Source of the DNA: a virus
Lineage: Duplodnaviria; Caudoviricetes
Virus record (IMG/VR): IMGVR_UViG_3300033145_002422
Length of the DNA stretch: 64,000 nucleotides
Reading direction: 5' to 3' (one strand)
Below, one piece after another: positions 1-64,000 of the stretch. The position numbers and the translations under genes were made by a program. Numbering within the stretch: the first letter of the stretch is position 1; each line of letters opens with the position of its first letter. The notes beneath the pieces are model-generated. The model saw only the letters and a list, made by a program, of their open reading frames with translations. It searched no databases and had not been told where the DNA came from.

Positions 1-1
1 T

Positions 2-88
2 GCAGAACTTATTAATAAAACAACCGTTATGCTTTTATCCAAGAATTTGAAGGGGAATAAAGATGAAGGAAATGAAGATTTTATGTAA
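2..88 (+). CDS. 3' end of an upstream hypothetical gene (partial)
   Basis: Open frame from the window edge, AELINKTTVMLLSKNLKGNKDEGNEDFM, ending at TAA 86-88. Confidence 0.5.
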   Translation, partial: AELINKTTVMLLSKNLKGNKDEGNEDFM

Positions 89-118
89 TAATTCTAATTA
101 AAATATTTGAGTAAAAAC

Positions 119-171
119 AAGGAAAATACAATGATAACCAGAATACAATATATGGTTGTTAATGTATTTTC
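119..171 (+). promoter_or_regulatory. Candidate phage promoter (AAGG-N18-GAAT) overlapping a 19-bp imperfect hairpin
   Basis: GAAAATACAATGATAACCA (122-140) pairs with TGGTTGTTAATGTATTTTC (153-171); the AAGG...GAAT/GTAT motif recurs at 7948, 10706 and 44953. Confidence 0.45.
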
Positions 172-190
172 TCATTGGAGATAATAAAAA

Positions 191-2716
191 ATGTCATTGT
201 TTAGTAAGATATTAAAAAATGTAAAAAGGTGGGCTTCTTCTGTTACTGTTAAAAAATCTCAAATTGCTATTAATGAAAATATTATAGATAAGAGGAAAAG
301 AATATCTAATGAGATATCTTCTTTGGATATAATGATTCAAAAGAAGATATTAGATCTTGTTAACAATTCTATAAATATTCTTGATGAATATCAATTAAAT
401 CAATTATATGATAATATATTGCAAATTCTTTCTGTTTATGTTGGAAACGATTCATATGATTGGTCTGGTTTTGTTAAAAAGATAGAAATGGCTATAAGTT
501 ATTTATCTTCGCAGAAGCAAAAAGAAGAACAGATTACTCAAGAAAAAGAAGAAGGAATGTCTGTAACTGGAAATATTGAAAATATAGTTTATGATTATTT
601 AAAACAAAATACAATAATAGGTAGTAATGGAAGAATTGTTGGTTTGTCTCCTAATATACAACCTCCTACAGATGAAATTAAAAATAATATAATATATTTT
701 AATAAAGTTGTTACAGACAATTCTATTACTGAGGCTGTTGCAAGTCAGGTTATATTGTCTGTAGGAAGAATGATTAGAGGTGAAGATGAAGGTATTTCTG
801 TAGATGAGCCAGAGTATATACAAAAACAAAATAAATATGAGAATCTTCCAGTTCATGTTAGAGATAGACAGGGGAGAAGTATGGCTGGAGACAGAATAGA
901 TTCTATAACTGGCTTCACTCCACAGGCTAAATTATTTATGGATTCTACTGATTTAGTTAATACTATGAAAAGGGTTATAGGCGGTAAAAAAGTTGGAGAT
1001 GATGGAGATGATGCTGTTCATCAAACTATTCAAAGATTTTTAGGACCAGATGCAGATGTTTTTTCAGTAGGCGGGAGTAACATATTGGTAGATTATAAAG
1101 ATGGAAGAATACTATTTTTTATGGAAAATCCTGATTATTTAGTGTCATTCTCTGAAAACAATGGTATAGATCTGGATAATGAGATAAGAACGAGTTTTCA
1201 GCAGACAATTAATTCTGGGAAACAGGATCTTCCTTTAATAACCAGCAAATCTAATGATGTATATCAATATTTATTAAATAATTACGGAGAACACCTTTTT
1301 GAAGAAATAAATAGACTGATTTCTGGTAGAGATAAAAAGTTTTTTTCTTGGTTAGTTGGTAAGTCTCGTTCTAGATTAAGTTCTATTTTACAGAAAAGAC
1401 AACAACAAAAATCATTAGTGGTCGATTCTGATGAGGGAAGATCATTTGAAAGAAAAAATAAAGGAAAGGTTTCGGACCAAGTGAGAGATATTAAACAAGA
1501 AGCTCAAATAGCTAAGAATTATTTTTATTCTGTATTTGACGGGATGAAGAATATAGCTGAAAAGATAAAAATATATTATAGAGATAATAAAGATTATGTT
1601 GGTGAAGATATGATTTCTTCTATGGTTGAAGCTGCATTTTCTAATCTTGAAAATACGTTTACAAAGAATGATACAGAATTGTCAAAGATTTTAAAAAAAC
1701 TTCCTTTTGATAATTTAAAATCTTTTGAATATTTTGTTAAACCAAGGGATGTTCACAGAATATTGGCTAAAAAGGGAGAAAAAAGATTACAAGTTAAAAA
1801 TGATGCTGAAAAAATGTTAAAACAAGGAATGATTATGCAGGATGTTGCTAGGGAGCTAAAAGTTGATCTTGAATATTTAAAAAATACAATAGAATCTCCA
1901 GAAGACAGTATCAAATCCAAGTATACAGGACCAACTGAAGAAGAAGTAAATTCAGCTATGAAAGAAGAGGGAAAGAAATGGCTTGGTATGATAAATTATA
2001 TTGCTGAGCATCCAGAATTTGATCCTAATCCAACTCTTGATGCGAGCATAGATTATAAATCTACTGAAGTTGCTGCAAAAACAAAAGCAATTAAAAATAA
2101 ATTCGGAATAAAAAAAGTTCCAGGTAGTTTAATTAACATAGAAAGTAAAGCAATGTTTTCCGTATTATCTGGAACTTCTCATGCTCAAGTAGCTAATACT
2201 AAGAGAACACAAATAAATAATAGTTATTTTAATGATAGTTATTTAAAAGCTTATTATACAAAAGTAGTTCATAGATTTGAAAGAAGTTCTTTTGAGAAAC
2301 TGGGAACTGATTTTATCCATTGGGCTGATATTCTTGTTGAAATGTCCGCTAAAGAAGCCAAAGAAGGAAATCCGCTAGAGGGATTACATAGAAAGGTATT
2401 TTTGAATTTAATACCTATACATAGTAGATTTAAAAGACCAAGTTCAAAGCAATCTGATGCTTGGGCGCAAAAATATGTTCCTATGTATTTTGATATTCTT
2501 GAAGAGAATATTCCATCTAAGTCTCCAAAGATTGCTAATACTAAAGAATATATGATATTTGCTATAGCCATGAGAGCTATGAATAAAATAGATTCTCTTG
2601 CTGGGGTTATGAATGGAATGATTAAACTTTCTTATTGCACTAGTAGGGGAAAAATTTCCGATGAAATAGATAGAATAGTATTAGAAACTAAGGTTTCTAT
2701 AGATATGGTGAAATAA
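191..2716 (+). CDS. Large hypothetical protein with possible sigma-like region 2 and HTH (possibly virion-associated)
   Basis: 841-aa ORF with GGAG RBS; DDAVHQTIQRFL...KFFSWLVGKSRSRL and KQGMIMQDVARELKVDLEYLKNTI segments. The ORF is solid, the function is speculative. Confidence 0.6.
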   Translation: MSLFSKILKNVKRWASSVTVKKSQIAINENIIDKRKRISNEISSLDIMIQKKILDLVNNSINILDEYQLNQLYDNILQILSVYVGNDSYDWSGFVKKIEMAISYLSSQKQKEEQITQEKEEGMSVTGNIENIVYDYLKQNTIIGSNGRIVGLSPNIQPPTDEIKNNIIYFNKVVTDNSITEAVASQVILSVGRMIRGEDEGISVDEPEYIQKQNKYENLPVHVRDRQGRSMAGDRIDSITGFTPQAKLFMDSTDLVNTMKRVIGGKKVGDDGDDAVHQTIQRFLGPDADVFSVGGSNILVDYKDGRILFFMENPDYLVSFSENNGIDLDNEIRTSFQQTINSGKQDLPLITSKSNDVYQYLLNNYGEHLFEEINRLISGRDKKFFSWLVGKSRSRLSSILQKRQQQKSLVVDSDEGRSFERKNKGKVSDQVRDIKQEAQIAKNYFYSVFDGMKNIAEKIKIYYRDNKDYVGEDMISSMVEAAFSNLENTFTKNDTELSKILKKLPFDNLKSFEYFVKPRDVHRILAKKGEKRLQVKNDAEKMLKQGMIMQDVARELKVDLEYLKNTIESPEDSIKSKYTGPTEEEVNSAMKEEGKKWLGMINYIAEHPEFDPNPTLDASIDYKSTEVAAKTKAIKNKFGIKKVPGSLINIESKAMFSVLSGTSHAQVANTKRTQINNSYFNDSYLKAYYTKVVHRFERSSFEKLGTDFIHWADILVEMSAKEAKEGNPLEGLHRKVFLNLIPIHSRFKRPSSKQSDAWAQKYVPMYFDILEENIPSKSPKIANTKEYMIFAIAMRAMNKIDSLAGVMNGMIKLSYCTSRGKISDEIDRIVLETKVSIDMVK

Positions 2717-2893
2717 ATGAAAATTTATTGTGTTTGTAGTTTTTGCGGACATCATTCTTCTGATGATTTAACTTTAGAGTTTAACTTTAGAGATAGTGTA
2801 GTCTATTTTGTTTGTCCTAAATGTAAGAAAGAAAATAAAATGGAATTAAAACCTCCTCAAAAACCTTTTCCAAAGATAAGAACAACGAGATAA
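2717..2893 (+). CDS. Small zinc-ribbon protein (58 aa, below the ORF-track cutoff)
   Basis: MKIYCVCSFCGHH...FVCPKCKKENKMELKPPQKPFPKIRTTR; two CxxC pairs; exactly fills the gap, starting right after the upstream TAA and overlapping the next ATG. Confidence 0.8.
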   Translation: MKIYCVCSFCGHHSSDDLTLEFNFRDSVVYFVCPKCKKENKMELKPPQKPFPKIRTTR

Positions 2894-3450
2894 TGTATTT
2901 AATAGCAAATTCAACATCTAGTTTCGTAGAATTGGCTGATTTGGGCGTTTCTTTAAAGCCAAAGCAGGCTCTTGATCTACATGCCATGGGGTATAAGGGG
3001 AAGTCTGAATCTTCATCGGATTTAAAAAAGGCAATAAAAAATGGTTGGATAAAAGTTCTTAAAAAAGATAAGGTTGCTATTAGAAAAGAAATTATTAAAG
3101 AAAGAATTGTAGAAAGAACTAGCGATGGGAATAAAGAAGAAATGTTAAGAAGTATACGTAAAATTATTCAAGAAGAAATAAAAAATATTAAAATAGATAA
3201 TTCGAATAGTGTTCCAAATAATTTATTGGAAACTTTGTCAGAGTTGATTAAAAATGGAGGCGATAAACAAAATATTGATAGTAATTTATTTAATGATGAT
3301 GGAGTAGATATAGAAAAAATGCAAGAGATACATATGAAAGTAGCTAAAAAAGTTATGAAGGGGGCTTCTTCTTCTGTCAATTATGAAGAGGAAAAGGTAA
3401 AAGATTCTTCTATGAAAAGCAATATTGCAGAGTTAGAGGATTTAATATAA
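2893..3450 (+). CDS. Hypothetical protein
   Basis: 185-aa ORF translationally coupled (TAATG) to the previous gene. Confidence 0.75.
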   Translation: MYLIANSTSSFVELADLGVSLKPKQALDLHAMGYKGKSESSSDLKKAIKNGWIKVLKKDKVAIRKEIIKERIVERTSDGNKEEMLRSIRKIIQEEIKNIKIDNSNSVPNNLLETLSELIKNGGDKQNIDSNLFNDDGVDIEKMQEIHMKVAKKVMKGASSSVNYEEEKVKDSSMKSNIAELEDLI

Positions 3451-3469
3451 ATTAAGGAGGATGAATTAT

Positions 3470-4561
3470 ATGAGTAAGGCTATTGGTGCTGACTGCGGTA
3501 CGATGTTTTTTCAAGTTGCTGAAAATGAAGAGAATGGAGATATAAAGATTAAGACAACGAGAAATGCTTTTGTTGAGTTGGCGGAATCTTCTGATGATGA
3601 TATAGAAGATGTTTTGAAAAGAAATAAATGGCAATATGTACAAGATGGGAATAAATATTATGTAATAGGAGAAGATTCTCTTAGAGTAGCAAAAATGTTT
3701 CCAGGTAGGGTTGAATTACGAAGGCCAATGCAGGATGGTGTTTTGAATAAGGGAGAAGATAAGAAGCTTTTGGTTCTTGGAGAATTAATAGAATCTTCTA
3801 TAGGAAAAGCCCCAGATAATAAATCAGTTGTTTGTATTTGTATTTCATCTGATTCTGTAGATGATTCTATGGATAGTACATTTCATAAAGCAAGGCTAAC
3901 TGGTTTATTTAAGAGATTAGATTGGAATATAAAAATTATTGAAGAAGGATTAGCGGTTGTTCTTTCTGAAAGACCAACAATTATTGAAGAAGATGGAAGC
4001 GAATCTCCATATAGTGGAGTTGGATTGTCATTTGGAGCAGGAAGAACGAATTGCGTTCTTGCTTACAAGGGTTTAAAGGTTATCGGTATGAGTTGCGCTA
4101 GATCTGGAGATTGGGTTGATCAGAAGGTTTCTGAGCAAACTGATACTCCAGTTTCTCAGGTTATTTCAAAAAAAGAAAAACAGCTAGATTTTTCTAATCT
4201 TGATTATGAAGATGATGTAATTTTTGCTTTAGATGCTTATTATGGTGCAATGATTGAGTTTGTTTTTAGCCATTTTGCAAAGAAATTTGCAGCGGTTAAA
4301 AGTCAATTTGATGCTCCTTTGGATATAATTGTTGCTGGCGGAACATCAATGCCAAAAGGATTTTGTAAGAAATTGGAAGAAGTAATAAAAAGAATGGATT
4401 TGCCTTTTAAGATTAAGGAAATAAAACATTCTGCTGATCCAAGAAATTCGGTAGTTAAGGGATGTTTGACTCAGGCTTCTATTACTAAGAAGAAGTTAGA
4501 CAAGTTAGACAAGTTAGACAAAGGTAAAGATTCAGATTTGGCTGAGATTTTAGGAGAATAA
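3470..4561 (+). CDS. Actin-like ATPase (MreB/ParM/FtsA superfamily)
   Basis: Phosphate-1 AIGADCGT, phosphate-2 GLSFGAGRTN, adenosine motif IIVAGGTS; AAGGAGG spacing favours ATG 3470 over 3461. Confidence 0.85.
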   Translation: MSKAIGADCGTMFFQVAENEENGDIKIKTTRNAFVELAESSDDDIEDVLKRNKWQYVQDGNKYYVIGEDSLRVAKMFPGRVELRRPMQDGVLNKGEDKKLLVLGELIESSIGKAPDNKSVVCICISSDSVDDSMDSTFHKARLTGLFKRLDWNIKIIEEGLAVVLSERPTIIEEDGSESPYSGVGLSFGAGRTNCVLAYKGLKVIGMSCARSGDWVDQKVSEQTDTPVSQVISKKEKQLDFSNLDYEDDVIFALDAYYGAMIEFVFSHFAKKFAAVKSQFDAPLDIIVAGGTSMPKGFCKKLEEVIKRMDLPFKIKEIKHSADPRNSVVKGCLTQASITKKKLDKLDKLDKGKDSDLAEILGE

Positions 4562-4564
4562 TAA

Positions 4565-5290
4565 ATGGGATATTCCACTATAACATTGATTGAAAGGATT
4601 TTAGCTCAAGCTTTGACTAGTTCTTCTCCAAAAGATTTATCTACACCAGTAGACCTTTTGAAAATAGGAAATACATTAGATACTAATTTGGTTTCTGAAT
4701 CCATAGCTGATCAATATATATTATGGGCAGATGAAGATATTAATGCAGCTATTAATGAATTATATAAAACTCCGTTATGTGAAAAAGCTGATTTCGAAAG
4801 AACTCTTTTTTCTGATATAAACGAATATAATCCATATATAATTACTGATAAGGGTTGCCCATGGTACCCTGGAGACATAATTATATTAAATGATGGGATA
4901 CATGAAGAAAGGCATATTATAAAAGAAGTGGTAGATTTGGTTAATAGAAACGTTTTTTTAACTGAGCAACCAGTTAATTATTATTTTAAAGCATCTAATA
5001 CAAGGGTTATAAGAATTAAATATCCAGAACCAGTAACATTGGTTTCTGCAAGGTTAGCTGCTGCGAACATATATGATAAATATTTAATGTCTCAATCAGC
5101 ACCTAATAAATCTGAATATGGTCAGTATTTAAGACAGATGGCCAGAGTAGATATAAATAATATTTTGAATGGAAGAACGATTCTTCATGGTCAACAAAGA
5201 ATTGGAAGAAGATTCTATAACGCTAATCTAGTTGATAGATATAGTTTACCTGGAGATTGGGGAGAACATAATATGGAGGATATTAGTTAA
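4565..5290 (+). CDS. Head-tail adaptor, Mu gp36/DUF1320-like, with an inserted beta domain
   Basis: ADEDINAAINELYKTPL...PEPVTLVSARLAAANIY...INNILNG pattern of gp36-like neck proteins; position before the tail genes. Confidence 0.6.
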   Translation: MGYSTITLIERILAQALTSSSPKDLSTPVDLLKIGNTLDTNLVSESIADQYILWADEDINAAINELYKTPLCEKADFERTLFSDINEYNPYIITDKGCPWYPGDIIILNDGIHEERHIIKEVVDLVNRNVFLTEQPVNYYFKASNTRVIRIKYPEPVTLVSARLAAANIYDKYLMSQSAPNKSEYGQYLRQMARVDINNILNGRTILHGQQRIGRRFYNANLVDRYSLPGDWGEHNMEDIS

Positions 5291-5574
5291 TGGAAATTAA
5301 ATCCAACATAAATGAAGTTATAGAGAAGTTAAAAGAGTTTAAGAAACCATTCATTAAAATTGAGAGTGATAATTATTCTATCATTGTCGAAGATGCTAAA
5401 TTTACAACTATAGAAAATAAATTAGATACAAATAGGCTTAGTAGTTCGGAAAATGATGCTATTAATGAATCAACTTATTTGGAAGTTAGGCAGGGATTAG
5501 GAGCAGATCAAAACAGTTTTGATGAGGTAATAAATAGATTTATGAGAGATTATTTAGAGGGAATATTTAAATAA
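5290..5574 (+). CDS. Hypothetical neck-region protein
   Basis: 94-aa ORF coupled to the upstream gene in the neck cluster. Confidence 0.65.
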   Translation: MEIKSNINEVIEKLKEFKKPFIKIESDNYSIIVEDAKFTTIENKLDTNRLSSSENDAINESTYLEVRQGLGADQNSFDEVINRFMRDYLEGIFK

Positions 5575-5575
5575 A

Positions 5576-5803
5576 TGGAATATTATTAATAATTTAAAAT
5601 TAAAGGATAGAACCTGGATTTGCAGTAATTGTAAAGAAGAACATGATAGAGACACAAATGCTGCTATAAATATTAAAACATTTGCACTACAAAAACAAAA
5701 CTTAATTTCACCCACGGACTGTGGGGTAGAGCTTCTGGAGAGATCTTGTTATAATAAGGCTCTGTGAGAGAAGAATCCTTATATAAGTACTAGGAATATG
5801 CCA
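5576..5803 (+). mobile_element. tnpB: IS200/IS605-family remnant: tnpB C-terminal fragment plus right end
   Basis: Start-less frame 5576-5767 reads NNLKLKDRTWICSNCKEEHDRDTNAAINIK (TnpB Zn-ribbon/RuvC-III signature); terminus GAATCC...AGGAATATGCCA resembles IS605 right ends. Confidence 0.85.
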
Positions 5804-5823
5804 TGGAATATTTAATTGATAGC
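5700..5823 (+). ncRNA. Putative omega-RNA (TnpB guide RNA) scaffold plus flanking guide
   Basis: CCCAC-GGACT-GTGGG hairpin (5711-5725), CTTCT/AGAAG pairing and a terminal TCCT...AGGA hairpin overlapping the tnpB 3' end; the 5' boundary is approximate. Confidence 0.5.
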
Positions 5824-6705
5824 GTTAGAAGGATAATTTCAAGATGGGTAAGCACTAATGCTCCGCTTATTTCAGATGCTTCTGCTGGAGATACGACTAT
5901 TGAAGTTACCACTTCTAAAAGATTCAAAGAAGGAGATGAAGTTATGTTGAGAAATCTAACGACTGGTGAAACTCCTCTTTATGTTGATGAGATAGTAGAT
6001 GATACACATATTAAATTGACTACTCCAATTAGGTTTCCATGGAAGGTTGCAGAGACTTCTATTATAGAAAAAACATTTAGACAAATGTTTGTTCAGGGAA
6101 TATATGTAGGAGATACTGATAATATACCTATGTATCCTGCTATTACTGTAGATGCAAGTAGTAGGGATTCAGAGTGGTTAACCATAGATAGCACAAAAGA
6201 GATGTATAGGCTTAAAGTAACTATTTATGTAAAAGCAGGAAGTCAAGAAGACACATATAGATTTTTATTGAATATGGTTGATACTATACAATATGGTTTA
6301 AAACAGAATATCTATCCTCTTGTTGCACCTTATGAAGTGACTACTCCAAAAGTTAATATATCTACTGGAGATGAGTATATAAAAGTTAATGATGTAAGTA
6401 TTTTTAATACAACTACAAAACATAGGATATTAATAGAAGATTTGTTTAAAACAGAGGAATTTGTTGTGGCTGAAATTGTAGATTCAGAAACTATAAGAGT
6501 TGCTCCGAAGGTTTGCCACGATTATATTATTAGTGATAATGCTAAAGTTATAAGTGTTAAAAGATTTTTTTACAATTCTTGGCCGGATAATATAGAATAT
6601 GGAACTATTTTTAAAGGGACTATGCTTAAGGCTGCTACAATTAATTGGTTTGCTTGGGAAGAAGAATTACATTTACAACCTCCAATGGATGTTAGTTTAA
6701 CATAA
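5803..6705 (+). CDS. Tail terminator/completion-like protein with two inserted beta domains
   Basis: YVGD...MYPAITV...YRLKVTIYVK...LVDTIQYGL-type core typical of tail completion proteins; synteny before the tube gene. Confidence 0.55.
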   Translation: MEYLIDSVRRIISRWVSTNAPLISDASAGDTTIEVTTSKRFKEGDEVMLRNLTTGETPLYVDEIVDDTHIKLTTPIRFPWKVAETSIIEKTFRQMFVQGIYVGDTDNIPMYPAITVDASSRDSEWLTIDSTKEMYRLKVTIYVKAGSQEDTYRFLLNMVDTIQYGLKQNIYPLVAPYEVTTPKVNISTGDEYIKVNDVSIFNTTTKHRILIEDLFKTEEFVVAEIVDSETIRVAPKVCHDYIISDNAKVISVKRFFYNSWPDNIEYGTIFKGTMLKAATINWFAWEEELHLQPPMDVSLT

Positions 6706-6725
6706 GAGAGAAAGGAAAGAAGGTA

Positions 6726-7928
6726 ATGAGAATACTAACAGTATGTGCATCGCCATATTTATTGACAAAATTGGGAAGAATGAATTCTTGTATTTTGAGA
6801 AAGTTAAAGGAAGAAGGAATAGAAGTAGCTTCTGCTGTTTGGCATCATGATGTTTCATATTTTCTTCCTAATAATGATGGTAAATATGAGTTTGAAAAAG
6901 ATAATTCAGTAGTATGTTTATTGTATCCATTTCATAATTATGCAGAGAAAAATGCCCCAGCGGTATATGATATTATAAAAGATTTCAATCCAGATATTGT
7001 TATTTCTATAGGTGATTATACAGATACTGATTTTATTTTTTCTATAAAGGCTTTAATGCCAATGTCTTTTAAATGGATAAGTATATTAGCTATAGACAGT
7101 ATGCCAATTAACGAGAGAAGAAAAGAGGCGTTTGAGTTTATAGATGTTGCTGTAGTTACAAGCAAAATGGCATTAGAAGAAATTAAAAAGGTTTCTAAAG
7201 TTGAAACAGTTTTTTCTTATTTTGGAACGGATCATAATATATTTAAAAAAGATAAAAAAATATTTCCAGAAAAAGATAAGTTGAGAGTTATAAGTTGTGC
7301 TAAAAATTCCCAATCTTCTGGAACAGCTTCCTTTATAAAAGGTGTTGCTGAAGCAAATAAAATAAATAATCATATTATTGGATATCTTCATACAAATGTT
7401 TCAGATAGGGGAGACTACGACATACCTTTACTTATAGAAAGGTTTGATGCTTCAGAAAGTGTAATATTACCAGATAATTTTGTTGGTTTAAATGATGGTA
7501 TATCTGATTTTGAATTGAATAAAGAATATAATAAATCCGATGTTATTGCCGATTTGTCTGTCAGATCATCTACTGGATTGACTGTTTTAGAGGCTATGGC
7601 AACCGGATGCATTCCATTATATACAGATGTTGGAGCTATTGGAGAGATAGGTAAGATGTTGTCTAATGAAGATTTGAATATACAAGGTAATACATATATA
7701 GGACAATTTGAGGAATACTATAAAATAGTATCAATAGAAGATTTTACTGAAAAATTATTGAAATTATATGAATTAAAGAAGGATAATGTAGAATTATTTT
7801 TTAATCTTAATAAAGAAAGCATAAATATATCTAGTTTATTTTCTGAAGATATTTTTATGAAAACAATAAAGGATGTTATAAAAAGAGTTGGTATTATAGA
7901 TAGAAAGGTAGAAGTTGAGATTATGTAA
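6726..7928 (+). CDS. GT-B (family 4-like) glycosyltransferase, possibly degenerate
   Basis: FNPDIVIS, YNKSDVI...STGLTVLEAMATGCIPLYTDVGAIGEI. Confidence 0.8.
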   Translation: MRILTVCASPYLLTKLGRMNSCILRKLKEEGIEVASAVWHHDVSYFLPNNDGKYEFEKDNSVVCLLYPFHNYAEKNAPAVYDIIKDFNPDIVISIGDYTDTDFIFSIKALMPMSFKWISILAIDSMPINERRKEAFEFIDVAVVTSKMALEEIKKVSKVETVFSYFGTDHNIFKKDKKIFPEKDKLRVISCAKNSQSSGTASFIKGVAEANKINNHIIGYLHTNVSDRGDYDIPLLIERFDASESVILPDNFVGLNDGISDFELNKEYNKSDVIADLSVRSSTGLTVLEAMATGCIPLYTDVGAIGEIGKMLSNEDLNIQGNTYIGQFEEYYKIVSIEDFTEKLLKLYELKKDNVELFFNLNKESINISSLFSEDIFMKTIKDVIKRVGIIDRKVEVEIM

Positions 7929-8007
7929 ATTTTGAAAAATAATAAAAAAGGATAAGAAGATTTTTTCAAAGAATTAATAATAAGTAATATTAAAGGGAGA
8001 AAATAAT

Positions 8008-8373
8008 ATGGCTCTTATAAGTTTTGTAGATTATAGAACACTTAGCGATGATCTTGCAGCAGCAAGAGAAAGTACATTGAATATTATGTCATTTACTTTT
8101 GATGCTGTATATACTGTTGTTTTATTGCAGGATGTTCAGCAAGAAGTAGATATGCTAAATGATTTCTGGAATACATATTTATTAAATGCGGATACTTTTG
8201 AAACGCCATCAACGTTGCTTGGTGCTGTAAGATCAATGGATTCTCATGTATTAAATAGGAGCAGTTATACTACTGTAGATTCTTATCTAGTTGCTAACGG
8301 TGGAACGGTTTCTCAGGTTTTTGCCGATTTATCCGCTTCTGCTGGATATCCTATAACAGAAATAGATCCATAA
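8008..8373 (+). CDS. Hypothetical (likely virion) protein
   Basis: 121-aa ORF with GGGAG RBS immediately before the tail tube gene. Confidence 0.7.
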   Translation: MALISFVDYRTLSDDLAAARESTLNIMSFTFDAVYTVVLLQDVQQEVDMLNDFWNTYLLNADTFETPSTLLGAVRSMDSHVLNRSSYTTVDSYLVANGGTVSQVFADLSASAGYPITEIDP

Positions 8374-8415
8374 TTGATGTTAAGATTATATAAATACTAA
8401 ACAGGAGTATAATAA

Positions 8416-9342
8416 ATGCCTTCAATTGCTAATCTTGGATATGTCGGTTATGCGAAATTCGGATTAATTAGTTATCCGGTTCGTGTAACATCGGCTGACT
8501 TAAAATTAACTCAATCGATTACTAAGCCAGATATTATAGATGGTAAGACGGATAAAACCGTTTATCAATTAGGACCAAAGGAAATTGGAGGCGGATTATC
8601 TTTTCCTGCTGTTCATGAGTCTTCGTCTGGTGTTGTTACTACATTATGGAATTTAGCCCTTGCTAGAGCAGCAGATGGAAGATTACAATATGATGATATC
8701 CATGTGAGATATGCGAATGGAACTTCTTTTAAATATAAAAAATGTATTATAAATACCATTGGAATATCTGTAACTCAGCAAGATGTTTTTAACATGACCT
8801 TGGATATCATGGGTACGGAACGTGAGAGCGTAGAAAGTACAGAACCTTCTTATGCTTTTAGGAATACAAGAATTGTAACATGGAATGATGTTGAATTTAA
8901 TATATCTTCCAGTGCTTTTAATGTTGTTGGTAGCGAAACAAGAAGTTTTTCTCTTAATGTTAATAATAATGCAGAAAGATATTATGCTTTTAATGGAAAG
9001 CTTACGCCTCAAGATGTAGCTCCAAAGAAAAGAGATATTGATGGAAGTCTGGTTGTTATGGGAAGGAACATAGGCTTAAGTGAATGGGCTTTAAGCAATC
9101 AATATAGATGTCATGAAGATAGCATTATACATTTTGGGTATAGGCTTGGAGCAGATGTATCTTCGACTGGTTGCGCTGGTGCTTGGATTGTAGAAATTCC
9201 TGGTGCGGTTTTTCAGATTGAAGAATTGGCTCTTACTAATGATTTATTTGAAACTACTATTAACTTCCTAGTTCTTCCTGGTATTAACTGGGTCGATGGT
9301 GGCGAGGGGAACGATACAACTTTTGTTACAGAATCCTTATAA
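8416..9342 (+). CDS. Major tail tube protein
   Basis: 308 aa, beta-rich, RSFSLNVNNN...KRDIDGSL pattern; strong AGGAG RBS; followed by a terminator, chaperones and the tape measure gene. Confidence 0.7.
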   Translation: MPSIANLGYVGYAKFGLISYPVRVTSADLKLTQSITKPDIIDGKTDKTVYQLGPKEIGGGLSFPAVHESSSGVVTTLWNLALARAADGRLQYDDIHVRYANGTSFKYKKCIINTIGISVTQQDVFNMTLDIMGTERESVESTEPSYAFRNTRIVTWNDVEFNISSSAFNVVGSETRSFSLNVNNNAERYYAFNGKLTPQDVAPKKRDIDGSLVVMGRNIGLSEWALSNQYRCHEDSIIHFGYRLGADVSSTGCAGAWIVEIPGAVFQIEELALTNDLFETTINFLVLPGINWVDGGEGNDTTFVTESL

Positions 9343-9377
9343 ATAAAAAAGGGCTATAACAGTAGCCCTTTTTTATT
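9342..9377 (+). terminator. Rho-independent terminator (symmetrical A/T tails)
   Basis: AATAAAAAAGGGCTA-TAACAG-TAGCCCTTTTTTATT perfect inverted repeat directly after the tube gene. Confidence 0.9.
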
Positions 9378-9487
9378 ATTTTAAAAAATCACTTCTCAAA
9401 TATAAACTATTTTGTTTTTAAGAATATAGTTATTTTTTTCCGATATATATATTAGTTATTTCTTTTTATAGAGAGTAGGAGAATTCC

Positions 9488-10057
9488 ATGTCATTATTAT
9501 CGCAAAATAAGCCTTCAATAGAGATTAAATTGTATTATAAGGAAATTAAGTTAGAATCTAATTTTACAAAAATTATTGTTCTTGAAGAGGATGAGGGAAA
9601 AAAGCTTTTTCAAGAACAGGAAGATAGGGATGAAAAAATTCAAGAAATAAAGAAAAAAATGGAAGCAATTAAAAAAAATACAACCAAAAAGATAGAAGGA
9701 GAACTTGCTGAGAATAAAGTTGAAACTAAGGAAGAGGAAAAGATAGATGAAGTTAATTTTAGAATATGTCTATTAAATACTCAATGGAAGATTCTTTCTT
9801 GGAAGGAACAAACGAATATAACTAGAGAGTCTTCTTATTTTAATAGGCAAGAGTCATTTCAGGATTTAGATATATGGAAATTTAGAGATTTAAGAATAAA
9901 AGCTTGTATGGTTTCATGGGATTTGAAGGATGATAGCAATCAGTCTATCCCAGTAAAACCGGATGTTATTGATCAACTTCCAGCAGATGTTGTTTTGAGC
10001 CTTGTTTCAAAGTATGATACGGCAGTTTCATTGAATGATGAAGAATCAAAAAACTAG
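9488..10057 (+). CDS. Tail assembly chaperone (G-like)
   Basis: Lies between tube and TMP; IKACMVSWDLKD...IDQLPADVV; ends in slippery A AAA AAC TAG. Confidence 0.75.
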   Translation: MSLLSQNKPSIEIKLYYKEIKLESNFTKIIVLEEDEGKKLFQEQEDRDEKIQEIKKKMEAIKKNTTKKIEGELAENKVETKEEEKIDEVNFRICLLNTQWKILSWKEQTNITRESSYFNRQESFQDLDIWKFRDLRIKACMVSWDLKDDSNQSIPVKPDVIDQLPADVVLSLVSKYDTAVSLNDEESKN

Positions 10058-10113
10058 TGATGGCGGTGGCTGATTATGTTGATGGGCGATGGCCACCGTC
10101 AAAAGAATTGCCC
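10048..10113 (+). promoter_or_regulatory. Programmed -1 ribosomal frameshift signal with H-type pseudoknot
   Basis: AAAAAAC 10048-10054 in the correct X XXY YYZ phase; 6-nt spacer; stem 1 10061-10070/10092-10101; stem 2 10084-10090/10107-10113. Confidence 0.85.
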
Positions 10114-10269
10114 TATGAAGTAAGAGAGTTTTTGATAGTAAAAGAGACAGGATGGACTTTGGAATATATAAGAAATTTAAGTATGCCAGATTTTGAAAAG
10201 TTTTCGTTAATTTCTCAGATATACAGGGTAAAAATGGATAATAAACGAGCTAAACAAGTGAGTATTTAA
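10057..10269 (+). CDS. Tail assembly chaperone frameshift extension (T-like)
   Basis: In the -1 frame relative to the upstream ORF; GWTLEYIRNLS motif typical of T segments. Confidence 0.75.
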   Translation: MMAVADYVDGRWPPSKELPYEVREFLIVKETGWTLEYIRNLSMPDFEKFSLISQIYRVKMDNKRAKQVSI

Positions 10270-10280
10270 TAGGAGGAGTA

Positions 10281-10685
10281 ATGAATAACATATTTGTAGA
10301 CCCAAAAGAAAAGATAACTGTAACTATTGTGATTGGACAGCAAAAGGGTAAAATTGTTTCCGCAGTAAATGAAGATGAATTGAAGAAAAATTATAAAGAT
10401 GTTGATATGGCGACAATTGAATCCCATCAGATTACGTTTAGAAGACCTAATTATAAGGATAATATAGATATACTTAGAGTCACTATGACTACAGATGGTG
10501 ATGAAGTTAAAATTGATGCGGCTACATTGAGGTATGAAAGATTTGTTAGCCTTGTTCAGAGTTGGACTTTAAAAAATGGGGAGAGCGATATTACTGCTAA
10601 TAGAGAGAATATTAATAAGTTAGAATTCGGAATAGCCAATACTATTATGGCTGCTTTAGATAATTCTCTTGGTTCGTCCATGTAA
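10281..10685 (+). CDS. Second tail assembly chaperone paralogue
   Basis: FRRPNYKD...LVQSWTLK...INKLEFGIA aligns by eye with the 9488 ORF; AGGAGGAG RBS. Confidence 0.6.
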   Translation: MNNIFVDPKEKITVTIVIGQQKGKIVSAVNEDELKKNYKDVDMATIESHQITFRRPNYKDNIDILRVTMTTDGDEVKIDAATLRYERFVSLVQSWTLKNGESDITANRENINKLEFGIANTIMAALDNSLGSSM

Positions 10686-10792
10686 AAATCAATTAAATAT
10701 TATAGAAGGAAACGGTTTAAAAAAGTATTATTTATTAATAGCGGAATATTTTCGCTGTTTAATCGTTTCTTTATTTATTTTCTGAGAAAATT

Positions 10793-13700
10793 ATGTCAAC
10801 TGATACGGATATTATTAAAAACACAAATTATAATATTGATTTTACTTCGACTGGTTTAGATAAAACTATAACTGGTGTAGCTGCATTATCTAAAGCTTTT
10901 AATAAGCAAGTTGATTCTATAAAAAAAGTATATAGCGGTTTTAAGGGTTTAACTACTACTGTTGCTTCTTTTACTGGAGCTACTGTATCTCTTAGTAAAT
11001 CTCTTGATACATTAATAAATTATAATAAAAGTATTTTAGGGTTGTCTGCTCAATGGAATAAATATGGAGTTTCAATAACTAAAGTTGAAGGTAGGGTAGA
11101 AAATCTTACTAAAACTCTTAGTATTACCAGATCAGAAGTAATGAAATTAGCCTCTAGTTTTGAGAAGGCTTTTTTATATAGTACTTTGGAAGGCGCTTCT
11201 AAAATACTTACGAATATAAAAAATGTTGTTGGTGCTAATGCGGAATCTATGGGTTCTATGCAAAATACTTTGTCATCTATAGCAGCTATGTTTCCAGGTA
11301 TGCAGAAAAGTATGGAAAATATGTCTAATATAGATAAGGATAGATTGACTTCTTCAAGTAGAATGTTATTTTTATCTGGCAAGATTAGTCAAGAACAATA
11401 TAGAACTTTGAGAGATTATATAAGCCAGAATGATCAAGTTTCCAAAAAAAATAAAGAAATGGCTGAGCAATCTAAAGAGTATTTGAAAATTATGGGGGAT
11501 TTAAAAGTATTTTGGGAAAAAATTTCCATTATAGTTGGAAAGGCTATTATGCCAGTGATGAAATCTTTGACAGATTTTCTTGTTAGGAATCAATCTCTAA
11601 TAGAAAATATAGTAGGTTTTACAACAAAATGGTTAGTTCCATTGTTACTTATAAAAAGTGTTTTTGGTTCTATATTTAAGATGGGGACCGGTGTTGGTGG
11701 CATGATTTCATCTGTTGCTAGAATGTTTGGTAGGAAGGGTGGTGCAGTAGGAGCTGTTTCTGCAATGACTGGCCCAAGTTTGGGTACTCAGAAAGTTTGG
11801 GTTACTAATCCTGGTTTTGGTCGTGGTGGCAATCTTACAAAAGAAGTGTCTGGATCTGCCAAGGAAACTGGTAAATTAACTGGATTATTAAAAAGTAAAA
11901 TGGCAAGATTAGGAATTGGCGGTGGAATGTTGGCCGGCGGTATGTTATTAGGCGAAGTTGGTAATCAGTTTTCAGCGTCTGGTCATAAAAAAACTGGTGC
12001 AGGAATAGGTCTTGCTGGTTCAGCAACAAATATAGGCGGATATGCCATGATGGGTTCTGCCCTTGGTCCGGTAGGAGCAGCCGGTGGAGCAGCTATTGGG
12101 TTTGCAAAAGAGCTTCCGAAAATGGTTGATAATATCAGAAAGATTGCAGGAAAAGGAGAGGACGAAAGTACTCTTCCTGGGTGGGCTAGAAAAGGGTTAG
12201 ATATCGCTTCATATGTTAATCCGGTTGTTTTTCTTGCAAAAAAATTAGTTCCAGATCTTTCTAGGGATAGAGAAAAGGGAGGGGCAGAAAGGAAAGAGAG
12301 GGTAGAACGACAAAAAGGATATCAAAAAACATTTGCTCAAGAAGAGTTGGCAAAAAAAGATGAATATAAACAAATACAGGATGAAGAGAGAAAGAGGTAT
12401 CTAACCGGAACTCCTCAAGAGATAAGTAATAATTTGGAAAGTATAACAAAAAGAAAGGCTGATATAAGTGCTGAAAAAGAAAAATATAGAACTAAGGATA
12501 AGACTGGTCTTGTAGATAAAATAGAATATGCATCGGAAACATTAGAATTCCAGAAAGAAAGAAAAGAAGGTCTTTTAAGAAAAAAAGAAGAGAGACAGAA
12601 AGAAGGAAAGGGAACTAGCGATGTTGATGACGAATTAAAAGCTATACAAAAAAATATAAGAGAAGCAACAATAGATTTTTCATCTGCAAAAAAGAATTTG
12701 ACTAAAATAGTTGGTAAAGATTTATATGAAGAATATGAAAAAATAAGTAAAGAGGAAGAAACGGCGTTAAAATATGCCAAAGAACAAATCATGATAACTC
12801 AACAACAATTGTCTCTTAATTCCTCTAGATTATCTTCTTTAGATGCTTTATCTGAAAAAGCTATTTTATTGGGGGTTAAAGATGAAAGTTTTGCTAAGAT
12901 GAAAGAACAAAATCAAAATTATTATTTAGGATTAAAAAGATCTGAAAAAGATTTAGATAAGTCAATAATGATGCTTAAACAGAGAATGAATGCTGCTGAT
13001 CAAAATACTAAAGAAGGTAGAATAGAAAGAGCGCAAGCTGAAGAAGAGCTAAATATTAAAGTAAAGCAAAGAGCGGATTTGGAAAAACAGGAATATGAAT
13101 CCTTATTAAAGGTTTTTAATCTTCTTGAACGAATTGCTCAAACTTCTTCTGCATTAGCTGCTACTCGTTCTTCTTTACTTGAATCTATTATAGATCAAAA
13201 GGCATATTTAGGAACTAATGAAAATATAGAATTGGCTATAACAGAAACTGTTAAAGATAGAAATAGAGAAATATCTGATTTAAATGTTGCTTATGAAGAG
13301 GCAGAAAGTAAGTTGAAAGATATGAAAGTAGATAGCGTCGAATATCTTAAGGTTCAAGAAAAAATGTTAGGAATATCCATGAAAATGAATGCTGCTAGGA
13401 AGGGTGCCGTGGAAGCTCAGCTTAAAATAACAGATCAGCATAAAGTAGAATTGAAGATAGCAGAACAAAATAGTCAATTAGCAGAAATGAGTGTTCAGCT
13501 TTTAGACCAATTTGTAACTGGCCTTGGTGCAAGCGTAGGAATGAGAATGAAGGCCATAGAGATGTCAGAAAAGCAATTAGATATTACTAAAAAACAAATA
13601 TCTGAATTAAATGCTAGTGATGAAATTGAGAAGAAGAAACCAATTTGGCAAGAGAAGATGAATGAGTTTAAATTAAAAGAACTTAGTATTACTATGAAGA

Positions 13701-14359
13701 TAGCTGAACAATCTAAAGCCATGAGAGATGGTTGGGTTGATTCTATCAAAGCTATGCAGATAGGTTCTGGTAGAATTTCTAAGATTGTTGTTGACCAGAA
13801 TAAGAACTTAGGCGTTGGAATGAAGTATTTGGATGGGTTCGTAAGAACATATAAGAGCGGTGCCGTAGGAAGGGTAGGAGAGGGGATGGTTGGCTCTGCT
13901 GGCTCTGAAAGATTTAAAGCTAACAGATATGGTGCTGGTGGCCTTGATATAGCTGGTGGCAGGTCTACAAGCCCTTATGCAACTGATTATGGTCCAAGTA
14001 TTGCAGAAACAAATAGGATTTCTCAGGGATTAAGGGGGGGAGATCGTTCCGCAGCTATGGCGGGAGTTCAGGGTCAAATAACTAGAGCCAGAGCAGGTCA
14101 AAGACGTACTGGTGGATCTTCTTTAGCTGGTGAAACTACCGCTGCTAGCATTATAATTGCTCAGGGCGTAGGAACTGGCAATGGTGGGGGATCGATTGCT
14201 GATAGGGGCGTGATGTCTAGCGGCGGTTCAGTAACGGTTCCTATCAGTATGACATTCGAAATTAACAATAATGGAGATATAAGGAATGTAGCCAGTAAGG
14301 TAGCAGATATGGTAGAAAAGAGACTTTCTAAAGAGCTTGGTAAAAATGTTTCTCATTAA
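10793..14359 (+). CDS. Tape measure protein
   Basis: 1188 aa, helical/coiled-coil with Gly/Ala-rich hydrophobic segments, VWVTN motif, canonical position. Confidence 0.85.
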   Translation: MSTDTDIIKNTNYNIDFTSTGLDKTITGVAALSKAFNKQVDSIKKVYSGFKGLTTTVASFTGATVSLSKSLDTLINYNKSILGLSAQWNKYGVSITKVEGRVENLTKTLSITRSEVMKLASSFEKAFLYSTLEGASKILTNIKNVVGANAESMGSMQNTLSSIAAMFPGMQKSMENMSNIDKDRLTSSSRMLFLSGKISQEQYRTLRDYISQNDQVSKKNKEMAEQSKEYLKIMGDLKVFWEKISIIVGKAIMPVMKSLTDFLVRNQSLIENIVGFTTKWLVPLLLIKSVFGSIFKMGTGVGGMISSVARMFGRKGGAVGAVSAMTGPSLGTQKVWVTNPGFGRGGNLTKEVSGSAKETGKLTGLLKSKMARLGIGGGMLAGGMLLGEVGNQFSASGHKKTGAGIGLAGSATNIGGYAMMGSALGPVGAAGGAAIGFAKELPKMVDNIRKIAGKGEDESTLPGWARKGLDIASYVNPVVFLAKKLVPDLSRDREKGGAERKERVERQKGYQKTFAQEELAKKDEYKQIQDEERKRYLTGTPQEISNNLESITKRKADISAEKEKYRTKDKTGLVDKIEYASETLEFQKERKEGLLRKKEERQKEGKGTSDVDDELKAIQKNIREATIDFSSAKKNLTKIVGKDLYEEYEKISKEEETALKYAKEQIMITQQQLSLNSSRLSSLDALSEKAILLGVKDESFAKMKEQNQNYYLGLKRSEKDLDKSIMMLKQRMNAADQNTKEGRIERAQAEEELNIKVKQRADLEKQEYESLLKVFNLLERIAQTSSALAATRSSLLESIIDQKAYLGTNENIELAITETVKDRNREISDLNVAYEEAESKLKDMKVDSVEYLKVQEKMLGISMKMNAARKGAVEAQLKITDQHKVELKIAEQNSQLAEMSVQLLDQFVTGLGASVGMRMKAIEMSEKQLDITKKQISELNASDEIEKKKPIWQEKMNEFKLKELSITMKIAEQSKAMRDGWVDSIKAMQIGSGRISKIVVDQNKNLGVGMKYLDGFVRTYKSGAVGRVGEGMVGSAGSERFKANRYGAGGLDIAGGRSTSPYATDYGPSIAETNRISQGLRGGDRSAAMAGVQGQITRARAGQRRTGGSSLAGETTAASIIIAQGVGTGNGGGSIADRGVMSSGGSVTVPISMTFEINNNGDIRNVASKVADMVEKRLSKELGKNVSH

Positions 14360-14426
14360 ATAAAATCTTCATTTATTTGTTACAATTTCCGATTATTATA
14401 ATAAGTACTTTTATTTTTGGTGGATA

Positions 14427-17400
14427 ATGGCAGATACTCATACTCCTAGAAAAGGGGAACCAGTAGATTCTACGGAAATTTATGCAGATATATTAAACCC
14501 CTCTGTTCATGGAGATAGGGTAAGCTGCAACTATGATCCAGGGAATGCATTCACTGAAATACAAGCAGAACCATGGGGAGATATTCCTTCATATATACTT
14601 CCTTCTAATTTTATAAGATATTCTTTTGCTTTTTCTCCATTTATAAAACATACCAATACATTTCCATATACTAAGAGAGATACTGTTCCTCCAAATACAG
14701 TTTCTTATTATAACAAACAACAATGCGAAATAAGATGGGCATTTAATATAAAAGATTTGGAAATATGTCCAGAATGGTTTAAAGTGGATTGGAAAGCAGT
14801 TAATGATGAATTAGGTCTAGATAGAATAACAGAGTTTGCAGAAGATATACTTAAGTCTGCTAGCGATACTGTGGATTTATCCGAAGATGTAATTAATGCT
14901 TCTACAGATCCTGATCTTGCAAAAAATATTACAGATACATTATCGGATTTAACAGATAAGGTAACTTCTTTTGACAATTATGAAGATATAGGAGATTATA
15001 ATAATAGCGGAACAGTTCAAAACATATCTAATGAATTAGCTGATTTATTGCAAAGAGCATGGGATTCCGCTGGCGGAATGACGGAAGCAGCTTTTAATGC
15101 CTTAGAACAGTTGAAGAAATTATCAAAATCTTATCCAGAAATAAAGATAAAAGCAGATGGATATAAATTAAATGATAATTTTTTTATATCTCATTTTCCA
15201 GATGAGACTAGACCAGCAGAAGTTGAATTATATACTGCTGATTCTAGAATTCCAGACACGGATTCGAATGGTTTAGAATATACTGTAGGAGAAAGTCCTG
15301 GAGATAAAATTGCAAAAACAATTATTTCTGAAGAATGTATTAATGATGCTTGGGGATTTAGGAATAAAATAGAGGATGTTTTTCCTATATACCCTCCAGA
15401 AGATGGAACTGTTTATGATCCGCTTGGAGATAATGATGATGAATGCCATAGTATTAGAATTTCTGCCAGAGTTAGCGAAGGGAAAGAGGAAGTCTGTATT
15501 CCTTCTCGTTTTGTCATTCAATTGATCAAAAGAAAACAAGCTGGATTTTATATGGATGAAGAAAAAGAATGTGATAAAGATAATAAAATTATAGTTCCAA
15601 GTTCAAGCAGTTCAAGTTCTTCAATTTCTGCTTTATCTGCTATTGTGAATAGTAATATTTTTGGAACTATTTGTTCTGTTCCTACAGGTAATGATGTAGA
15701 ATTATTTGATAATAATTTTATAAATATATCCAATGCATATGCTAGAAATCCATTTGCTAATATTGATTTGAATAATTTAGATATTTTAGGAATAGAAGAT
15801 AGAGATGAAGATGTTAGATTTATCTATAAATATGAAACTTGTGTTTGCTATTATATAGCTTCTGGAACTATTCGTTGTGGAATGACTGGTAAAAAACCAG
15901 GAGATTGGGTAGTAGAAGATGCTCCTAGTTGGTGGTGTGATTCTGCTGGAGCCGGAGACGCAGGCTGGACTTGTGGAGGTGTATATAAAAATATTTTTGA
16001 TGAATGGGTTTGTGATGTTAATATAGTTTGGGAAACGTCAAGCGAATGTTCATTAGCATGTCCAGGAGAAGATCCGGATTGTTATTTGTTACCGACGCCT
16101 ATTCTTCCTGATATTACTTGTTGTGAATGTCCTTCTAGTTCCAGCAGTAGTTCCAGCAGTAGTTCCAGCAGTAGTTCCAGCAGTAGTTCCAGCAGTAGTT
16201 CCAGCAGTAGTTCCAGCAGTAGTTTTAGCAGCGGCTCTAGTTCCAGTTCCAGCAGTAGTTCCAGCAGTAGTTCTAGCAGCGGCTCTAGTTCCAGTTCCAG
16301 CAGCAGTTCCAGCAGTAGTTCTAGCAGCGGCTCTAGTTCCAGTTCCAGCAGTAGTTCTAGTTCCAGCAGTAGTTCCAGCAGCTCAGAAGAATGTCGCATG
16401 GAATCTTGGATTAACGAATTGTTTGTTTATTTTGAATTGCAAAGAGGGTGGAGAATACTTTTATTTAGGGGAAAAAGACCTTTTCATCCAATTGCTATGC
16501 CAATAGATAAAAGTTTGGATGAAGGAAGATTGGTTTTTGATGATAATTTAGTTACGCCTCAGTCTATAGCTTATTGTGTTGATGGTTCTTCATCTCCTAC
16601 TACATATGATTTTAATTTAGATTTATATGAACTTAATTACACTAGATATATGCCTGGTTTCGATCCGCCAAAAGCTACTCAATATTTAGGTGCTGCTCAA
16701 TGGTCTTATTTATTTTTTGGCGAAGATGGACGAACTGACATGTTTTATCCAGCAGGGTATTATGGAGAAGTTCATGCATATCCAACTATTTTGCATCCTG
16801 ATAAATTAGACACTGTTTATTCTCTTCCGCAAGACGGTGCTACTGTATTACCTCTTAATTTTAGAAATGTTTCTAACAAAGCCAGAAGAGAAAAAGATAG
16901 AGATAATAATGGATTATTTGATTTAAGTTTAAATAACCCATTATACGTTGGAGTCAATGAGGGAGATTTATATACTAAAAAATATATTGATGATACAATT
17001 GATAAAATTCATAATAAATATATTGATACTCCAGACAAATTGAAATCAACAACTGTTTTTACCCCACCAAAAGTTGTTCATAATACATTTACGATGCATT
17101 TATGCGAACAAGAAGTTGTAGTTAATATGCCTATAGATGCTGTGTCTGTTGGGAAAGCTATTTCTCTTGGAGTTACTCCTATATATGTTTTATCTCTCTC
17201 TAGAGAACGTCAACCAGTAACAAAAGAAGATGTTTTAAAAATATGTGCTAGAGATAAGAAAAATTCTGAGTTGATTTTATCAGGTTTTGCTCCTCTTAAT
17301 AATGTTTATGTATCTCCATATTATTCGCATAGAGCTGCTAGATATAGTGCTGATTATCCATCTAATATATCTATAGAAAGTTATAGAAGAGTAAGTAAAT

Positions 17401-20400
17401 TTTTACAATATCCATTTGATTATGGTGAAGATATTGTTTTATCTTCAATGGCAGATCCTTTTGTTAATAGTTATGGAGAAAGGACATGCAAAAGGGATTA
17501 TTCTCCTTCTTTTTCTGCGAATACAAGTGCATTTATGGGGCAAAATAATTTGTCTGGAGATTTAGCTATAATTAATTACAAAGGAAACACTCCAGGCGGA
17601 AGATATTATTTAACAGGTATTATCGCTAAGGGTAAAAGGTTAAGACAAATAGTTCAAACTCATACCAGGGTTTCTAATGATAGAATAAGATTATATAAGT
17701 TTTATAATTGGGACGATATTCCATTAAGTGATACAGATAGATGGGATAAATATAATTGCTTAGATCCTAAATCTAAAGTTGAAACATTCAATTTTACATT
17801 GAAGCCAAGGGGAGATGCCGGAGATAAGGAGTATAATATATGGAGAATTTCCGAATTGCTTACAGATGCAGAAATGATCCATAGAAGGTTTTTGAAAAAT
17901 TATTTAGAAGATTCTGCTCTTTTAATAAAACCTGATTTATGGAAATTATCTGACAATGCCAGTATAGAATTTGGTAATGTTAGTATAAAAGCGGGAATAG
18001 AAAATAATTATATCCAATCTGTTTTTTGGGCCGCTGATCAGAGAGGAATAATAAAGATGTATCTTCTTTTTGATGGAACATTTTTTGCTCAAGTTATTTT
18101 AGAAAAGAAAAGTATAAAAGATCAGGAATGGTTTGATATATATCTAAAATCTGTAGGTTTTGAAAATTTGAATTTAGATGAAAAGTTCAACGAATTAGGT
18201 GGAGTTGCTCAAAAAGGGAAAGCTACTAGTTCGCTAATATTAAATCTGACAAGCGGTATGTTATTTGATGTAAGCTATAATGTAAATAAGTGGATTTATG
18301 ATCATGATAAACTACCGTATTTAAGATCGTTTGCTTTGGCATTAAAATTCTGTTCAGTACCGGATGAAAATGATACTGACCATACTGGAATAGGTTTTCA
18401 AAACCTAGATTTTCTTAATTATAGAAATGGAGTTAATCAGAATTCTGAATTTAGAAAAGATGTGGAAGTCGATTTGACAAGCGCTGTTTTTGAGCCAAGT
18501 GGTTGCGCAGCAGTAATAGATCAGCTATCTATTGATACTCAACAAAGTAAAATAGATGAAGCACAAGATAAATTAAATATTGATAAAGAATATTATAATA
18601 ATGTTAATGCAGAATACCAGCATGCTATTGATGCTGATTTACCTGAAGGAACTATAAATATGCTTGATGTATCCGTTCAAGCTGCTCAACTTCAAATTAC
18701 TGAATCTGAAGCTGATTTATCTATAGAACAAGAAGAGTTGAATAGACTTAACAGCGGAGGCGCTTATAAGTTTAGGAATTGGGAAGCATATGCAACTGGG
18801 TCATTTAGAAGATCAAAAGTAAAAGAGTTTGAAGAAGAAAGAGTAGGAACATGGAGATATATGCTTACGAATGATCCGGATTTTTTGACAATATTTGGGA
18901 AGACTACAAATTATGATGAGAGTAATGTAGTAACTGTTCCCACTCGATTAAGGCAAGACTCATTTTATAATAATAAGATTGGAAAGGATGGTCCAAAGGG
19001 AGAGGGCGTGTGGCTTCCTCCTGGTGAATATACTATTAAGTATATTACAGGAGGAATAGGGTGGTATGGTCCTCCGTATTCAGTCCATGACCCGTATGAT
19101 TTATGCGCTGGAATATTTACTAATTTTAATTATGGTCCATTATCTACTAATGTTATACGATTTTCTCCAGGAGACAGAAATCTTTATGTAACTGGTGAAG
19201 ATGTTGAAGATGCTAATAAAGATAAATGTAAGAAGGTAACTCATTTAGGTGGCCCTGTTATTCTTTCTGTATGGGATAGGCAGAGATATGCTGACAATAC
19301 ATCGTCTCCAGATAGAGGTTCAGTTGAATATCTTTTAGATTTAATACAACCATCTCCTACAATTGTTAATCAATATGTTCACGATGATTTTTCTGGTGTA
19401 AAATGGAATTTAGTAACAAATAATATAGCTGGAAATTTCTCAGAAAATACAAGAATATTTGTAGAAAGTTTTGCTATAGAGAGACAGAACGGAATAGGAA
19501 ACAGCGATGTTTCTTTGGATGGTTATAAATTCTCTCATCCTTTATTAGATTGTATAAATATTTATAGTCAACAATCTATAGAGTCTATTGATGTAGAAGC
19601 ACAGAAGGAATATATTGGAAACATATCCATAGACCCAAGACCTTATGTAGAATCTGTGTATATGGTTACAAGGGATTTTTCTTATGATACTGTTATATTT
19701 CATGATTTTAACGATGAAATTTATACTTCATGGCAGGAATTTGGAGCAAATGCAGAAAAAGAGAGAGAGATATGGGATTTAATTAAAGAAGATCTTTTTA
19801 ATAAAAATGAAAAAAGGGGAATAACTAGAGAAGGGCCAGGAGTAGTTGATAAAGCTGCTTGTTTATGGTATACATGCATGAGGGATAATGACTCATTAAT
19901 GTGCCCTTCATCTTCGCAAGGTGATTCAGAAAGCTGTAATCAAATACCGGCAAAACAAGAATGTTATCCTTTATTGAGAGCTGATAATGTGGAAGGAGAA
20001 GTCCATGCATACAAAAAAGGAAGAATAATTTCATTAGAAGATGGTTCTATCCTATTAGGTAAAAATAAAAAAGAAGATATTTATCATAGCGTTTATCTGA
20101 ATTTTATGGATTCATATAATGGAAAAGAATCTTGGAATATAAATTCTATGCTTTATGGAGAATTTGTATATATCAAATATATTACTATGTATTATGATCC
20201 ATTTTTAACTAAATTAACAGATGAGCAAAAGAATGAAAGTACAGGAATTTCTGGGGATTTATTAGTGTCTATTTTGGGTTCTCAATGCAGAATAAATTTT
20301 ATAGATCAAGTAGGTTTAACCGTAGATGAAGGGAATTCTACTGGAAATCAACAGTTAGTAGCTAGTACAGCAGATGTTTCAGCTATTAAATTAGATTTTA

Positions 20401-22202
20401 GATCTGAAGAAGGAATTGAGGCTGAAAAGGAAGTAAAGGGAAAATCGAAAGTAGTTATAGACACTAGACTTTCAGAATATGGAATAGTTAATATTACTGG
20501 ACCTTTAATTGATAGATTAAATATAGTGAAAGCCGTTGCCACTGTTGTTTCTCCAGATGTTTTTGAGAAGTATAAAACAAAGGGAGTATATACATCTGTT
20601 GTATATGATGGGCATGGTAGAATATTTGTATTTTATGAAGATGAAAGGGATAATATATCTTGCGCTGTATCTTTTGATAAGGGCAATCTTTGGTATGGAT
20701 TCTATGGTATTTTGGGTCTTGATGGCAATGAAAAAGCTAGAAGACCATATACTATTATTGATAAAGTAAGTAATAAAATTCATTTATTCTTTGTATATAA
20801 AGATAATAATTTATGTGTAAAACAGATAGATACATCTATGTTTATATTGGATGATGCTTATAAAGGTTGGATTTCTGATGTAACTTCAGAAACTCAAGAG
20901 GAAGATTTATATTCTTCTTTTGGAATGGCTGTAAGAAAATCTCCTATAGCTATTATCAGTGGAGATGCAGGTTTAAGATTCGTATATGTAAGTAAATATA
21001 CAGATGGAAGTGTAAAGATGTATCGTGCGTATAAAGAAGGTTCTAAGATGATTAATTTTAAGAATGCTTCTTTTGCTGCATATAAGGATAATAATGGTTC
21101 GATTAAACTTTGGTTTACGGATGGTGATTATGTAGGAATTAAGAGTAGTTATGATGGTGGAATAATATGGAGTGATACAGCAGTGGATATTATATTTTAT
21201 AAGGATTCTGATAAGCAGGAAGAAGATTTATTAAAATTCAAAAATTCAGAACTGGAGATGGTAAATAAACAAGTTGTTGATATGGAGAAGGAAATTTCTG
21301 ATGCTGAAAATGATGGCGATCCAGCAGAAGCAATTTTTCTTTTACAAGATAGATTATCTAGTGCAGTAGAAGCAATTAGTGAGATAGAGACAGAAATATC
21401 TAATTTGGAAAAAGAAATTGGAAATGGAATAACGACAGAAATGTTAAAAGACGAATATAGAAAGAATACTTTTACGAATTGTTTAGATTTAGCAAATTGG
21501 AGAGATTGCTATTTATGTGAAAAACCTTTCGATCCTGATATTATTGAGCCTGGCGATATTACAGATAATGTTTTAAATACAGATGAAGAACAGTTTACTA
21601 TTTTAGAAACTCATACAGATGAATGGACAAATGAAACATCGCAAATAAGCGATAATATATGTTCATCTAATTTGAAAGAAATTCAAACAATTTACGATTC
21701 AACTACTGATAAAGTTATTGTAGTATTTACTTTTGGAAAATCTATTTTCTTAAGGGAAGTTGATAATAGTTTATTAAAATTACTAGATGGTTGTGAAAGT
21801 AATACAGATCGTTTATATAAAAATAATAAAGGAGAATTGACTTATTTAGGGTATTTATATTATAACATATTAAATTTAACTGAAGAATCCCCAAATAGAC
21901 CTATAATTATAGATGGACCTAGTGAAGATAGCGTACTCTATTATGAGTCTCCAGCATATAGTAAAGCCCCAAAGGATGAAGTTGCTGGAAGTATTCAGCC
22001 TGATGGGTATTGCACAAGAGGTAATTTTATAAGATTATATTATTTTTCAATAGAGAGGGATAAGCAAAATATTGAAGTTAAGATACCTTCTAATAGATTT
22101 GAAAGGGTTTTGAATTATACAGTTCATTCTGATGATAGGTTAACTCTTTGGGCTACAACGTTAGCAAGGCCAATGTACAGCCCTATTGTCTCTTATACAT
22201 AG
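14427..22202 (+). CDS. Giant tail-associated protein with poly-Ser linker, Cys-rich insert and C-terminal BNR/propeller-like region
   Basis: 2591 aa after the TMP; Asp-box-like SFDKGNLW and SYDGGIIW. Confidence 0.65.
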   Translation: MADTHTPRKGEPVDSTEIYADILNPSVHGDRVSCNYDPGNAFTEIQAEPWGDIPSYILPSNFIRYSFAFSPFIKHTNTFPYTKRDTVPPNTVSYYNKQQCEIRWAFNIKDLEICPEWFKVDWKAVNDELGLDRITEFAEDILKSASDTVDLSEDVINASTDPDLAKNITDTLSDLTDKVTSFDNYEDIGDYNNSGTVQNISNELADLLQRAWDSAGGMTEAAFNALEQLKKLSKSYPEIKIKADGYKLNDNFFISHFPDETRPAEVELYTADSRIPDTDSNGLEYTVGESPGDKIAKTIISEECINDAWGFRNKIEDVFPIYPPEDGTVYDPLGDNDDECHSIRISARVSEGKEEVCIPSRFVIQLIKRKQAGFYMDEEKECDKDNKIIVPSSSSSSSSISALSAIVNSNIFGTICSVPTGNDVELFDNNFINISNAYARNPFANIDLNNLDILGIEDRDEDVRFIYKYETCVCYYIASGTIRCGMTGKKPGDWVVEDAPSWWCDSAGAGDAGWTCGGVYKNIFDEWVCDVNIVWETSSECSLACPGEDPDCYLLPTPILPDITCCECPSSSSSSSSSSSSSSSSSSSSSSSSSSSSSSFSSGSSSSSSSSSSSSSSSGSSSSSSSSSSSSSSSGSSSSSSSSSSSSSSSSSSEECRMESWINELFVYFELQRGWRILLFRGKRPFHPIAMPIDKSLDEGRLVFDDNLVTPQSIAYCVDGSSSPTTYDFNLDLYELNYTRYMPGFDPPKATQYLGAAQWSYLFFGEDGRTDMFYPAGYYGEVHAYPTILHPDKLDTVYSLPQDGATVLPLNFRNVSNKARREKDRDNNGLFDLSLNNPLYVGVNEGDLYTKKYIDDTIDKIHNKYIDTPDKLKSTTVFTPPKVVHNTFTMHLCEQEVVVNMPIDAVSVGKAISLGVTPIYVLSLSRERQPVTKEDVLKICARDKKNSELILSGFAPLNNVYVSPYYSHRAARYSADYPSNISIESYRRVSKFLQYPFDYGEDIVLSSMADPFVNSYGERTCKRDYSPSFSANTSAFMGQNNLSGDLAIINYKGNTPGGRYYLTGIIAKGKRLRQIVQTHTRVSNDRIRLYKFYNWDDIPLSDTDRWDKYNCLDPKSKVETFNFTLKPRGDAGDKEYNIWRISELLTDAEMIHRRFLKNYLEDSALLIKPDLWKLSDNASIEFGNVSIKAGIENNYIQSVFWAADQRGIIKMYLLFDGTFFAQVILEKKSIKDQEWFDIYLKSVGFENLNLDEKFNELGGVAQKGKATSSLILNLTSGMLFDVSYNVNKWIYDHDKLPYLRSFALALKFCSVPDENDTDHTGIGFQNLDFLNYRNGVNQNSEFRKDVEVDLTSAVFEPSGCAAVIDQLSIDTQQSKIDEAQDKLNIDKEYYNNVNAEYQHAIDADLPEGTINMLDVSVQAAQLQITESEADLSIEQEELNRLNSGGAYKFRNWEAYATGSFRRSKVKEFEEERVGTWRYMLTNDPDFLTIFGKTTNYDESNVVTVPTRLRQDSFYNNKIGKDGPKGEGVWLPPGEYTIKYITGGIGWYGPPYSVHDPYDLCAGIFTNFNYGPLSTNVIRFSPGDRNLYVTGEDVEDANKDKCKKVTHLGGPVILSVWDRQRYADNTSSPDRGSVEYLLDLIQPSPTIVNQYVHDDFSGVKWNLVTNNIAGNFSENTRIFVESFAIERQNGIGNSDVSLDGYKFSHPLLDCINIYSQQSIESIDVEAQKEYIGNISIDPRPYVESVYMVTRDFSYDTVIFHDFNDEIYTSWQEFGANAEKEREIWDLIKEDLFNKNEKRGITREGPGVVDKAACLWYTCMRDNDSLMCPSSSQGDSESCNQIPAKQECYPLLRADNVEGEVHAYKKGRIISLEDGSILLGKNKKEDIYHSVYLNFMDSYNGKESWNINSMLYGEFVYIKYITMYYDPFLTKLTDEQKNESTGISGDLLVSILGSQCRINFIDQVGLTVDEGNSTGNQQLVASTADVSAIKLDFRSEEGIEAEKEVKGKSKVVIDTRLSEYGIVNITGPLIDRLNIVKAVATVVSPDVFEKYKTKGVYTSVVYDGHGRIFVFYEDERDNISCAVSFDKGNLWYGFYGILGLDGNEKARRPYTIIDKVSNKIHLFFVYKDNNLCVKQIDTSMFILDDAYKGWISDVTSETQEEDLYSSFGMAVRKSPIAIISGDAGLRFVYVSKYTDGSVKMYRAYKEGSKMINFKNASFAAYKDNNGSIKLWFTDGDYVGIKSSYDGGIIWSDTAVDIIFYKDSDKQEEDLLKFKNSELEMVNKQVVDMEKEISDAENDGDPAEAIFLLQDRLSSAVEAISEIETEISNLEKEIGNGITTEMLKDEYRKNTFTNCLDLANWRDCYLCEKPFDPDIIEPGDITDNVLNTDEEQFTILETHTDEWTNETSQISDNICSSNLKEIQTIYDSTTDKVIVVFTFGKSIFLREVDNSLLKLLDGCESNTDRLYKNNKGELTYLGYLYYNILNLTEESPNRPIIIDGPSEDSVLYYESPAYSKAPKDEVAGSIQPDGYCTRGNFIRLYYFSIERDKQNIEVKIPSNRFERVLNYTVHSDDRLTLWATTLARPMYSPIVSYT
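16134..16385 (+). repeat. Poly-serine coding tandem repeat (12-bp units and a 48-bp higher-order unit)
   Basis: AGTTCCAGCAGT units followed by about three copies of AGCGGCTCTAGTTCCAGTTCCAGCAGTAGTTCCAGCAGTAGTTCTAGC; 84 codons, nearly all Ser. Confidence 0.95.
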
Positions 22203-22223
22203 TAGAAAGGAAAATAAAATAAA

Positions 22224-25200
22224 ATGGCAGATGAAACTGAACAAGATCCAGTAGAACAGGGAATAGATGAAATTGATGTTGAAATTAAAGTCGTAGATGA
22301 TGTTAATGAAATATCAAAAAATAAACATGATACTGGAGAACATAACTATAATAGCGGAATTGTTTCGCTAAAATGTGTTATTAATGGAAGGTGCCCAATC
22401 GTTAGACAGCCTCTTGTTGATAATACTCTTGTTTTTAATTCTGAGACAATAAGGGGTTTTTCAGAAGAAGATTTACATAATCTACTTTTTGTTCCTGGAG
22501 ATGATGGTATATTTTTATCAACAAAATATGTATATAGATCTAATTTTCTTTTTGTTGGAGAAGAAGAAGTTGTTCCTTCTGGCCCTGGAGGAACAACAGA
22601 TTCAGGCTCCGTAAATAATCCTCCAGAATATAAAGAAGAACAATCTTGGGATGTTGTAAATAGCGTTTTTGATCCTAGCACAGATAGTATATTAAAACCA
22701 ACTCAATATTTGTCAAACGGTCAAACTCTTGGCGCTAGATGGACAATTGTTAGAGAAACACAGCATACGGATAATGAAAAAATATCTAATACTAAAATGA
22801 CTGCTTCTAATGCTGTTACTTCTTTTAATCCAAATGAAGCTCCAGATTCTGCTGTGTATGCTCCATGTCAGGGTGCTGCTTCTCCTACTACTGTAGATTG
22901 TAAGATACAATCAAGAGGAATACATTGGAGAGTTAAAAAGAAAACTCCATTGTTTAAAGGAGAAGATTTTTTTGTTGAATTCAGAGCAAGAGCTTTATCT
23001 CAAGATTTTAAAAATGTTGATTCTGTAGAATTTGAGGATTCTTCATATAATTTCTTAGACTCCGTTAGAAGCTTACAGGGCAGCATGGAAGAGTTTCCTG
23101 CAAATGCAGGAGTTGTAACATATGATATGAAAAGAGATGAAAAAAATGGAAAACCAACTGGAGAATGGGAAAAAATAGAAGAATCAGTACCATATTTTGA
23201 TTTGAATAAACAATCGTATTATATTATAGAAATGGGAACAGAATCTAGTGATATTGTTAGGTATTTTATTATTATTACCATGAAGGCTAATCCGACTTTT
23301 GTAAAAGTTGTTAATGGAAAATCTTATTATATTGGTAAGTATGAAGATACTATTGGAGAATCGCTAATAAAAGAGTCGAGATTTAGAATGACTGTAAGAA
23401 ATCATCTTGGTAAATTAGTGATTTCTTTCCTTGGGTTGGAAGCTAATCCATGGATTATTTCTGATAGAAAGATTAGTAAAGATGATGCTGGTATATTAAT
23501 TGTTCCTGCTTCAAAAATATCTATATGGGGTGGTAATCTGGCTGCTAGTTTTATTTTTGGTCCATTACAATATAGTAGTGAATATACATTGGAATTGCCT
23601 CAAAGTGAAAAGTCGAAGAAAAATCCTCTTAATCCAGTGGAGGCTTTTAAGGAGAAGGAGCCTTATGAATTGCCATTAATAGGAGCGGCTTATAATGTGG
23701 CTTTGCTTTCTTCTAGGGATAGAGGAATTGATGCAGGTTCTAAATTCGTAAGTAAGGCGGATGAAAATTCTTCTGCATCTGGTGGTGTTGTAAATACAGA
23801 AAGTTCTGTGGATGAAACAGGAGGAATATCCAGCGAATCTTATCTTGAAGGAAGAGAACCTATGTTTACTTCAGATATGCAATATGCATTGGAGGCAAAG
23901 GTTACAATCTCTACGGATGGAGAAGCATCTGTTCCAGGGCAATTTGAACAACCTATGGCAACATATTTTTTAAATACTGGTAAATATATTAAAAGTACTA
24001 TTGCAGAGAAAAGCGATGAAGAACAAACAATGGAAGATATATCTAATGCTGTTGCTGATGCAGTTTTGCCAGGTATTAATTCACCTGATATTATTTCTGG
24101 AGCAAGAGATGCTATTAATGATTTTCAAATTAATTCAAATATAGATTTTGCTCCATCTAAAGACATGGCTTCAAGATTAGAACTAGAAATGTTATTAAAA
24201 AAAGATGTTGATATCCAAAATGCACGACAAGAAGTTCTCGATGCCGGTGATAAGGTATATGATATAGAATTAAATTCAACTCAAACTGGAGAGCAGGATA
24301 ATATGGGGCTATCACAGGCTTCATCTGCTGAACAAGATGCTAAAGATAATTTAGCAGCGGTATCAGCAGGAACAGATTCTAGAAATCAAAAAAGATATAT
24401 GAAATTTTATTTAAGATGTAGATTTGTTGCTGGACATCATCAATTTGATGGTTGGAAGTTATTGAATTGCAAGACACCAGTTTTAACTAACATAAGGTTG
24501 GTATGTATTCCAAATAAAGATGAACCAGCATGGAAAGAAGAACCAGTAGATGTATCCGGTCATGTGATGAAGTTTTCAGATAGTTGGAGTTCTCAGGATT
24601 TTCATACTATGGAACATACTGGTTCAATATCTTTTTTGATAAATCCAGGATTAAGCATACCGAATAATCAATCTGAGTATTTACAAAGTGTTCAGTCAAA
24701 AGCATTTTATATTGAGGTTTGGGCTGGCTATCAAGGTTGTAATTATTCTCAGCTTGACGGTAACTACAAGTTATTTACAGGTTTATGCTTTGGAGGGGTA
24801 ATAACTATAGAGGCTGGAAAGAGAATAATGGATTGCCAGATAGTAGATTATTCAAAAATATGTCAGGAGAGTTATATATTTAATTCTCCGTTTTTTGATG
24901 GAATGAGAGACTTAAATGCTATCAGAGAATTATCAGATATGATAGGGCTTAGATCAGATGAAGGTTCTCCAGATGCTCCAGATCCCGGATATTTAGTTAG
25001 GATGGCTGCTGAAACTGAAACAAATGATAATTTAATTTGCGCTACTCCTGATGGAAGAGGATATACGACTTCTCCGTATGCATTACCAGCTTCATATGAT
25101 AGGATTCAGCAACCATTTTATAGGTTTGCAGATGGTTCTGGTTTCTGGGAAAATATGCAAACTTTGACTCAAAAAGCTGGTAAGGTTATATTTTTTGATG

Positions 25201-25739
25201 CTTACGGCATGCTCCATTATGAGGAATTGCCTATAATGAAACTTATGTATGGAAACATTAGTCCAGAAGATGTTCCTGTATTGTGGCAGTTTGTAAAACT
25301 TTCTAGCGATGAAGGACAGCAAATATTTAATTCTTTAGTTGATGAAAAAGCTGTTAGTGATGTTTTTAATAGTATTAATATTATGACATCCACACCAGAT
25401 TATGAAATGATTATTAACAGTGATGTTAATTGGGATTCTATTAGCGATCCTAATTCTCCTGGATTTTTAGGATATAAAAAGATATTTTTTCAGCAAGATG
25501 GTATATTCGGAAGTTTAGAAGCAACAAAAAATCTTATCAATCAGTATAAATTATTTTATCGAGCGCCAATAGTTTATAAATTTGAAACATATGGTCAACC
25601 AATTAGATGTTTTGATATCGCATCGGTTGATGGACAGAAATTAATTATTGTCAATGTTTCTTCCGAAATAAATAAGGCAGAGAATAAGTGGTGGCAAACA
25701 ATAGAAGGAGAATGGTATCATGGAGAAACAACTGTTTAA
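22224..25739 (+). CDS. Tail tip/baseplate hub-like protein
   Basis: C-terminal YIEVWAGY...LFTG...VIFFDAYGMLHYE...FDIASVDG hub-type pattern; synteny. Confidence 0.6.
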   Translation: MADETEQDPVEQGIDEIDVEIKVVDDVNEISKNKHDTGEHNYNSGIVSLKCVINGRCPIVRQPLVDNTLVFNSETIRGFSEEDLHNLLFVPGDDGIFLSTKYVYRSNFLFVGEEEVVPSGPGGTTDSGSVNNPPEYKEEQSWDVVNSVFDPSTDSILKPTQYLSNGQTLGARWTIVRETQHTDNEKISNTKMTASNAVTSFNPNEAPDSAVYAPCQGAASPTTVDCKIQSRGIHWRVKKKTPLFKGEDFFVEFRARALSQDFKNVDSVEFEDSSYNFLDSVRSLQGSMEEFPANAGVVTYDMKRDEKNGKPTGEWEKIEESVPYFDLNKQSYYIIEMGTESSDIVRYFIIITMKANPTFVKVVNGKSYYIGKYEDTIGESLIKESRFRMTVRNHLGKLVISFLGLEANPWIISDRKISKDDAGILIVPASKISIWGGNLAASFIFGPLQYSSEYTLELPQSEKSKKNPLNPVEAFKEKEPYELPLIGAAYNVALLSSRDRGIDAGSKFVSKADENSSASGGVVNTESSVDETGGISSESYLEGREPMFTSDMQYALEAKVTISTDGEASVPGQFEQPMATYFLNTGKYIKSTIAEKSDEEQTMEDISNAVADAVLPGINSPDIISGARDAINDFQINSNIDFAPSKDMASRLELEMLLKKDVDIQNARQEVLDAGDKVYDIELNSTQTGEQDNMGLSQASSAEQDAKDNLAAVSAGTDSRNQKRYMKFYLRCRFVAGHHQFDGWKLLNCKTPVLTNIRLVCIPNKDEPAWKEEPVDVSGHVMKFSDSWSSQDFHTMEHTGSISFLINPGLSIPNNQSEYLQSVQSKAFYIEVWAGYQGCNYSQLDGNYKLFTGLCFGGVITIEAGKRIMDCQIVDYSKICQESYIFNSPFFDGMRDLNAIRELSDMIGLRSDEGSPDAPDPGYLVRMAAETETNDNLICATPDGRGYTTSPYALPASYDRIQQPFYRFADGSGFWENMQTLTQKAGKVIFFDAYGMLHYEELPIMKLMYGNISPEDVPVLWQFVKLSSDEGQQIFNSLVDEKAVSDVFNSINIMTSTPDYEMIINSDVNWDSISDPNSPGFLGYKKIFFQQDGIFGSLEATKNLINQYKLFYRAPIVYKFETYGQPIRCFDIASVDGQKLIIVNVSSEINKAENKWWQTIEGEWYHGETTV

Positions 25740-25752
25740 TTAAGGAAGCATA

Positions 25753-25980
25753 ATGGCAATTACTACAAAAAAATTCATAGATAGATTGAATATGAATATT
25801 ACGAAGAAAATTAATTCTAATACTACTCAAAATCTTGATATAAATGGAGTAAAAAATAGTATTGTTAATGGATGGAGGAGTGGAGGTACTAGTCAAGCAA
25901 TAGGATATGGAGGAAGGTCTGATAGTCAGTTATATTCTATTGGTAATAATAATTCTTCGCCACCAATAGTAAGCGAATAA
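25753..25980 (+). CDS. Small hypothetical tail protein
   Basis: 75-aa ORF with AAGGA RBS filling the gap between two tail genes. Confidence 0.65.
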   Translation: MAITTKKFIDRLNMNITKKINSNTTQNLDINGVKNSIVNGWRSGGTSQAIGYGGRSDSQLYSIGNNNSSPPIVSE

Positions 25981-25997
25981 ATAAAGGAAATAAAACA

Positions 25998-27623
25998 ATG
26001 GCAGGAAATACACCGTGGTATCATCTGGCGTTTTTTGATTTTGGAGACAGGCTAGATGCTCAAATAAATGTTCAGAGGGAAGTTGATAGATTTATATCCA
26101 TAGATAAGCAATTATATGGATTATATAATGTATTTGGAAATGGAGTCATTAATGGTTGGGAAGTATATAATAATGGATTTAGTACAAATGATGGGATATC
26201 TATAGGAATAACCACTGGTAGAGGAATTATTAATTATATAGCAAGTCAAACAGTTGTTCCTCAATACTTAATTGGACTTGTTCCTAATTCAACTTTATAT
26301 ATATATGCTGCCTTAAGAGGATCTACTGTATCTAATAGATATGTGTCTTTTATTGTAAGTAGTACAGATTCAGATCAAATTAATGTTGGTAGTCTTTTAA
26401 TAAAAATAGCAGAAGTTGTTACTGGAGAAAACGGTGTATCTACCATAGATAATACCGTTAAAACGTATATAGATTTTGAACAATCTATATTAAATGCTAT
26501 AAATGTTCATAAACATAGAGGAACTCCATCAAAAATAGATTTGACAAGAGAAGTAAAAAACCAATTGCCAGGTGCAAGAATAGAGGGATTTGATGCTTCT
26601 TCTATTACCAGTGGAAGATTACCAGAAGATAGGATACCAGTCATTAATCATTTGGATTTAGATAATGCAGGAATTTTGACTCATTCTCAAATAGATACAA
26701 TGATTAATGAGTTGACAGGAACAAGTGTATATTTATTTGGCTCTGTTGCTACAACTGACTTTTTGAAGCAAACAACTTTTTTGAAATATATGTATCCAAC
26801 AGTAGATAAATATTTTTTTAATGAATTGTGTATTATTCCAGGAATTTCAGCTTCTTCGCAAGCTGATTATGTTTATACTACAGCTTTTATAGACAGAACT
26901 CTTCATCGAGTTATAGGATTGCCAGTAGATTCTGGAGATACTTATTTTTATACAAGTAATTTTTCTTTGCCATCAAAGCCAGTAAAAGTATTTTTGACTT
27001 CTTCTAAAGTAGTGCCGGCAAGTACTAGCGTTACATTCGGAGTTAATTCAGATAATTCAGTAGATTTTGACAACTATAGCGCCATTATTGAAAACTCTAT
27101 AAACTCTATTTCTGTTGAGGGGTCTAATTTAAGAGTAGGAATTAAATTTAATTATGGAGGACCACCTACTCCTCCTGACCCTTATTCTGTTTTATTTGAA
27201 GATTTTATAGATTTTGGTTTTTCAAATGATTCGGCAACTGATAACAGATTTCATTTTAGAATAAGATTTTATTTAGATTCAGGACTGTCAGATTTATATC
27301 ATACATCTTTTTCCCAGAGTGATCAAGCTGGATGGATTGTTGATGATACTTATTCAGTTCCAAGTATAGGGTATGAGGTTGTTTCTGGAGATACTATTTT
27401 AATTACCTATTATCCAGATTTGAATATATTTGATCCAAATGTTTTTTACTATATGGTTATTGATGTTTGGGATGGGGTTTCTTTTGTTAACGAAACTGCT
27501 GGTTATATGTTTATGAGAACGGCAGGATCTAATGTTGATCCGTATGCATATTTGCCAAGAGTAAATAATTTTGCTATAATTTTTGAACTAGAAAATAAGG
27601 AACTTGTTTTATTAAACTTGTAA
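25998..27623 (+). CDS. Tail fibre/baseplate-attached protein
   Basis: GNGVINGW N-domain, HKH motif, DASSITSGRLPEDRIP fibre-type motif. Confidence 0.6.
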   Translation: MAGNTPWYHLAFFDFGDRLDAQINVQREVDRFISIDKQLYGLYNVFGNGVINGWEVYNNGFSTNDGISIGITTGRGIINYIASQTVVPQYLIGLVPNSTLYIYAALRGSTVSNRYVSFIVSSTDSDQINVGSLLIKIAEVVTGENGVSTIDNTVKTYIDFEQSILNAINVHKHRGTPSKIDLTREVKNQLPGARIEGFDASSITSGRLPEDRIPVINHLDLDNAGILTHSQIDTMINELTGTSVYLFGSVATTDFLKQTTFLKYMYPTVDKYFFNELCIIPGISASSQADYVYTTAFIDRTLHRVIGLPVDSGDTYFYTSNFSLPSKPVKVFLTSSKVVPASTSVTFGVNSDNSVDFDNYSAIIENSINSISVEGSNLRVGIKFNYGGPPTPPDPYSVLFEDFIDFGFSNDSATDNRFHFRIRFYLDSGLSDLYHTSFSQSDQAGWIVDDTYSVPSIGYEVVSGDTILITYYPDLNIFDPNVFYYMVIDVWDGVSFVNETAGYMFMRTAGSNVDPYAYLPRVNNFAIIFELENKELVLLNL

Positions 27624-27629
27624 AAAACA

Positions 27630-30600
27630 ATGCCATTTATTACACCTAATTATAAGTTAACAGCCTTTCAAAGAGGTGAACCATATTCAGCAAAAACAGA
27701 TCAATCAAGATTATTGATTATTGATAATCAATTGAAATGGTTATCTGATCTTTGTGGAGATGGAGTTGTTAATGGATGGGATATATCTAGTAGTGGCACA
27801 TCTAGAGAAATATCTGTTTCTGTTGGTGACGGATTTGGACTTATAGATGGGATAATAACAAGAACTTTTGGAGAGCTAACAACATCTTTAGAAGATAATT
27901 CTACCGTTTATCTTTTTATGCAGAAGAAAAAAGATTTTTTAGGAGGCGGTGGATCTTTTTCTAGTATATTCACATTGCCTTTTATAGATGTATTGGCACC
28001 AAATGTCCCAACTAATTTGGCAATGAAAGATTCAGATTATAATGTTGTAGAATTATTATGGGATGAAAATACTGAAAAAGATTTTTCTTATTATATCATA
28101 TATAGAGATGGAAATCAAATAGGGACATCAGAAGAGAATTCTTATATTGATAACAATATTAACGAACAAACAGCTTATATATATAATATTTCTTCCGTAG
28201 ATACTAGCGGGAATGAAAGTGCTCAATCTGTAGCTTTTGGTTTTACTACTTTAGCTAATTTGAATCCTCCATTAAATCCAGGATATCCATTTATTTTAGA
28301 AGGAGATAGTTATGTCCAGATTGCATGGGATGCTCCTGAAATAGGAAATATAAAAGAATATAATATTTCTGTTTATGATATTACGGATGCAGATTGTACT
28401 GCTGGTATTTCTAACTCTTTATCTTGGTTTTCTCTGCTTATAAGTCAATGGTATGCATTAACTGTAGACCAGTACGAATCTCTCATGGTTACGGAGGTTA
28501 GTTCTTCTATTATTTTTGTTGAAAAATATTCTACGACAGATACAAATATAATTATTAATAGTTTAGAAAATGGAAGAAAATATTTATTTATATTATATTC
28601 TTTAAGCGATAATGATATTTTTTCTACTGGGATATCAACTATAGCTGTACCTAAAAGAGTTCTAGGACCAGAAGAAGTTTTAAATTTAAATGTTTCTCAA
28701 AGTTCTGGAACAAATAATAGAGAAGTTCTGTTAGAAATTAATTGGACTCCAGGAGTAAATCCATATAAACCATTGGCAGAAAAATTTGTAATTACTATTA
28801 TAGAAAACGGAAGTGTGGTTTCAGATCCTATAACCATATATAACGGAACATCGGTTATTATAAAAGAATATCCATATGGTGGTTCAACAAGAGCAATACT
28901 TTCGGAGACATTTTATATTATAAAGGTACAGGGCATTGATGCAGATAATAATTATAATATTGGTATTGTAGATTCTGTAAAAACTTCTCGATTTTATTCT
29001 CCAGCATCTCCAACCAATATAAAATCGAAGATTACTAATGAGAAAAACTTGTTGTTTGTATGGCAAAATAGCATAGATGATTTTGAATATAATAATATTA
29101 TTGTTAAAAAAACAGATTTAACAACTGCTATTACTACAGATATTGTTATAAAAACAAATTATGGTAAAAAAAGATCATATATTATTATCGCTCCGATTAG
29201 TTTAAATACTACATATACAATATATTTACAATCAGTTGATAAATATGGAAATAAAAGTTCAACTATTTCATGGTATTATACCTCTGCTTTGCAAAATGAT
29301 TTGAATTTACCTATCCCTAAAAATCAGTATGGATTTAGTTCTGATGGTTCTGTATTATTAGTGTGGGAAGATCCAAGTCCAAGAACTGCTGAATATTATA
29401 AAATATGGAGAGCTAAATATTCTACAGATATAGTATCGAGTGGATTTTCTTTAATAGAGACAATACCTTCTGAATATCAGTTCTATATTGATTATTCTGC
29501 TTCTAACGGTGAAAAATATTATTATTTTGTAACTAAAATTGATATTTATGGGAAAGAATCGAATAATCCAGTAGATGATGATTATCATTATTATCCTATG
29601 TGTTATACGTATCCGCATACCAATGGAATAATTTCTAGTGTATCTGGGGTATATGCTGAAAATTCTGGTCTTCCAAATGATTTTGATGTTGTAATAGAAT
29701 GGACCATAGATAATGATTCTTTTGATGGATATGAGATTTATAGATCTAATATAAATAAGTATTCATGGGAAAAAATAGGGTATACAGATAAAAAAGTTGC
29801 ATCTTTTATAGATAGAGATGCTCTTACAGATGGAACTGGAAATTATTGTTATATGGTAAGGAAGTTTAAAAATGAAGCAAGATTAGTAAAAAGTTATTCA
29901 AATATTTTGCCAACTGCCTCTGTGTTATTGTGTAAAATTACAACATTATTTGGCAATGTTACTATAGAAGATATGAGAGATGATATATCTCAATTGGCGA
30001 GTGTTGTAGAAAACTATTTAGATTATCAGATAGATAATCATAAACATAATTTAGGTTCCGATGCTGATAGGAGGATAAACTTATCAAAAAATGTTATTAT
30101 AACTGACTGGGTAACAACGGATAATAAATTGTTTTTAACAACAAAAGATTTTTCAGGTGCAAATTCGTATATTGTAAAAATAGATGAAGAAATCCCATCT
30201 GTTTTTTATGAGATAAATGAGACATTTAAAACAATAATTTTTGCTGAAGAAGTAGAATCTACAAATATTTCTTTAGAATGTGTGGGATTATCAGAAACGG
30301 ATGGGGATATATCTAAGCCATCTATAAGTAACGTATTTAAAAATATTGTTGATAATATCAGTGCAACTCAGTCTCAAAGTGGCAAATTAAGAGATGCTCA
30401 AATACCAGTTATTAATCACGCTGGGAGAGTAGATGAAAAACTAATTCCTATACAGACTAGGATGACTACAGAAAATGGATACATATTCAAGATATATCAA
30501 AATGAAAATTCAGATGTGGCAGAATCTATAGGCCAGTCTATAACTTTTTATGATATCTCGTCAGTAGTAATAGATTCTTCTTGTTGGGAAGTTTTTACTA

Positions 30601-33449
30601 TTAATTTATGGTTTAATTTTACAGAAGAGGATTGGAATGATTTTGAAGATAGTTGTTCAAAATGTAAATATGTAATTGATTGTTCTGATCCTGCTGTTTC
30701 ATGTACATCAACATCTTGTATTTATAGGCTTGTTGCTGCAACTAGTAACGGTGTTATGATAAGTAATGATGTAGGAGAAACATGGGAAAATGTGTTAATA
30801 GTTAATGGAACTTCTCATACAATTTATCTTGCTCCTTTCTCTAATAGAGTATTTGCAATAACTAATGATGAAATATATGAAAGTGATAATGGAATGACAT
30901 GGGCAAAAACAGAAGGTTTAAATAATGTTGGGATGATAAGGGATATTGTAGAAGATAACTTATGGAATATATATATTAGTACAGATTTGGGTGTTTATAT
31001 ATTAAAACAATTAGATATAGGAGATTATTTAGTATGGAAACAATCATCAATTATAGATAAAGAGACATCTAATGTATATGCATTATTTCTTGATTCTTCT
31101 TTTCCATATGTATCAGATAGAGTTATAGCAAGTACAGAAATAGGATTTTTTGAAACAACAAATTATGGAGATACGTGGTCTTATATTTCTGATTTTGCAG
31201 AAAGAACTCCAGTATATCAATTTTTATCTCATAATGCTAATATTTTTTGCGTATCGAAAGGTTCTATATGGAGAAAATCTCCATCTAATTTATATTATAC
31301 TAATATAGGCAATTTTGATACTAACGATTCTATAAAGTTTTTAATATATAATGATAAAATATTTATATCCACAGATTATGGGTTGATTGCATCAATGGAT
31401 AATTATGATATAGATAATTCTTTATACATAGAGTTTGAAAAAATTCTTCCAATAATTAATTTTTCTTCTAAAGTAACTCCAGTCACTTCGTTAAACACTT
31501 TTGGAAATTTGATTCTTGTTGGTACTGACCAGATTTTATTTAAGGGAGAAAGCATTAATGAAATAGTAGAAGTATATTCAAGTACTACTGGGACTATACC
31601 CACAATTTATGTTGATGGAGAAGAGAAACAGTTAGGTTGTTTCTATGATATCAATAGCAATACATTATCTTTTATTGACAGGATAGATGATAATAGTATT
31701 GTTACTGTTGCAAATCAATATAATTTGTATAGATCATCATATGAAGGATGGATAGATCAATCTTATAGTTCTCCTTTTGAGTTAAAAAATAATGGAGTAG
31801 TTATCTTTTCTTTTAATGGAGCAGAAATAGAGGATATTATAGGATGTTTTAATACTGTAGCGTTTGAGTCATTTTCTGAAGCTAATTCCAATAGTGTAAA
31901 AGCTATAGAATATTCAAATAAGTTTGAAACAGATTTGTTAAGATTGATAGGAATTGACAATGGAACAGCATCTCTTGAAGATGGAGAAACAATTCAAAAT
32001 TTGGTTTCTGAAATTGTAGATAATTATAATAAAACGTATTCTCAGGTTTTGGGAAAAATAAGGTTTGCTTCGTTGGTTGATTTTAACGATCAGGTATATA
32101 CCATATTTAATTTTGAAAAAGTTCTAAGTAGCCTAACTAGTTCTTTATTATCTAAATATGAGCTGGTTTCTAACTTGCCAGCGATACAATTATCTGCAAC
32201 AACTGGAACTATGAATATATCAGATGGGGTAATTATATTTGGAAGCCCATTTAATAAATATGATATTTTAAGAATTACTATAGAAGGAACTTCTTTGAGC
32301 AATATTGGAAGCAATACCCACACAGAAATTGACGATCATATAGATGGTATCAATTCTGGGTTGAGTATGTCATTAGCCGATGTTCATCAAAGTAATATAT
32401 TAAAAATGGAAATGTTTTTTGATAGAGAAATAGAGGATTCTGCTACTGTTTCTAATAATGTATATAATACATATTATGTTTCTCCTATTTTGTCTTCTGA
32501 AATTGATACTCTAAATTCCACTGTAGGATATACCGTAGAGAATGAAAATTCAGAAATTGCTTTTACAGTAAAATATCCAACTGCTGTAGAATATCTAGTA
32601 AATGGAGGAGTGGTTGCAGTTGGTTACGATAAAGGAATCATATATGTAGATACCGTAAATTATTCATTATCTGCTGTCATTTTTAATGAATTTGGGGATG
32701 ATGAATTTGTTAGAGATTTATATTACGATAATGAGAATGAAAATTCATATTTATTAACAAATAGAAATCTTTATATTAGTAGTGACGGTGGAGTTTCTTG
32801 GAATAGGCAACAGAATGTAGGATTAGATACTCAATTGAGAAAAGTTACATTTATTAGAGATAATATTATTGTGGCTGCTGATGATGGAATATATTACAAG
32901 AGTCCTTTGAATTCTGATTGGAAGAAGAGCTTAAATATCGAGAATACAAGTATTCTTCTTCCATCTACTGTTTTGTATGTGGTTGCAAATAATACTCTTT
33001 ATTATGGATATGACGGTATATCTTGGAGTAATGGTGGAAGTTTTGGAGATACACAAATTAATGAGATGGTCCCATACAGATGCGATATAGCCATGGCTAC
33101 AAGCAGCGGTTATAGACGGGGTTCAGGAACCATGTTCGGGAATGTTGCTCAAGCTTCTATGGTTGATTTATTAAGCGATGTTTCACAATCTGAATCTTTG
33201 GAATTCAATGATCTTGATGCTGATAATCACAGCCCCGCATCGACATCTTCAGAATTAACGCTTGGAGCTAATGATGGAACGTATTGGATTATAAATGGAA
33301 ATTCTTACACTCAGTATACAGATTCAGAGTTAACCTGTATACATAAAGTTTTATATGTTGGTACTGATGCGTGGTTGTTTGGTTTTGATAATTTAAAGTT
33401 ACCAGGAGTCGTTGATCCGATAAAGTTAAGTATAGGAATGGCATTTTAA
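27630..33449 (+). CDS. Giant tail fibre-like protein with FN3 repeats and BNR beta-propellers
   Basis: APNVPTNL...W...YYIIYRDG...YNISSVDTSGNES FN3 repeats; Asp-boxes SNDVGETW, SDNGMTW, SSDGGVSW; N-domain paralogous to the 25998 ORF. Confidence 0.75.
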   Translation: MPFITPNYKLTAFQRGEPYSAKTDQSRLLIIDNQLKWLSDLCGDGVVNGWDISSSGTSREISVSVGDGFGLIDGIITRTFGELTTSLEDNSTVYLFMQKKKDFLGGGGSFSSIFTLPFIDVLAPNVPTNLAMKDSDYNVVELLWDENTEKDFSYYIIYRDGNQIGTSEENSYIDNNINEQTAYIYNISSVDTSGNESAQSVAFGFTTLANLNPPLNPGYPFILEGDSYVQIAWDAPEIGNIKEYNISVYDITDADCTAGISNSLSWFSLLISQWYALTVDQYESLMVTEVSSSIIFVEKYSTTDTNIIINSLENGRKYLFILYSLSDNDIFSTGISTIAVPKRVLGPEEVLNLNVSQSSGTNNREVLLEINWTPGVNPYKPLAEKFVITIIENGSVVSDPITIYNGTSVIIKEYPYGGSTRAILSETFYIIKVQGIDADNNYNIGIVDSVKTSRFYSPASPTNIKSKITNEKNLLFVWQNSIDDFEYNNIIVKKTDLTTAITTDIVIKTNYGKKRSYIIIAPISLNTTYTIYLQSVDKYGNKSSTISWYYTSALQNDLNLPIPKNQYGFSSDGSVLLVWEDPSPRTAEYYKIWRAKYSTDIVSSGFSLIETIPSEYQFYIDYSASNGEKYYYFVTKIDIYGKESNNPVDDDYHYYPMCYTYPHTNGIISSVSGVYAENSGLPNDFDVVIEWTIDNDSFDGYEIYRSNINKYSWEKIGYTDKKVASFIDRDALTDGTGNYCYMVRKFKNEARLVKSYSNILPTASVLLCKITTLFGNVTIEDMRDDISQLASVVENYLDYQIDNHKHNLGSDADRRINLSKNVIITDWVTTDNKLFLTTKDFSGANSYIVKIDEEIPSVFYEINETFKTIIFAEEVESTNISLECVGLSETDGDISKPSISNVFKNIVDNISATQSQSGKLRDAQIPVINHAGRVDEKLIPIQTRMTTENGYIFKIYQNENSDVAESIGQSITFYDISSVVIDSSCWEVFTINLWFNFTEEDWNDFEDSCSKCKYVIDCSDPAVSCTSTSCIYRLVAATSNGVMISNDVGETWENVLIVNGTSHTIYLAPFSNRVFAITNDEIYESDNGMTWAKTEGLNNVGMIRDIVEDNLWNIYISTDLGVYILKQLDIGDYLVWKQSSIIDKETSNVYALFLDSSFPYVSDRVIASTEIGFFETTNYGDTWSYISDFAERTPVYQFLSHNANIFCVSKGSIWRKSPSNLYYTNIGNFDTNDSIKFLIYNDKIFISTDYGLIASMDNYDIDNSLYIEFEKILPIINFSSKVTPVTSLNTFGNLILVGTDQILFKGESINEIVEVYSSTTGTIPTIYVDGEEKQLGCFYDINSNTLSFIDRIDDNSIVTVANQYNLYRSSYEGWIDQSYSSPFELKNNGVVIFSFNGAEIEDIIGCFNTVAFESFSEANSNSVKAIEYSNKFETDLLRLIGIDNGTASLEDGETIQNLVSEIVDNYNKTYSQVLGKIRFASLVDFNDQVYTIFNFEKVLSSLTSSLLSKYELVSNLPAIQLSATTGTMNISDGVIIFGSPFNKYDILRITIEGTSLSNIGSNTHTEIDDHIDGINSGLSMSLADVHQSNILKMEMFFDREIEDSATVSNNVYNTYYVSPILSSEIDTLNSTVGYTVENENSEIAFTVKYPTAVEYLVNGGVVAVGYDKGIIYVDTVNYSLSAVIFNEFGDDEFVRDLYYDNENENSYLLTNRNLYISSDGGVSWNRQQNVGLDTQLRKVTFIRDNIIVAADDGIYYKSPLNSDWKKSLNIENTSILLPSTVLYVVANNTLYYGYDGISWSNGGSFGDTQINEMVPYRCDIAMATSSGYRRGSGTMFGNVAQASMVDLLSDVSQSESLEFNDLDADNHSPASTSSELTLGANDGTYWIINGNSYTQYTDSELTCIHKVLYVGTDAWLFGFDNLKLPGVVDPIKLSIGMAF

Positions 33450-33450
33450 T

Positions 33451-34299
33451 ATGGGATATTTAAAAACAAAATTAGCGCAGGTTTTTCCGGTGTATAATAA
33501 TTTTACGCCTTCTAAGGCATCTGTTCATTTGAAAACTTCTCTTCATGCAAATGAAACGTTTTTTTCATATAAGGGAGTTGATATAGTAATTGATGCTACT
33601 AATTTTTCAGAATTAAGTCAGGGTGGTTATAAGATGATATTTGGAGATTCATATATAGAATATACAGGAAAAGGATATATGGAAGTTTCTAACATATCTA
33701 CAGGTACTTATTCTATTATAAGTTTTCCAGTAAAAGTAGATGTTACTGATACCTATTATTTTTATTTGAGAGTCAGAAATCCAGGCGTAGGATTAACCAT
33801 AGATGCATATTTAGATGGTGAAGTTTATTCTAGTCAAAATTATCCTGCTGTTGGTGCAGCATGGGATTGGGTCAGGGTGGATTTTGATCTGGACGCAGAC
33901 ACGGAATATAAAATAGGATTTAAATTGAAAGATTCTGGAGCAATGGTTGATAAAATTGTCATGACGAATACTATAGGAGTCCTTGTCGGTTCAGGACCGT
34001 CGTATTCTGAAAGTCCATATTTGACCATTCATATGAGATTATTTTCAGTAGATTCAGATACTTTGCCAAAAACTCAATATTTTGTTTATGATTATAAAAC
34101 AACAATATCAGAGGTTGTTCAAGATGGATGGTATAATTTTAATATAAGCTTTTTGCATGATGATGGAGTCCAGCCGTATACAGATTTGTGCGCTATCGTC
34201 TTATCTACTACTGGTTCCAGTAATACTAATTTTATGTTTTGGGATTTAACGGATTCTACGGAATATTCATTAGAACCCTCTTTATATTTTGAAGGGTAA
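33451..34299 (+). CDS. Virion protein with carbohydrate-binding-module-like beta sandwich
   Basis: YYFYLRVR...WDWVRV...GAMVDKIVMT CBM6/35-like pattern. Confidence 0.55.
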   Translation: MGYLKTKLAQVFPVYNNFTPSKASVHLKTSLHANETFFSYKGVDIVIDATNFSELSQGGYKMIFGDSYIEYTGKGYMEVSNISTGTYSIISFPVKVDVTDTYYFYLRVRNPGVGLTIDAYLDGEVYSSQNYPAVGAAWDWVRVDFDLDADTEYKIGFKLKDSGAMVDKIVMTNTIGVLVGSGPSYSESPYLTIHMRLFSVDSDTLPKTQYFVYDYKTTISEVVQDGWYNFNISFLHDDGVQPYTDLCAIVLSTTGSSNTNFMFWDLTDSTEYSLEPSLYFEG

Positions 34300-34304
34300 T
34301 AAAT

Positions 34305-37300
34305 ATGTGGAAAATAAATTATTTTAAAAAACATTCGTATTTAATATCAAGTGATAGTCAGTTAGCTAATGAATATACTGGTGGAGTAGTTGTCCCTCCA
34401 GGAGTTCAATCTTCAGTAGAAATTAACAATTTTTCTTCTAGTAATTCTGATTTGTATAATACTTCAATTATTAATGATGATAAAGGCGGTCATGATATAT
34501 CTCTTAGTCTTTCTGACAAGATAGTTAGTATCATTATAGATAAAAGCGGTAGTATGAGTTGGGCTGATATTGATAATTTTAGATATGAATTAGTGAGGAG
34601 ATTTGTACACAGGGTTGCTGCAACATACCCAGGCGATATAAGTTTTAATTTATTTAAGTTTTGTGGAAAACAAGTTGGAATGTTATTTTCAGCTTCGTTA
34701 GATAGTAATAATTTATTTGATCCTACTAGCGGTCTTCAAGATTGTTTTAATAAAGATATATTTTTTGATTATGCGAATAATTTATATGGAGTTAGAGTTG
34801 TAAGAAATGAAAATGGCTGGCCATCTAGCCCTATAGATGGAGAATTGGTTTTTGACGGGAATGCATCAAGTATTATAGATAGTGGTCTCACAGCGGATAA
34901 AATTTATTATTATACATTATTTACATTTGATGAAAACTATAATTTTAGCGATGGGATAAATATAAAAGCCGCTTCAAGAAATAAGATAATTCCAAAAGGT
35001 ATAAAGACATTTTCTTCTAGCGTCTTAAAAGGAACTGGAGTTGTTTTAGATGATTTTGTGGATGGTTCATGGCATTTTGATGAAGGGGAAGGAAACGTAA
35101 TTTATGACTTTACAAGTCGTGGTGACTTTAGTTTTGATGAAGCTAATGCTCCTATTTGGCTTAATAAAATAGATGTTCCAGTTGGCGTTTCTGGGTTAAG
35201 GATGAATGGGACGGAACGTGTTACGACGGGATTAACTAATAGTTTTGTTCTCAATAATAAGAAAACTATTATGATGTGGATTTATCCTTTTGAAACAGGA
35301 ACATCTAATAGGGTTTTGATAGCTAGGAGAAATGGATTAGCAGATCTTAATTATGTATTATATATTAATGTTAACAATGGTCTCTCTTTTTCAAATAATG
35401 TGCTTTCAACAGTTTCTTCTAATAATAATGTTATTAATGTAAATGAATGGAATTTTGTAACATGTACTGTTAATATTATAACTGGAGATGTAAATTTTTA
35501 CGTTAATAGAACAAACGTAGGAACTGCTGTATTGCCAAGTTTAGCTACGAATGTTGATCAGCTATATTTAGAAGTAGGTTATGATAGTTCTGGTATTTTA
35601 GAAGGATTTTTTGGACAAATAACAGAGTTAAGTATACACGATACAATTAGATCTCAGTCTTATATTTCTTCTTATTCTATACCTAGTATAAGAAGCGATG
35701 ATGATAATGGAGACAGACTGGTTGTATTGAAATACTCTGTTCCTAACAATCTAGTTTTATTACCAGATAGAATAAGTATTGTGAAAAAATATAATAATGC
35801 TCCTTATTATGAAGAAGATGGAGATATATTTTATGATGTTCCGGCTTCTGTAGGAAATTATTATACGACAGATCAGGATAATTTTGTTGTTGGTTCTACT
35901 GTAAATTACAGAATATTTTCATATAATTCAATTAATAATTATAGTTATATTGATGATTCTGAAAATTTGAATGTATTAATTGATGGAATGTCAGAAGAGG
36001 CAAGGCAACATGTTGAGGCAATATCTTCTTCGTTGCCATATCCATTGAACACATCTGTTCAAAGCGGAAATGCAAAAAATTATGTTAAATGGAGTATGAG
36101 TTCTTATGATTACAGAATAAAGAGAACAAGGATATATGTTTCAAATATTTCATATCCCATAGTTTCTGATAATAGTTTTGAAGATGGTATATCTGGTTCA
36201 GAATTAATATATGATGAGGATGATGTAACTGTAAATGGTTTTGTTCATAGAAATTTGGTTAATGGAAATGTTTATTATTATTCTATAGTTTCTGTTGATA
36301 AATATAATAGGGTATCTCAAGTTGCTAATGCTGCTGGAACTCCAGATGCTAATGTTTCTGATATAGGTATTCCTTTATTAGATTTGCCAAGTGCTAATTA
36401 TGAAATCATAGATAACGATTCTTTAAAAATAAGTTGGGAATATCCTCAAAATTATAATGTGATTAAGGGATATTTGGATGATGATGTAGTGTTGTTTGCA
36501 AAAATGATAGACCAATCCGGCAATACGGTGGAATATAATGATATCGAGGTTTCAGCGGATATCCATCCAGAATATGAACTGGATGAAAATATATCAGAAG
36601 ATATATTTATCGGAGAAACTTCTTTTACTCCTGAGGATATAAATTCATCTTATAATTTTACTATTTATGAAGAAGACGGTTTGGTTAAGGGATTCCTTAA
36701 TATCAAAAATCCTACTAGTAATAATATAGTATTTAAAAATATAAAAAAATTAATATTTACAATATATATAAAAATAGCTATTCCAAATAAATCTAGTTTG
36801 AAAGATTCAAATGGAAAATATACTGCTCATTTTTTTGAATATACTTCTAAACCAGTTATTGTTGAATTGGTTAATCCATTTTATGTAGAGATAAAAAATA
36901 GAGATCATAAGAAGGTAGAAGTAAAAACAAATGGAGTAGTTACTGCTTTAAATAACGGCATAGTTGCACAAAAGTATTTATATGATGGAACATATATAAG
37001 ATCATCAAATCAATTTGTAGTAAGAGTTAAAATGAGTTATAGAGAACAGATTTTACTAGGATTGAATAAGGTTTATGTTGTTGCTTATAACTCAAATAAA
37101 GATTTAAAAGATTTTAACTCTGTTCCGCAAAAAACAACAATAAATAATGATATCGTTTTGAAAAATAATGGAGTATATGAAGTTTTAAAAACTACTGAAG
37201 AAGTTTTAGATGATAACGGAAATTCAACTGATGTTTTTGAAGAGATATCTTATGTTGATATTAGTATATCTCCTCCGTTATTCGCACAAAATATTATTTT

Positions 37301-40300
37301 GTATATTAAAGCGGAAAATAATGGGTATTGTTTTGTTAAAAATATATTTATAGTTTTCGATGATATATTAAAGATAGAAATTAATCCAAAAGTTCCTTTT
37401 GCAAATGGTTTAGATACGATGGAACAAACAGCATTAGTCTACTTACTTGATCCGGATGATCCGTATAATAAATCAAAGAGATTGTATCCTCCGCAAACTA
37501 CGGTAGTTAAATGGGAAATTAATAAAATTGTAGGAGAAGTAGATAGGGCTTTATATTATTCTGGTTATAATCAGCCACCATTAACTAATGGTGTTTACAC
37601 ATATTTATTATCAGGAATATCTAATCAAGTTTATCTTGGTCCTATTTCTAATGCTATTTTATACGGATTTGATTCTTCTGGGAACGTTCAATATGAAACA
37701 CACGAATTAAAAGCTAGTGTATTTTATAATAATATTCAGGCTGTAGATACTCAAACAATTAGTATACTTCCGTTATCTATGAGTGGGCATACTTCTGTTA
37801 GATCGAATTTCTTAATGGAATTTGAAGATATTAAGAAAATATTCTGGGCAGATGGAAGAAATTATGCCAGAATGACGATTACTCATGATCCATCCACTTC
37901 TTCAACAAAGTACTCTTCTTGTTTTAGAAGCTGTATGACAGAATTAGATAAGACAATATATCCGTTGCAGAATGGTCAATTGGTAAGTATAAGAGCGAGC
38001 GATCAAGATACGGAAATTATTTATGGGGATGTTAGGGAATATGTTGACCCATATACTGGCGAATGGCTTTTGGATATAAAAAATGCTTATCTTGGAAACG
38101 GTCATATATATGCACCTTTGTCGGACGATACTATAACTTATATATATTTTAGAATAAATAAGTTATATGACGAACAAAGGTCTGTTGGCTTTGAAGTATC
38201 TGCAAATAATTGTTCTTGTCTAAATGGCCAGGAATTTATAAAATATGATAGTGAAATAACCATATATGGAGAAATAGTATCTCTAGTTGATGATGATGTA
38301 GTCTCTATGTCTGGTGGAGGAGGAATTAATGACGGAATCCTTCCAACAATTATTATACCAAGGGAACCTTTGAATGTTTCTGTAGTTGGTAAAAAATCTA
38401 ATGGTGTAGCAGTAGATTCGATTGTCGTAGATGGAAAAAATGAAAATGATATTATTTTAGATATATCTTTATCTAATGTTCCTGTTCCTAATGATACAAA
38501 AATATCTGTTTCTATTATCAATTATAATGAACAGTATGCTATTAAAACCACGGCAAGTGAATATTATACAGAAATTTCTACGGATGATGATGTTAATCCG
38601 AATGCGATAAGATCTTATGCTACAATGGTTTTGGAACCGCTACAACCGAATACGACAGTTGAAGGAGATATTGTCTTATCTGTTTCATATGATAGGACAG
38701 GAACAATAACTAGAAATAGAACTTTTTGTTTTTCTATATCTTATGATTCCGAAGATGCTCAAGAATTTTCTGGTAATCAGGCACCAACAATATTTAGTGG
38801 GGATGTAGAGAGGACACCTTTGGCAATTATAGATTGGGATGATTCGGTGGCTTCGATGACATACCCAAGAGGTCATTTGTGTGTTGAACCTGTAAATGAT
38901 ATTATCTATGCTATAGGAGGAGTAAATGCTTCTGAAATAACTAATGTTGTTGAATCATATAATCCAACAACAAATTCATGGACGGAGCAACATTCTATGC
39001 CTACTGCTAGAATGAATTCAATGTCAGTGGTTGTTGGTAATGATATATATATTATTGGCGGGATTGTATATGATCAATTGTCTAATTCGATGTCTATTAG
39101 CAGAAAATTGGAAAAATATGATACAGTCGGAAATCTTTGGGAAGAACTAGAAAATATGCCATTAATCACTTCTGGTTCGGAATCCCTTACTTATGGTATA
39201 GCTTATGGAGTGGCTAAATATATTAGCGGAAAAATATATGTACTTAGCGGAATTAGGGAAATTTCTTATGATGGACTTTCATCAATCTATAATAATAGAA
39301 TATTATCTTATGATGTAGCGGCAGATAGTTGGTCATATACAGATATTGTTGAAGATATGGAGTTTTATGAATATTATAGGATATCTCCAGAAGCTTTTAT
39401 TGATGGAAATGAAATTATTATTTTTGGAGGAATTTCACAGATAGATGGAATAGAGATGAAAAGATTAACAGATAGTTATTCTTATGATGTTTCCACTTCT
39501 TCTATGCAAGAATGCCATGGAAGATTTGATAATATACCGCAACTTAGGTATGGGTCATCGATTTCTACAATTGGTGTAAATCATTTTGTTATTGGTGGAA
39601 GTTCCAATTATACAAATAATTCAAGAACTGTTGAAAAAATTAATGATACTCTGGCAATCGTTAATCCTATTTATGCTGTTACAAAATTATCTAATTTGGG
39701 ATTTGGCAGAAACGGCTCAGGAACAGCTATTATTAATATAGATGGAAATGAATATTTATTTGTTGTTGGAGGAATTGTAAGTGGAAAGAGTCCTTATTTC
39801 TTGAGAATAAAAACGGAATCTTCTCCATCAACTATGATTTTGAATGGAAAACAATATGTAGAGGCGAAAATAACATTAGAAGATGATAATGGAGAAAATC
39901 CTTCTGGTAATATACCAATACTATTAAATGGTTATCTCCAATACTCTACTGCTTTATCTTCTCAACAACATATGATAGATAAAAATCTTTTAAAATATCC
40001 TGTTAAGTTTGATAATACTACTATACAATCTGCTGACGGAAGTGGGATAGCGATACTTATGCCACGTTCAGATGATTGGATGGATAAGATATCGGAAACA
40101 GGAATAATTAATGGAGAGGATGGAACGATAAGGTATAAGATTGCCGTACAATCTACTATTGATCCGAAGGAAACTTATCATGGAAGAACATTTATTAATG
40201 TATATGATGGAGTTCTGCAAAATATTACTTTACCTACTGTTTGTGTTTCGTTACATTCTAATTGCGTTATAGATGCGTTAAATGGTGTATTTTCGGACGA

Positions 40301-41681
40301 AAATGGCATTGACATGCTCACTCCATTTTTAAGACAGAATCCAGTAGAATTGTTTAATTGTTATATTGATAAAATGTGGATTCCAAATATAGAAAATTTA
40401 AGTGGAGATTCTTCAATAACTTCTTCAAGAGTAGAGGTCATTATCGATGATTTGTATGATGAATTTGCAGTTGGATGTTCTCCATTGTATGATGCTATAG
40501 GTGAATCAGCTAAGTTTTTATCAGGTACTGATTATGACCAAATTGATAAATCATTATATATTTTTACAGATTCTGAATCCAATTGTTCATTTATAACAAT
40601 AGATGATGCAGTATCATCTATTAAGTCTATTAATTTAAAAAAAATTCCAAGAGTTATTATTTCTAATATGGATGTTAACAATCCATATTTACAAGCATAT
40701 AATTTAAACGGTATTAATTCTACTGAATTAAATTATATTGCTGCGCAAACTGGTGGAAAAAGTTATTCATCAGTTTCTGAGTTAATAGAAAATGACATTG
40801 TAAAAATGTTAGTTGGTGTTTTAACTGGTTCTGTTGGTTATGGAAGGGCTATATATATAGTGGATTTAGGAGAAGAATATATAATAGATTCTTCTAGGGT
40901 TTTCTTCGACCTTCCTACTAATACAAATGGGTTTTGGTCAGTTTCTGGAAGTATCGATGGATATAATTATAATTCTGTGAGTGAAAAGTTTCAGGCAAAT
41001 TACGAGGCGGCATTTGATTCTTTATATGCTAGATATTTGAAATTTGATATGGAATTAATGAGTGGTTTAAGCGAATCTAATGAAATGGTGTATGAGGATA
41101 CTCCTGTAGCCAATGCTCCTGCTATATTAGAAATTGATATCACTAGAACAAAACCAAATATAGATTATATATATACAAAAAATCATCAATTGAGTATAGA
41201 GCCTAGACAATTTGTTGTAACTTTAGATGCGGATAATAAATGGACAGAAAATGTGAAAATTGATGTTGGTGTAACTACATCTGATTCATATCATTGGGAT
41301 GATTTTGACAACTCTTCTAAGATAGCCAGGGAAAATGGAGGAAAAATTATTGTTCCTTTGAGAAGAGAAAATATAGGTATTGACAGGGTTGAACCGTTAA
41401 TTAATGTAGATGGATTTATGTTTAAAGCAATCTATGGATCTTGGTCACAAGATTCGACAGTTAAAGTCTATGATGAAAACAATAATAAAGTAGGTTCTGA
41501 ACGATACGAGGCATATCCAAGATTAGGATATATTGTATTTTTAACAAAAAGAAATGAAAATTATTTAATAAAAATAACAAATCCGAATGTCGCTACTATA
41601 GGTTCAAGGATATTAAATGCTAGCGATAAAGCAATAAATATTTATGGCTTGGGCTATATATATTCTCAAACTGTTAAATAA
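34305..41681 (+). CDS. Giant virion protein: split vWA, FN3, LamG and Kelch domains
   Basis: IIIDKSGSM; WHFDEGEG...NEWNFVTCT...FFGQITEL (LamG); IYAIGG...YNPTTNSW...MPTAR (Kelch); SPLYDAI/IFTDSESN near the C-terminus. Confidence 0.8.
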   Translation: MWKINYFKKHSYLISSDSQLANEYTGGVVVPPGVQSSVEINNFSSSNSDLYNTSIINDDKGGHDISLSLSDKIVSIIIDKSGSMSWADIDNFRYELVRRFVHRVAATYPGDISFNLFKFCGKQVGMLFSASLDSNNLFDPTSGLQDCFNKDIFFDYANNLYGVRVVRNENGWPSSPIDGELVFDGNASSIIDSGLTADKIYYYTLFTFDENYNFSDGINIKAASRNKIIPKGIKTFSSSVLKGTGVVLDDFVDGSWHFDEGEGNVIYDFTSRGDFSFDEANAPIWLNKIDVPVGVSGLRMNGTERVTTGLTNSFVLNNKKTIMMWIYPFETGTSNRVLIARRNGLADLNYVLYINVNNGLSFSNNVLSTVSSNNNVINVNEWNFVTCTVNIITGDVNFYVNRTNVGTAVLPSLATNVDQLYLEVGYDSSGILEGFFGQITELSIHDTIRSQSYISSYSIPSIRSDDDNGDRLVVLKYSVPNNLVLLPDRISIVKKYNNAPYYEEDGDIFYDVPASVGNYYTTDQDNFVVGSTVNYRIFSYNSINNYSYIDDSENLNVLIDGMSEEARQHVEAISSSLPYPLNTSVQSGNAKNYVKWSMSSYDYRIKRTRIYVSNISYPIVSDNSFEDGISGSELIYDEDDVTVNGFVHRNLVNGNVYYYSIVSVDKYNRVSQVANAAGTPDANVSDIGIPLLDLPSANYEIIDNDSLKISWEYPQNYNVIKGYLDDDVVLFAKMIDQSGNTVEYNDIEVSADIHPEYELDENISEDIFIGETSFTPEDINSSYNFTIYEEDGLVKGFLNIKNPTSNNIVFKNIKKLIFTIYIKIAIPNKSSLKDSNGKYTAHFFEYTSKPVIVELVNPFYVEIKNRDHKKVEVKTNGVVTALNNGIVAQKYLYDGTYIRSSNQFVVRVKMSYREQILLGLNKVYVVAYNSNKDLKDFNSVPQKTTINNDIVLKNNGVYEVLKTTEEVLDDNGNSTDVFEEISYVDISISPPLFAQNIILYIKAENNGYCFVKNIFIVFDDILKIEINPKVPFANGLDTMEQTALVYLLDPDDPYNKSKRLYPPQTTVVKWEINKIVGEVDRALYYSGYNQPPLTNGVYTYLLSGISNQVYLGPISNAILYGFDSSGNVQYETHELKASVFYNNIQAVDTQTISILPLSMSGHTSVRSNFLMEFEDIKKIFWADGRNYARMTITHDPSTSSTKYSSCFRSCMTELDKTIYPLQNGQLVSIRASDQDTEIIYGDVREYVDPYTGEWLLDIKNAYLGNGHIYAPLSDDTITYIYFRINKLYDEQRSVGFEVSANNCSCLNGQEFIKYDSEITIYGEIVSLVDDDVVSMSGGGGINDGILPTIIIPREPLNVSVVGKKSNGVAVDSIVVDGKNENDIILDISLSNVPVPNDTKISVSIINYNEQYAIKTTASEYYTEISTDDDVNPNAIRSYATMVLEPLQPNTTVEGDIVLSVSYDRTGTITRNRTFCFSISYDSEDAQEFSGNQAPTIFSGDVERTPLAIIDWDDSVASMTYPRGHLCVEPVNDIIYAIGGVNASEITNVVESYNPTTNSWTEQHSMPTARMNSMSVVVGNDIYIIGGIVYDQLSNSMSISRKLEKYDTVGNLWEELENMPLITSGSESLTYGIAYGVAKYISGKIYVLSGIREISYDGLSSIYNNRILSYDVAADSWSYTDIVEDMEFYEYYRISPEAFIDGNEIIIFGGISQIDGIEMKRLTDSYSYDVSTSSMQECHGRFDNIPQLRYGSSISTIGVNHFVIGGSSNYTNNSRTVEKINDTLAIVNPIYAVTKLSNLGFGRNGSGTAIINIDGNEYLFVVGGIVSGKSPYFLRIKTESSPSTMILNGKQYVEAKITLEDDNGENPSGNIPILLNGYLQYSTALSSQQHMIDKNLLKYPVKFDNTTIQSADGSGIAILMPRSDDWMDKISETGIINGEDGTIRYKIAVQSTIDPKETYHGRTFINVYDGVLQNITLPTVCVSLHSNCVIDALNGVFSDENGIDMLTPFLRQNPVELFNCYIDKMWIPNIENLSGDSSITSSRVEVIIDDLYDEFAVGCSPLYDAIGESAKFLSGTDYDQIDKSLYIFTDSESNCSFITIDDAVSSIKSINLKKIPRVIISNMDVNNPYLQAYNLNGINSTELNYIAAQTGGKSYSSVSELIENDIVKMLVGVLTGSVGYGRAIYIVDLGEEYIIDSSRVFFDLPTNTNGFWSVSGSIDGYNYNSVSEKFQANYEAAFDSLYARYLKFDMELMSGLSESNEMVYEDTPVANAPAILEIDITRTKPNIDYIYTKNHQLSIEPRQFVVTLDADNKWTENVKIDVGVTTSDSYHWDDFDNSSKIARENGGKIIVPLRRENIGIDRVEPLINVDGFMFKAIYGSWSQDSTVKVYDENNNKVGSERYEAYPRLGYIVFLTKRNENYLIKITNPNVATIGSRILNASDKAINIYGLGYIYSQTVK

Positions 41682-41712
41682 AGTGCTGCAAAAAACCGAT
41701 ATAATATTCATT

Positions 41713-42501
41713 ATGGAGCCATACTACAAATTAAAAGTTATTAAAAAATCTTATAAAATAAGACCAGTAGATATTATCGTTTTATCTAATAACGGGTTAT
41801 CTACAACAAAGGAATTTTTGGATTTTCTTTATACGAATACAGATTCCGAAGATTTTAGACTTATTTTTATAGACAATGGTTCAATTGATGGTACTGTTGA
41901 TTTTTTGAAAACATTTTTTAAAGATTTAAAAGATGTCATTTTTATATCTTCAGAAACTAATTTAGGAGTTATAGATGGTAGAAATGTAGGATACTATTTT
42001 TCTACTTGTACTTCTAGAGAAAAATCAAAATATATAATTCATTTAGATAATGACCAATTTGTAGCAGATGGTTGGTTAGATCACCATTTAAGTGTTTTAA
42101 ATAGCGGTTATGATGTAGTAGGTGCTGAAGCTTGGAAAATGAATAAAATGTTTATTCCCACTGATAAAATTGAATCATTAAATAAAGATTTTAATTATGT
42201 TGGATGCGGAGGAATGCTTATAAAGAGAGAAGTTACTAAAAAAATAGGAATGTTTGATTGCGCTTTTAACCCTTCTTATTTTGAAGATCCAGATTTTTGT
42301 TTTAGAGCATTTGATGCTGGATTTAAAATTGGATGGAATTTAAAATCTAAAATAGTTCATATGCCTCATAGAACACTTGGTAATTTAAGTCAAGAAGAAA
42401 AAACAAAAAGGTTTACTAAGAGTTGGGATGCATTTAGAAAAAAATGGGGGACCAGACGATTGCCAGTTTTTAGACAAGAAGATTTAAAAGAGTTTCATTA
42501 A
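41713..42501 (+). CDS. Glycosyltransferase family 2
   Basis: IFIDNGSIDGT, HLDND, YFEDPDFCFR; ATG 41713 avoids overlap with the upstream gene (track start 41644). Confidence 0.85.
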   Translation: MEPYYKLKVIKKSYKIRPVDIIVLSNNGLSTTKEFLDFLYTNTDSEDFRLIFIDNGSIDGTVDFLKTFFKDLKDVIFISSETNLGVIDGRNVGYYFSTCTSREKSKYIIHLDNDQFVADGWLDHHLSVLNSGYDVVGAEAWKMNKMFIPTDKIESLNKDFNYVGCGGMLIKREVTKKIGMFDCAFNPSYFEDPDFCFRAFDAGFKIGWNLKSKIVHMPHRTLGNLSQEEKTKRFTKSWDAFRKKWGTRRLPVFRQEDLKEFH

Positions 42502-42506
42502 ATAAA

Positions 42507-43640
42507 ATGAAAAAATTAGTTATAGGAGTCAATCATTCACATCCTGAATCTACAGGGGGTTCAGAGAGGGTTGTTCAGCAAATAGCTGAAGGGCTTTCTT
42601 CTTGTTTTGGATATGAATGTTTTATACTTTCTAATACAGCAAAGAATGAAAGAATTATAAATGGAGTAAAAATAATAAAATGTTCTATAGTTTTATCAGA
42701 TTTTTTAAATCAGTTAAATAGAATTGATCCAGATCATTTTTTTATTTATGGAGATTTGTTTTATCAATGGCCTTTGATTTTACAAAATGTAAAAAAAATG
42801 CCATTTAGTAAAAGTATAGCATTGGTTGGGATGAACGGTATGTTATCTAATAATTTTTTGTTTTCTCAATTTAAAAGAAATATAAATTATTTTTCTGTTA
42901 TTACTCATTCTGATAATTATCAGGATTTTATAGAATGTAGAAATAATTCTATTCCTGTTAATGTTGTACCGAATAGTATCAATTTGAAAGAATTTGATAT
43001 ACAAAATGATTTTAGAAAAAAATATAATGTGACTGAAAAAAATATTATACTCTGTGTCTCTAATTTTTTTCCAGGAAAAGGACAGGAGTTTTTAGTTCCT
43101 ATTTTTGAAAGATTGGAAAAGAAAAGAAAAGATTTTATTGTTGTTTTCGTAAGTTCTAATTGTTCATGGAATATTGTTGAAGCTAGAAGAAAGAGTATTA
43201 TGAGTAAAGTTAATTCTTCTAAATTTCGTTCTTTATTTCTTAATAATATTTCTAGAGAAGATGTTATATCTGCTTTTTTGTCTGCTGATGCATTTGTTTT
43301 TCCTTCTCAAAAGGAAGTCGCTCCTTTAGTTATTTTAGAATCTATGGCTTCGAGAACTCCATGGATTAGTATGCCAGTTGGAAATGTAAGGGAGTTAGAT
43401 GGAGGAATTATAATTGATTCAAATAAAAAAGAATTAGATGGTTCTCTACTTTATAGTAATGATATATATCAGTTATTTTGCGATGGTATTGATAAATTAT
43501 TATCTAATAGGAAGTTTAGAGAGTCTTTATCTTACGATGGTAGAAAACAAATAGAGGAAAAGTATGATTTTAGAGAAATTATTAAGGTATATAACAAAGT
43601 TTTTTCTGAAGCAATAGATCAATTTAATTTCTCTAGGTGA
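42507..43640 (+). CDS. Glycosyltransferase family 4
   Basis: GGSERVV, PGKGQE, ADAFVFPSQKEVAPLVILESM. Confidence 0.9.
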   Translation: MKKLVIGVNHSHPESTGGSERVVQQIAEGLSSCFGYECFILSNTAKNERIINGVKIIKCSIVLSDFLNQLNRIDPDHFFIYGDLFYQWPLILQNVKKMPFSKSIALVGMNGMLSNNFLFSQFKRNINYFSVITHSDNYQDFIECRNNSIPVNVVPNSINLKEFDIQNDFRKKYNVTEKNIILCVSNFFPGKGQEFLVPIFERLEKKRKDFIVVFVSSNCSWNIVEARRKSIMSKVNSSKFRSLFLNNISREDVISAFLSADAFVFPSQKEVAPLVILESMASRTPWISMPVGNVRELDGGIIIDSNKKELDGSLLYSNDIYQLFCDGIDKLLSNRKFRESLSYDGRKQIEEKYDFREIIKVYNKVFSEAIDQFNFSR

Positions 43641-43690
43641 AATAAATAGTATGTATAATAAAAAAATATTTTACAGAAGGAGAATTTTTA

Positions 43691-44947
43691 ATGAGTAGAT
43701 CAAGTCCTAAAAAGAAAACAGGCGGAATTTCTAATACTGGTTTTATTAGAACTATAAAAGATAAGAATATTAAATGGGAAGAAGGAGAAGAAGCTTTTTT
43801 ATATGCTTGTAGGGAAGATGCTGTTCCGTACAGACTTATAGCAATGGAATTAGGAAGAAGTTCTAGGTCTTGTGAGGCAAAATATAATAATACTAATTGG
43901 AGAAAAACTAGATTTTTTGATTCTGTAAAAAATAAAATGAAAGAATCTATTAAGAGATCTTATAGAGAAAGAGTGGTAAGATTGCAGGAAAAAAAAGTTA
44001 CAGCGGAACATATAAAAGCAGATATTATAGCTGATAGAATAGAGCAATGCGTTAGTTCTCTTCCAACTGTCCAAAAACTAGTTTATAAGATATCTAATAG
44101 AAAAAAACAAATTCATTCCCCAGAAGATGTCGGTCTTATATTAAGTGATGCTCATATAGGACAAGCACATAGTTTGGAAGAAACTGGAGGTTTCGGAGAA
44201 TATAATATAAATGTTTTTAAAGATAGAGTAGAAAATTTAAAAGATGCAACTACTGAAATTGTAGAAAGACATTCACAGATTTATAATTTGCCTAATTTAC
44301 ATATATTTTGTTTGGGAGATATGGTTGCTGGTATGAATCAGGTAGGAAACTGGTCACCAACATATATAAATACACCCATTCTTGATCAAGTTTTAATAGG
44401 ATTTGAAGCTATAGCTGATATGATATATTATTGGCTTGGTCTTTTTGAACAAATTAATTTTTATGGTTTAGGTGGAAATCATGGGCGGGCGGCTAGTAAG
44501 GGAACTGAAAAAGAATATGTTAATTGGGATATAGTAATGTATAAATTTTTAGAAGCTAGGTTTAAGGATAACCCTAGGGTTAAGTTCACTGTTCCTTTGA
44601 CTTGGTGGATTATGACTGAAATAAGAAATCATAATTTTCTTCTTCTTCATGGGGATGATGTTAAAGGAGGGTCTTATCCAATATTGCAATTAACTAAATC
44701 CGAAGATAAGATGATGGGTCTTTTACGTAAAGTTCCTGATTATACTCTAGCTGCTCATTTTCATTCTGCGAGTGAATTTACTACTAATCATGGAAGGGTT
44801 ATAATTAATGGGTCTTTTATAGGATCTGATGTTTATTCTTTAAAAACTCTTCAAAAAGGTAGTAAGCCAGAACAAAAAATATTTGGGATACATGATAAGC
44901 AGGGAATAACATGGACTTATAATCTTAATCTTGGGGTAAAAAGATAA
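43691..44947 (+). CDS. Calcineurin-like metallophosphoesterase with N-terminal Myb/HTH-like domain
   Basis: SDAHIG, LGDMV, GNHGR, LLHGD, AHFH motifs; WEEGEEAFL...IAMELGRSSRSC. Confidence 0.85.
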   Translation: MSRSSPKKKTGGISNTGFIRTIKDKNIKWEEGEEAFLYACREDAVPYRLIAMELGRSSRSCEAKYNNTNWRKTRFFDSVKNKMKESIKRSYRERVVRLQEKKVTAEHIKADIIADRIEQCVSSLPTVQKLVYKISNRKKQIHSPEDVGLILSDAHIGQAHSLEETGGFGEYNINVFKDRVENLKDATTEIVERHSQIYNLPNLHIFCLGDMVAGMNQVGNWSPTYINTPILDQVLIGFEAIADMIYYWLGLFEQINFYGLGGNHGRAASKGTEKEYVNWDIVMYKFLEARFKDNPRVKFTVPLTWWIMTEIRNHNFLLLHGDDVKGGSYPILQLTKSEDKMMGLLRKVPDYTLAAHFHSASEFTTNHGRVIINGSFIGSDVYSLKTLQKGSKPEQKIFGIHDKQGITWTYNLNLGVKR

Positions 44948-45011
44948 TATTCAAGGATTTTAGTTTTAAAAAAAGTATTATTACATATACCTAATTTGGA
45001 GATTATACGAT

Positions 45012-45482
45012 ATGAAAAAGGTTCCAGAGTGGTTAGCAAGTTTGGCAAAAGATTATGAATGCCCAAAATGCAATTTACCTATAAATATTGATAGGATAAT
45101 AAGTTTGGGAGTGAAGGAAAGCCATAAATACAAAAAAAGAGAGGTAGTATTTTTTGAATATTTTTGTGATAATTGTCAAGATGCATGTATTTTTGAGTTA
45201 GATTTTACTGATTCTGAAGATTTTATACCAAAAATGGTTGATTCTTTATTTGAGAAGCAGGACGATGAACAAATTGATGAACAAATTGATGAAATGGTAG
45301 ATGAATATTATGGTAGAAATAAGGAAAAAATGAAAGAAAAAAGAAGTGGAATAACAGATATAGAGATTAAAAATATGAAAAAGTTTTTATCTAATTGTAA
45401 AAATTGGGAAGCTTTTCTTAAAGAAATAGGATTAACTACAGAACAGATAGAAAAATATTCTGTCGTAGATAAAAAAGAATAA
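45012..45482 (+). CDS. Zn-binding hypothetical protein
   Basis: CPKC...CDNC; GGAG RBS. Confidence 0.7.
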   Translation: MKKVPEWLASLAKDYECPKCNLPINIDRIISLGVKESHKYKKREVVFFEYFCDNCQDACIFELDFTDSEDFIPKMVDSLFEKQDDEQIDEQIDEMVDEYYGRNKEKMKEKRSGITDIEIKNMKKFLSNCKNWEAFLKEIGLTTEQIEKYSVVDKKE

Positions 45483-45483
45483 A

Positions 45484-46563
45484 ATGTATAAAATAAGTGA
45501 TTTTATTATTCCATTAAGGGTTCTTGAATCTGCTTGTAAATATAAATGCATGCCATTTATAGATTTACAAGTAGAGTTTGACGATAGGGAATCTCCATGT
45601 TTTGAGGATGGCAGGATATATGTTGGAAAAACTATATCTGCTCCACATACGATGTATAATATAGTTTATATATATTTTGATAGTTTTGAAAAGATAAATG
45701 GAATATCTCTATTTCAGAATGATGCTCAAAAATCAGATGTTTTATTGCTTTTAGCTAATTTTTTAAGAAATTTTTCCTATTCTTCTTATTCTTTTGCTAA
45801 ATCTAAGACAGATTCTCCAGTAGTCAACTATTTATATAGATGGCCTATTCCTTGGCTTATAATGAAGGATTTAATTTGTCCAGTATTTCAGGTTCCTATA
45901 AAAAATTGTAAAATTATATCTTCTTGTTCTCCATTTATAGATATTTCTGTTTTTGTTGACGATTTTTATATGAAACAAAATAATATTGTTAATGGAAATG
46001 CTCCATTTATTTTTGCAAATTCAGATATAGAATATTCTCCTTGTATGAATGCAGGAATACTTATATCCGCTATAAAAGCACATGGGTTAGAGCCTATTGA
46101 AACGATATCAAATATATATAGTTCATCTTTAAGAGATCAACTGCTAGGATTCTCTGAATTATCTTTTTCTGGTGGAAAGAAATCTAAGGATTTTATTTCT
46201 TTGTTACTTACTATGGCTGGTGTAGAAAATAAAAGTAAAGAAATGATGTCTAATTCTAAAAAAGTGGCAGAAGTTTTTGATATAATTAAGGAATCTCAGT
46301 CATTCGATCAGGTTTATGGAAATTGGTGGTATTTAGGTCTTATTGAAAAAATGTTAGAACCAGTTCGCGGTGCTGATTGGTCAACACACCAGAGATTACA
46401 ACCATTTTTAGATGAATTATGGAATAAGATAGAGGTAGAGAGAAAGAAGAGAGGGCGTGAAGGTTTGACTTATGAATCTTTATTAAGAATAAAAGATGGA
46501 GAAAATGATCCTAGTAAAACAGTTGTGTTTGAGAAAATGCTTGCTTCTGATAGAGTATGGTAG
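45484..46563 (+). CDS. Hypothetical protein
   Basis: 359-aa ORF, tight gene packing. Confidence 0.75.
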   Translation: MYKISDFIIPLRVLESACKYKCMPFIDLQVEFDDRESPCFEDGRIYVGKTISAPHTMYNIVYIYFDSFEKINGISLFQNDAQKSDVLLLLANFLRNFSYSSYSFAKSKTDSPVVNYLYRWPIPWLIMKDLICPVFQVPIKNCKIISSCSPFIDISVFVDDFYMKQNNIVNGNAPFIFANSDIEYSPCMNAGILISAIKAHGLEPIETISNIYSSSLRDQLLGFSELSFSGGKKSKDFISLLLTMAGVENKSKEMMSNSKKVAEVFDIIKESQSFDQVYGNWWYLGLIEKMLEPVRGADWSTHQRLQPFLDELWNKIEVERKKRGREGLTYESLLRIKDGENDPSKTVVFEKMLASDRVW

Positions 46564-46573
46564 TTGAGAAATA

Positions 46574-46756
46574 ATGGAGGATATTATGGATAATAAAGAG
46601 ATCTCAAAAGAAGTTAAAGGTATTATGGTGAAAATGCAGGGAGCGATGAATTTGTTAAAAGATGGTAAACAGATTTTGGTTAATAATAAGCTTCTTGGTA
46701 TACAACAAAAATTAAATATTTTATTGTTAAATTTAAATAAAGAATCTGATAAATGA
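46574..46756 (+). CDS. Hypothetical protein
   Basis: Short helical ORF; GGAGG suggests the true start may be the second Met. Confidence 0.6.
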   Translation: MEDIMDNKEISKEVKGIMVKMQGAMNLLKDGKQILVNNKLLGIQQKLNILLLNLNKESDK

Positions 46757-46992
46757 AAATAATACTTACTTCTTCGTTATTAAATAAAAAATCATATGGT
46801 CCATCAGTGGATGACCAACCTAATCTTGTAAATAGAGATACAAAGCAAGAAGGGGATGTTCTTTTTTTAAAAGATCCATGTCCAGAATCAGAAAAAGAAG
46901 TTAAAAAAAGATGGTTTAAAAAACGCAAATCAGTTAAAGATGATTCAGTTAAAGATGATATAGTAGAAGAAATGCCAAAGGAAAGTTTATAA
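46753..46992 (+). CDS. Hypothetical protein
   Basis: ATGA overlap with the previous gene. Confidence 0.6.
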   Translation: MKIILTSSLLNKKSYGPSVDDQPNLVNRDTKQEGDVLFLKDPCPESEKEVKKRWFKKRKSVKDDSVKDDIVEEMPKESL

Positions 46993-46994
46993 TA

Positions 46995-49985
46995 ATGACA
47001 AATCAGCCAATCGAATTACTGGTAACAAATACAGTAACTTATATCCGTGGGAAATTAGATAAAGGGATATACCAATTGTTTAAAAAGCATTTGGGATATA
47101 AAACTGATGATGCCATTTTTAGAATCAAAAGTTTTTCTCAAGATGAAAAAAATAGTTGGGCATCTAAATGGGATGGAGTTATATCTACTGTATGTTTTAA
47201 TAAAACATGGTGTAAATGTGCTATAAAAAGAGATGGAACACATTTTCCTACTGGTTTGCTAAGTTTGGCAAGAGAGTTTTTTGATGCTAATGGAATACCA
47301 TATAAAAGGATAGACAGAAGAGAGGTAGTAGGAAAAAACATTCAATTAGAAATGTCTGATGATTTTGAACAGAGAGATTATCAATTAGACATAGTTAATA
47401 AGGCTGTTTCTCAACAGAGAGGAATCATAAAGTTAGCAACCGGTGGTGGAAAAACCAGCGTTGCTGCAAATATTATTAAAGAATTATCTGTTTCTCCTTT
47501 CATATTTTATGTTCCATCTATAGATTTGTTACAACAAGCTCATGATGAATTATCTAGATTTATTAAATGTTCTGGTTTTAATTTAGAAGTTGGAATTATA
47601 GGAAACATGAAGTGTGATATTAAAGATGTGAATATTATGACTGTTCAAACTGCTGTGAGAGCATTAGGAGAAAAATGGAAAAAGTTTGATAAAGAAGAAC
47701 ATTCAGAAAGTAAAGTTTCTGAGTTGGATGACAATGCTAAGAAGCTTGTTAAAGATTTAATAATGTCTTCTAAGGGTATGATCTGTGATGAAGTACAGCA
47801 TTGGGCATCCGAAACATGTCAAATAATCTCTGATTATTCCATGTCTGCAAAATACAGATATGGCATGAGCGCGACTCCTTTCAGAGATAAGGGAGATGAT
47901 ATATTAATAAATGCTTGTTTCGGGAAAGTTATTGCTGATGTAAATGCATCATTTTTGATAGACAGGGGTTATTTAGTTCCGCCTACAATTTATTTTGTAA
48001 AGATAGATAATATGAAAGGAACAGCTTTCCCAACATATGAAAAGGCGTATAAAAGTGCTATAGTTGAAAACGGTTTAAGAAATAGTTATATAGCTAATAT
48101 AGCAAATGGAATGAAAGAACAGGGAAAGGTTATATTGATTTTGTGTAGGCATATTGCTCATGGTAAAATGTTAAGCGATATGATAGAAGGAAGTGAATTT
48201 TTGCATGGTTCATGGACTGGAAAGAAAAGAAAAAAGCATTTGGATAAAATGAGGAACAGGGAAGCTTCTGTGACCATTGCTTCGTCTCTTCCTTATGGAG
48301 AATGGATTTATATACGAGATAGATTTGGATTTATAAGACAAATTGAAATAGGCGATTTTTGTGAAAATTATAGTAACTATACTAAAGATGATACTTTTGA
48401 GACCTTATGTTCTTTAGATGGGAAAACAACGACATGGAGGCCAATAATTCAAGTTCATAAACATTTAAGAAAAAATAATGTTTTTAGAGTTATTACTGAT
48501 AAAAAAGACGAAGTGTATGTCACTGAGAACCATTCGCTGGTTGATGAAAACCTTAATCAAACACTTCCTCAAATCGACAATAGAGCATCTTGTCCTGTCT
48601 TTGAAAATTTTTCAAATACAGATAGTGTAGAATATTTAGATTTATTAGATTTATTTAGCAAAATTGATGACGATACAATGGAAGTTGAAATATTAGGTAT
48701 TTCGCAGGGAAAAAGCAGAACTTTGAAGAGTGATGCTAAATATATTGATGATAAGAAAAATGTTTGCAAAGATACCAGAATACAATGTAAAAAGAGGTTG
48801 TCTAATGTTGAAGATATTAAATTATATAGAGAGGCAATTCGTGAACTTTTTAACAATTTTTCTTATTATAAATATAAATATAGAGCAAAATTAAAATCTG
48901 TATGTAATCTTAAAAATATTTTTAAATATTTTGATGCAAGAATATATATACGAAGAAGTAGAAAGAATTTTTCTTTGCCTATAACCCTTCCAATTACTGA
49001 GTCTCTTGCTATTATTTCTGGGTTGATGATTGCTGAGGGGCATATTAAATATGAAACAAGTCTCAAATCTAAATCTCAATACCATTTTACTTTTACATCT
49101 TTGGTTGGTAATAAAACGGACGGACGACATGATATAGATAAAAGGAATATTAGAAAGATTTTCTGTAGTAATTTTAAATCTGTTTTTGGAAATGTATATA
49201 TTTGGAAAAATAATAAACAAATAAATTGTCACTCTAAATTATTATATTATTTGTTTAAATCATTGAGCCATATAACATCTGATGGGGAAAAAAGAATACC
49301 AGATTATATTTTTAACTCTGATAGAAAAATTCAAGAAGCATTTTTATGGGGGTTTTATTTAGGAGATGGGAGTAAAAAGCTAGATTACAGAGATGGGAAG
49401 ACCAAAAGCAATTCATATTCTTCAATAATTATGATTAATACTAGCAGGCCATTTATATGTGGTTTAACAATTTTGTTGAAGATGATGAACTTGAGATATT
49501 ATATCTATAAGAAAAAGTCCAGAAATAATAATGCGGAATGTTATTATGTAAATATCATAGATGAATTCTATGGAATGGTTCCTACTAGATTATTAGATAA
49601 GGTTGGATCGGTTGGATGTGATAGAATACAATTAGAAGTCGATAAATTGTCAAATCAAGAAAATTTTGAATATGTATATGATATATCGGTAGATGGTGCT
49701 CATAATTTTATTGCTGGTATCGGTGGAGTTTTATGTCATAATACTATATTCGATGAAGGGATCGATTGCCGCCCCTTGGATACCCTTATCCTTGCCGGAA
49801 GCGGTATAAGCCAAACCAGAGCGTTACAGAGGGTTGGTAGGACTCTCAGACCATATCCAGGTAAAACAGACGCTACAATTATAGATTTTGAAGATAATTG
49901 CAAATACATGTTAAGACATAGTAGAAAAAGAAAAAAGATTTATCAAACTGAACCACGTTTTAATATAAAGTATTTGGATATATAA
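46995..49985 (+). CDS. SF2 DNA helicase (UvsW/XPB-like) containing an intein
   Basis: RDYQ, LATGGGKT, DEVQH, SATPFR, IFDEGID, QRVGRTLR. Confidence 0.9.
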   Translation: MTNQPIELLVTNTVTYIRGKLDKGIYQLFKKHLGYKTDDAIFRIKSFSQDEKNSWASKWDGVISTVCFNKTWCKCAIKRDGTHFPTGLLSLAREFFDANGIPYKRIDRREVVGKNIQLEMSDDFEQRDYQLDIVNKAVSQQRGIIKLATGGGKTSVAANIIKELSVSPFIFYVPSIDLLQQAHDELSRFIKCSGFNLEVGIIGNMKCDIKDVNIMTVQTAVRALGEKWKKFDKEEHSESKVSELDDNAKKLVKDLIMSSKGMICDEVQHWASETCQIISDYSMSAKYRYGMSATPFRDKGDDILINACFGKVIADVNASFLIDRGYLVPPTIYFVKIDNMKGTAFPTYEKAYKSAIVENGLRNSYIANIANGMKEQGKVILILCRHIAHGKMLSDMIEGSEFLHGSWTGKKRKKHLDKMRNREASVTIASSLPYGEWIYIRDRFGFIRQIEIGDFCENYSNYTKDDTFETLCSLDGKTTTWRPIIQVHKHLRKNNVFRVITDKKDEVYVTENHSLVDENLNQTLPQIDNRASCPVFENFSNTDSVEYLDLLDLFSKIDDDTMEVEILGISQGKSRTLKSDAKYIDDKKNVCKDTRIQCKKRLSNVEDIKLYREAIRELFNNFSYYKYKYRAKLKSVCNLKNIFKYFDARIYIRRSRKNFSLPITLPITESLAIISGLMIAEGHIKYETSLKSKSQYHFTFTSLVGNKTDGRHDIDKRNIRKIFCSNFKSVFGNVYIWKNNKQINCHSKLLYYLFKSLSHITSDGEKRIPDYIFNSDRKIQEAFLWGFYLGDGSKKLDYRDGKTKSNSYSSIIMINTSRPFICGLTILLKMMNLRYYIYKKKSRNNNAECYYVNIIDEFYGMVPTRLLDKVGSVGCDRIQLEVDKLSNQENFEYVYDISVDGAHNFIAGIGGVLCHNTIFDEGIDCRPLDTLILAGSGISQTRALQRVGRTLRPYPGKTDATIIDFEDNCKYMLRHSRKRKKIYQTEPRFNIKYLDI
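48285..49742 (+). mobile_element. Intein with LAGLIDADG homing endonuclease (486 aa) in helicase motif V
   Basis: Starts SLPYGEW, block B VTENHSL, GLMIAEG and GFYLGDG, ends VYDISV...HNFIA...CHN followed by Thr. Confidence 0.9.
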
Positions 49986-49986
49986 A

Positions 49987-51144
49987 ATGAAAAAAAATAA
50001 GATCTATTCTCCAATAGAATTGGATTTTGATAGCGGAGAGTGTAAAGAGACATTTGAATCAAAACTTTCTTATGTGTGTAACCAAGTTAGATACATAAAA
50101 AATCCATATATTGGAAACAAATCTAAAATATTAAAATATATTATAAGAACAATAGAAGAGGAAGGTATAAAATACAATTCTGTTCTTGATTTATTTAGCG
50201 GTAGTGGATGTCTATCATTAGTAATGAAATTAATGGGGAAGAGGGTAGTTGCTAACGATTTATTGGCTAGCTCTTATGTTTATACGCATGCTTTTGTTGA
50301 AAATAATACAGAAGAATTGACAGAAGAAGAAAAAGAGTATCTATTAACAAATAGAAGTGAAAAAGAAGGTTTTGTACTTTGGAATGATGATGGAACAGAA
50401 GATATTAACAAATTTACAAATGAAGAATTGAATTTTCTGATGGATTATCGTGAGAATGCTAATTTTTTGTTTTATGGTCTTCCAAATTCTGGTAATCTAT
50501 ACAATCCATATAAACTTTCTTTGGCTTTAGCTTGTTTACAACTTTATGTTATGGACAGGGTTTTTGTTGGCGGTAGATTATATAGCGGACAAATTATAGC
50601 AAGATTAGACCATAGGTTAGAACATCAAAGAAATCAAGGTAATGAAATGAATTTTGAAAAAATACGTTGGTATGATTTCAGAATAAAAGATGATAAGAAT
50701 CAGCATAAGGCGTATAAAGAAGACGCTTATAATTTACTTACATTATATCCAGAAAGGGTTAATGGATGTGAATTGGCATATATAGACCCTCCATACGGAG
50801 GAGAACAAAGCAATTATTTTAAGATGTATGATTTTTTTAATTATTATAGTTCAAGCGGCGCATCTGACAGTCATTTTGAAGTTTTTAATGAAGGTGTGGA
50901 TAGATTTATAAAATCAGATAATTATAAAGATAATTTTATAAAATTATTGGAAGCGCTGCACGAAACAGATATACCAACTTGGGTAATAAGTTATAATGAT
51001 TCTAGTTGGGCAGATATAGAAACCATAAAAAATATTTTATCTAATTTTAAAAACAATGTGAAAGTTTATGACTTAGACTATAAATATAAGTATAGGGACG
51101 TAAAAAAAAGTTCTGGTACAGAATATCTTATTATTTCTAGATAA
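49987..51144 (+). CDS. DNA adenine methyltransferase (D12/Dam-like class)
   Basis: PYIGNK, DLFSGSG, YIDPPY, ISYND. Confidence 0.9.
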   Translation: MKKNKIYSPIELDFDSGECKETFESKLSYVCNQVRYIKNPYIGNKSKILKYIIRTIEEEGIKYNSVLDLFSGSGCLSLVMKLMGKRVVANDLLASSYVYTHAFVENNTEELTEEEKEYLLTNRSEKEGFVLWNDDGTEDINKFTNEELNFLMDYRENANFLFYGLPNSGNLYNPYKLSLALACLQLYVMDRVFVGGRLYSGQIIARLDHRLEHQRNQGNEMNFEKIRWYDFRIKDDKNQHKAYKEDAYNLLTLYPERVNGCELAYIDPPYGGEQSNYFKMYDFFNYYSSSGASDSHFEVFNEGVDRFIKSDNYKDNFIKLLEALHETDIPTWVISYNDSSWADIETIKNILSNFKNNVKVYDLDYKYKYRDVKKSSGTEYLIISR

Positions 51145-51158
51145 AGGAAGATATAAGC

Positions 51159-52010
51159 ATGGGGAAAAAAATTGAATCTATTTTGAAAAAAGCAGTTAAG
51201 AAGTCTAACTCTGAAATTAATGATAATCTTAAAATAGAGCCAGTAGAGTTGACAGGTAAGAAAATTCCAAAAGAAAGAATTGGATATAATAAAATAAGAA
51301 GCAATAATTTTTATATCATTAAAGAGAATATACTAGATTGGTCAAATAAAGATTTTGCTTTGTATACTTCTAAGAAATTTTCTGAAAAATATAGTGAATA
51401 TTGGGATGTGAGAATTATGGGAGTTACAACATATATTGGCAGAATTAAAGAAAGCCTATTTGATGCAATAGGTTTTTGCGACAACATAACCTTAAAAAAC
51501 TATATAGATTTCTTTTTTGATAATTATATAGATCAAATTAAAAGTGAAACTGGAGGTATGTTTTTTATTAAGAGTTTGAGAAGGTCTTATATTATAGAGG
51601 CTTTTTTTGAAAACTATAAGTATTCTCCATCTCTTCCTATTAAGTTAATTGTTATTGATAAAGGAAGTATTAAGGAATTAGATTTGGAAAAATCATATCT
51701 TATTGGTAATGAGTCCATGGTACTTAAATATGGGATTGTTTTGCCAATAAATTATTTAATTATTAAAAAGTTATATAGTAAAGAAAAAGCAATTGATGTA
51801 ATTGGTTCTGCTGTAAGAAATATAAAAAATGTGTCTGGTTTGGGAGTTATAATTAATAGAACTGCTGATTTCTCTCCTTATCCAAAAAGATTTCCATTTA
51901 ATGATTTTAATGAGGTTGTTTCTATTTTGGGAAAATCAGATTTAATAAAAAAGAATATATTTAAAAAAACGAAATTATATGAGTTTTTAAGGAGTAAAGA
52001 AAGAATATGA
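51159..52010 (+). CDS. Hypothetical protein (replication module)
   Basis: 283-aa ORF with RBS; no recognisable motif. Confidence 0.7.
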   Translation: MGKKIESILKKAVKKSNSEINDNLKIEPVELTGKKIPKERIGYNKIRSNNFYIIKENILDWSNKDFALYTSKKFSEKYSEYWDVRIMGVTTYIGRIKESLFDAIGFCDNITLKNYIDFFFDNYIDQIKSETGGMFFIKSLRRSYIIEAFFENYKYSPSLPIKLIVIDKGSIKELDLEKSYLIGNESMVLKYGIVLPINYLIIKKLYSKEKAIDVIGSAVRNIKNVSGLGVIINRTADFSPYPKRFPFNDFNEVVSILGKSDLIKKNIFKKTKLYEFLRSKERI

Positions 52011-52504
52011 AAGATTATGTAGTTAATAGACAAATAAGAAAACCTTTTGTTTTTCTTGTTATGCCAGATGGTAGTAAAAAGGAAAGGGTCAAGATAGAAG
52101 AGGCTATATCAATTGCTGAAGAAATGGGATTAGATGTTATTCAGGTTTCAGAAAATACAGGTTCTGTACTTCCAGTGTGTAAAATAGCTGATCTTGGTAA
52201 AATAAAATATCTTGAATCAAAAAATAAAAAAGTTTCTCATGATACTGAAAAAGAAATAAAAATAAGATATAATATATTTAAAAATGATTTAAATGTTAAA
52301 TTAAAAAAGATAGAAGAATTTTTACTTAAAGGGTATAGGGTAAAAATATTAATAGACTATAGGAAGGCGAGATCTCTTAGAATAAATGAAAAAATAAATC
52401 ATTTTAATAATATTATAAGTAAATTTGAAGAGTATTCAGCCTCATCAAGAACAGATGTAAGGGGAACATTCATATCTATAGTTTTAATGCCAAAGAAAAA
52501 TTAA
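52007..52504 (+). CDS. infC: Translation initiation factor IF-3
   Basis: NRQIR...EAISIAEEMGLDVIQVS...PVCKIADLGKIKY...KEIKIRYNIFKNDLNVKLKKIEEFLLKGYRVKI. Confidence 0.9.
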   Translation: MKDYVVNRQIRKPFVFLVMPDGSKKERVKIEEAISIAEEMGLDVIQVSENTGSVLPVCKIADLGKIKYLESKNKKVSHDTEKEIKIRYNIFKNDLNVKLKKIEEFLLKGYRVKILIDYRKARSLRINEKINHFNNIISKFEEYSASSRTDVRGTFISIVLMPKKN

Positions 52505-52515
52505 TTGGAGAAAAT

Positions 52516-54201
52516 ATGGCTGTTAAGAAGAGAAATTTTGTTGAATCTGTTAATGAACAGAAGAAGCATGAAGAAACATTGCAGATAATGGCTACTCCGC
52601 AGTTTTTTACTGAATTTTCTTCTCTATTAAAAAGTAGAACTTCATTGATATATCTTACATGTAATGAAGAAAAAAGAATGCTATCATATTTTGAACATTT
52701 GACATGTGCTAGGGGATATAAAACATATGTTTGGGATTGTTTTAGAGGATTGTATGATTTGGTTTCTGGAGAAAAGTCAGAGATAGTAACAGAAGATGTA
52801 ACAGAAGTTAATGTCATATTAGATAAGATTATAGAACAGTCTGAAATAGCGATACAAAATGCCCAATCAATGATTAATAGCGGAGTTTCTGGCATTATAT
52901 TTATATTGTTGGATTTTCACAGATTTATAGAAGATGCCACGCCGGATATAGAAAGAAGATTGAAGAGAATATCTCAATTAGAGTCTATGATTAATGTAGT
53001 CGTTGTTGCGCCTCATTATGTATCTACTCCATCATTGGAAAACGAATTTTCTCTAGTTGATTTCCCATATCCAAATAGAGAAGAGATATCTATAGAGTTG
53101 GATAGTATTGTAGAAAAAGTATCCAGCAAACAGGGAAAATTACCGAATTTAAAAAAGGAAGTGAAAGAAGGTAGAGATTCTATTATACAGGCTGTTAATG
53201 GGTTAACTTGTAAAGAAATACAAAAGGCGTTTTCTAAATCTTTGGTAATTCATAGAAAGTTTGATATCCCTACTATATTAAGAGAAAAACAACAGATTAT
53301 AAAGAAACATGAGGTTTTAGAATATTATGAACCTGAAATAACTCTTAATGATATTGGTGGTTTGGACGTAATGATTCAATGGTTACTGTCTAGAAAAGAT
53401 GATTTTACTCAAAGAGCAAGAGATTTTAATATACCATTTCCTAAAGGGTTATTAGTTTTCGGGTTTCCGGGTGTTGGTAAAAGTTTAACTGCAAAAGCAA
53501 CTTCTAGTTTATTTAATTTACCATTATTGAGATTGGATTTTGGAAAATTATTTCATGCCCATATGGGAGCTTCAGAAAGTAAATCCAGGGAAGTTATTAA
53601 GCTTGCAGAAGCGTGTTCTCCTTCGATTCTTTGGATAGATGAAGTTGAGAAGGGGATATCAGGTATTAAATCAAGTGCTGAAACTGATGGCGGAACTACT
53701 GCCAGAGTTGTTTCTACATTTCTTACTTGGATGCAAGAAAAGAATTCTCCAGTATTTATGTTTTGTACTGCTAATGACCATTCTAAAATTCCTCCTGAAT
53801 TTATGAGAAGATTTGATGAAGTGTTTTTCGTTGATTTACCTAATATATATGAAAGGGTACAGATTTATAAAGTTCTTTTGAAAAAATATGATAGGGAGCC
53901 AGAAAAATATAAGATTGATTTAATGAAAATTGCTAGTAAGAGTGATGGCTATTCTGGTTCAGAAATAGAGAAATCTATTAATGAAGCGATACATATCTGT
54001 TTTAACGACGGATGCAGGGATATAACAACAAATGATATTGTTTATGCATTGGGAAGTTTTCATTCATTATATAGAATGAGGGAAAGTGAATTTTCCGATA
54101 TGAGGGAATGGGCAAAGGGTACGTGTAGATTTGCTAATTCTAAATCTGATGGGAATTGTAAGGCTGATGATAACTCGAAATATGAGAACTTAATTTTATG
54201 A
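52516..54201 (+). CDS. AAA+ ATPase, Ycf46-like
   Basis: DIGGL, PKGLLVFGFPGVGKS, LWIDEVEKG, FLTWMQE, PPEFMRRFDEVFFVDLP. Confidence 0.9.
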   Translation: MAVKKRNFVESVNEQKKHEETLQIMATPQFFTEFSSLLKSRTSLIYLTCNEEKRMLSYFEHLTCARGYKTYVWDCFRGLYDLVSGEKSEIVTEDVTEVNVILDKIIEQSEIAIQNAQSMINSGVSGIIFILLDFHRFIEDATPDIERRLKRISQLESMINVVVVAPHYVSTPSLENEFSLVDFPYPNREEISIELDSIVEKVSSKQGKLPNLKKEVKEGRDSIIQAVNGLTCKEIQKAFSKSLVIHRKFDIPTILREKQQIIKKHEVLEYYEPEITLNDIGGLDVMIQWLLSRKDDFTQRARDFNIPFPKGLLVFGFPGVGKSLTAKATSSLFNLPLLRLDFGKLFHAHMGASESKSREVIKLAEACSPSILWIDEVEKGISGIKSSAETDGGTTARVVSTFLTWMQEKNSPVFMFCTANDHSKIPPEFMRRFDEVFFVDLPNIYERVQIYKVLLKKYDREPEKYKIDLMKIASKSDGYSGSEIEKSINEAIHICFNDGCRDITTNDIVYALGSFHSLYRMRESEFSDMREWAKGTCRFANSKSDGNCKADDNSKYENLIL

Positions 54202-54998
54202 TAGAAATTGCAAAATATAGAGATAAGATATTGAAAGCGATGATTCTTAGAGATAAGAATAGAGGGAAAACCTCTTATACTACAGATGAAGAACAGTCTA
54301 TGTCTCTTATAGCAGAAAGAGAAGCTATAAGAATGGAGATTGTACCGAAAGGATATAGGAAGTTTGATATAAACAGTTTAACTGGTTTTTCAGAAAGTAG
54401 CGAACAGATTCTTAATGATGATTCTGCTTCTGAAGCTAAGAAAATTATATCAAAGTTTTTATGGTCTTCTTTGTCCATGGAAAGTTTAAGAGAAATGAAA
54501 TATGAGTTCATGAAAGAAAAGTTTTGTTCTATATCTAATGTGGATTATCGCTATGAAGATGGAACAAATGTAGTAATTTATGGTGGACATCAAAAAGGAA
54601 AGACTTTGTGTGCTTCTATTATAATGAATCATATTATAGATATGCATACGTATAATTCTAAAAATTATTCTCAAATTTATGATTGGATTTCTTTTGGTAT
54701 ATTAAGAGAAAATCTTAGAAATAAGAATGATGAAAATCTTACTTACTTAAAGGGAGTAGATTGGTTAGTTGTAGATGATATAATCGTCTTGGAGGGAAAT
54801 GCCAGGCAAGCAAAAAAATATGATGCATATCTTTTAGATTCGTTCTTTTTATCTAGAATAGAAGATGAATTGCCAACAATATTTGTTTTTAATTTTGATA
54901 TAACAGGTAAAACAAGTACGGCTTGGGAAGATTTATATGGAGTAGCAATTAATAAAATTATATCTAATAGCAATACTATAAGGATAGGTTTATTTTAA
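54198..54998 (+). CDS. DnaC/IstB-like helicase loader
   Basis: VIYGGHQKGKT, WLVVDDI, R...LPTIF; directly upstream of DnaB. Confidence 0.7.
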   Translation: MIEIAKYRDKILKAMILRDKNRGKTSYTTDEEQSMSLIAEREAIRMEIVPKGYRKFDINSLTGFSESSEQILNDDSASEAKKIISKFLWSSLSMESLREMKYEFMKEKFCSISNVDYRYEDGTNVVIYGGHQKGKTLCASIIMNHIIDMHTYNSKNYSQIYDWISFGILRENLRNKNDENLTYLKGVDWLVVDDIIVLEGNARQAKKYDAYLLDSFFLSRIEDELPTIFVFNFDITGKTSTAWEDLYGVAINKIISNSNTIRIGLF

Positions 54999-56548
54999 TG
55001 GTTAATGAAAAAGAAAAAATTCAGATAGAGAGAGATTTTATAAGTCTTCTTTTATCTAATAAATCATTAGTTTCTAGTTGGGTTGAAAAGGGTCCAGAGA
55101 TAGAATTTTTTGAAGAATCTAATCATTCTATTTTGCATGCAATTACTTATTCTTATAATCAAGATGTTTTATTAACTAAAGGAAGTTTTCTTGATTATTT
55201 GAAAAGAAATAAGTTTAAGAAATTAGATATTCAATCGAATGAACATTTGTTTGATATACTTTCAATTTCATTGGTAAAAGAAGATGACTTCCCGAATCTA
55301 AGACTTAAAATTATGGAGTCATATGTAGGAAGGAATTCAATTCTTTATATGGAGAGATATAAAGAAAATGTTAAAAATGGTGGAGAAATATTTGCTTCTG
55401 AAAAATTAAAAGATCAAATTGCATCTTTATTGGAATTTTCTTCTGTAGAAAAACCCGTTATTTATGAATCTATTTCTGATTATGCAGTTGAATTTATGGA
55501 TGAGTTGATTAGGAAAAAAGATACTAAAGATGAAGAATCTATAAAATGTCATATTAAAGAAATTGACGATACGATGGTTGTAGGATTTTTTCCAGGGACT
55601 TTAACTCTTTTTTGTGGAGATGTTGGAAGTTTTAAGTCAACTATGATGCTTAACACTGGTATAAATATTTGGAAATTATCTAAGAAAAATGTATTGTTTG
55701 TTCCTTTGGAAATGCCAAGAGATAAGTTGTATCAAAAACTCTTATCAAGGGAGAGTGGAATTCCTTTTGATAGAATTGAGCGACCTAATAAATTGGAAGA
55801 AAAGGAATGGGATATATTAAAAGCTACCAGCAAGGAATGGGATGATTGGGATCATAAGTTTTATATTATGGATGTTCCGGAAAGAGTTCCTGTATCTTTG
55901 ATAAAAAGATCAATAGAAAAGAATATTAATATATTTAAACCAGATGTTGTTGTAATTGACTATATAGCAAACTTAGTTGCGGAGAAAAAAGCCGAATCAA
56001 CCAGAGATGATTTGAAAATAGGTGAAATGCTTAAAGATTTAAGACATATGGGTAGAAAGAATAGTGTTCATCCAAAAGGATTCGCTATTATTTCAGGCGC
56101 TCAGATAGGAAGAGAGGCATTAAAGAGAATAAGGAAAAGTACTAATAAAGCTATGTTTTATTCTGAAGACCTTCGCGGAAGTCATGAATATAGCGCTGAT
56201 TCTGATAATATTTATGCCCAGATGCCAGATCCTCAACAGCCAGACAAGAAACTTCATTTGTATGTAATTAAAGCTAGATATGGAAGAAAAACATTTTTGA
56301 ACGGTTCTTCAAAAGCGGTTTTGGATGTAAAACCAGAAACCAGTTTGATAAAAAGCATAGATGATTCATTCTTCCACAATCATCAAAAAGATATTCTTGC
56401 GAAGATTGATGATAATATACTTAATTTTGAAGATATATTGAATGATTCTCCTGACGAGGTTGATAACGATGAAGCTGCCAAAGTTCTTGAGGGTAAAGCT
56501 TCTAATGTAGATATTAGTGAATTTGATAATGATTTATTAGGTTTTTAG
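54998..56548 (+). CDS. dnaB: Replicative DNA helicase, DnaB-like
   Basis: PGTLTLFCGDVGSFKST, PLEMP, VVIDYI, GAQIGR, DLRGS...DSD, IKARYG. Confidence 0.85.
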   Translation: MVNEKEKIQIERDFISLLLSNKSLVSSWVEKGPEIEFFEESNHSILHAITYSYNQDVLLTKGSFLDYLKRNKFKKLDIQSNEHLFDILSISLVKEDDFPNLRLKIMESYVGRNSILYMERYKENVKNGGEIFASEKLKDQIASLLEFSSVEKPVIYESISDYAVEFMDELIRKKDTKDEESIKCHIKEIDDTMVVGFFPGTLTLFCGDVGSFKSTMMLNTGINIWKLSKKNVLFVPLEMPRDKLYQKLLSRESGIPFDRIERPNKLEEKEWDILKATSKEWDDWDHKFYIMDVPERVPVSLIKRSIEKNINIFKPDVVVIDYIANLVAEKKAESTRDDLKIGEMLKDLRHMGRKNSVHPKGFAIISGAQIGREALKRIRKSTNKAMFYSEDLRGSHEYSADSDNIYAQMPDPQQPDKKLHLYVIKARYGRKTFLNGSSKAVLDVKPETSLIKSIDDSFFHNHQKDILAKIDDNILNFEDILNDSPDEVDNDEAAKVLEGKASNVDISEFDNDLLGF

Positions 56549-56549
56549 C

Positions 56550-57230
56550 ATGGAACAGAATATATATATTAAATCGAAGTATGTAATAGATTCTATAAGA
56601 GATAAATATTCTATAGTAGAATATTTATCTTCTATTGGGATACATCCTCAAAGAGAATATGATGAAAAATATATTTATTTATGCCCATTTAAAAATCATG
56701 TAGAAACAAAACCATCGTTTACAGTTTATAGAAAACCTGATGGGCAGGAGGATTTTTTTTGTTTTGGATGCAAATCTTCAGGAAATTTTATAGTTTTATA
56801 TGCTAAGATGCATGAAATATCTTGGGTAGATGCGATAAAAGAATTATCAAAAGATTTTGATTTTAAAATTAGTGATCATATAGATTTTGTTATTAAGCAG
56901 TTGAAAGATAGTTTAGAATCAGATGATATAGAAGAAAATGCTAGAGATATATTTGGTTTTGTTTCTCTTAATCTAAGTACTATTGGATATAATTATTTAG
57001 TTAAAACTAGTTTTGATCTAGAAGAATATTCGTTTTTAGAAAACTTCTATAAAAAGATAGATCAATATATAGAGCAAGAAGATATCCATGGGCTTATAAA
57101 AGTAAATGAATTTGTTAATGGAAAAAATAAAATGAAGAAGAATCTTTTTAATTTAAGACTAGAAAAGTGGATTAAACAACAAAGAGAAAAAATGAAAGAA
57201 AAAATAGTTGGAGAAAGAATTAATGGATAA
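56550..57230 (+). CDS. Primase CHC2 zinc-finger protein lacking a TOPRIM domain
   Basis: LCPFKNHVETKPSF...FFCFGCKSSGN followed only by a short helical tail. Confidence 0.8.
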   Translation: MEQNIYIKSKYVIDSIRDKYSIVEYLSSIGIHPQREYDEKYIYLCPFKNHVETKPSFTVYRKPDGQEDFFCFGCKSSGNFIVLYAKMHEISWVDAIKELSKDFDFKISDHIDFVIKQLKDSLESDDIEENARDIFGFVSLNLSTIGYNYLVKTSFDLEEYSFLENFYKKIDQYIEQEDIHGLIKVNEFVNGKNKMKKNLFNLRLEKWIKQQREKMKEKIVGERING

Positions 57231-58008
57231 TTTTATTAATAAAATAATATGCGATGATTGTTTAACAACGTTGTCAGCGATGCCTGATGATTTTATATCA
57301 TTGACTGCTTGCAGCCCTCCTTACAATTTATCGATAAAATATGGAAATCACCAGGATAATATGCCATATGATAAATATTTAGAATGGTTAAAAGATATTT
57401 TTACGCAGGTTTATAGAATAACTAAAAGTGGTGGAAGAATTGCTATTAATATAGATTCTATGACTAATAGGCAAGATGATAAAGATGAAGAATATATAAG
57501 AGCAATTTATCCGCATTTATATCAGATTATGAAAAAAATAGGATGGAAATTCAGGACAGAGATATGCTGGTATAAGCAGAATGCGGTTGGCAGAAAAACA
57601 GCTTGGGGAAGTTATAAAAGTCCTTCTTCTCCTATTATTAGAAGGAATCATGAGTATGTTTTAGTATGGTCAAAAGATAAGTGGAAATTAGATGGAGATA
57701 AATCTCTTATTGATATAACTGCTGAAGAGTTTCAAAAATGGACACTAAGTACTTGGTTTATATCTCCAGAAATAAGAAATATGGGAAATCATCCAGTTCC
57801 GTTTCCAACTGAATTAGTAAGAAGAATAGTAAAGCTATTTTCTTATAAAGAAGATATAGTTTTAGATCCATTCAATGGAAGTGGAACAACTACTTATGTA
57901 TCTAATTTGCTTAAAAGAAAATTTATAGGAATAGATGTTAACCCTGAATATTGCAAATTTGCTAGAGATAGAATAGCTTCTTCAAAGGATTTATTTGAAA
58001 ATGAGTGA
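57223..58008 (+). CDS. DNA N4-cytosine/N6-adenine methyltransferase (beta class)
   Basis: SPPYN before HPVPFP...VLDPFNGSGTT; ATG 57223 follows GGAG (track start 57208). Confidence 0.9.
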   Translation: MDNFINKIICDDCLTTLSAMPDDFISLTACSPPYNLSIKYGNHQDNMPYDKYLEWLKDIFTQVYRITKSGGRIAINIDSMTNRQDDKDEEYIRAIYPHLYQIMKKIGWKFRTEICWYKQNAVGRKTAWGSYKSPSSPIIRRNHEYVLVWSKDKWKLDGDKSLIDITAEEFQKWTLSTWFISPEIRNMGNHPVPFPTELVRRIVKLFSYKEDIVLDPFNGSGTTTYVSNLLKRKFIGIDVNPEYCKFARDRIASSKDLFENE

Positions 58009-58468
58009 TTTAGAATTTAATATAACTTTTTCTGATAATACCCTTATTGAGGGAAATGGAAACTATGAAGTTATAAAAAAAATTATGTCTGAAGATTTTG
58101 CTAATGATAGGGGGTGGATGTTAAGAACAATATGTACGTTAGAAACTGTTTCTGGTATTAGTGAATTATTATTGCATTTTTATAGTGATAAAAAAGTATA
58201 TATTATAGAATATATACCTTCGATTAAAGATGTTTTTTATAATCCTGATATCCAATGTTTGAATTTGTGGTTACAAAATAGCGGTTGGAAAGTTCCAAGG
58301 CCCAGCAAGGATTTAATTAATTCAGATAAAGAATTATGGAAGCATTTTTGGGAGGTTTATTTAATAGATTCTGAATATTTTGATCAACTATATGGAGAAA
58401 GAGAAAGTATTTATTTAAGTGATGGTGAATATAATGATAAAGATAATGATGATAATGAATTGGGGTAA
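57995..58468 (+). CDS. Hypothetical protein
   Basis: About 155-aa ORF in a packed operon (start may be 58001). Confidence 0.7.
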   Translation: MKMSDLEFNITFSDNTLIEGNGNYEVIKKIMSEDFANDRGWMLRTICTLETVSGISELLLHFYSDKKVYIIEYIPSIKDVFYNPDIQCLNLWLQNSGWKVPRPSKDLINSDKELWKHFWEVYLIDSEYFDQLYGERESIYLSDGEYNDKDNDDNELG

Positions 58469-58473
58469 ATTTA

Positions 58474-58698
58474 ATGAAAATTATTATATGTAAAAATTGT
58501 GGGCATGAAATGGTTGGATGCGATAATCATTATGGAAAATTATGTTTGAATTGTGGGTTTTTTATAGAGCCAGAATCTGATATTCAATTAGTAAGAGATA
58601 ATAAAAAAGTTAAAGAAAAATATTCATTAATTGCGATAAATAATATTAAAGATAAGTTCTTAAATAGAGGAGATAAAGATGACAATAAAATCGGATAA
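58474..58698 (+). CDS. Small zinc-ribbon protein
   Basis: CKNCG...CLNCG. Confidence 0.7.
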   Translation: MKIIICKNCGHEMVGCDNHYGKLCLNCGFFIEPESDIQLVRDNKKVKEKYSLIAINNIKDKFLNRGDKDDNKIG

Positions 58699-59242
58699 GA
58701 GTAAAGTTACATTAGATTTTGAATGTGAAATTAACAAAGAATCATATCTTGTCAAATTCCATTATACAGAAGAATTAGGGCAAACTATTTCTATATGTGA
58801 AAATAGTAGTGTTTCTACTGTTTATACTGGATACCCTGTAGATCTTTTTACTGAAATAGTTGATTTTTTACGAGCACAAAAAGTTATAGGTCATTCATCG
58901 GATATAGTTCCATCTATGTCAAAATCAAAGGATAAAGAAACTATAACTGGGAAAGAAGATAGTCCACTGCCACTGCCAATGCCTAAAGTAGATGAAGATA
59001 CCGCAGGAGATTCCGAAGTTGATGAAGTTGTATCTATAGTTGGAGATCCGGTACAATCATTTTCATCTGCAAAAACAGCTAATACTGATAAGAAACAAGT
59101 AGTTTCTAAAAATAAAGTAATTATTGAAGATGATTTAGATGGTAATGATTCAAAGATTGTAGAAGAAAGAAAACTCGCTGCTGAAAAAGCTGAGAATTCT
59201 TCTAGGAAATCTATAAAAAGATTAGATGAAAAAGAGGAATAA
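58679..59242 (+). CDS. Hypothetical protein
   Basis: GAGGAG RBS; 187 aa with a disordered C-terminal half. Confidence 0.7.
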   Translation: MTIKSDKSKVTLDFECEINKESYLVKFHYTEELGQTISICENSSVSTVYTGYPVDLFTEIVDFLRAQKVIGHSSDIVPSMSKSKDKETITGKEDSPLPLPMPKVDEDTAGDSEVDEVVSIVGDPVQSFSSAKTANTDKKQVVSKNKVIIEDDLDGNDSKIVEERKLAAEKAENSSRKSIKRLDEKEE

Positions 59243-59244
59243 TA

Positions 59245-59466
59245 ATGGAATACAATTGTAAATATTTTCCAATTAACAAATTAATTGTAAATGAAAAAGG
59301 AAACATAGAATCATTGTGTACAAAATGCCAATCAAAGGATTGTTCTAATCCAATAGAGTATAGAAAAATTAGTATTTTTGGAATAGTTCAAGAGGTAAGA
59401 TTATTTGTTAGAGGGATAGATCCAATGATTGTTTTACAGTGCGAAGGGTATGTTGATGAAAAATAA
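59245..59466 (+). CDS. Small Cys-rich hypothetical protein
   Basis: CTKCQSKDC...C; GAGG RBS. Confidence 0.65.
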   Translation: MEYNCKYFPINKLIVNEKGNIESLCTKCQSKDCSNPIEYRKISIFGIVQEVRLFVRGIDPMIVLQCEGYVDEK

Positions 59467-60259
59467 AAAACCATCTCTTTCTGATTATATAAAATTTAAA
59501 AAAAATCAAAGAGAAAAGTATCAAAGAGCAGCAATTATATCGGTAGATCATATTAATAAAATAAAGAAACATAATTCTTCTAAGGAAATCTTTTATCCGG
59601 AATATAAAGAATCTTTTGATTATGTTAATAAGATTTTTCCAAAAGCTAAAGTAAAAAATGTGTCTATTTTAATTGCTGATAGAAAGTTTTTAGATAGTTT
59701 GGGATATTCGTCTGCAAAAGGTTTTTTTAATAGATTAGAAGGGATTATAGTATTGCCGAATACGGACAAAATTGATGATAAAAAAGCATGGAAAAAGGTT
59801 ATATCATTGAGTAAGCAGGATGAAACAATAGTTCATGAACTATTACATTTTGTTTCTTCTACTCTTTCTGGGCCACCAACGAGTATGTTGGCAGAAGAAG
59901 AGTTCGCATATGGGTATTCCATTAATTATTTAAGAAGTAAAGGATATTCTGATGAATATATTATTAAGAGTATTCTTATGCCTTATTTAATTAATGATGC
60001 TATAGATAGAAGTAAAATAGCGAGAACAGCCTTAGTAAAATACGGATATGATTTAAATAAGTTTTCAATTTTATCCGATAATAAACAAGATGAAATATTG
60101 GATGAACTGGTGAATAAGAAAGATGTTTATGATATGATTGTAGAAGAAGCGGTAAAGAAGGGACAAGAACTAGTTAATGTATATTCAAGAAAAACAATTT
60201 ATATTCACGAAGACTACGATGATATAGAAAAAACAAAATATGATTTGTTAGATATATAA
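59429..60259 (+). CDS. Zincin-like metallopeptidase domain protein
   Basis: IVHELLHF followed by EEEFAY; true start probably near 59456. Confidence 0.65.
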   Translation: MFYSAKGMLMKNKKPSLSDYIKFKKNQREKYQRAAIISVDHINKIKKHNSSKEIFYPEYKESFDYVNKIFPKAKVKNVSILIADRKFLDSLGYSSAKGFFNRLEGIIVLPNTDKIDDKKAWKKVISLSKQDETIVHELLHFVSSTLSGPPTSMLAEEEFAYGYSINYLRSKGYSDEYIIKSILMPYLINDAIDRSKIARTALVKYGYDLNKFSILSDNKQDEILDELVNKKDVYDMIVEEAVKKGQELVNVYSRKTIYIHEDYDDIEKTKYDLLDI

Positions 60260-60270
60260 GGAAAATAAAA

Positions 60271-60612
60271 ATGGCAAAAGCAAAAAATAGTTCCGCTAAA
60301 AAGAAAACTAGTTCAAGAATTAGAACTGCAAAAAAACCAGTTAGGGATTTCAGCAGTAAAGAATCTATAGATATTATAAAATCTATATTTACTCCTTCAG
60401 TTGATATAGATGAAATTAATCAATTGAATAAAAATAAAGAAAAACGGAAGGCGATGGATGAAAAGAATAAAATTTTAGACGATATGATAAAAATGGATTT
60501 AATAGATGAGAATATTACTCATGAATTTAGAAAAGAAAGACTCGAAAGACTAGAAGATGCTGAGAAAGCGTCTATAGCATATCGGGAAGAAATAACAGAT
60601 GATAGGGTTTGA
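60271..60612 (+). CDS. Hypothetical protein (possibly extends through the TGA to 60786)
   Basis: 113 aa; the frame stays open for 57 more codons after the TGA. Confidence 0.7.
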   Translation: MAKAKNSSAKKKTSSRIRTAKKPVRDFSSKESIDIIKSIFTPSVDIDEINQLNKNKEKRKAMDEKNKILDDMIKMDLIDENITHEFRKERLERLEDAEKASIAYREEITDDRV

Positions 60613-60791
60613 CCAACTCATGGTAAATATGCTGATATAGTAAGCAAGATGATACAATTTAATGATATAAAAACACACGGTTCTGAAAAAGAAAATATGA
60701 ATATTTTAGATAAAACTCATCAAGATTGGCCGCGTGGGCAAATTGATGATCATATGGCTTGGGTTAGGAAGCAGTTGGAGAGTTAATAATT

Positions 60792-61076
60792 ATGCCAATC
60801 TACATTTATCGACATCCTAAAACCGGAGATTTAATAGAAGAATTGCGTCCTATGAGTGAATGTAAAAAACCATTGGTATTGGCAGATGGTACAATTTGCG
60901 AAAGAGTTTTCGGCGGAGAACAAACCATAAATAATAAAAGAAGAAGACAGTATAGGGGAGTTAGAGGGCATGAAGGTTTTGAGGTAGATCCAGATTATTA
61001 TAAGGCTTTGAATCCTAAAAAAGTTCGCTTCAAAGATGGTCATACAGAGCCGTATAATCCAGATAAGCACTGTTAA
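60792..61076 (+). CDS. FmdB-like regulatory protein (degenerate Zn ribbon)
   Basis: MPIYIYRHPKTG...ELRPMSE...CERVF resembles the MPxYxYxCxxCG family. Confidence 0.55.
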   Translation: MPIYIYRHPKTGDLIEELRPMSECKKPLVLADGTICERVFGGEQTINNKRRRQYRGVRGHEGFEVDPDYYKALNPKKVRFKDGHTEPYNPDKHC

Positions 61077-61146
61077 ATGTATTTTAAAGAAATAGTGTTG
61101 AATTAAAATCTATAATAATCCAGATAAACATTGCTAGGAGATAATA

Positions 61147-61386
61147 ATGAATCCAGAATGGGTCTACTGCGAATTATGTGATTGTGTTGCCATGATATGT
61201 CCAAAATGCGGAAATAATTGTTGCAATGGAACGTATGGGCTTGAGGGGAAATGTGATGTATGTCCAGAAGTTTACGATATGCAAGATAAGGCTTATGAGG
61301 AAGGAACTAGACCTTTAAAAGATGGTTTAAGAGTTTTACCAGATTCAATGAAAGCATTATTAGATGAATTAGATAATTCAAAATGA
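61147..61386 (+). CDS. Cys-rich small protein
   Basis: CELCDC...CPKCGNNCC...CDVC; AGGAG RBS. Confidence 0.7.
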   Translation: MNPEWVYCELCDCVAMICPKCGNNCCNGTYGLEGKCDVCPEVYDMQDKAYEEGTRPLKDGLRVLPDSMKALLDELDNSK

Positions 61387-61739
61387 AATATACAAGAAAA
61401 CAAATAATTGCTACCACTGTATTCGATGATGATATTTCTGACATGGAAACTATTGTTAATTTATTTAATACATTTTTTAAATCTACAGTTGATATATCCA
61501 TGGAAGTAAGAGATACAAAGACTAAGAATATAAAGTTTTATGAAAAAGTAAGAATTAAATCAGTAAATGAAAAAACAATAGACATTTTGATTTTTCAAAA
61601 AAGTTTTAACCTTTCTGTAAAAAGTATTCCTTTTGAGAATATCATTTCTATAAAACTTGTGACGGAAAAGCAGAATATAATAGCTGGAGATGATAAGCTT
61701 TCTAAGTTTGATTTTATAGATATCCAAGAAACAAAATAA
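61383..61739 (+). CDS. Hypothetical protein
   Basis: ATGA overlap, 118 aa. Confidence 0.7.
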   Translation: MKYTRKQIIATTVFDDDISDMETIVNLFNTFFKSTVDISMEVRDTKTKNIKFYEKVRIKSVNEKTIDILIFQKSFNLSVKSIPFENIISIKLVTEKQNIIAGDDKLSKFDFIDIQETK

Positions 61740-61759
61740 TTTATTTTAAGGAAATTATA

Positions 61760-61963
61760 ATGCGTGAAAATAAAACCAATTCTGTAATTTTAAGTGAAAG
61801 TAACATAAAGGCTTCTTCGCTTTTTTCAATGTTGTCTTATTTACATGATAAGGGTCTTATAAGTTCTAAAACTTTTTTAGAAACGTTTTCTATAGATTAC
61901 GATCAAGAACTTAATCAAATAGCTAAAGAGAACAAAGGTAACAAAGGTAACAAAGGTAAATAA
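61760..61963 (+). CDS. Hypothetical protein
   Basis: 67 aa with AAGGA RBS; LISSKTFLETFSIDYDQELNQIAKE resembles portal C-terminal helices (weak). Confidence 0.55.
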   Translation: MRENKTNSVILSESNIKASSLFSMLSYLHDKGLISSKTFLETFSIDYDQELNQIAKENKGNKGNKGK

Positions 61964-64000
61964 ATGGAAATAAGTAATAAAGATTTCGTGCATCTGCATG
62001 TACATTCAGAATATTCAAAATTTGATGGTTTAGCTACTATTAAGGGATTAGTTGCTAAGGCTAGAGAAATGGGATTTCCAGCATTGGCGATAACAGATCA
62101 TGGCAATGTTGGTAGTTTTATTAAGTTTATAAAAGAGTGTAAAGCTACTAAAGATAAAAATGATAAACTATTAAAATATCCGCCTATTAAACCTATTTTA
62201 GGAGTAGAGTTATACTTTTGTCGGAAACATACTGCTAAAAGTAAGGCAGAACAACCAGAAGAACGTTTTGGTAACAGCCATATAGTATTGTTGGCTAAAA
62301 ATTGGGATGGATACCAGAATTTATGTACTTTAGACCAAATAGGATATACTCAAGGTTTTTGGTATGATCCTAGAATTGATTTTGATCTATTAGCAAAGCA
62401 CTCAAAGGGCTTAATTTGCTCCACAGCTTGCTTAGGTGGCATTATAAATAAAAATTTGCTTCATGATAGGTATGATCAAGCTAAGAAGGCTGCTGGATTG
62501 TTTAAAGACATTTTTAAAGAAGATTTTTTTATGGAAGTTATGTTTCATGGTATGGCTGCTGAAAGAAGTATTATTCCTGATATATTCAAATTATCAAAAG
62601 AATTAGATATACCAGTCATAGCTACAAATGATTGTATATCAGGAGACTCTATGATTGTAACGGGGTCTGGGCTAAAATCTGCTACTGAAGTAAAGGCAGG
62701 AGATTTTTTATTAACTCACAATGGCAGAATGAGAAGGGTAGAGTTTGTTAACAGAAGAAAATCTAATAATATATATACTGTTCATGGGTATATGGGAGGA
62801 GAACTAATAAGGGCCACTGGAAATCATCCCATTTTGGTAGGAATGAGGAAAAGGAGTGGGACAAAGAATGTGATTCGATCATTACAGTGGATTAGTGTAC
62901 AGGATTTAACTCCAAATCATTATTTTGCCATACCAAAAATCCATTCAGAAGATATATTCTGCTCCGCGTCAGTCGAACAATCTCACATTGATGTTTTAAA
63001 ATATTATGATATTAAAAAATATCGTAGATCATCTTTCATGGAGAATGATGTTGAATATGTTTATTCTGGAAGATGTATGGATAAAAATATTCGTATCCCA
63101 CGTTGTTTACCGCTTGATAAAGCGTTTTTTGAAGTATTAGGTCTATATATAGCGGAAGGATGCGTTTCGACAGACGGATTGCAGCAACTGAATTTTGGAT
63201 TACATAAGGATGAAATTCATCTAAAGAAGAAACTTGTTGATTTTTTCTCATCTTTTGGTTTGCATCCATCAGTAAGGTGTCATGGTAATGGAGTTTGGAT
63301 TAGAGTTGTTTCAACGGTTTTTGCAGAATTATTTTCTAAATTATGTGGCAATTCTTCATCTCAAAAGCACATGCCTATATTGGAAAATAGGAATAGCTTT
63401 TTTGGTTGTTGGACAAGAGACCAGGTATCTTATATTCTATCAACATATATAGAAGGGGATGGTCATGAGCCTCTTGGCAGGAAGGCGATTTCAATCGCTT
63501 CTACATCAAAAACTCTTATTTTTGAAATCTCAGCTATATTAAATGCGTTGGGCATTTTATCGTTGCCAACAGAACGAGATTACCAGAATAGGAACAGTTT
63601 TAAAGAATGGAAGCATAAGAATCCTAATGCTAAATCATCTAATTGGAATAATACGTTTATTTTACATATATCTGGGAATAACAAATTTATACTACAGCGG
63701 TGGATTCATAGGCATAAAAATCAAGAAGTTCTTAAGGGTAAACAAAATTATTGTGAAGATGATAATTATTATTATGTAAAAATAAAGAAAATAAAGAGTA
63801 TAGAAAACGAAATGGAAGTTTATAATTTTCAAGTAGCCGAAGATGAATCCTATACAGTTAATTTTGTTTCTGTACATAATTGCCATTATATAGAAAAGAA
63901 ACATGCTAAATCTCAAGAAGTTTTGATGTGTATGTCTTCGTCTAAATGTATGCATGATCCAAAAAGACCAAAACTACCTACGGAAGAGTTTTATCTTAAG
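61964..64000 (+). CDS. dnaE: DNA polymerase III alpha subunit (5' part, PHP domain, intein-containing; runs off the window)
   Basis: Read manually: MEISNKDFVHLHVHSEYSKFDG...PALAITDHGN...KPILGVELY...HIVLLAKNWDGYQNL...STACLGG...IATND[intein]CHY...EEFYLK. Confidence 0.95.
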   Translation, partial: MEISNKDFVHLHVHSEYSKFDGLATIKGLVAKAREMGFPALAITDHGNVGSFIKFIKECKATKDKNDKLLKYPPIKPILGVELYFCRKHTAKSKAEQPEERFGNSHIVLLAKNWDGYQNLCTLDQIGYTQGFWYDPRIDFDLLAKHSKGLICSTACLGGIINKNLLHDRYDQAKKAAGLFKDIFKEDFFMEVMFHGMAAERSIIPDIFKLSKELDIPVIATNDCISGDSMIVTGSGLKSATEVKAGDFLLTHNGRMRRVEFVNRRKSNNIYTVHGYMGGELIRATGNHPILVGMRKRSGTKNVIRSLQWISVQDLTPNHYFAIPKIHSEDIFCSASVEQSHIDVLKYYDIKKYRRSSFMENDVEYVYSGRCMDKNIRIPRCLPLDKAFFEVLGLYIAEGCVSTDGLQQLNFGLHKDEIHLKKKLVDFFSSFGLHPSVRCHGNGVWIRVVSTVFAELFSKLCGNSSSQKHMPILENRNSFFGCWTRDQVSYILSTYIEGDGHEPLGRKAISIASTSKTLIFEISAILNALGILSLPTERDYQNRNSFKEWKHKNPNAKSSNWNNTFILHISGNNKFILQRWIHRHKNQEVLKGKQNYCEDDNYYYVKIKKIKSIENEMEVYNFQVAEDESYTVNFVSVHNCHYIEKKHAKSQEVLMCMSSSKCMHDPKRPKLPTEEFYLK
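62633..63880 (+). mobile_element. Intein with LAGLIDADG endonuclease (416 aa) in the DnaE PHP domain
   Basis: Starts CISGDSMIVT, block B ATGNHPI, LGLYIAEG and TYIEGDG, ends VYNFQVAEDESY...VHN followed by Cys. Confidence 0.9.

What the first reader, a model, noticed from the sequence alone, without database searches (positions are those of the whole stretch)
2717..4561. Zn-ribbon / unknown / actin-like ATPase cassette directly abutting the neck genes
Seen: a tightly packed trio (unannotated 58-aa CxxC protein, 185-aa protein, actin-fold ATPase with all three nucleotide-binding motifs) lies 3 nt from the head-tail adaptor gene. Known: characterised phage cytoskeletal proteins are tubulin PhuZ/TubZ or ParM/AlpC-type actins linked to DNA positioning. 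Inference: placement in the late structural operon suggests a filament that positions or transports capsids or scaffolds assembly, with the 185-aa protein as adaptor. This would be an actin-based counterpart of the PhuZ treadmill.
Basis: partly seen in the sequence, partly recalled or inferred. Interest (0 to 1): 0.7.

Follow-up and report, generated by a model that had tools for sequence, protein, structure and literature searches.

The report
Phage actin filament gene with adaptor
A 256-kb uncultured phage, like at least 150 other viral contigs, encodes a true actin-family protein next to a small partner protein, here placed just before the head-to-tail joining genes, so these phages probably build their own actin filaments late in infection; I found no paper that describes this.

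Summary
Three abutting + strand genes (58-aa zinc ribbon, 185-aa protein, actin-like protein) lie 3 nt upstream of a gene that I confirmed as a head-tail adaptor. The actin gene probably starts at 3470, giving 363 aa rather than 366.

The actin-like protein belongs to Pfam Volactin (8.4e-61). Its model (pLDDT 95) is closest to filament-forming actins: BeeR, MreB, crenactin and actin.

It is the most conserved protein of the module: 62-69% identical in six related huge-phage loci, against about 50% for the adaptor and 38% for the tail tube.

IMG/VR holds 153 viral contigs with this family, in at least seven gene contexts that follow the actin tree. Only the 185-aa partner travels with the actin between two contexts whose neck genes show no detectable homology.

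The partner has an N-terminal domain, a variable linker and a short C-terminal helix. In other lineages the upstream protein has a hydrophobic, membrane-anchor-like N-terminus instead.

Best reading: a two-part phage cytoskeleton (filament plus tether) made with the neck and tail genes. A role in virion assembly or transport is inferred, not shown. Polymerisation and binding are untested.

This scan has already reported the same module on other genomes. No searched paper describes it.

The parts
191..2716 (+). 841-aa fast-evolving large protein at the upstream edge of the module; function unknown
   Evidence: No Pfam or PHROG match. Large ORFs of 750-1030 aa hold the same position in related loci, with only a faint local match around residues 303-390.
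2717..2893 (+). 58-aa zinc-ribbon protein (CxC-x2-C-x-H ... CPxC) with a conserved C-terminal P-x-P-K/R-x-R tail
   Evidence: ORF. Weak Zn_ribbon Pfam matches. Orthologues sit directly upstream of the partner gene in 20 window-type loci.
2893..3450 (+). 185-aa candidate adaptor: conserved N-terminal domain of about 55 aa, variable charged linker, conserved C-terminal helix ending ELEDLI
   Evidence: Alignments A4 and A7. hhalign links it to the gene just upstream of the actin in type B contexts: 87% probability, E 3.9e-6, and 82%. In a public MAG record the actin and partner homologues carry consecutive locus tags, WDA06_00225 and WDA06_00230.
3470..4561 (+). Volactin-family actin-like ATPase (363 aa; the ORF is open from 3461)
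   Evidence: Pfam PF25216 at 8.4e-61. AF2 pLDDT 95.2. VIA Z: BeeR 28.4, MreB 26.5, crenactin 25.5. Start site.
4565..5290 (+). 241-aa head-tail adaptor (Mu gp36/DUF1320 type) with an inserted beta-barrel at residues 73-154
   Evidence: PF07030 matches 32 of 38 family members. VIA Z 12.4 to the JBD30 connector 8rka_B, and Z 8-9 to many neck and adaptor chains.
5290..5574 (+). 94-aa small protein whose position is conserved after the adaptor
   Evidence: ORFs of 85-114 aa follow the adaptor in most window-type loci. No family match.
5803..6705 (+). 300-aa conserved neck/tail protein (an earlier agent called it the tail terminator; I did not verify this)
   Evidence: 42-56% identical orthologues at the same position. 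Only a weak 'Rider' beta-barrel Pfam match. No PDB profile match.
8416..9342 (+). 308-aa tail tube protein, marking the start of the tail genes
   Evidence: Pfam Phage_tube_2 at 4.7e-13 and phrog_290 at 1.2e-17. Syntenic in all window-type loci.

Best explanation
The cassette is a two-part phage cytoskeleton. The 363-aa volactin-type actin polymerises with ATP. The 185-aa protein tethers the filament to something else: its C-terminal helix would bind the actin and its N-terminal domain would bind a cargo or anchor. Both are made together with the neck and tail genes late in infection, and the filament most likely organises the last steps of virion assembly in space, for example by bringing filled heads and tails or their assembly sites together. 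The zinc-ribbon protein is an accessory specific to this lineage.

Shown: the fold and family, the extreme conservation, the fixed pairing with the partner, and the position among neck genes.

Inferred: polymerisation, partner binding, the cargo, and the timing.
For: Fold and family. The nearest solved structures are filament formers (BeeR Z 28.4, MreB 26.5, crenactin 25.5), and volactin itself forms dynamic filaments in vivo (PMC10869688).

Conservation: the actin is 62-69% identical in the six related huge-phage loci. In the same loci the adaptor is about 50%, the 300-aa protein about 45%, the tube about 38% and the partner about 28%. About 500 homologues exist, many on contigs of 100-550 kb.

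Gene order: the genes abut as in an operon. Window-type synteny is seen in 22 loci.

The pair travels together: across the type A and type B contexts only the partner-actin pair is shared. In both contexts it lies among neck genes. In type A it precedes the adaptor. In type B it sits between a Neck1/HK97 gp10-like gene (phrog_5, 5.1e-10) and a terminator-like gene, which is only a lead from the ESM Atlas.

Vertical descent: context types map onto clades of the actin tree, with 8 label changes against a minimum of 7.

Partner build: domain, linker and terminal helix. The immediately upstream ORF ends in LxxhxG in 19 of 77 loci, against 15 of 690 background ORFs.

Charge pattern: partner tails are acidic in type A and basic in types B, D and E. 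The actins show the opposite charges at positions 101, 143 and 344, and further group-specific charges at 145, 152, 342 and 346, most of them in helices 140-151 and 330-351.

No centromere-like repeats are nearby.
Against: No experiment exists for any viral member, and no cultured phage has the gene: only two uncultured GenBank records match.

Phosphate-2 has Ser instead of the usual Asp, which could slow or abolish hydrolysis.

Gene position is weak evidence of function. Module boundaries are common insertion sites, and the portal and protease-scaffold lie 45-58 kb away according to earlier agents.

In other lineages the neighbours are glycosyltransferases, PKD-domain proteins or a NUDIX protein, and the upstream protein looks membrane-anchored. 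The cargo therefore cannot be the same everywhere.

The C-terminal motif and the charge pattern were defined after looking at the data, on related sequences. The idea that these helices line a binding cleft comes from general knowledge of actin, not from a superposition made here.
Confidence: 0.5

Rival explanations
1. The pair is a ParMRC-like system that positions or partitions DNA. The actin filament would push or pull phage genomes or replication centres, and the partner, perhaps with the zinc-ribbon protein, would be the DNA-binding adaptor.
For: Distant family members P0158 and P0244 carry an N-terminal ParB-type HTH fused to the volactin domain. The related haloarchaeal salactin aids DNA partitioning (PMC10746226). 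Prophage AlpC is an actin linked to viral DNA replication (PMC4446434). The partner's build, a domain plus a C-terminal tail, mirrors ParR.
Against: There is no iteron or centromere-like array, and no non-coding space, around the cassette. The partner and the zinc ribbon have no recognised DNA-binding domain. The pair is fixed among neck genes, not replication genes, in two independent contexts. Partners in other lineages look membrane-anchored. Pfam ParM/ALP models do not match, whereas they do match phage G gp506.
Confidence: 0.2
2. The protein does not polymerise. It would be an actin-fold ATPase acting as an assembly chaperone, or as a part of the neck or virion, as the Hsp70 homologue does in closterovirus particles.
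For: It lies inside the neck gene set. Phosphate-2 Ser replaces Asp. Hsp70 nucleotide-binding domains also score well against the model (Z about 23; viral Hsp70 homologues).
Against: There is no substrate-binding domain: the protein is 363 aa and is all actin fold. The best sequence and structure matches are filament formers. It belongs to a family with filaments observed in vivo. Conservation this high fits a polymer with many interfaces.
Confidence: 0.12
3. The protein is a host-takeover factor. The phage actin would replace or disturb the host MreB/FtsA-type cytoskeleton or envelope growth, for example to enlarge the cell or stop division for a large burst. Its place in the late operon would be incidental.
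For: Predicted membrane-anchored upstream partners occur in several lineages (type E 6 of 6, type F 3 of 5). Glycosyltransferase-rich neighbourhoods occur in types C to E. The structure is close to MreB.
Against: In types A and B the partner is soluble. MreB_Mbl scores below its Pfam cut-off, 17.5 against 27 bits. The hosts are unknown. Nothing links the protein to host proteins.
Confidence: 0.1

Closest known systems
Volactin (VolA, HVO_2015) of Haloferax volcanii; Pfam PF25216
   Same: Same Pfam family, matched over the full length at 206.6 bits against a cut-off of 35. Same actin fold. Among 14 control genomes the family model passes its cut-off in only one; four ring, and H. volcanii is one of them. 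Volactin forms dynamic filaments (PMC10869688).
   Different: The phage protein is a divergent branch, about 200 bits where other members tested score 260-280. It is viral, is paired with a dedicated upstream partner, and sits in a neck/tail operon. Volactin is a cellular cell-shape factor.
ParM/ParR (R1 plasmid) and the Alp7A/AlfA plasmid and phage actins, including Bacillus phage G gp506-gp505
   Same: An actin-like polymer gene lies next to a small adaptor gene. The adaptor has an N-terminal domain and a C-terminal tail, as ParR does.
   Different: It is a different actin family. ALP_N and ParM Pfam models match gp506 but not this protein, and hhalign finds no link. The adaptor is upstream rather than downstream. 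There are no parC-like repeats. The context is structural, not plasmid-like.
PhuZ tubulin spindle of Chimalliviridae jumbo phages
   Same: A cytoskeletal polymer encoded by large phages. It may work in the same way, positioning or transporting assembly intermediates (PMC13282480).
   Different: PhuZ has a tubulin fold and this protein an actin fold. PhuZ is not encoded in the neck module and has no such partner. Nothing about transport is shown here.
MamK / BeeR / MreB bacterial actins
   Same: These are the closest solved structures and profile matches: MamK 3.6e-16, BeeR 1.4e-9, MreB 5e-9; BeeR Z 28.4, MreB Z 26.5.
   Different: Identity is 15-18%. Pfam MreB_Mbl scores below its cut-off. Phosphate-2 is SxGxG rather than DxGxG. 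It is viral, with its own partner.
AlpC/AlpA of Corynebacterium prophage CGP3
   Same: A phage-encoded actin-like protein with an adaptor, shown to polymerise and to serve the virus (PMC4446434).
   Different: AlpC is linked to viral DNA replication and positioning. I did not compare sequences directly because none was available by reference.

Membership tests
Actin/ASKHA superfamily | Two-lobed actin fold with four subdomains | tested here: met
   AF2 pLDDT 95.2, pTM 0.93. Foldseek matches to MreB, actin and MamK with probability 1.00. VIA Z 24-28.
Actin/ASKHA superfamily | Phosphate-1 (DxG[TS]), phosphate-2 (DxGxG) and adenosine (GG..xxG) motifs | tested here: met
   D11, G13 and T14, G192 and G194, and G293, G294, G300 and F301 are invariant or nearly so in 67 sequences. 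The first residue of phosphate-2 is Ser190, not Asp, throughout the family.
Volactin (Pfam PF25216) | Score above Pfam's gathering cut-off over the full model | tested here: met
   206.6 bits against a cut-off of 35, model positions 2-321 of 321.
Volactin (Pfam PF25216) | Forms dynamic filaments | not testable with these tools
   Known for H. volcanii volactin only (PMC10869688). No multimer modelling or wet test was available.
ParM/Alp type II partition actins | Match to the ParM/ALP sequence models | tested here: not met
   No ALP_N, ParM_N or Alp7A_like_C match at E up to 0.1. Phage G gp506 matches them at 2e-22. hhalign between the two gives probability 0.9%.
ParM/Alp type II partition actins | Adjacent centromere-like repeat array (parC) | tested here: not met
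   Only short coding repeats are found in 1-10000. The genes abut, leaving no intergenic space.
ParM/Alp type II partition actins | Adjacent DNA-binding adaptor (ParR-like) | tested here: inconclusive
   A dedicated partner exists, but no DNA-binding domain was detected.
MreB | Match to Pfam MreB_Mbl above the cut-off | tested here: not met
   17.5 bits against a cut-off of 27, covering residues 63-148 only.
Hsp70 chaperones | Substrate-binding domain after the nucleotide-binding domain | tested here: not met
   The protein ends after the actin fold with a tail of about 25 residues. No Hsp70 Pfam match.
Head-tail adaptor, Mu gp36/DUF1320 type (for the 241-aa neighbour) | Sequence and fold match to DUF1320 adaptors of solved connectors | tested here: met
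   PF07030 matches 32 of 38 family members, best 8.8e-7. VIA Z 12.4, rmsd 3.3, 115 of 137 residues of JBD30 8rka_B. The window protein itself falls below Pfam detection.

The most novel reading that the evidence does not exclude
A large and widespread set of uncultured phages, from about 40 kb to more than 500 kb, uses an actin-based cytoskeleton with interchangeable tethers. The tethers would be soluble neck- or capsid-binding domains in huge phages and membrane anchors in others. The system would move or position virion assembly intermediates, making it an actin counterpart of the PhuZ tubulin system. The tether's C-terminal peptide would plug into the actin cleft as ParR does in ParM.
Probability: 0.3. 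Interest if true: 0.85.

Novelty: new variant of a known kind. Interest (0 to 1): 0.66.

Why it matters
Phage cytoskeletons known so far are tubulins (PhuZ, TubZ) and ParM/Alp-type actins tied to DNA. This is a different actin family, previously characterised only in a haloarchaeon.

In phages it is among the most conserved proteins of the structural region, is always paired with a tether-like partner, and sits among head-to-tail joining genes.

If it does organise late assembly, it would show that large phages solved the problem of moving big particles through crowded cytoplasm more than once, using both cytoskeletal folds.

It would also supply a small two-gene actin system whose anchors differ naturally between lineages, which is convenient for studying how filaments are coupled to cargo.

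The abundance of the family also suggests that much of the metagenomic 'volactin' diversity may be viral: 153 IMG/VR contigs, and about 500 close homologues, many of them on contigs of 100-550 kb.

Tried and rejected
Tools and data that were not available:
- No whole genome is held for the window, so I could not inspect the head genes upstream.

Idea rejected, that the 366-aa protein is the major capsid protein: it occupies a capsid-like slot and is the most conserved gene. It is rejected because the protein is unambiguously actin-fold.

Idea rejected, that it is related to phage G gp506: gp506 is an ALP/Alp7A-type actin in a two-gene cassette elsewhere in that genome.

Searches that found nothing:
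- PHROGs has no match for the trio or the adaptor.
- tblastn of the adaptor and the 300-aa protein found nothing in 50,697 GenBank phages.
- Megablast of the first 20 kb of the window found nothing.
- The broad alignment A1 was too diverse to scan genome contigs.
- The close alignment A2 found only one MAG contig there, labelled Asgardarchaeum, which carries the window-type gene order (zinc ribbon, partner, actin, adaptor, 300-aa protein, tube) and so looks like a phage contig.
- Single distant homologues P0128, P0144 and P0158 found no IMG/VR relatives.
- hhalign between the other type A and type B neighbours found no homology.
- PDB profile searches with the partner and the 300-aa family gave nothing.
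- The ESM Atlas gave only unnamed viral clusters for the partner.
- The promoter and terminator scan was no better than shuffled sequence.
- LR756511 has the actin but no detectable window-type neighbours.

Full report
**Observation.** The + strand carries three abutting ORFs at 2717-2893 (58 aa), 2893-3450 (185 aa) and 3461-4561 (366 aa). They follow an 841-aa ORF that ends at 2716 and end 3 nt before a 241-aa ORF at 4565-5290.

The Shine-Dalgarno AAGGAGG at 3454-3460 abuts the first ATG and lies 9 nt before the ATG at 3470. The public gene call is 363 aa, and orthologues begin at the matching residue. The actin gene therefore most likely runs 3470-4561.

A consensus scan finds no promoter or terminator signal above shuffled sequence. 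The genes read as one translationally coupled block.

**What the 366-aa protein is.** Pfam Volactin (PF25216) matches over its whole length at 8.4e-61. MreB_Mbl and Actin match only below their cut-offs.

A profile of 67 family members matches MamK (3.6e-16), BeeR (1.4e-9), MreB (5e-9) and FtsA in the PDB.

The AlphaFold2 model is very confident (pLDDT 95.2, pTM 0.93). Foldseek returns MreB/Mbl, BeeR, MamK and actin. An exhaustive VIA-align search ranks BeeR Z 28.4, MreB 26.5, crenactin 25.5 and actin 24.3, ahead of Hsp70 domains at about 23 and ParMs at 17-22.

Invariant or near-invariant residues include D11, G13 and T14 (phosphate-1), G192 and G194 (phosphate-2), G293, G294, T295, G300 and F301 (adenosine), E162 and D217. 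The first phosphate-2 residue is Ser190 throughout the family, where Asp is usual.

**The neighbours.** The 241-aa gene is a head-tail adaptor. 32 of 38 family members match Pfam Phage_Mu_Gp36. Its model aligns with the DUF1320 adaptor of the phage JBD30 connector (Z 12.4, 115 residues) and with many neck proteins at Z 8-9. It also carries an inserted beta-barrel at residues 73-154.

The 308-aa gene at 8416-9342 is a tail tube protein.

Notes from earlier agents place the portal and the protease-scaffold 45-58 kb upstream of the window. I could not check this, because no genome is held. If so, the cassette opens the neck/tail block rather than sitting inside the head genes.

**Relatives.** About 500 proteins at 62-86% identity exist, many on contigs of 100-550 kb, including the window's own 255,885-bp contig. 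An exhaustive search counts 784 clusters at 50% identity with E up to 0.001. No cultured phage has the gene. Only two uncultured huge-phage GenBank records match, at about 30% identity.

In six IMG/VR huge-phage loci and one MAG contig the order is conserved: zinc ribbon, partner, actin, adaptor, small ORF, 300-aa protein, (glycosyltransferase), 121-aa protein, tube. In the six IMG/VR loci the actin is the most conserved member at 62-69% identity. The adaptor is about 50%, the 300-aa protein about 45%, the tube about 38% and the partner about 28%.

Because of that conservation and its slot, I asked whether it might be the capsid protein. The fold evidence excludes this.

**Wider survey.** A degenerate pattern from more distant members found 153 IMG/VR contigs encoding the family, of which 80 were fetched.

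Clustering the neighbours gives at least seven recurring same-strand contexts:
- Type A is the window type (22 loci, window included).
- Type B, in 18 distinct loci, reads: 450-930-aa protein, Neck1/HK97 gp10-like protein (phrog_5, 5.1e-10), partner, actin, 400-aa protein, 145-aa zinc ribbon, about 1500-aa protein with DUF2460. The 400-aa protein is terminator-like, which is only a lead from the ESM Atlas.
- Types C to G have other neighbours: GT9-like and MptE-like enzymes, PKD-domain proteins, a NUDIX protein, and a weak portal-like match.

On a maximum-likelihood tree of 77 actins the context labels need 8 changes, against a minimum of 7. Type A is one clade with 99% support. This was the quick search, because the careful one did not finish. 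The gene has therefore descended with its phage lineages rather than hopping about.

**The partner.** hhalign links the 185-aa family to the proteins just upstream of the actin in type B: 87% probability with E 3.9e-6, and 82%. Within type B the links are 93-97%. No other type A neighbour is detectably homologous to any type B neighbour. The conserved unit is therefore partner plus actin.

The joint alignment shows three parts:
- an N-terminal domain of about 55 residues;
- a variable Q/E/K-rich linker;
- a conserved C-terminal segment ending in a short amphipathic helix, acidic in type A (ELEDLL) and basic in type B (for example LRALKGK).

Across all contexts, the immediately upstream ORF ends with LxxhxG within its last 12 residues in 19 of 77 distinct loci. 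The figure for other conserved ORFs is 15 of 690. I defined this motif after seeing the data, and the loci are related, so it is suggestive only.

In type E (6 of 6), type F (3 of 5) and some unclassified loci, the upstream protein has a hydrophobic N-terminal segment that looks like a membrane anchor.

Type A actins carry lineage-specific Lys or Arg where actins of types B, D and E are acidic, at positions 101, 143 and 344. Further group-specific charges lie at 145, 152, 342 and 346. Most of these fall in helices 140-151 and 330-351. In actins generally these helices line the cleft between subdomains 1 and 3, where ParR binds ParM. That mapping is from established knowledge and was not superposed here. 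The opposite charges of the partner tails fit a tail-in-cleft interaction. This is inference.

**Rival clues.** Two distant family members carry an N-terminal ParB-type HTH, and the haloarchaeal actin salactin aids DNA partitioning. A DNA-positioning role therefore cannot be dismissed. However, there are no repeat arrays or non-coding gaps near the cassette, and no DNA-binding domain was detected in the partner or the zinc ribbon.

Phage G gp506 appeared as a structural neighbour. It is an ALP/Alp7A-type actin in a separate two-gene cassette and is unrelated at the profile level.

**Literature.** Searches for volactin, BeeR, phage actins, and huge or jumbo phages with actin or MreB found no description of this viral family. 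A 2026 review of jumbo phage biology discusses only PhuZ as a phage cytoskeleton.

This scan itself has reported the same module on other genomes, with the same reading. My results agree. They add the second neck context, the range of contexts and tethers, the tree, the inteins, and the ParB fusions.

**Verdict.** Its function is still inferred.

I put the two-part late cytoskeleton reading at about 0.5. The rivals are DNA positioning at 0.2, a non-polymerising assembly factor at 0.12, and host takeover at 0.1.

Noticed in passing
P0121 and P0129 (homologues of window 3470-4561): Some phage volactin homologues of about 720-730 aa carry an intein with a LAGLIDADG homing endonuclease. In P0121 it sits between R211 and S212 (363-aa numbering), just before the invariant GDW(I/V)D motif, ends in HN, and is followed by Cys at +1.
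   Followed up: partly
P0158 and P0244 (distant family members, about 30% identity): A ParB-type HTH domain is fused to the N-terminus of a full volactin domain. This hints that some family members are coupled directly to DNA.
   Followed up: partly
L054, L057, L058, L062, L068, L081 (type E); L032, L045 (type F); L042, L052: The small protein just upstream of the actin has a hydrophobic N-terminal segment like a membrane anchor. In most of these loci (not L032) it also has a C-terminal L-x-x-L-K/R tail, such as SKLAQLKGK or KLRKLRGK; in L052 the tail lacks the Gly (KDKLKSLRR). This suggests membrane-tethered phage actin filaments in these lineages.
   Followed up: partly
window 4493-4521: A perfect 9-nt repeat (AAGTTAGAC, 3.2 copies) encodes KLDKLDKLD in the actin's C-terminal tail. 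Several orthologues end in D-L-x-x-I-L-G-E/D, which resembles the partner's ELEDLL(G) ending.
   Followed up: partly
window 191-2716: The 841-aa protein has K-K-S-Q at residues 21-24, after RWASS. This fits the K-x-[A/S]-Q tag that earlier agents describe as a head-targeting or protease signal in this genome. Positional orthologues are almost unalignable.
   Followed up: no
window 46995-49985: A 996-aa ResIII/DEAD helicase is interrupted by an intein with a LAGLIDADG domain.
   Followed up: no
window 6726-7928 and 41644-43640: Glycosyltransferase genes (GT4-like, GT2, GT1) are embedded in the neck/tail block. This suggests virion glycosylation. GT9-like genes also flank the actin in other phage lineages (types C to E).
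   Followed up: no
window 8008-14359: No tail sheath gene was recognised between the neck genes and the tube. The tube is followed by ORFs of 189 aa and 134 aa and a 1188-aa ORF, an order like that of long non-contractile tails (tube, assembly chaperones, tape measure). These roles were not tested, and this may not fit a myovirus such as phage G.
   Followed up: no
L008 40879-42376 (Bacillus phage G gp505-gp506): Phage G encodes an Alp7A/ParM-type actin (ALP_N 2e-22) with a 129-aa downstream gene on the minus strand. This looks like a plasmid-type segregation cassette, distinct from the volactin module.
   Followed up: partly
L007 (JBECUL010000084.1, MAG labelled Candidatus Asgardarchaeum abyssi): This 7.6-kb contig, binned as an Asgard archaeon, carries the window-type gene order: zinc ribbon, partner, actin, adaptor, 300-aa protein, tube. 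It is most likely a phage contig, so the 'archaeal' label on some database homologues is doubtful.
   Followed up: partly
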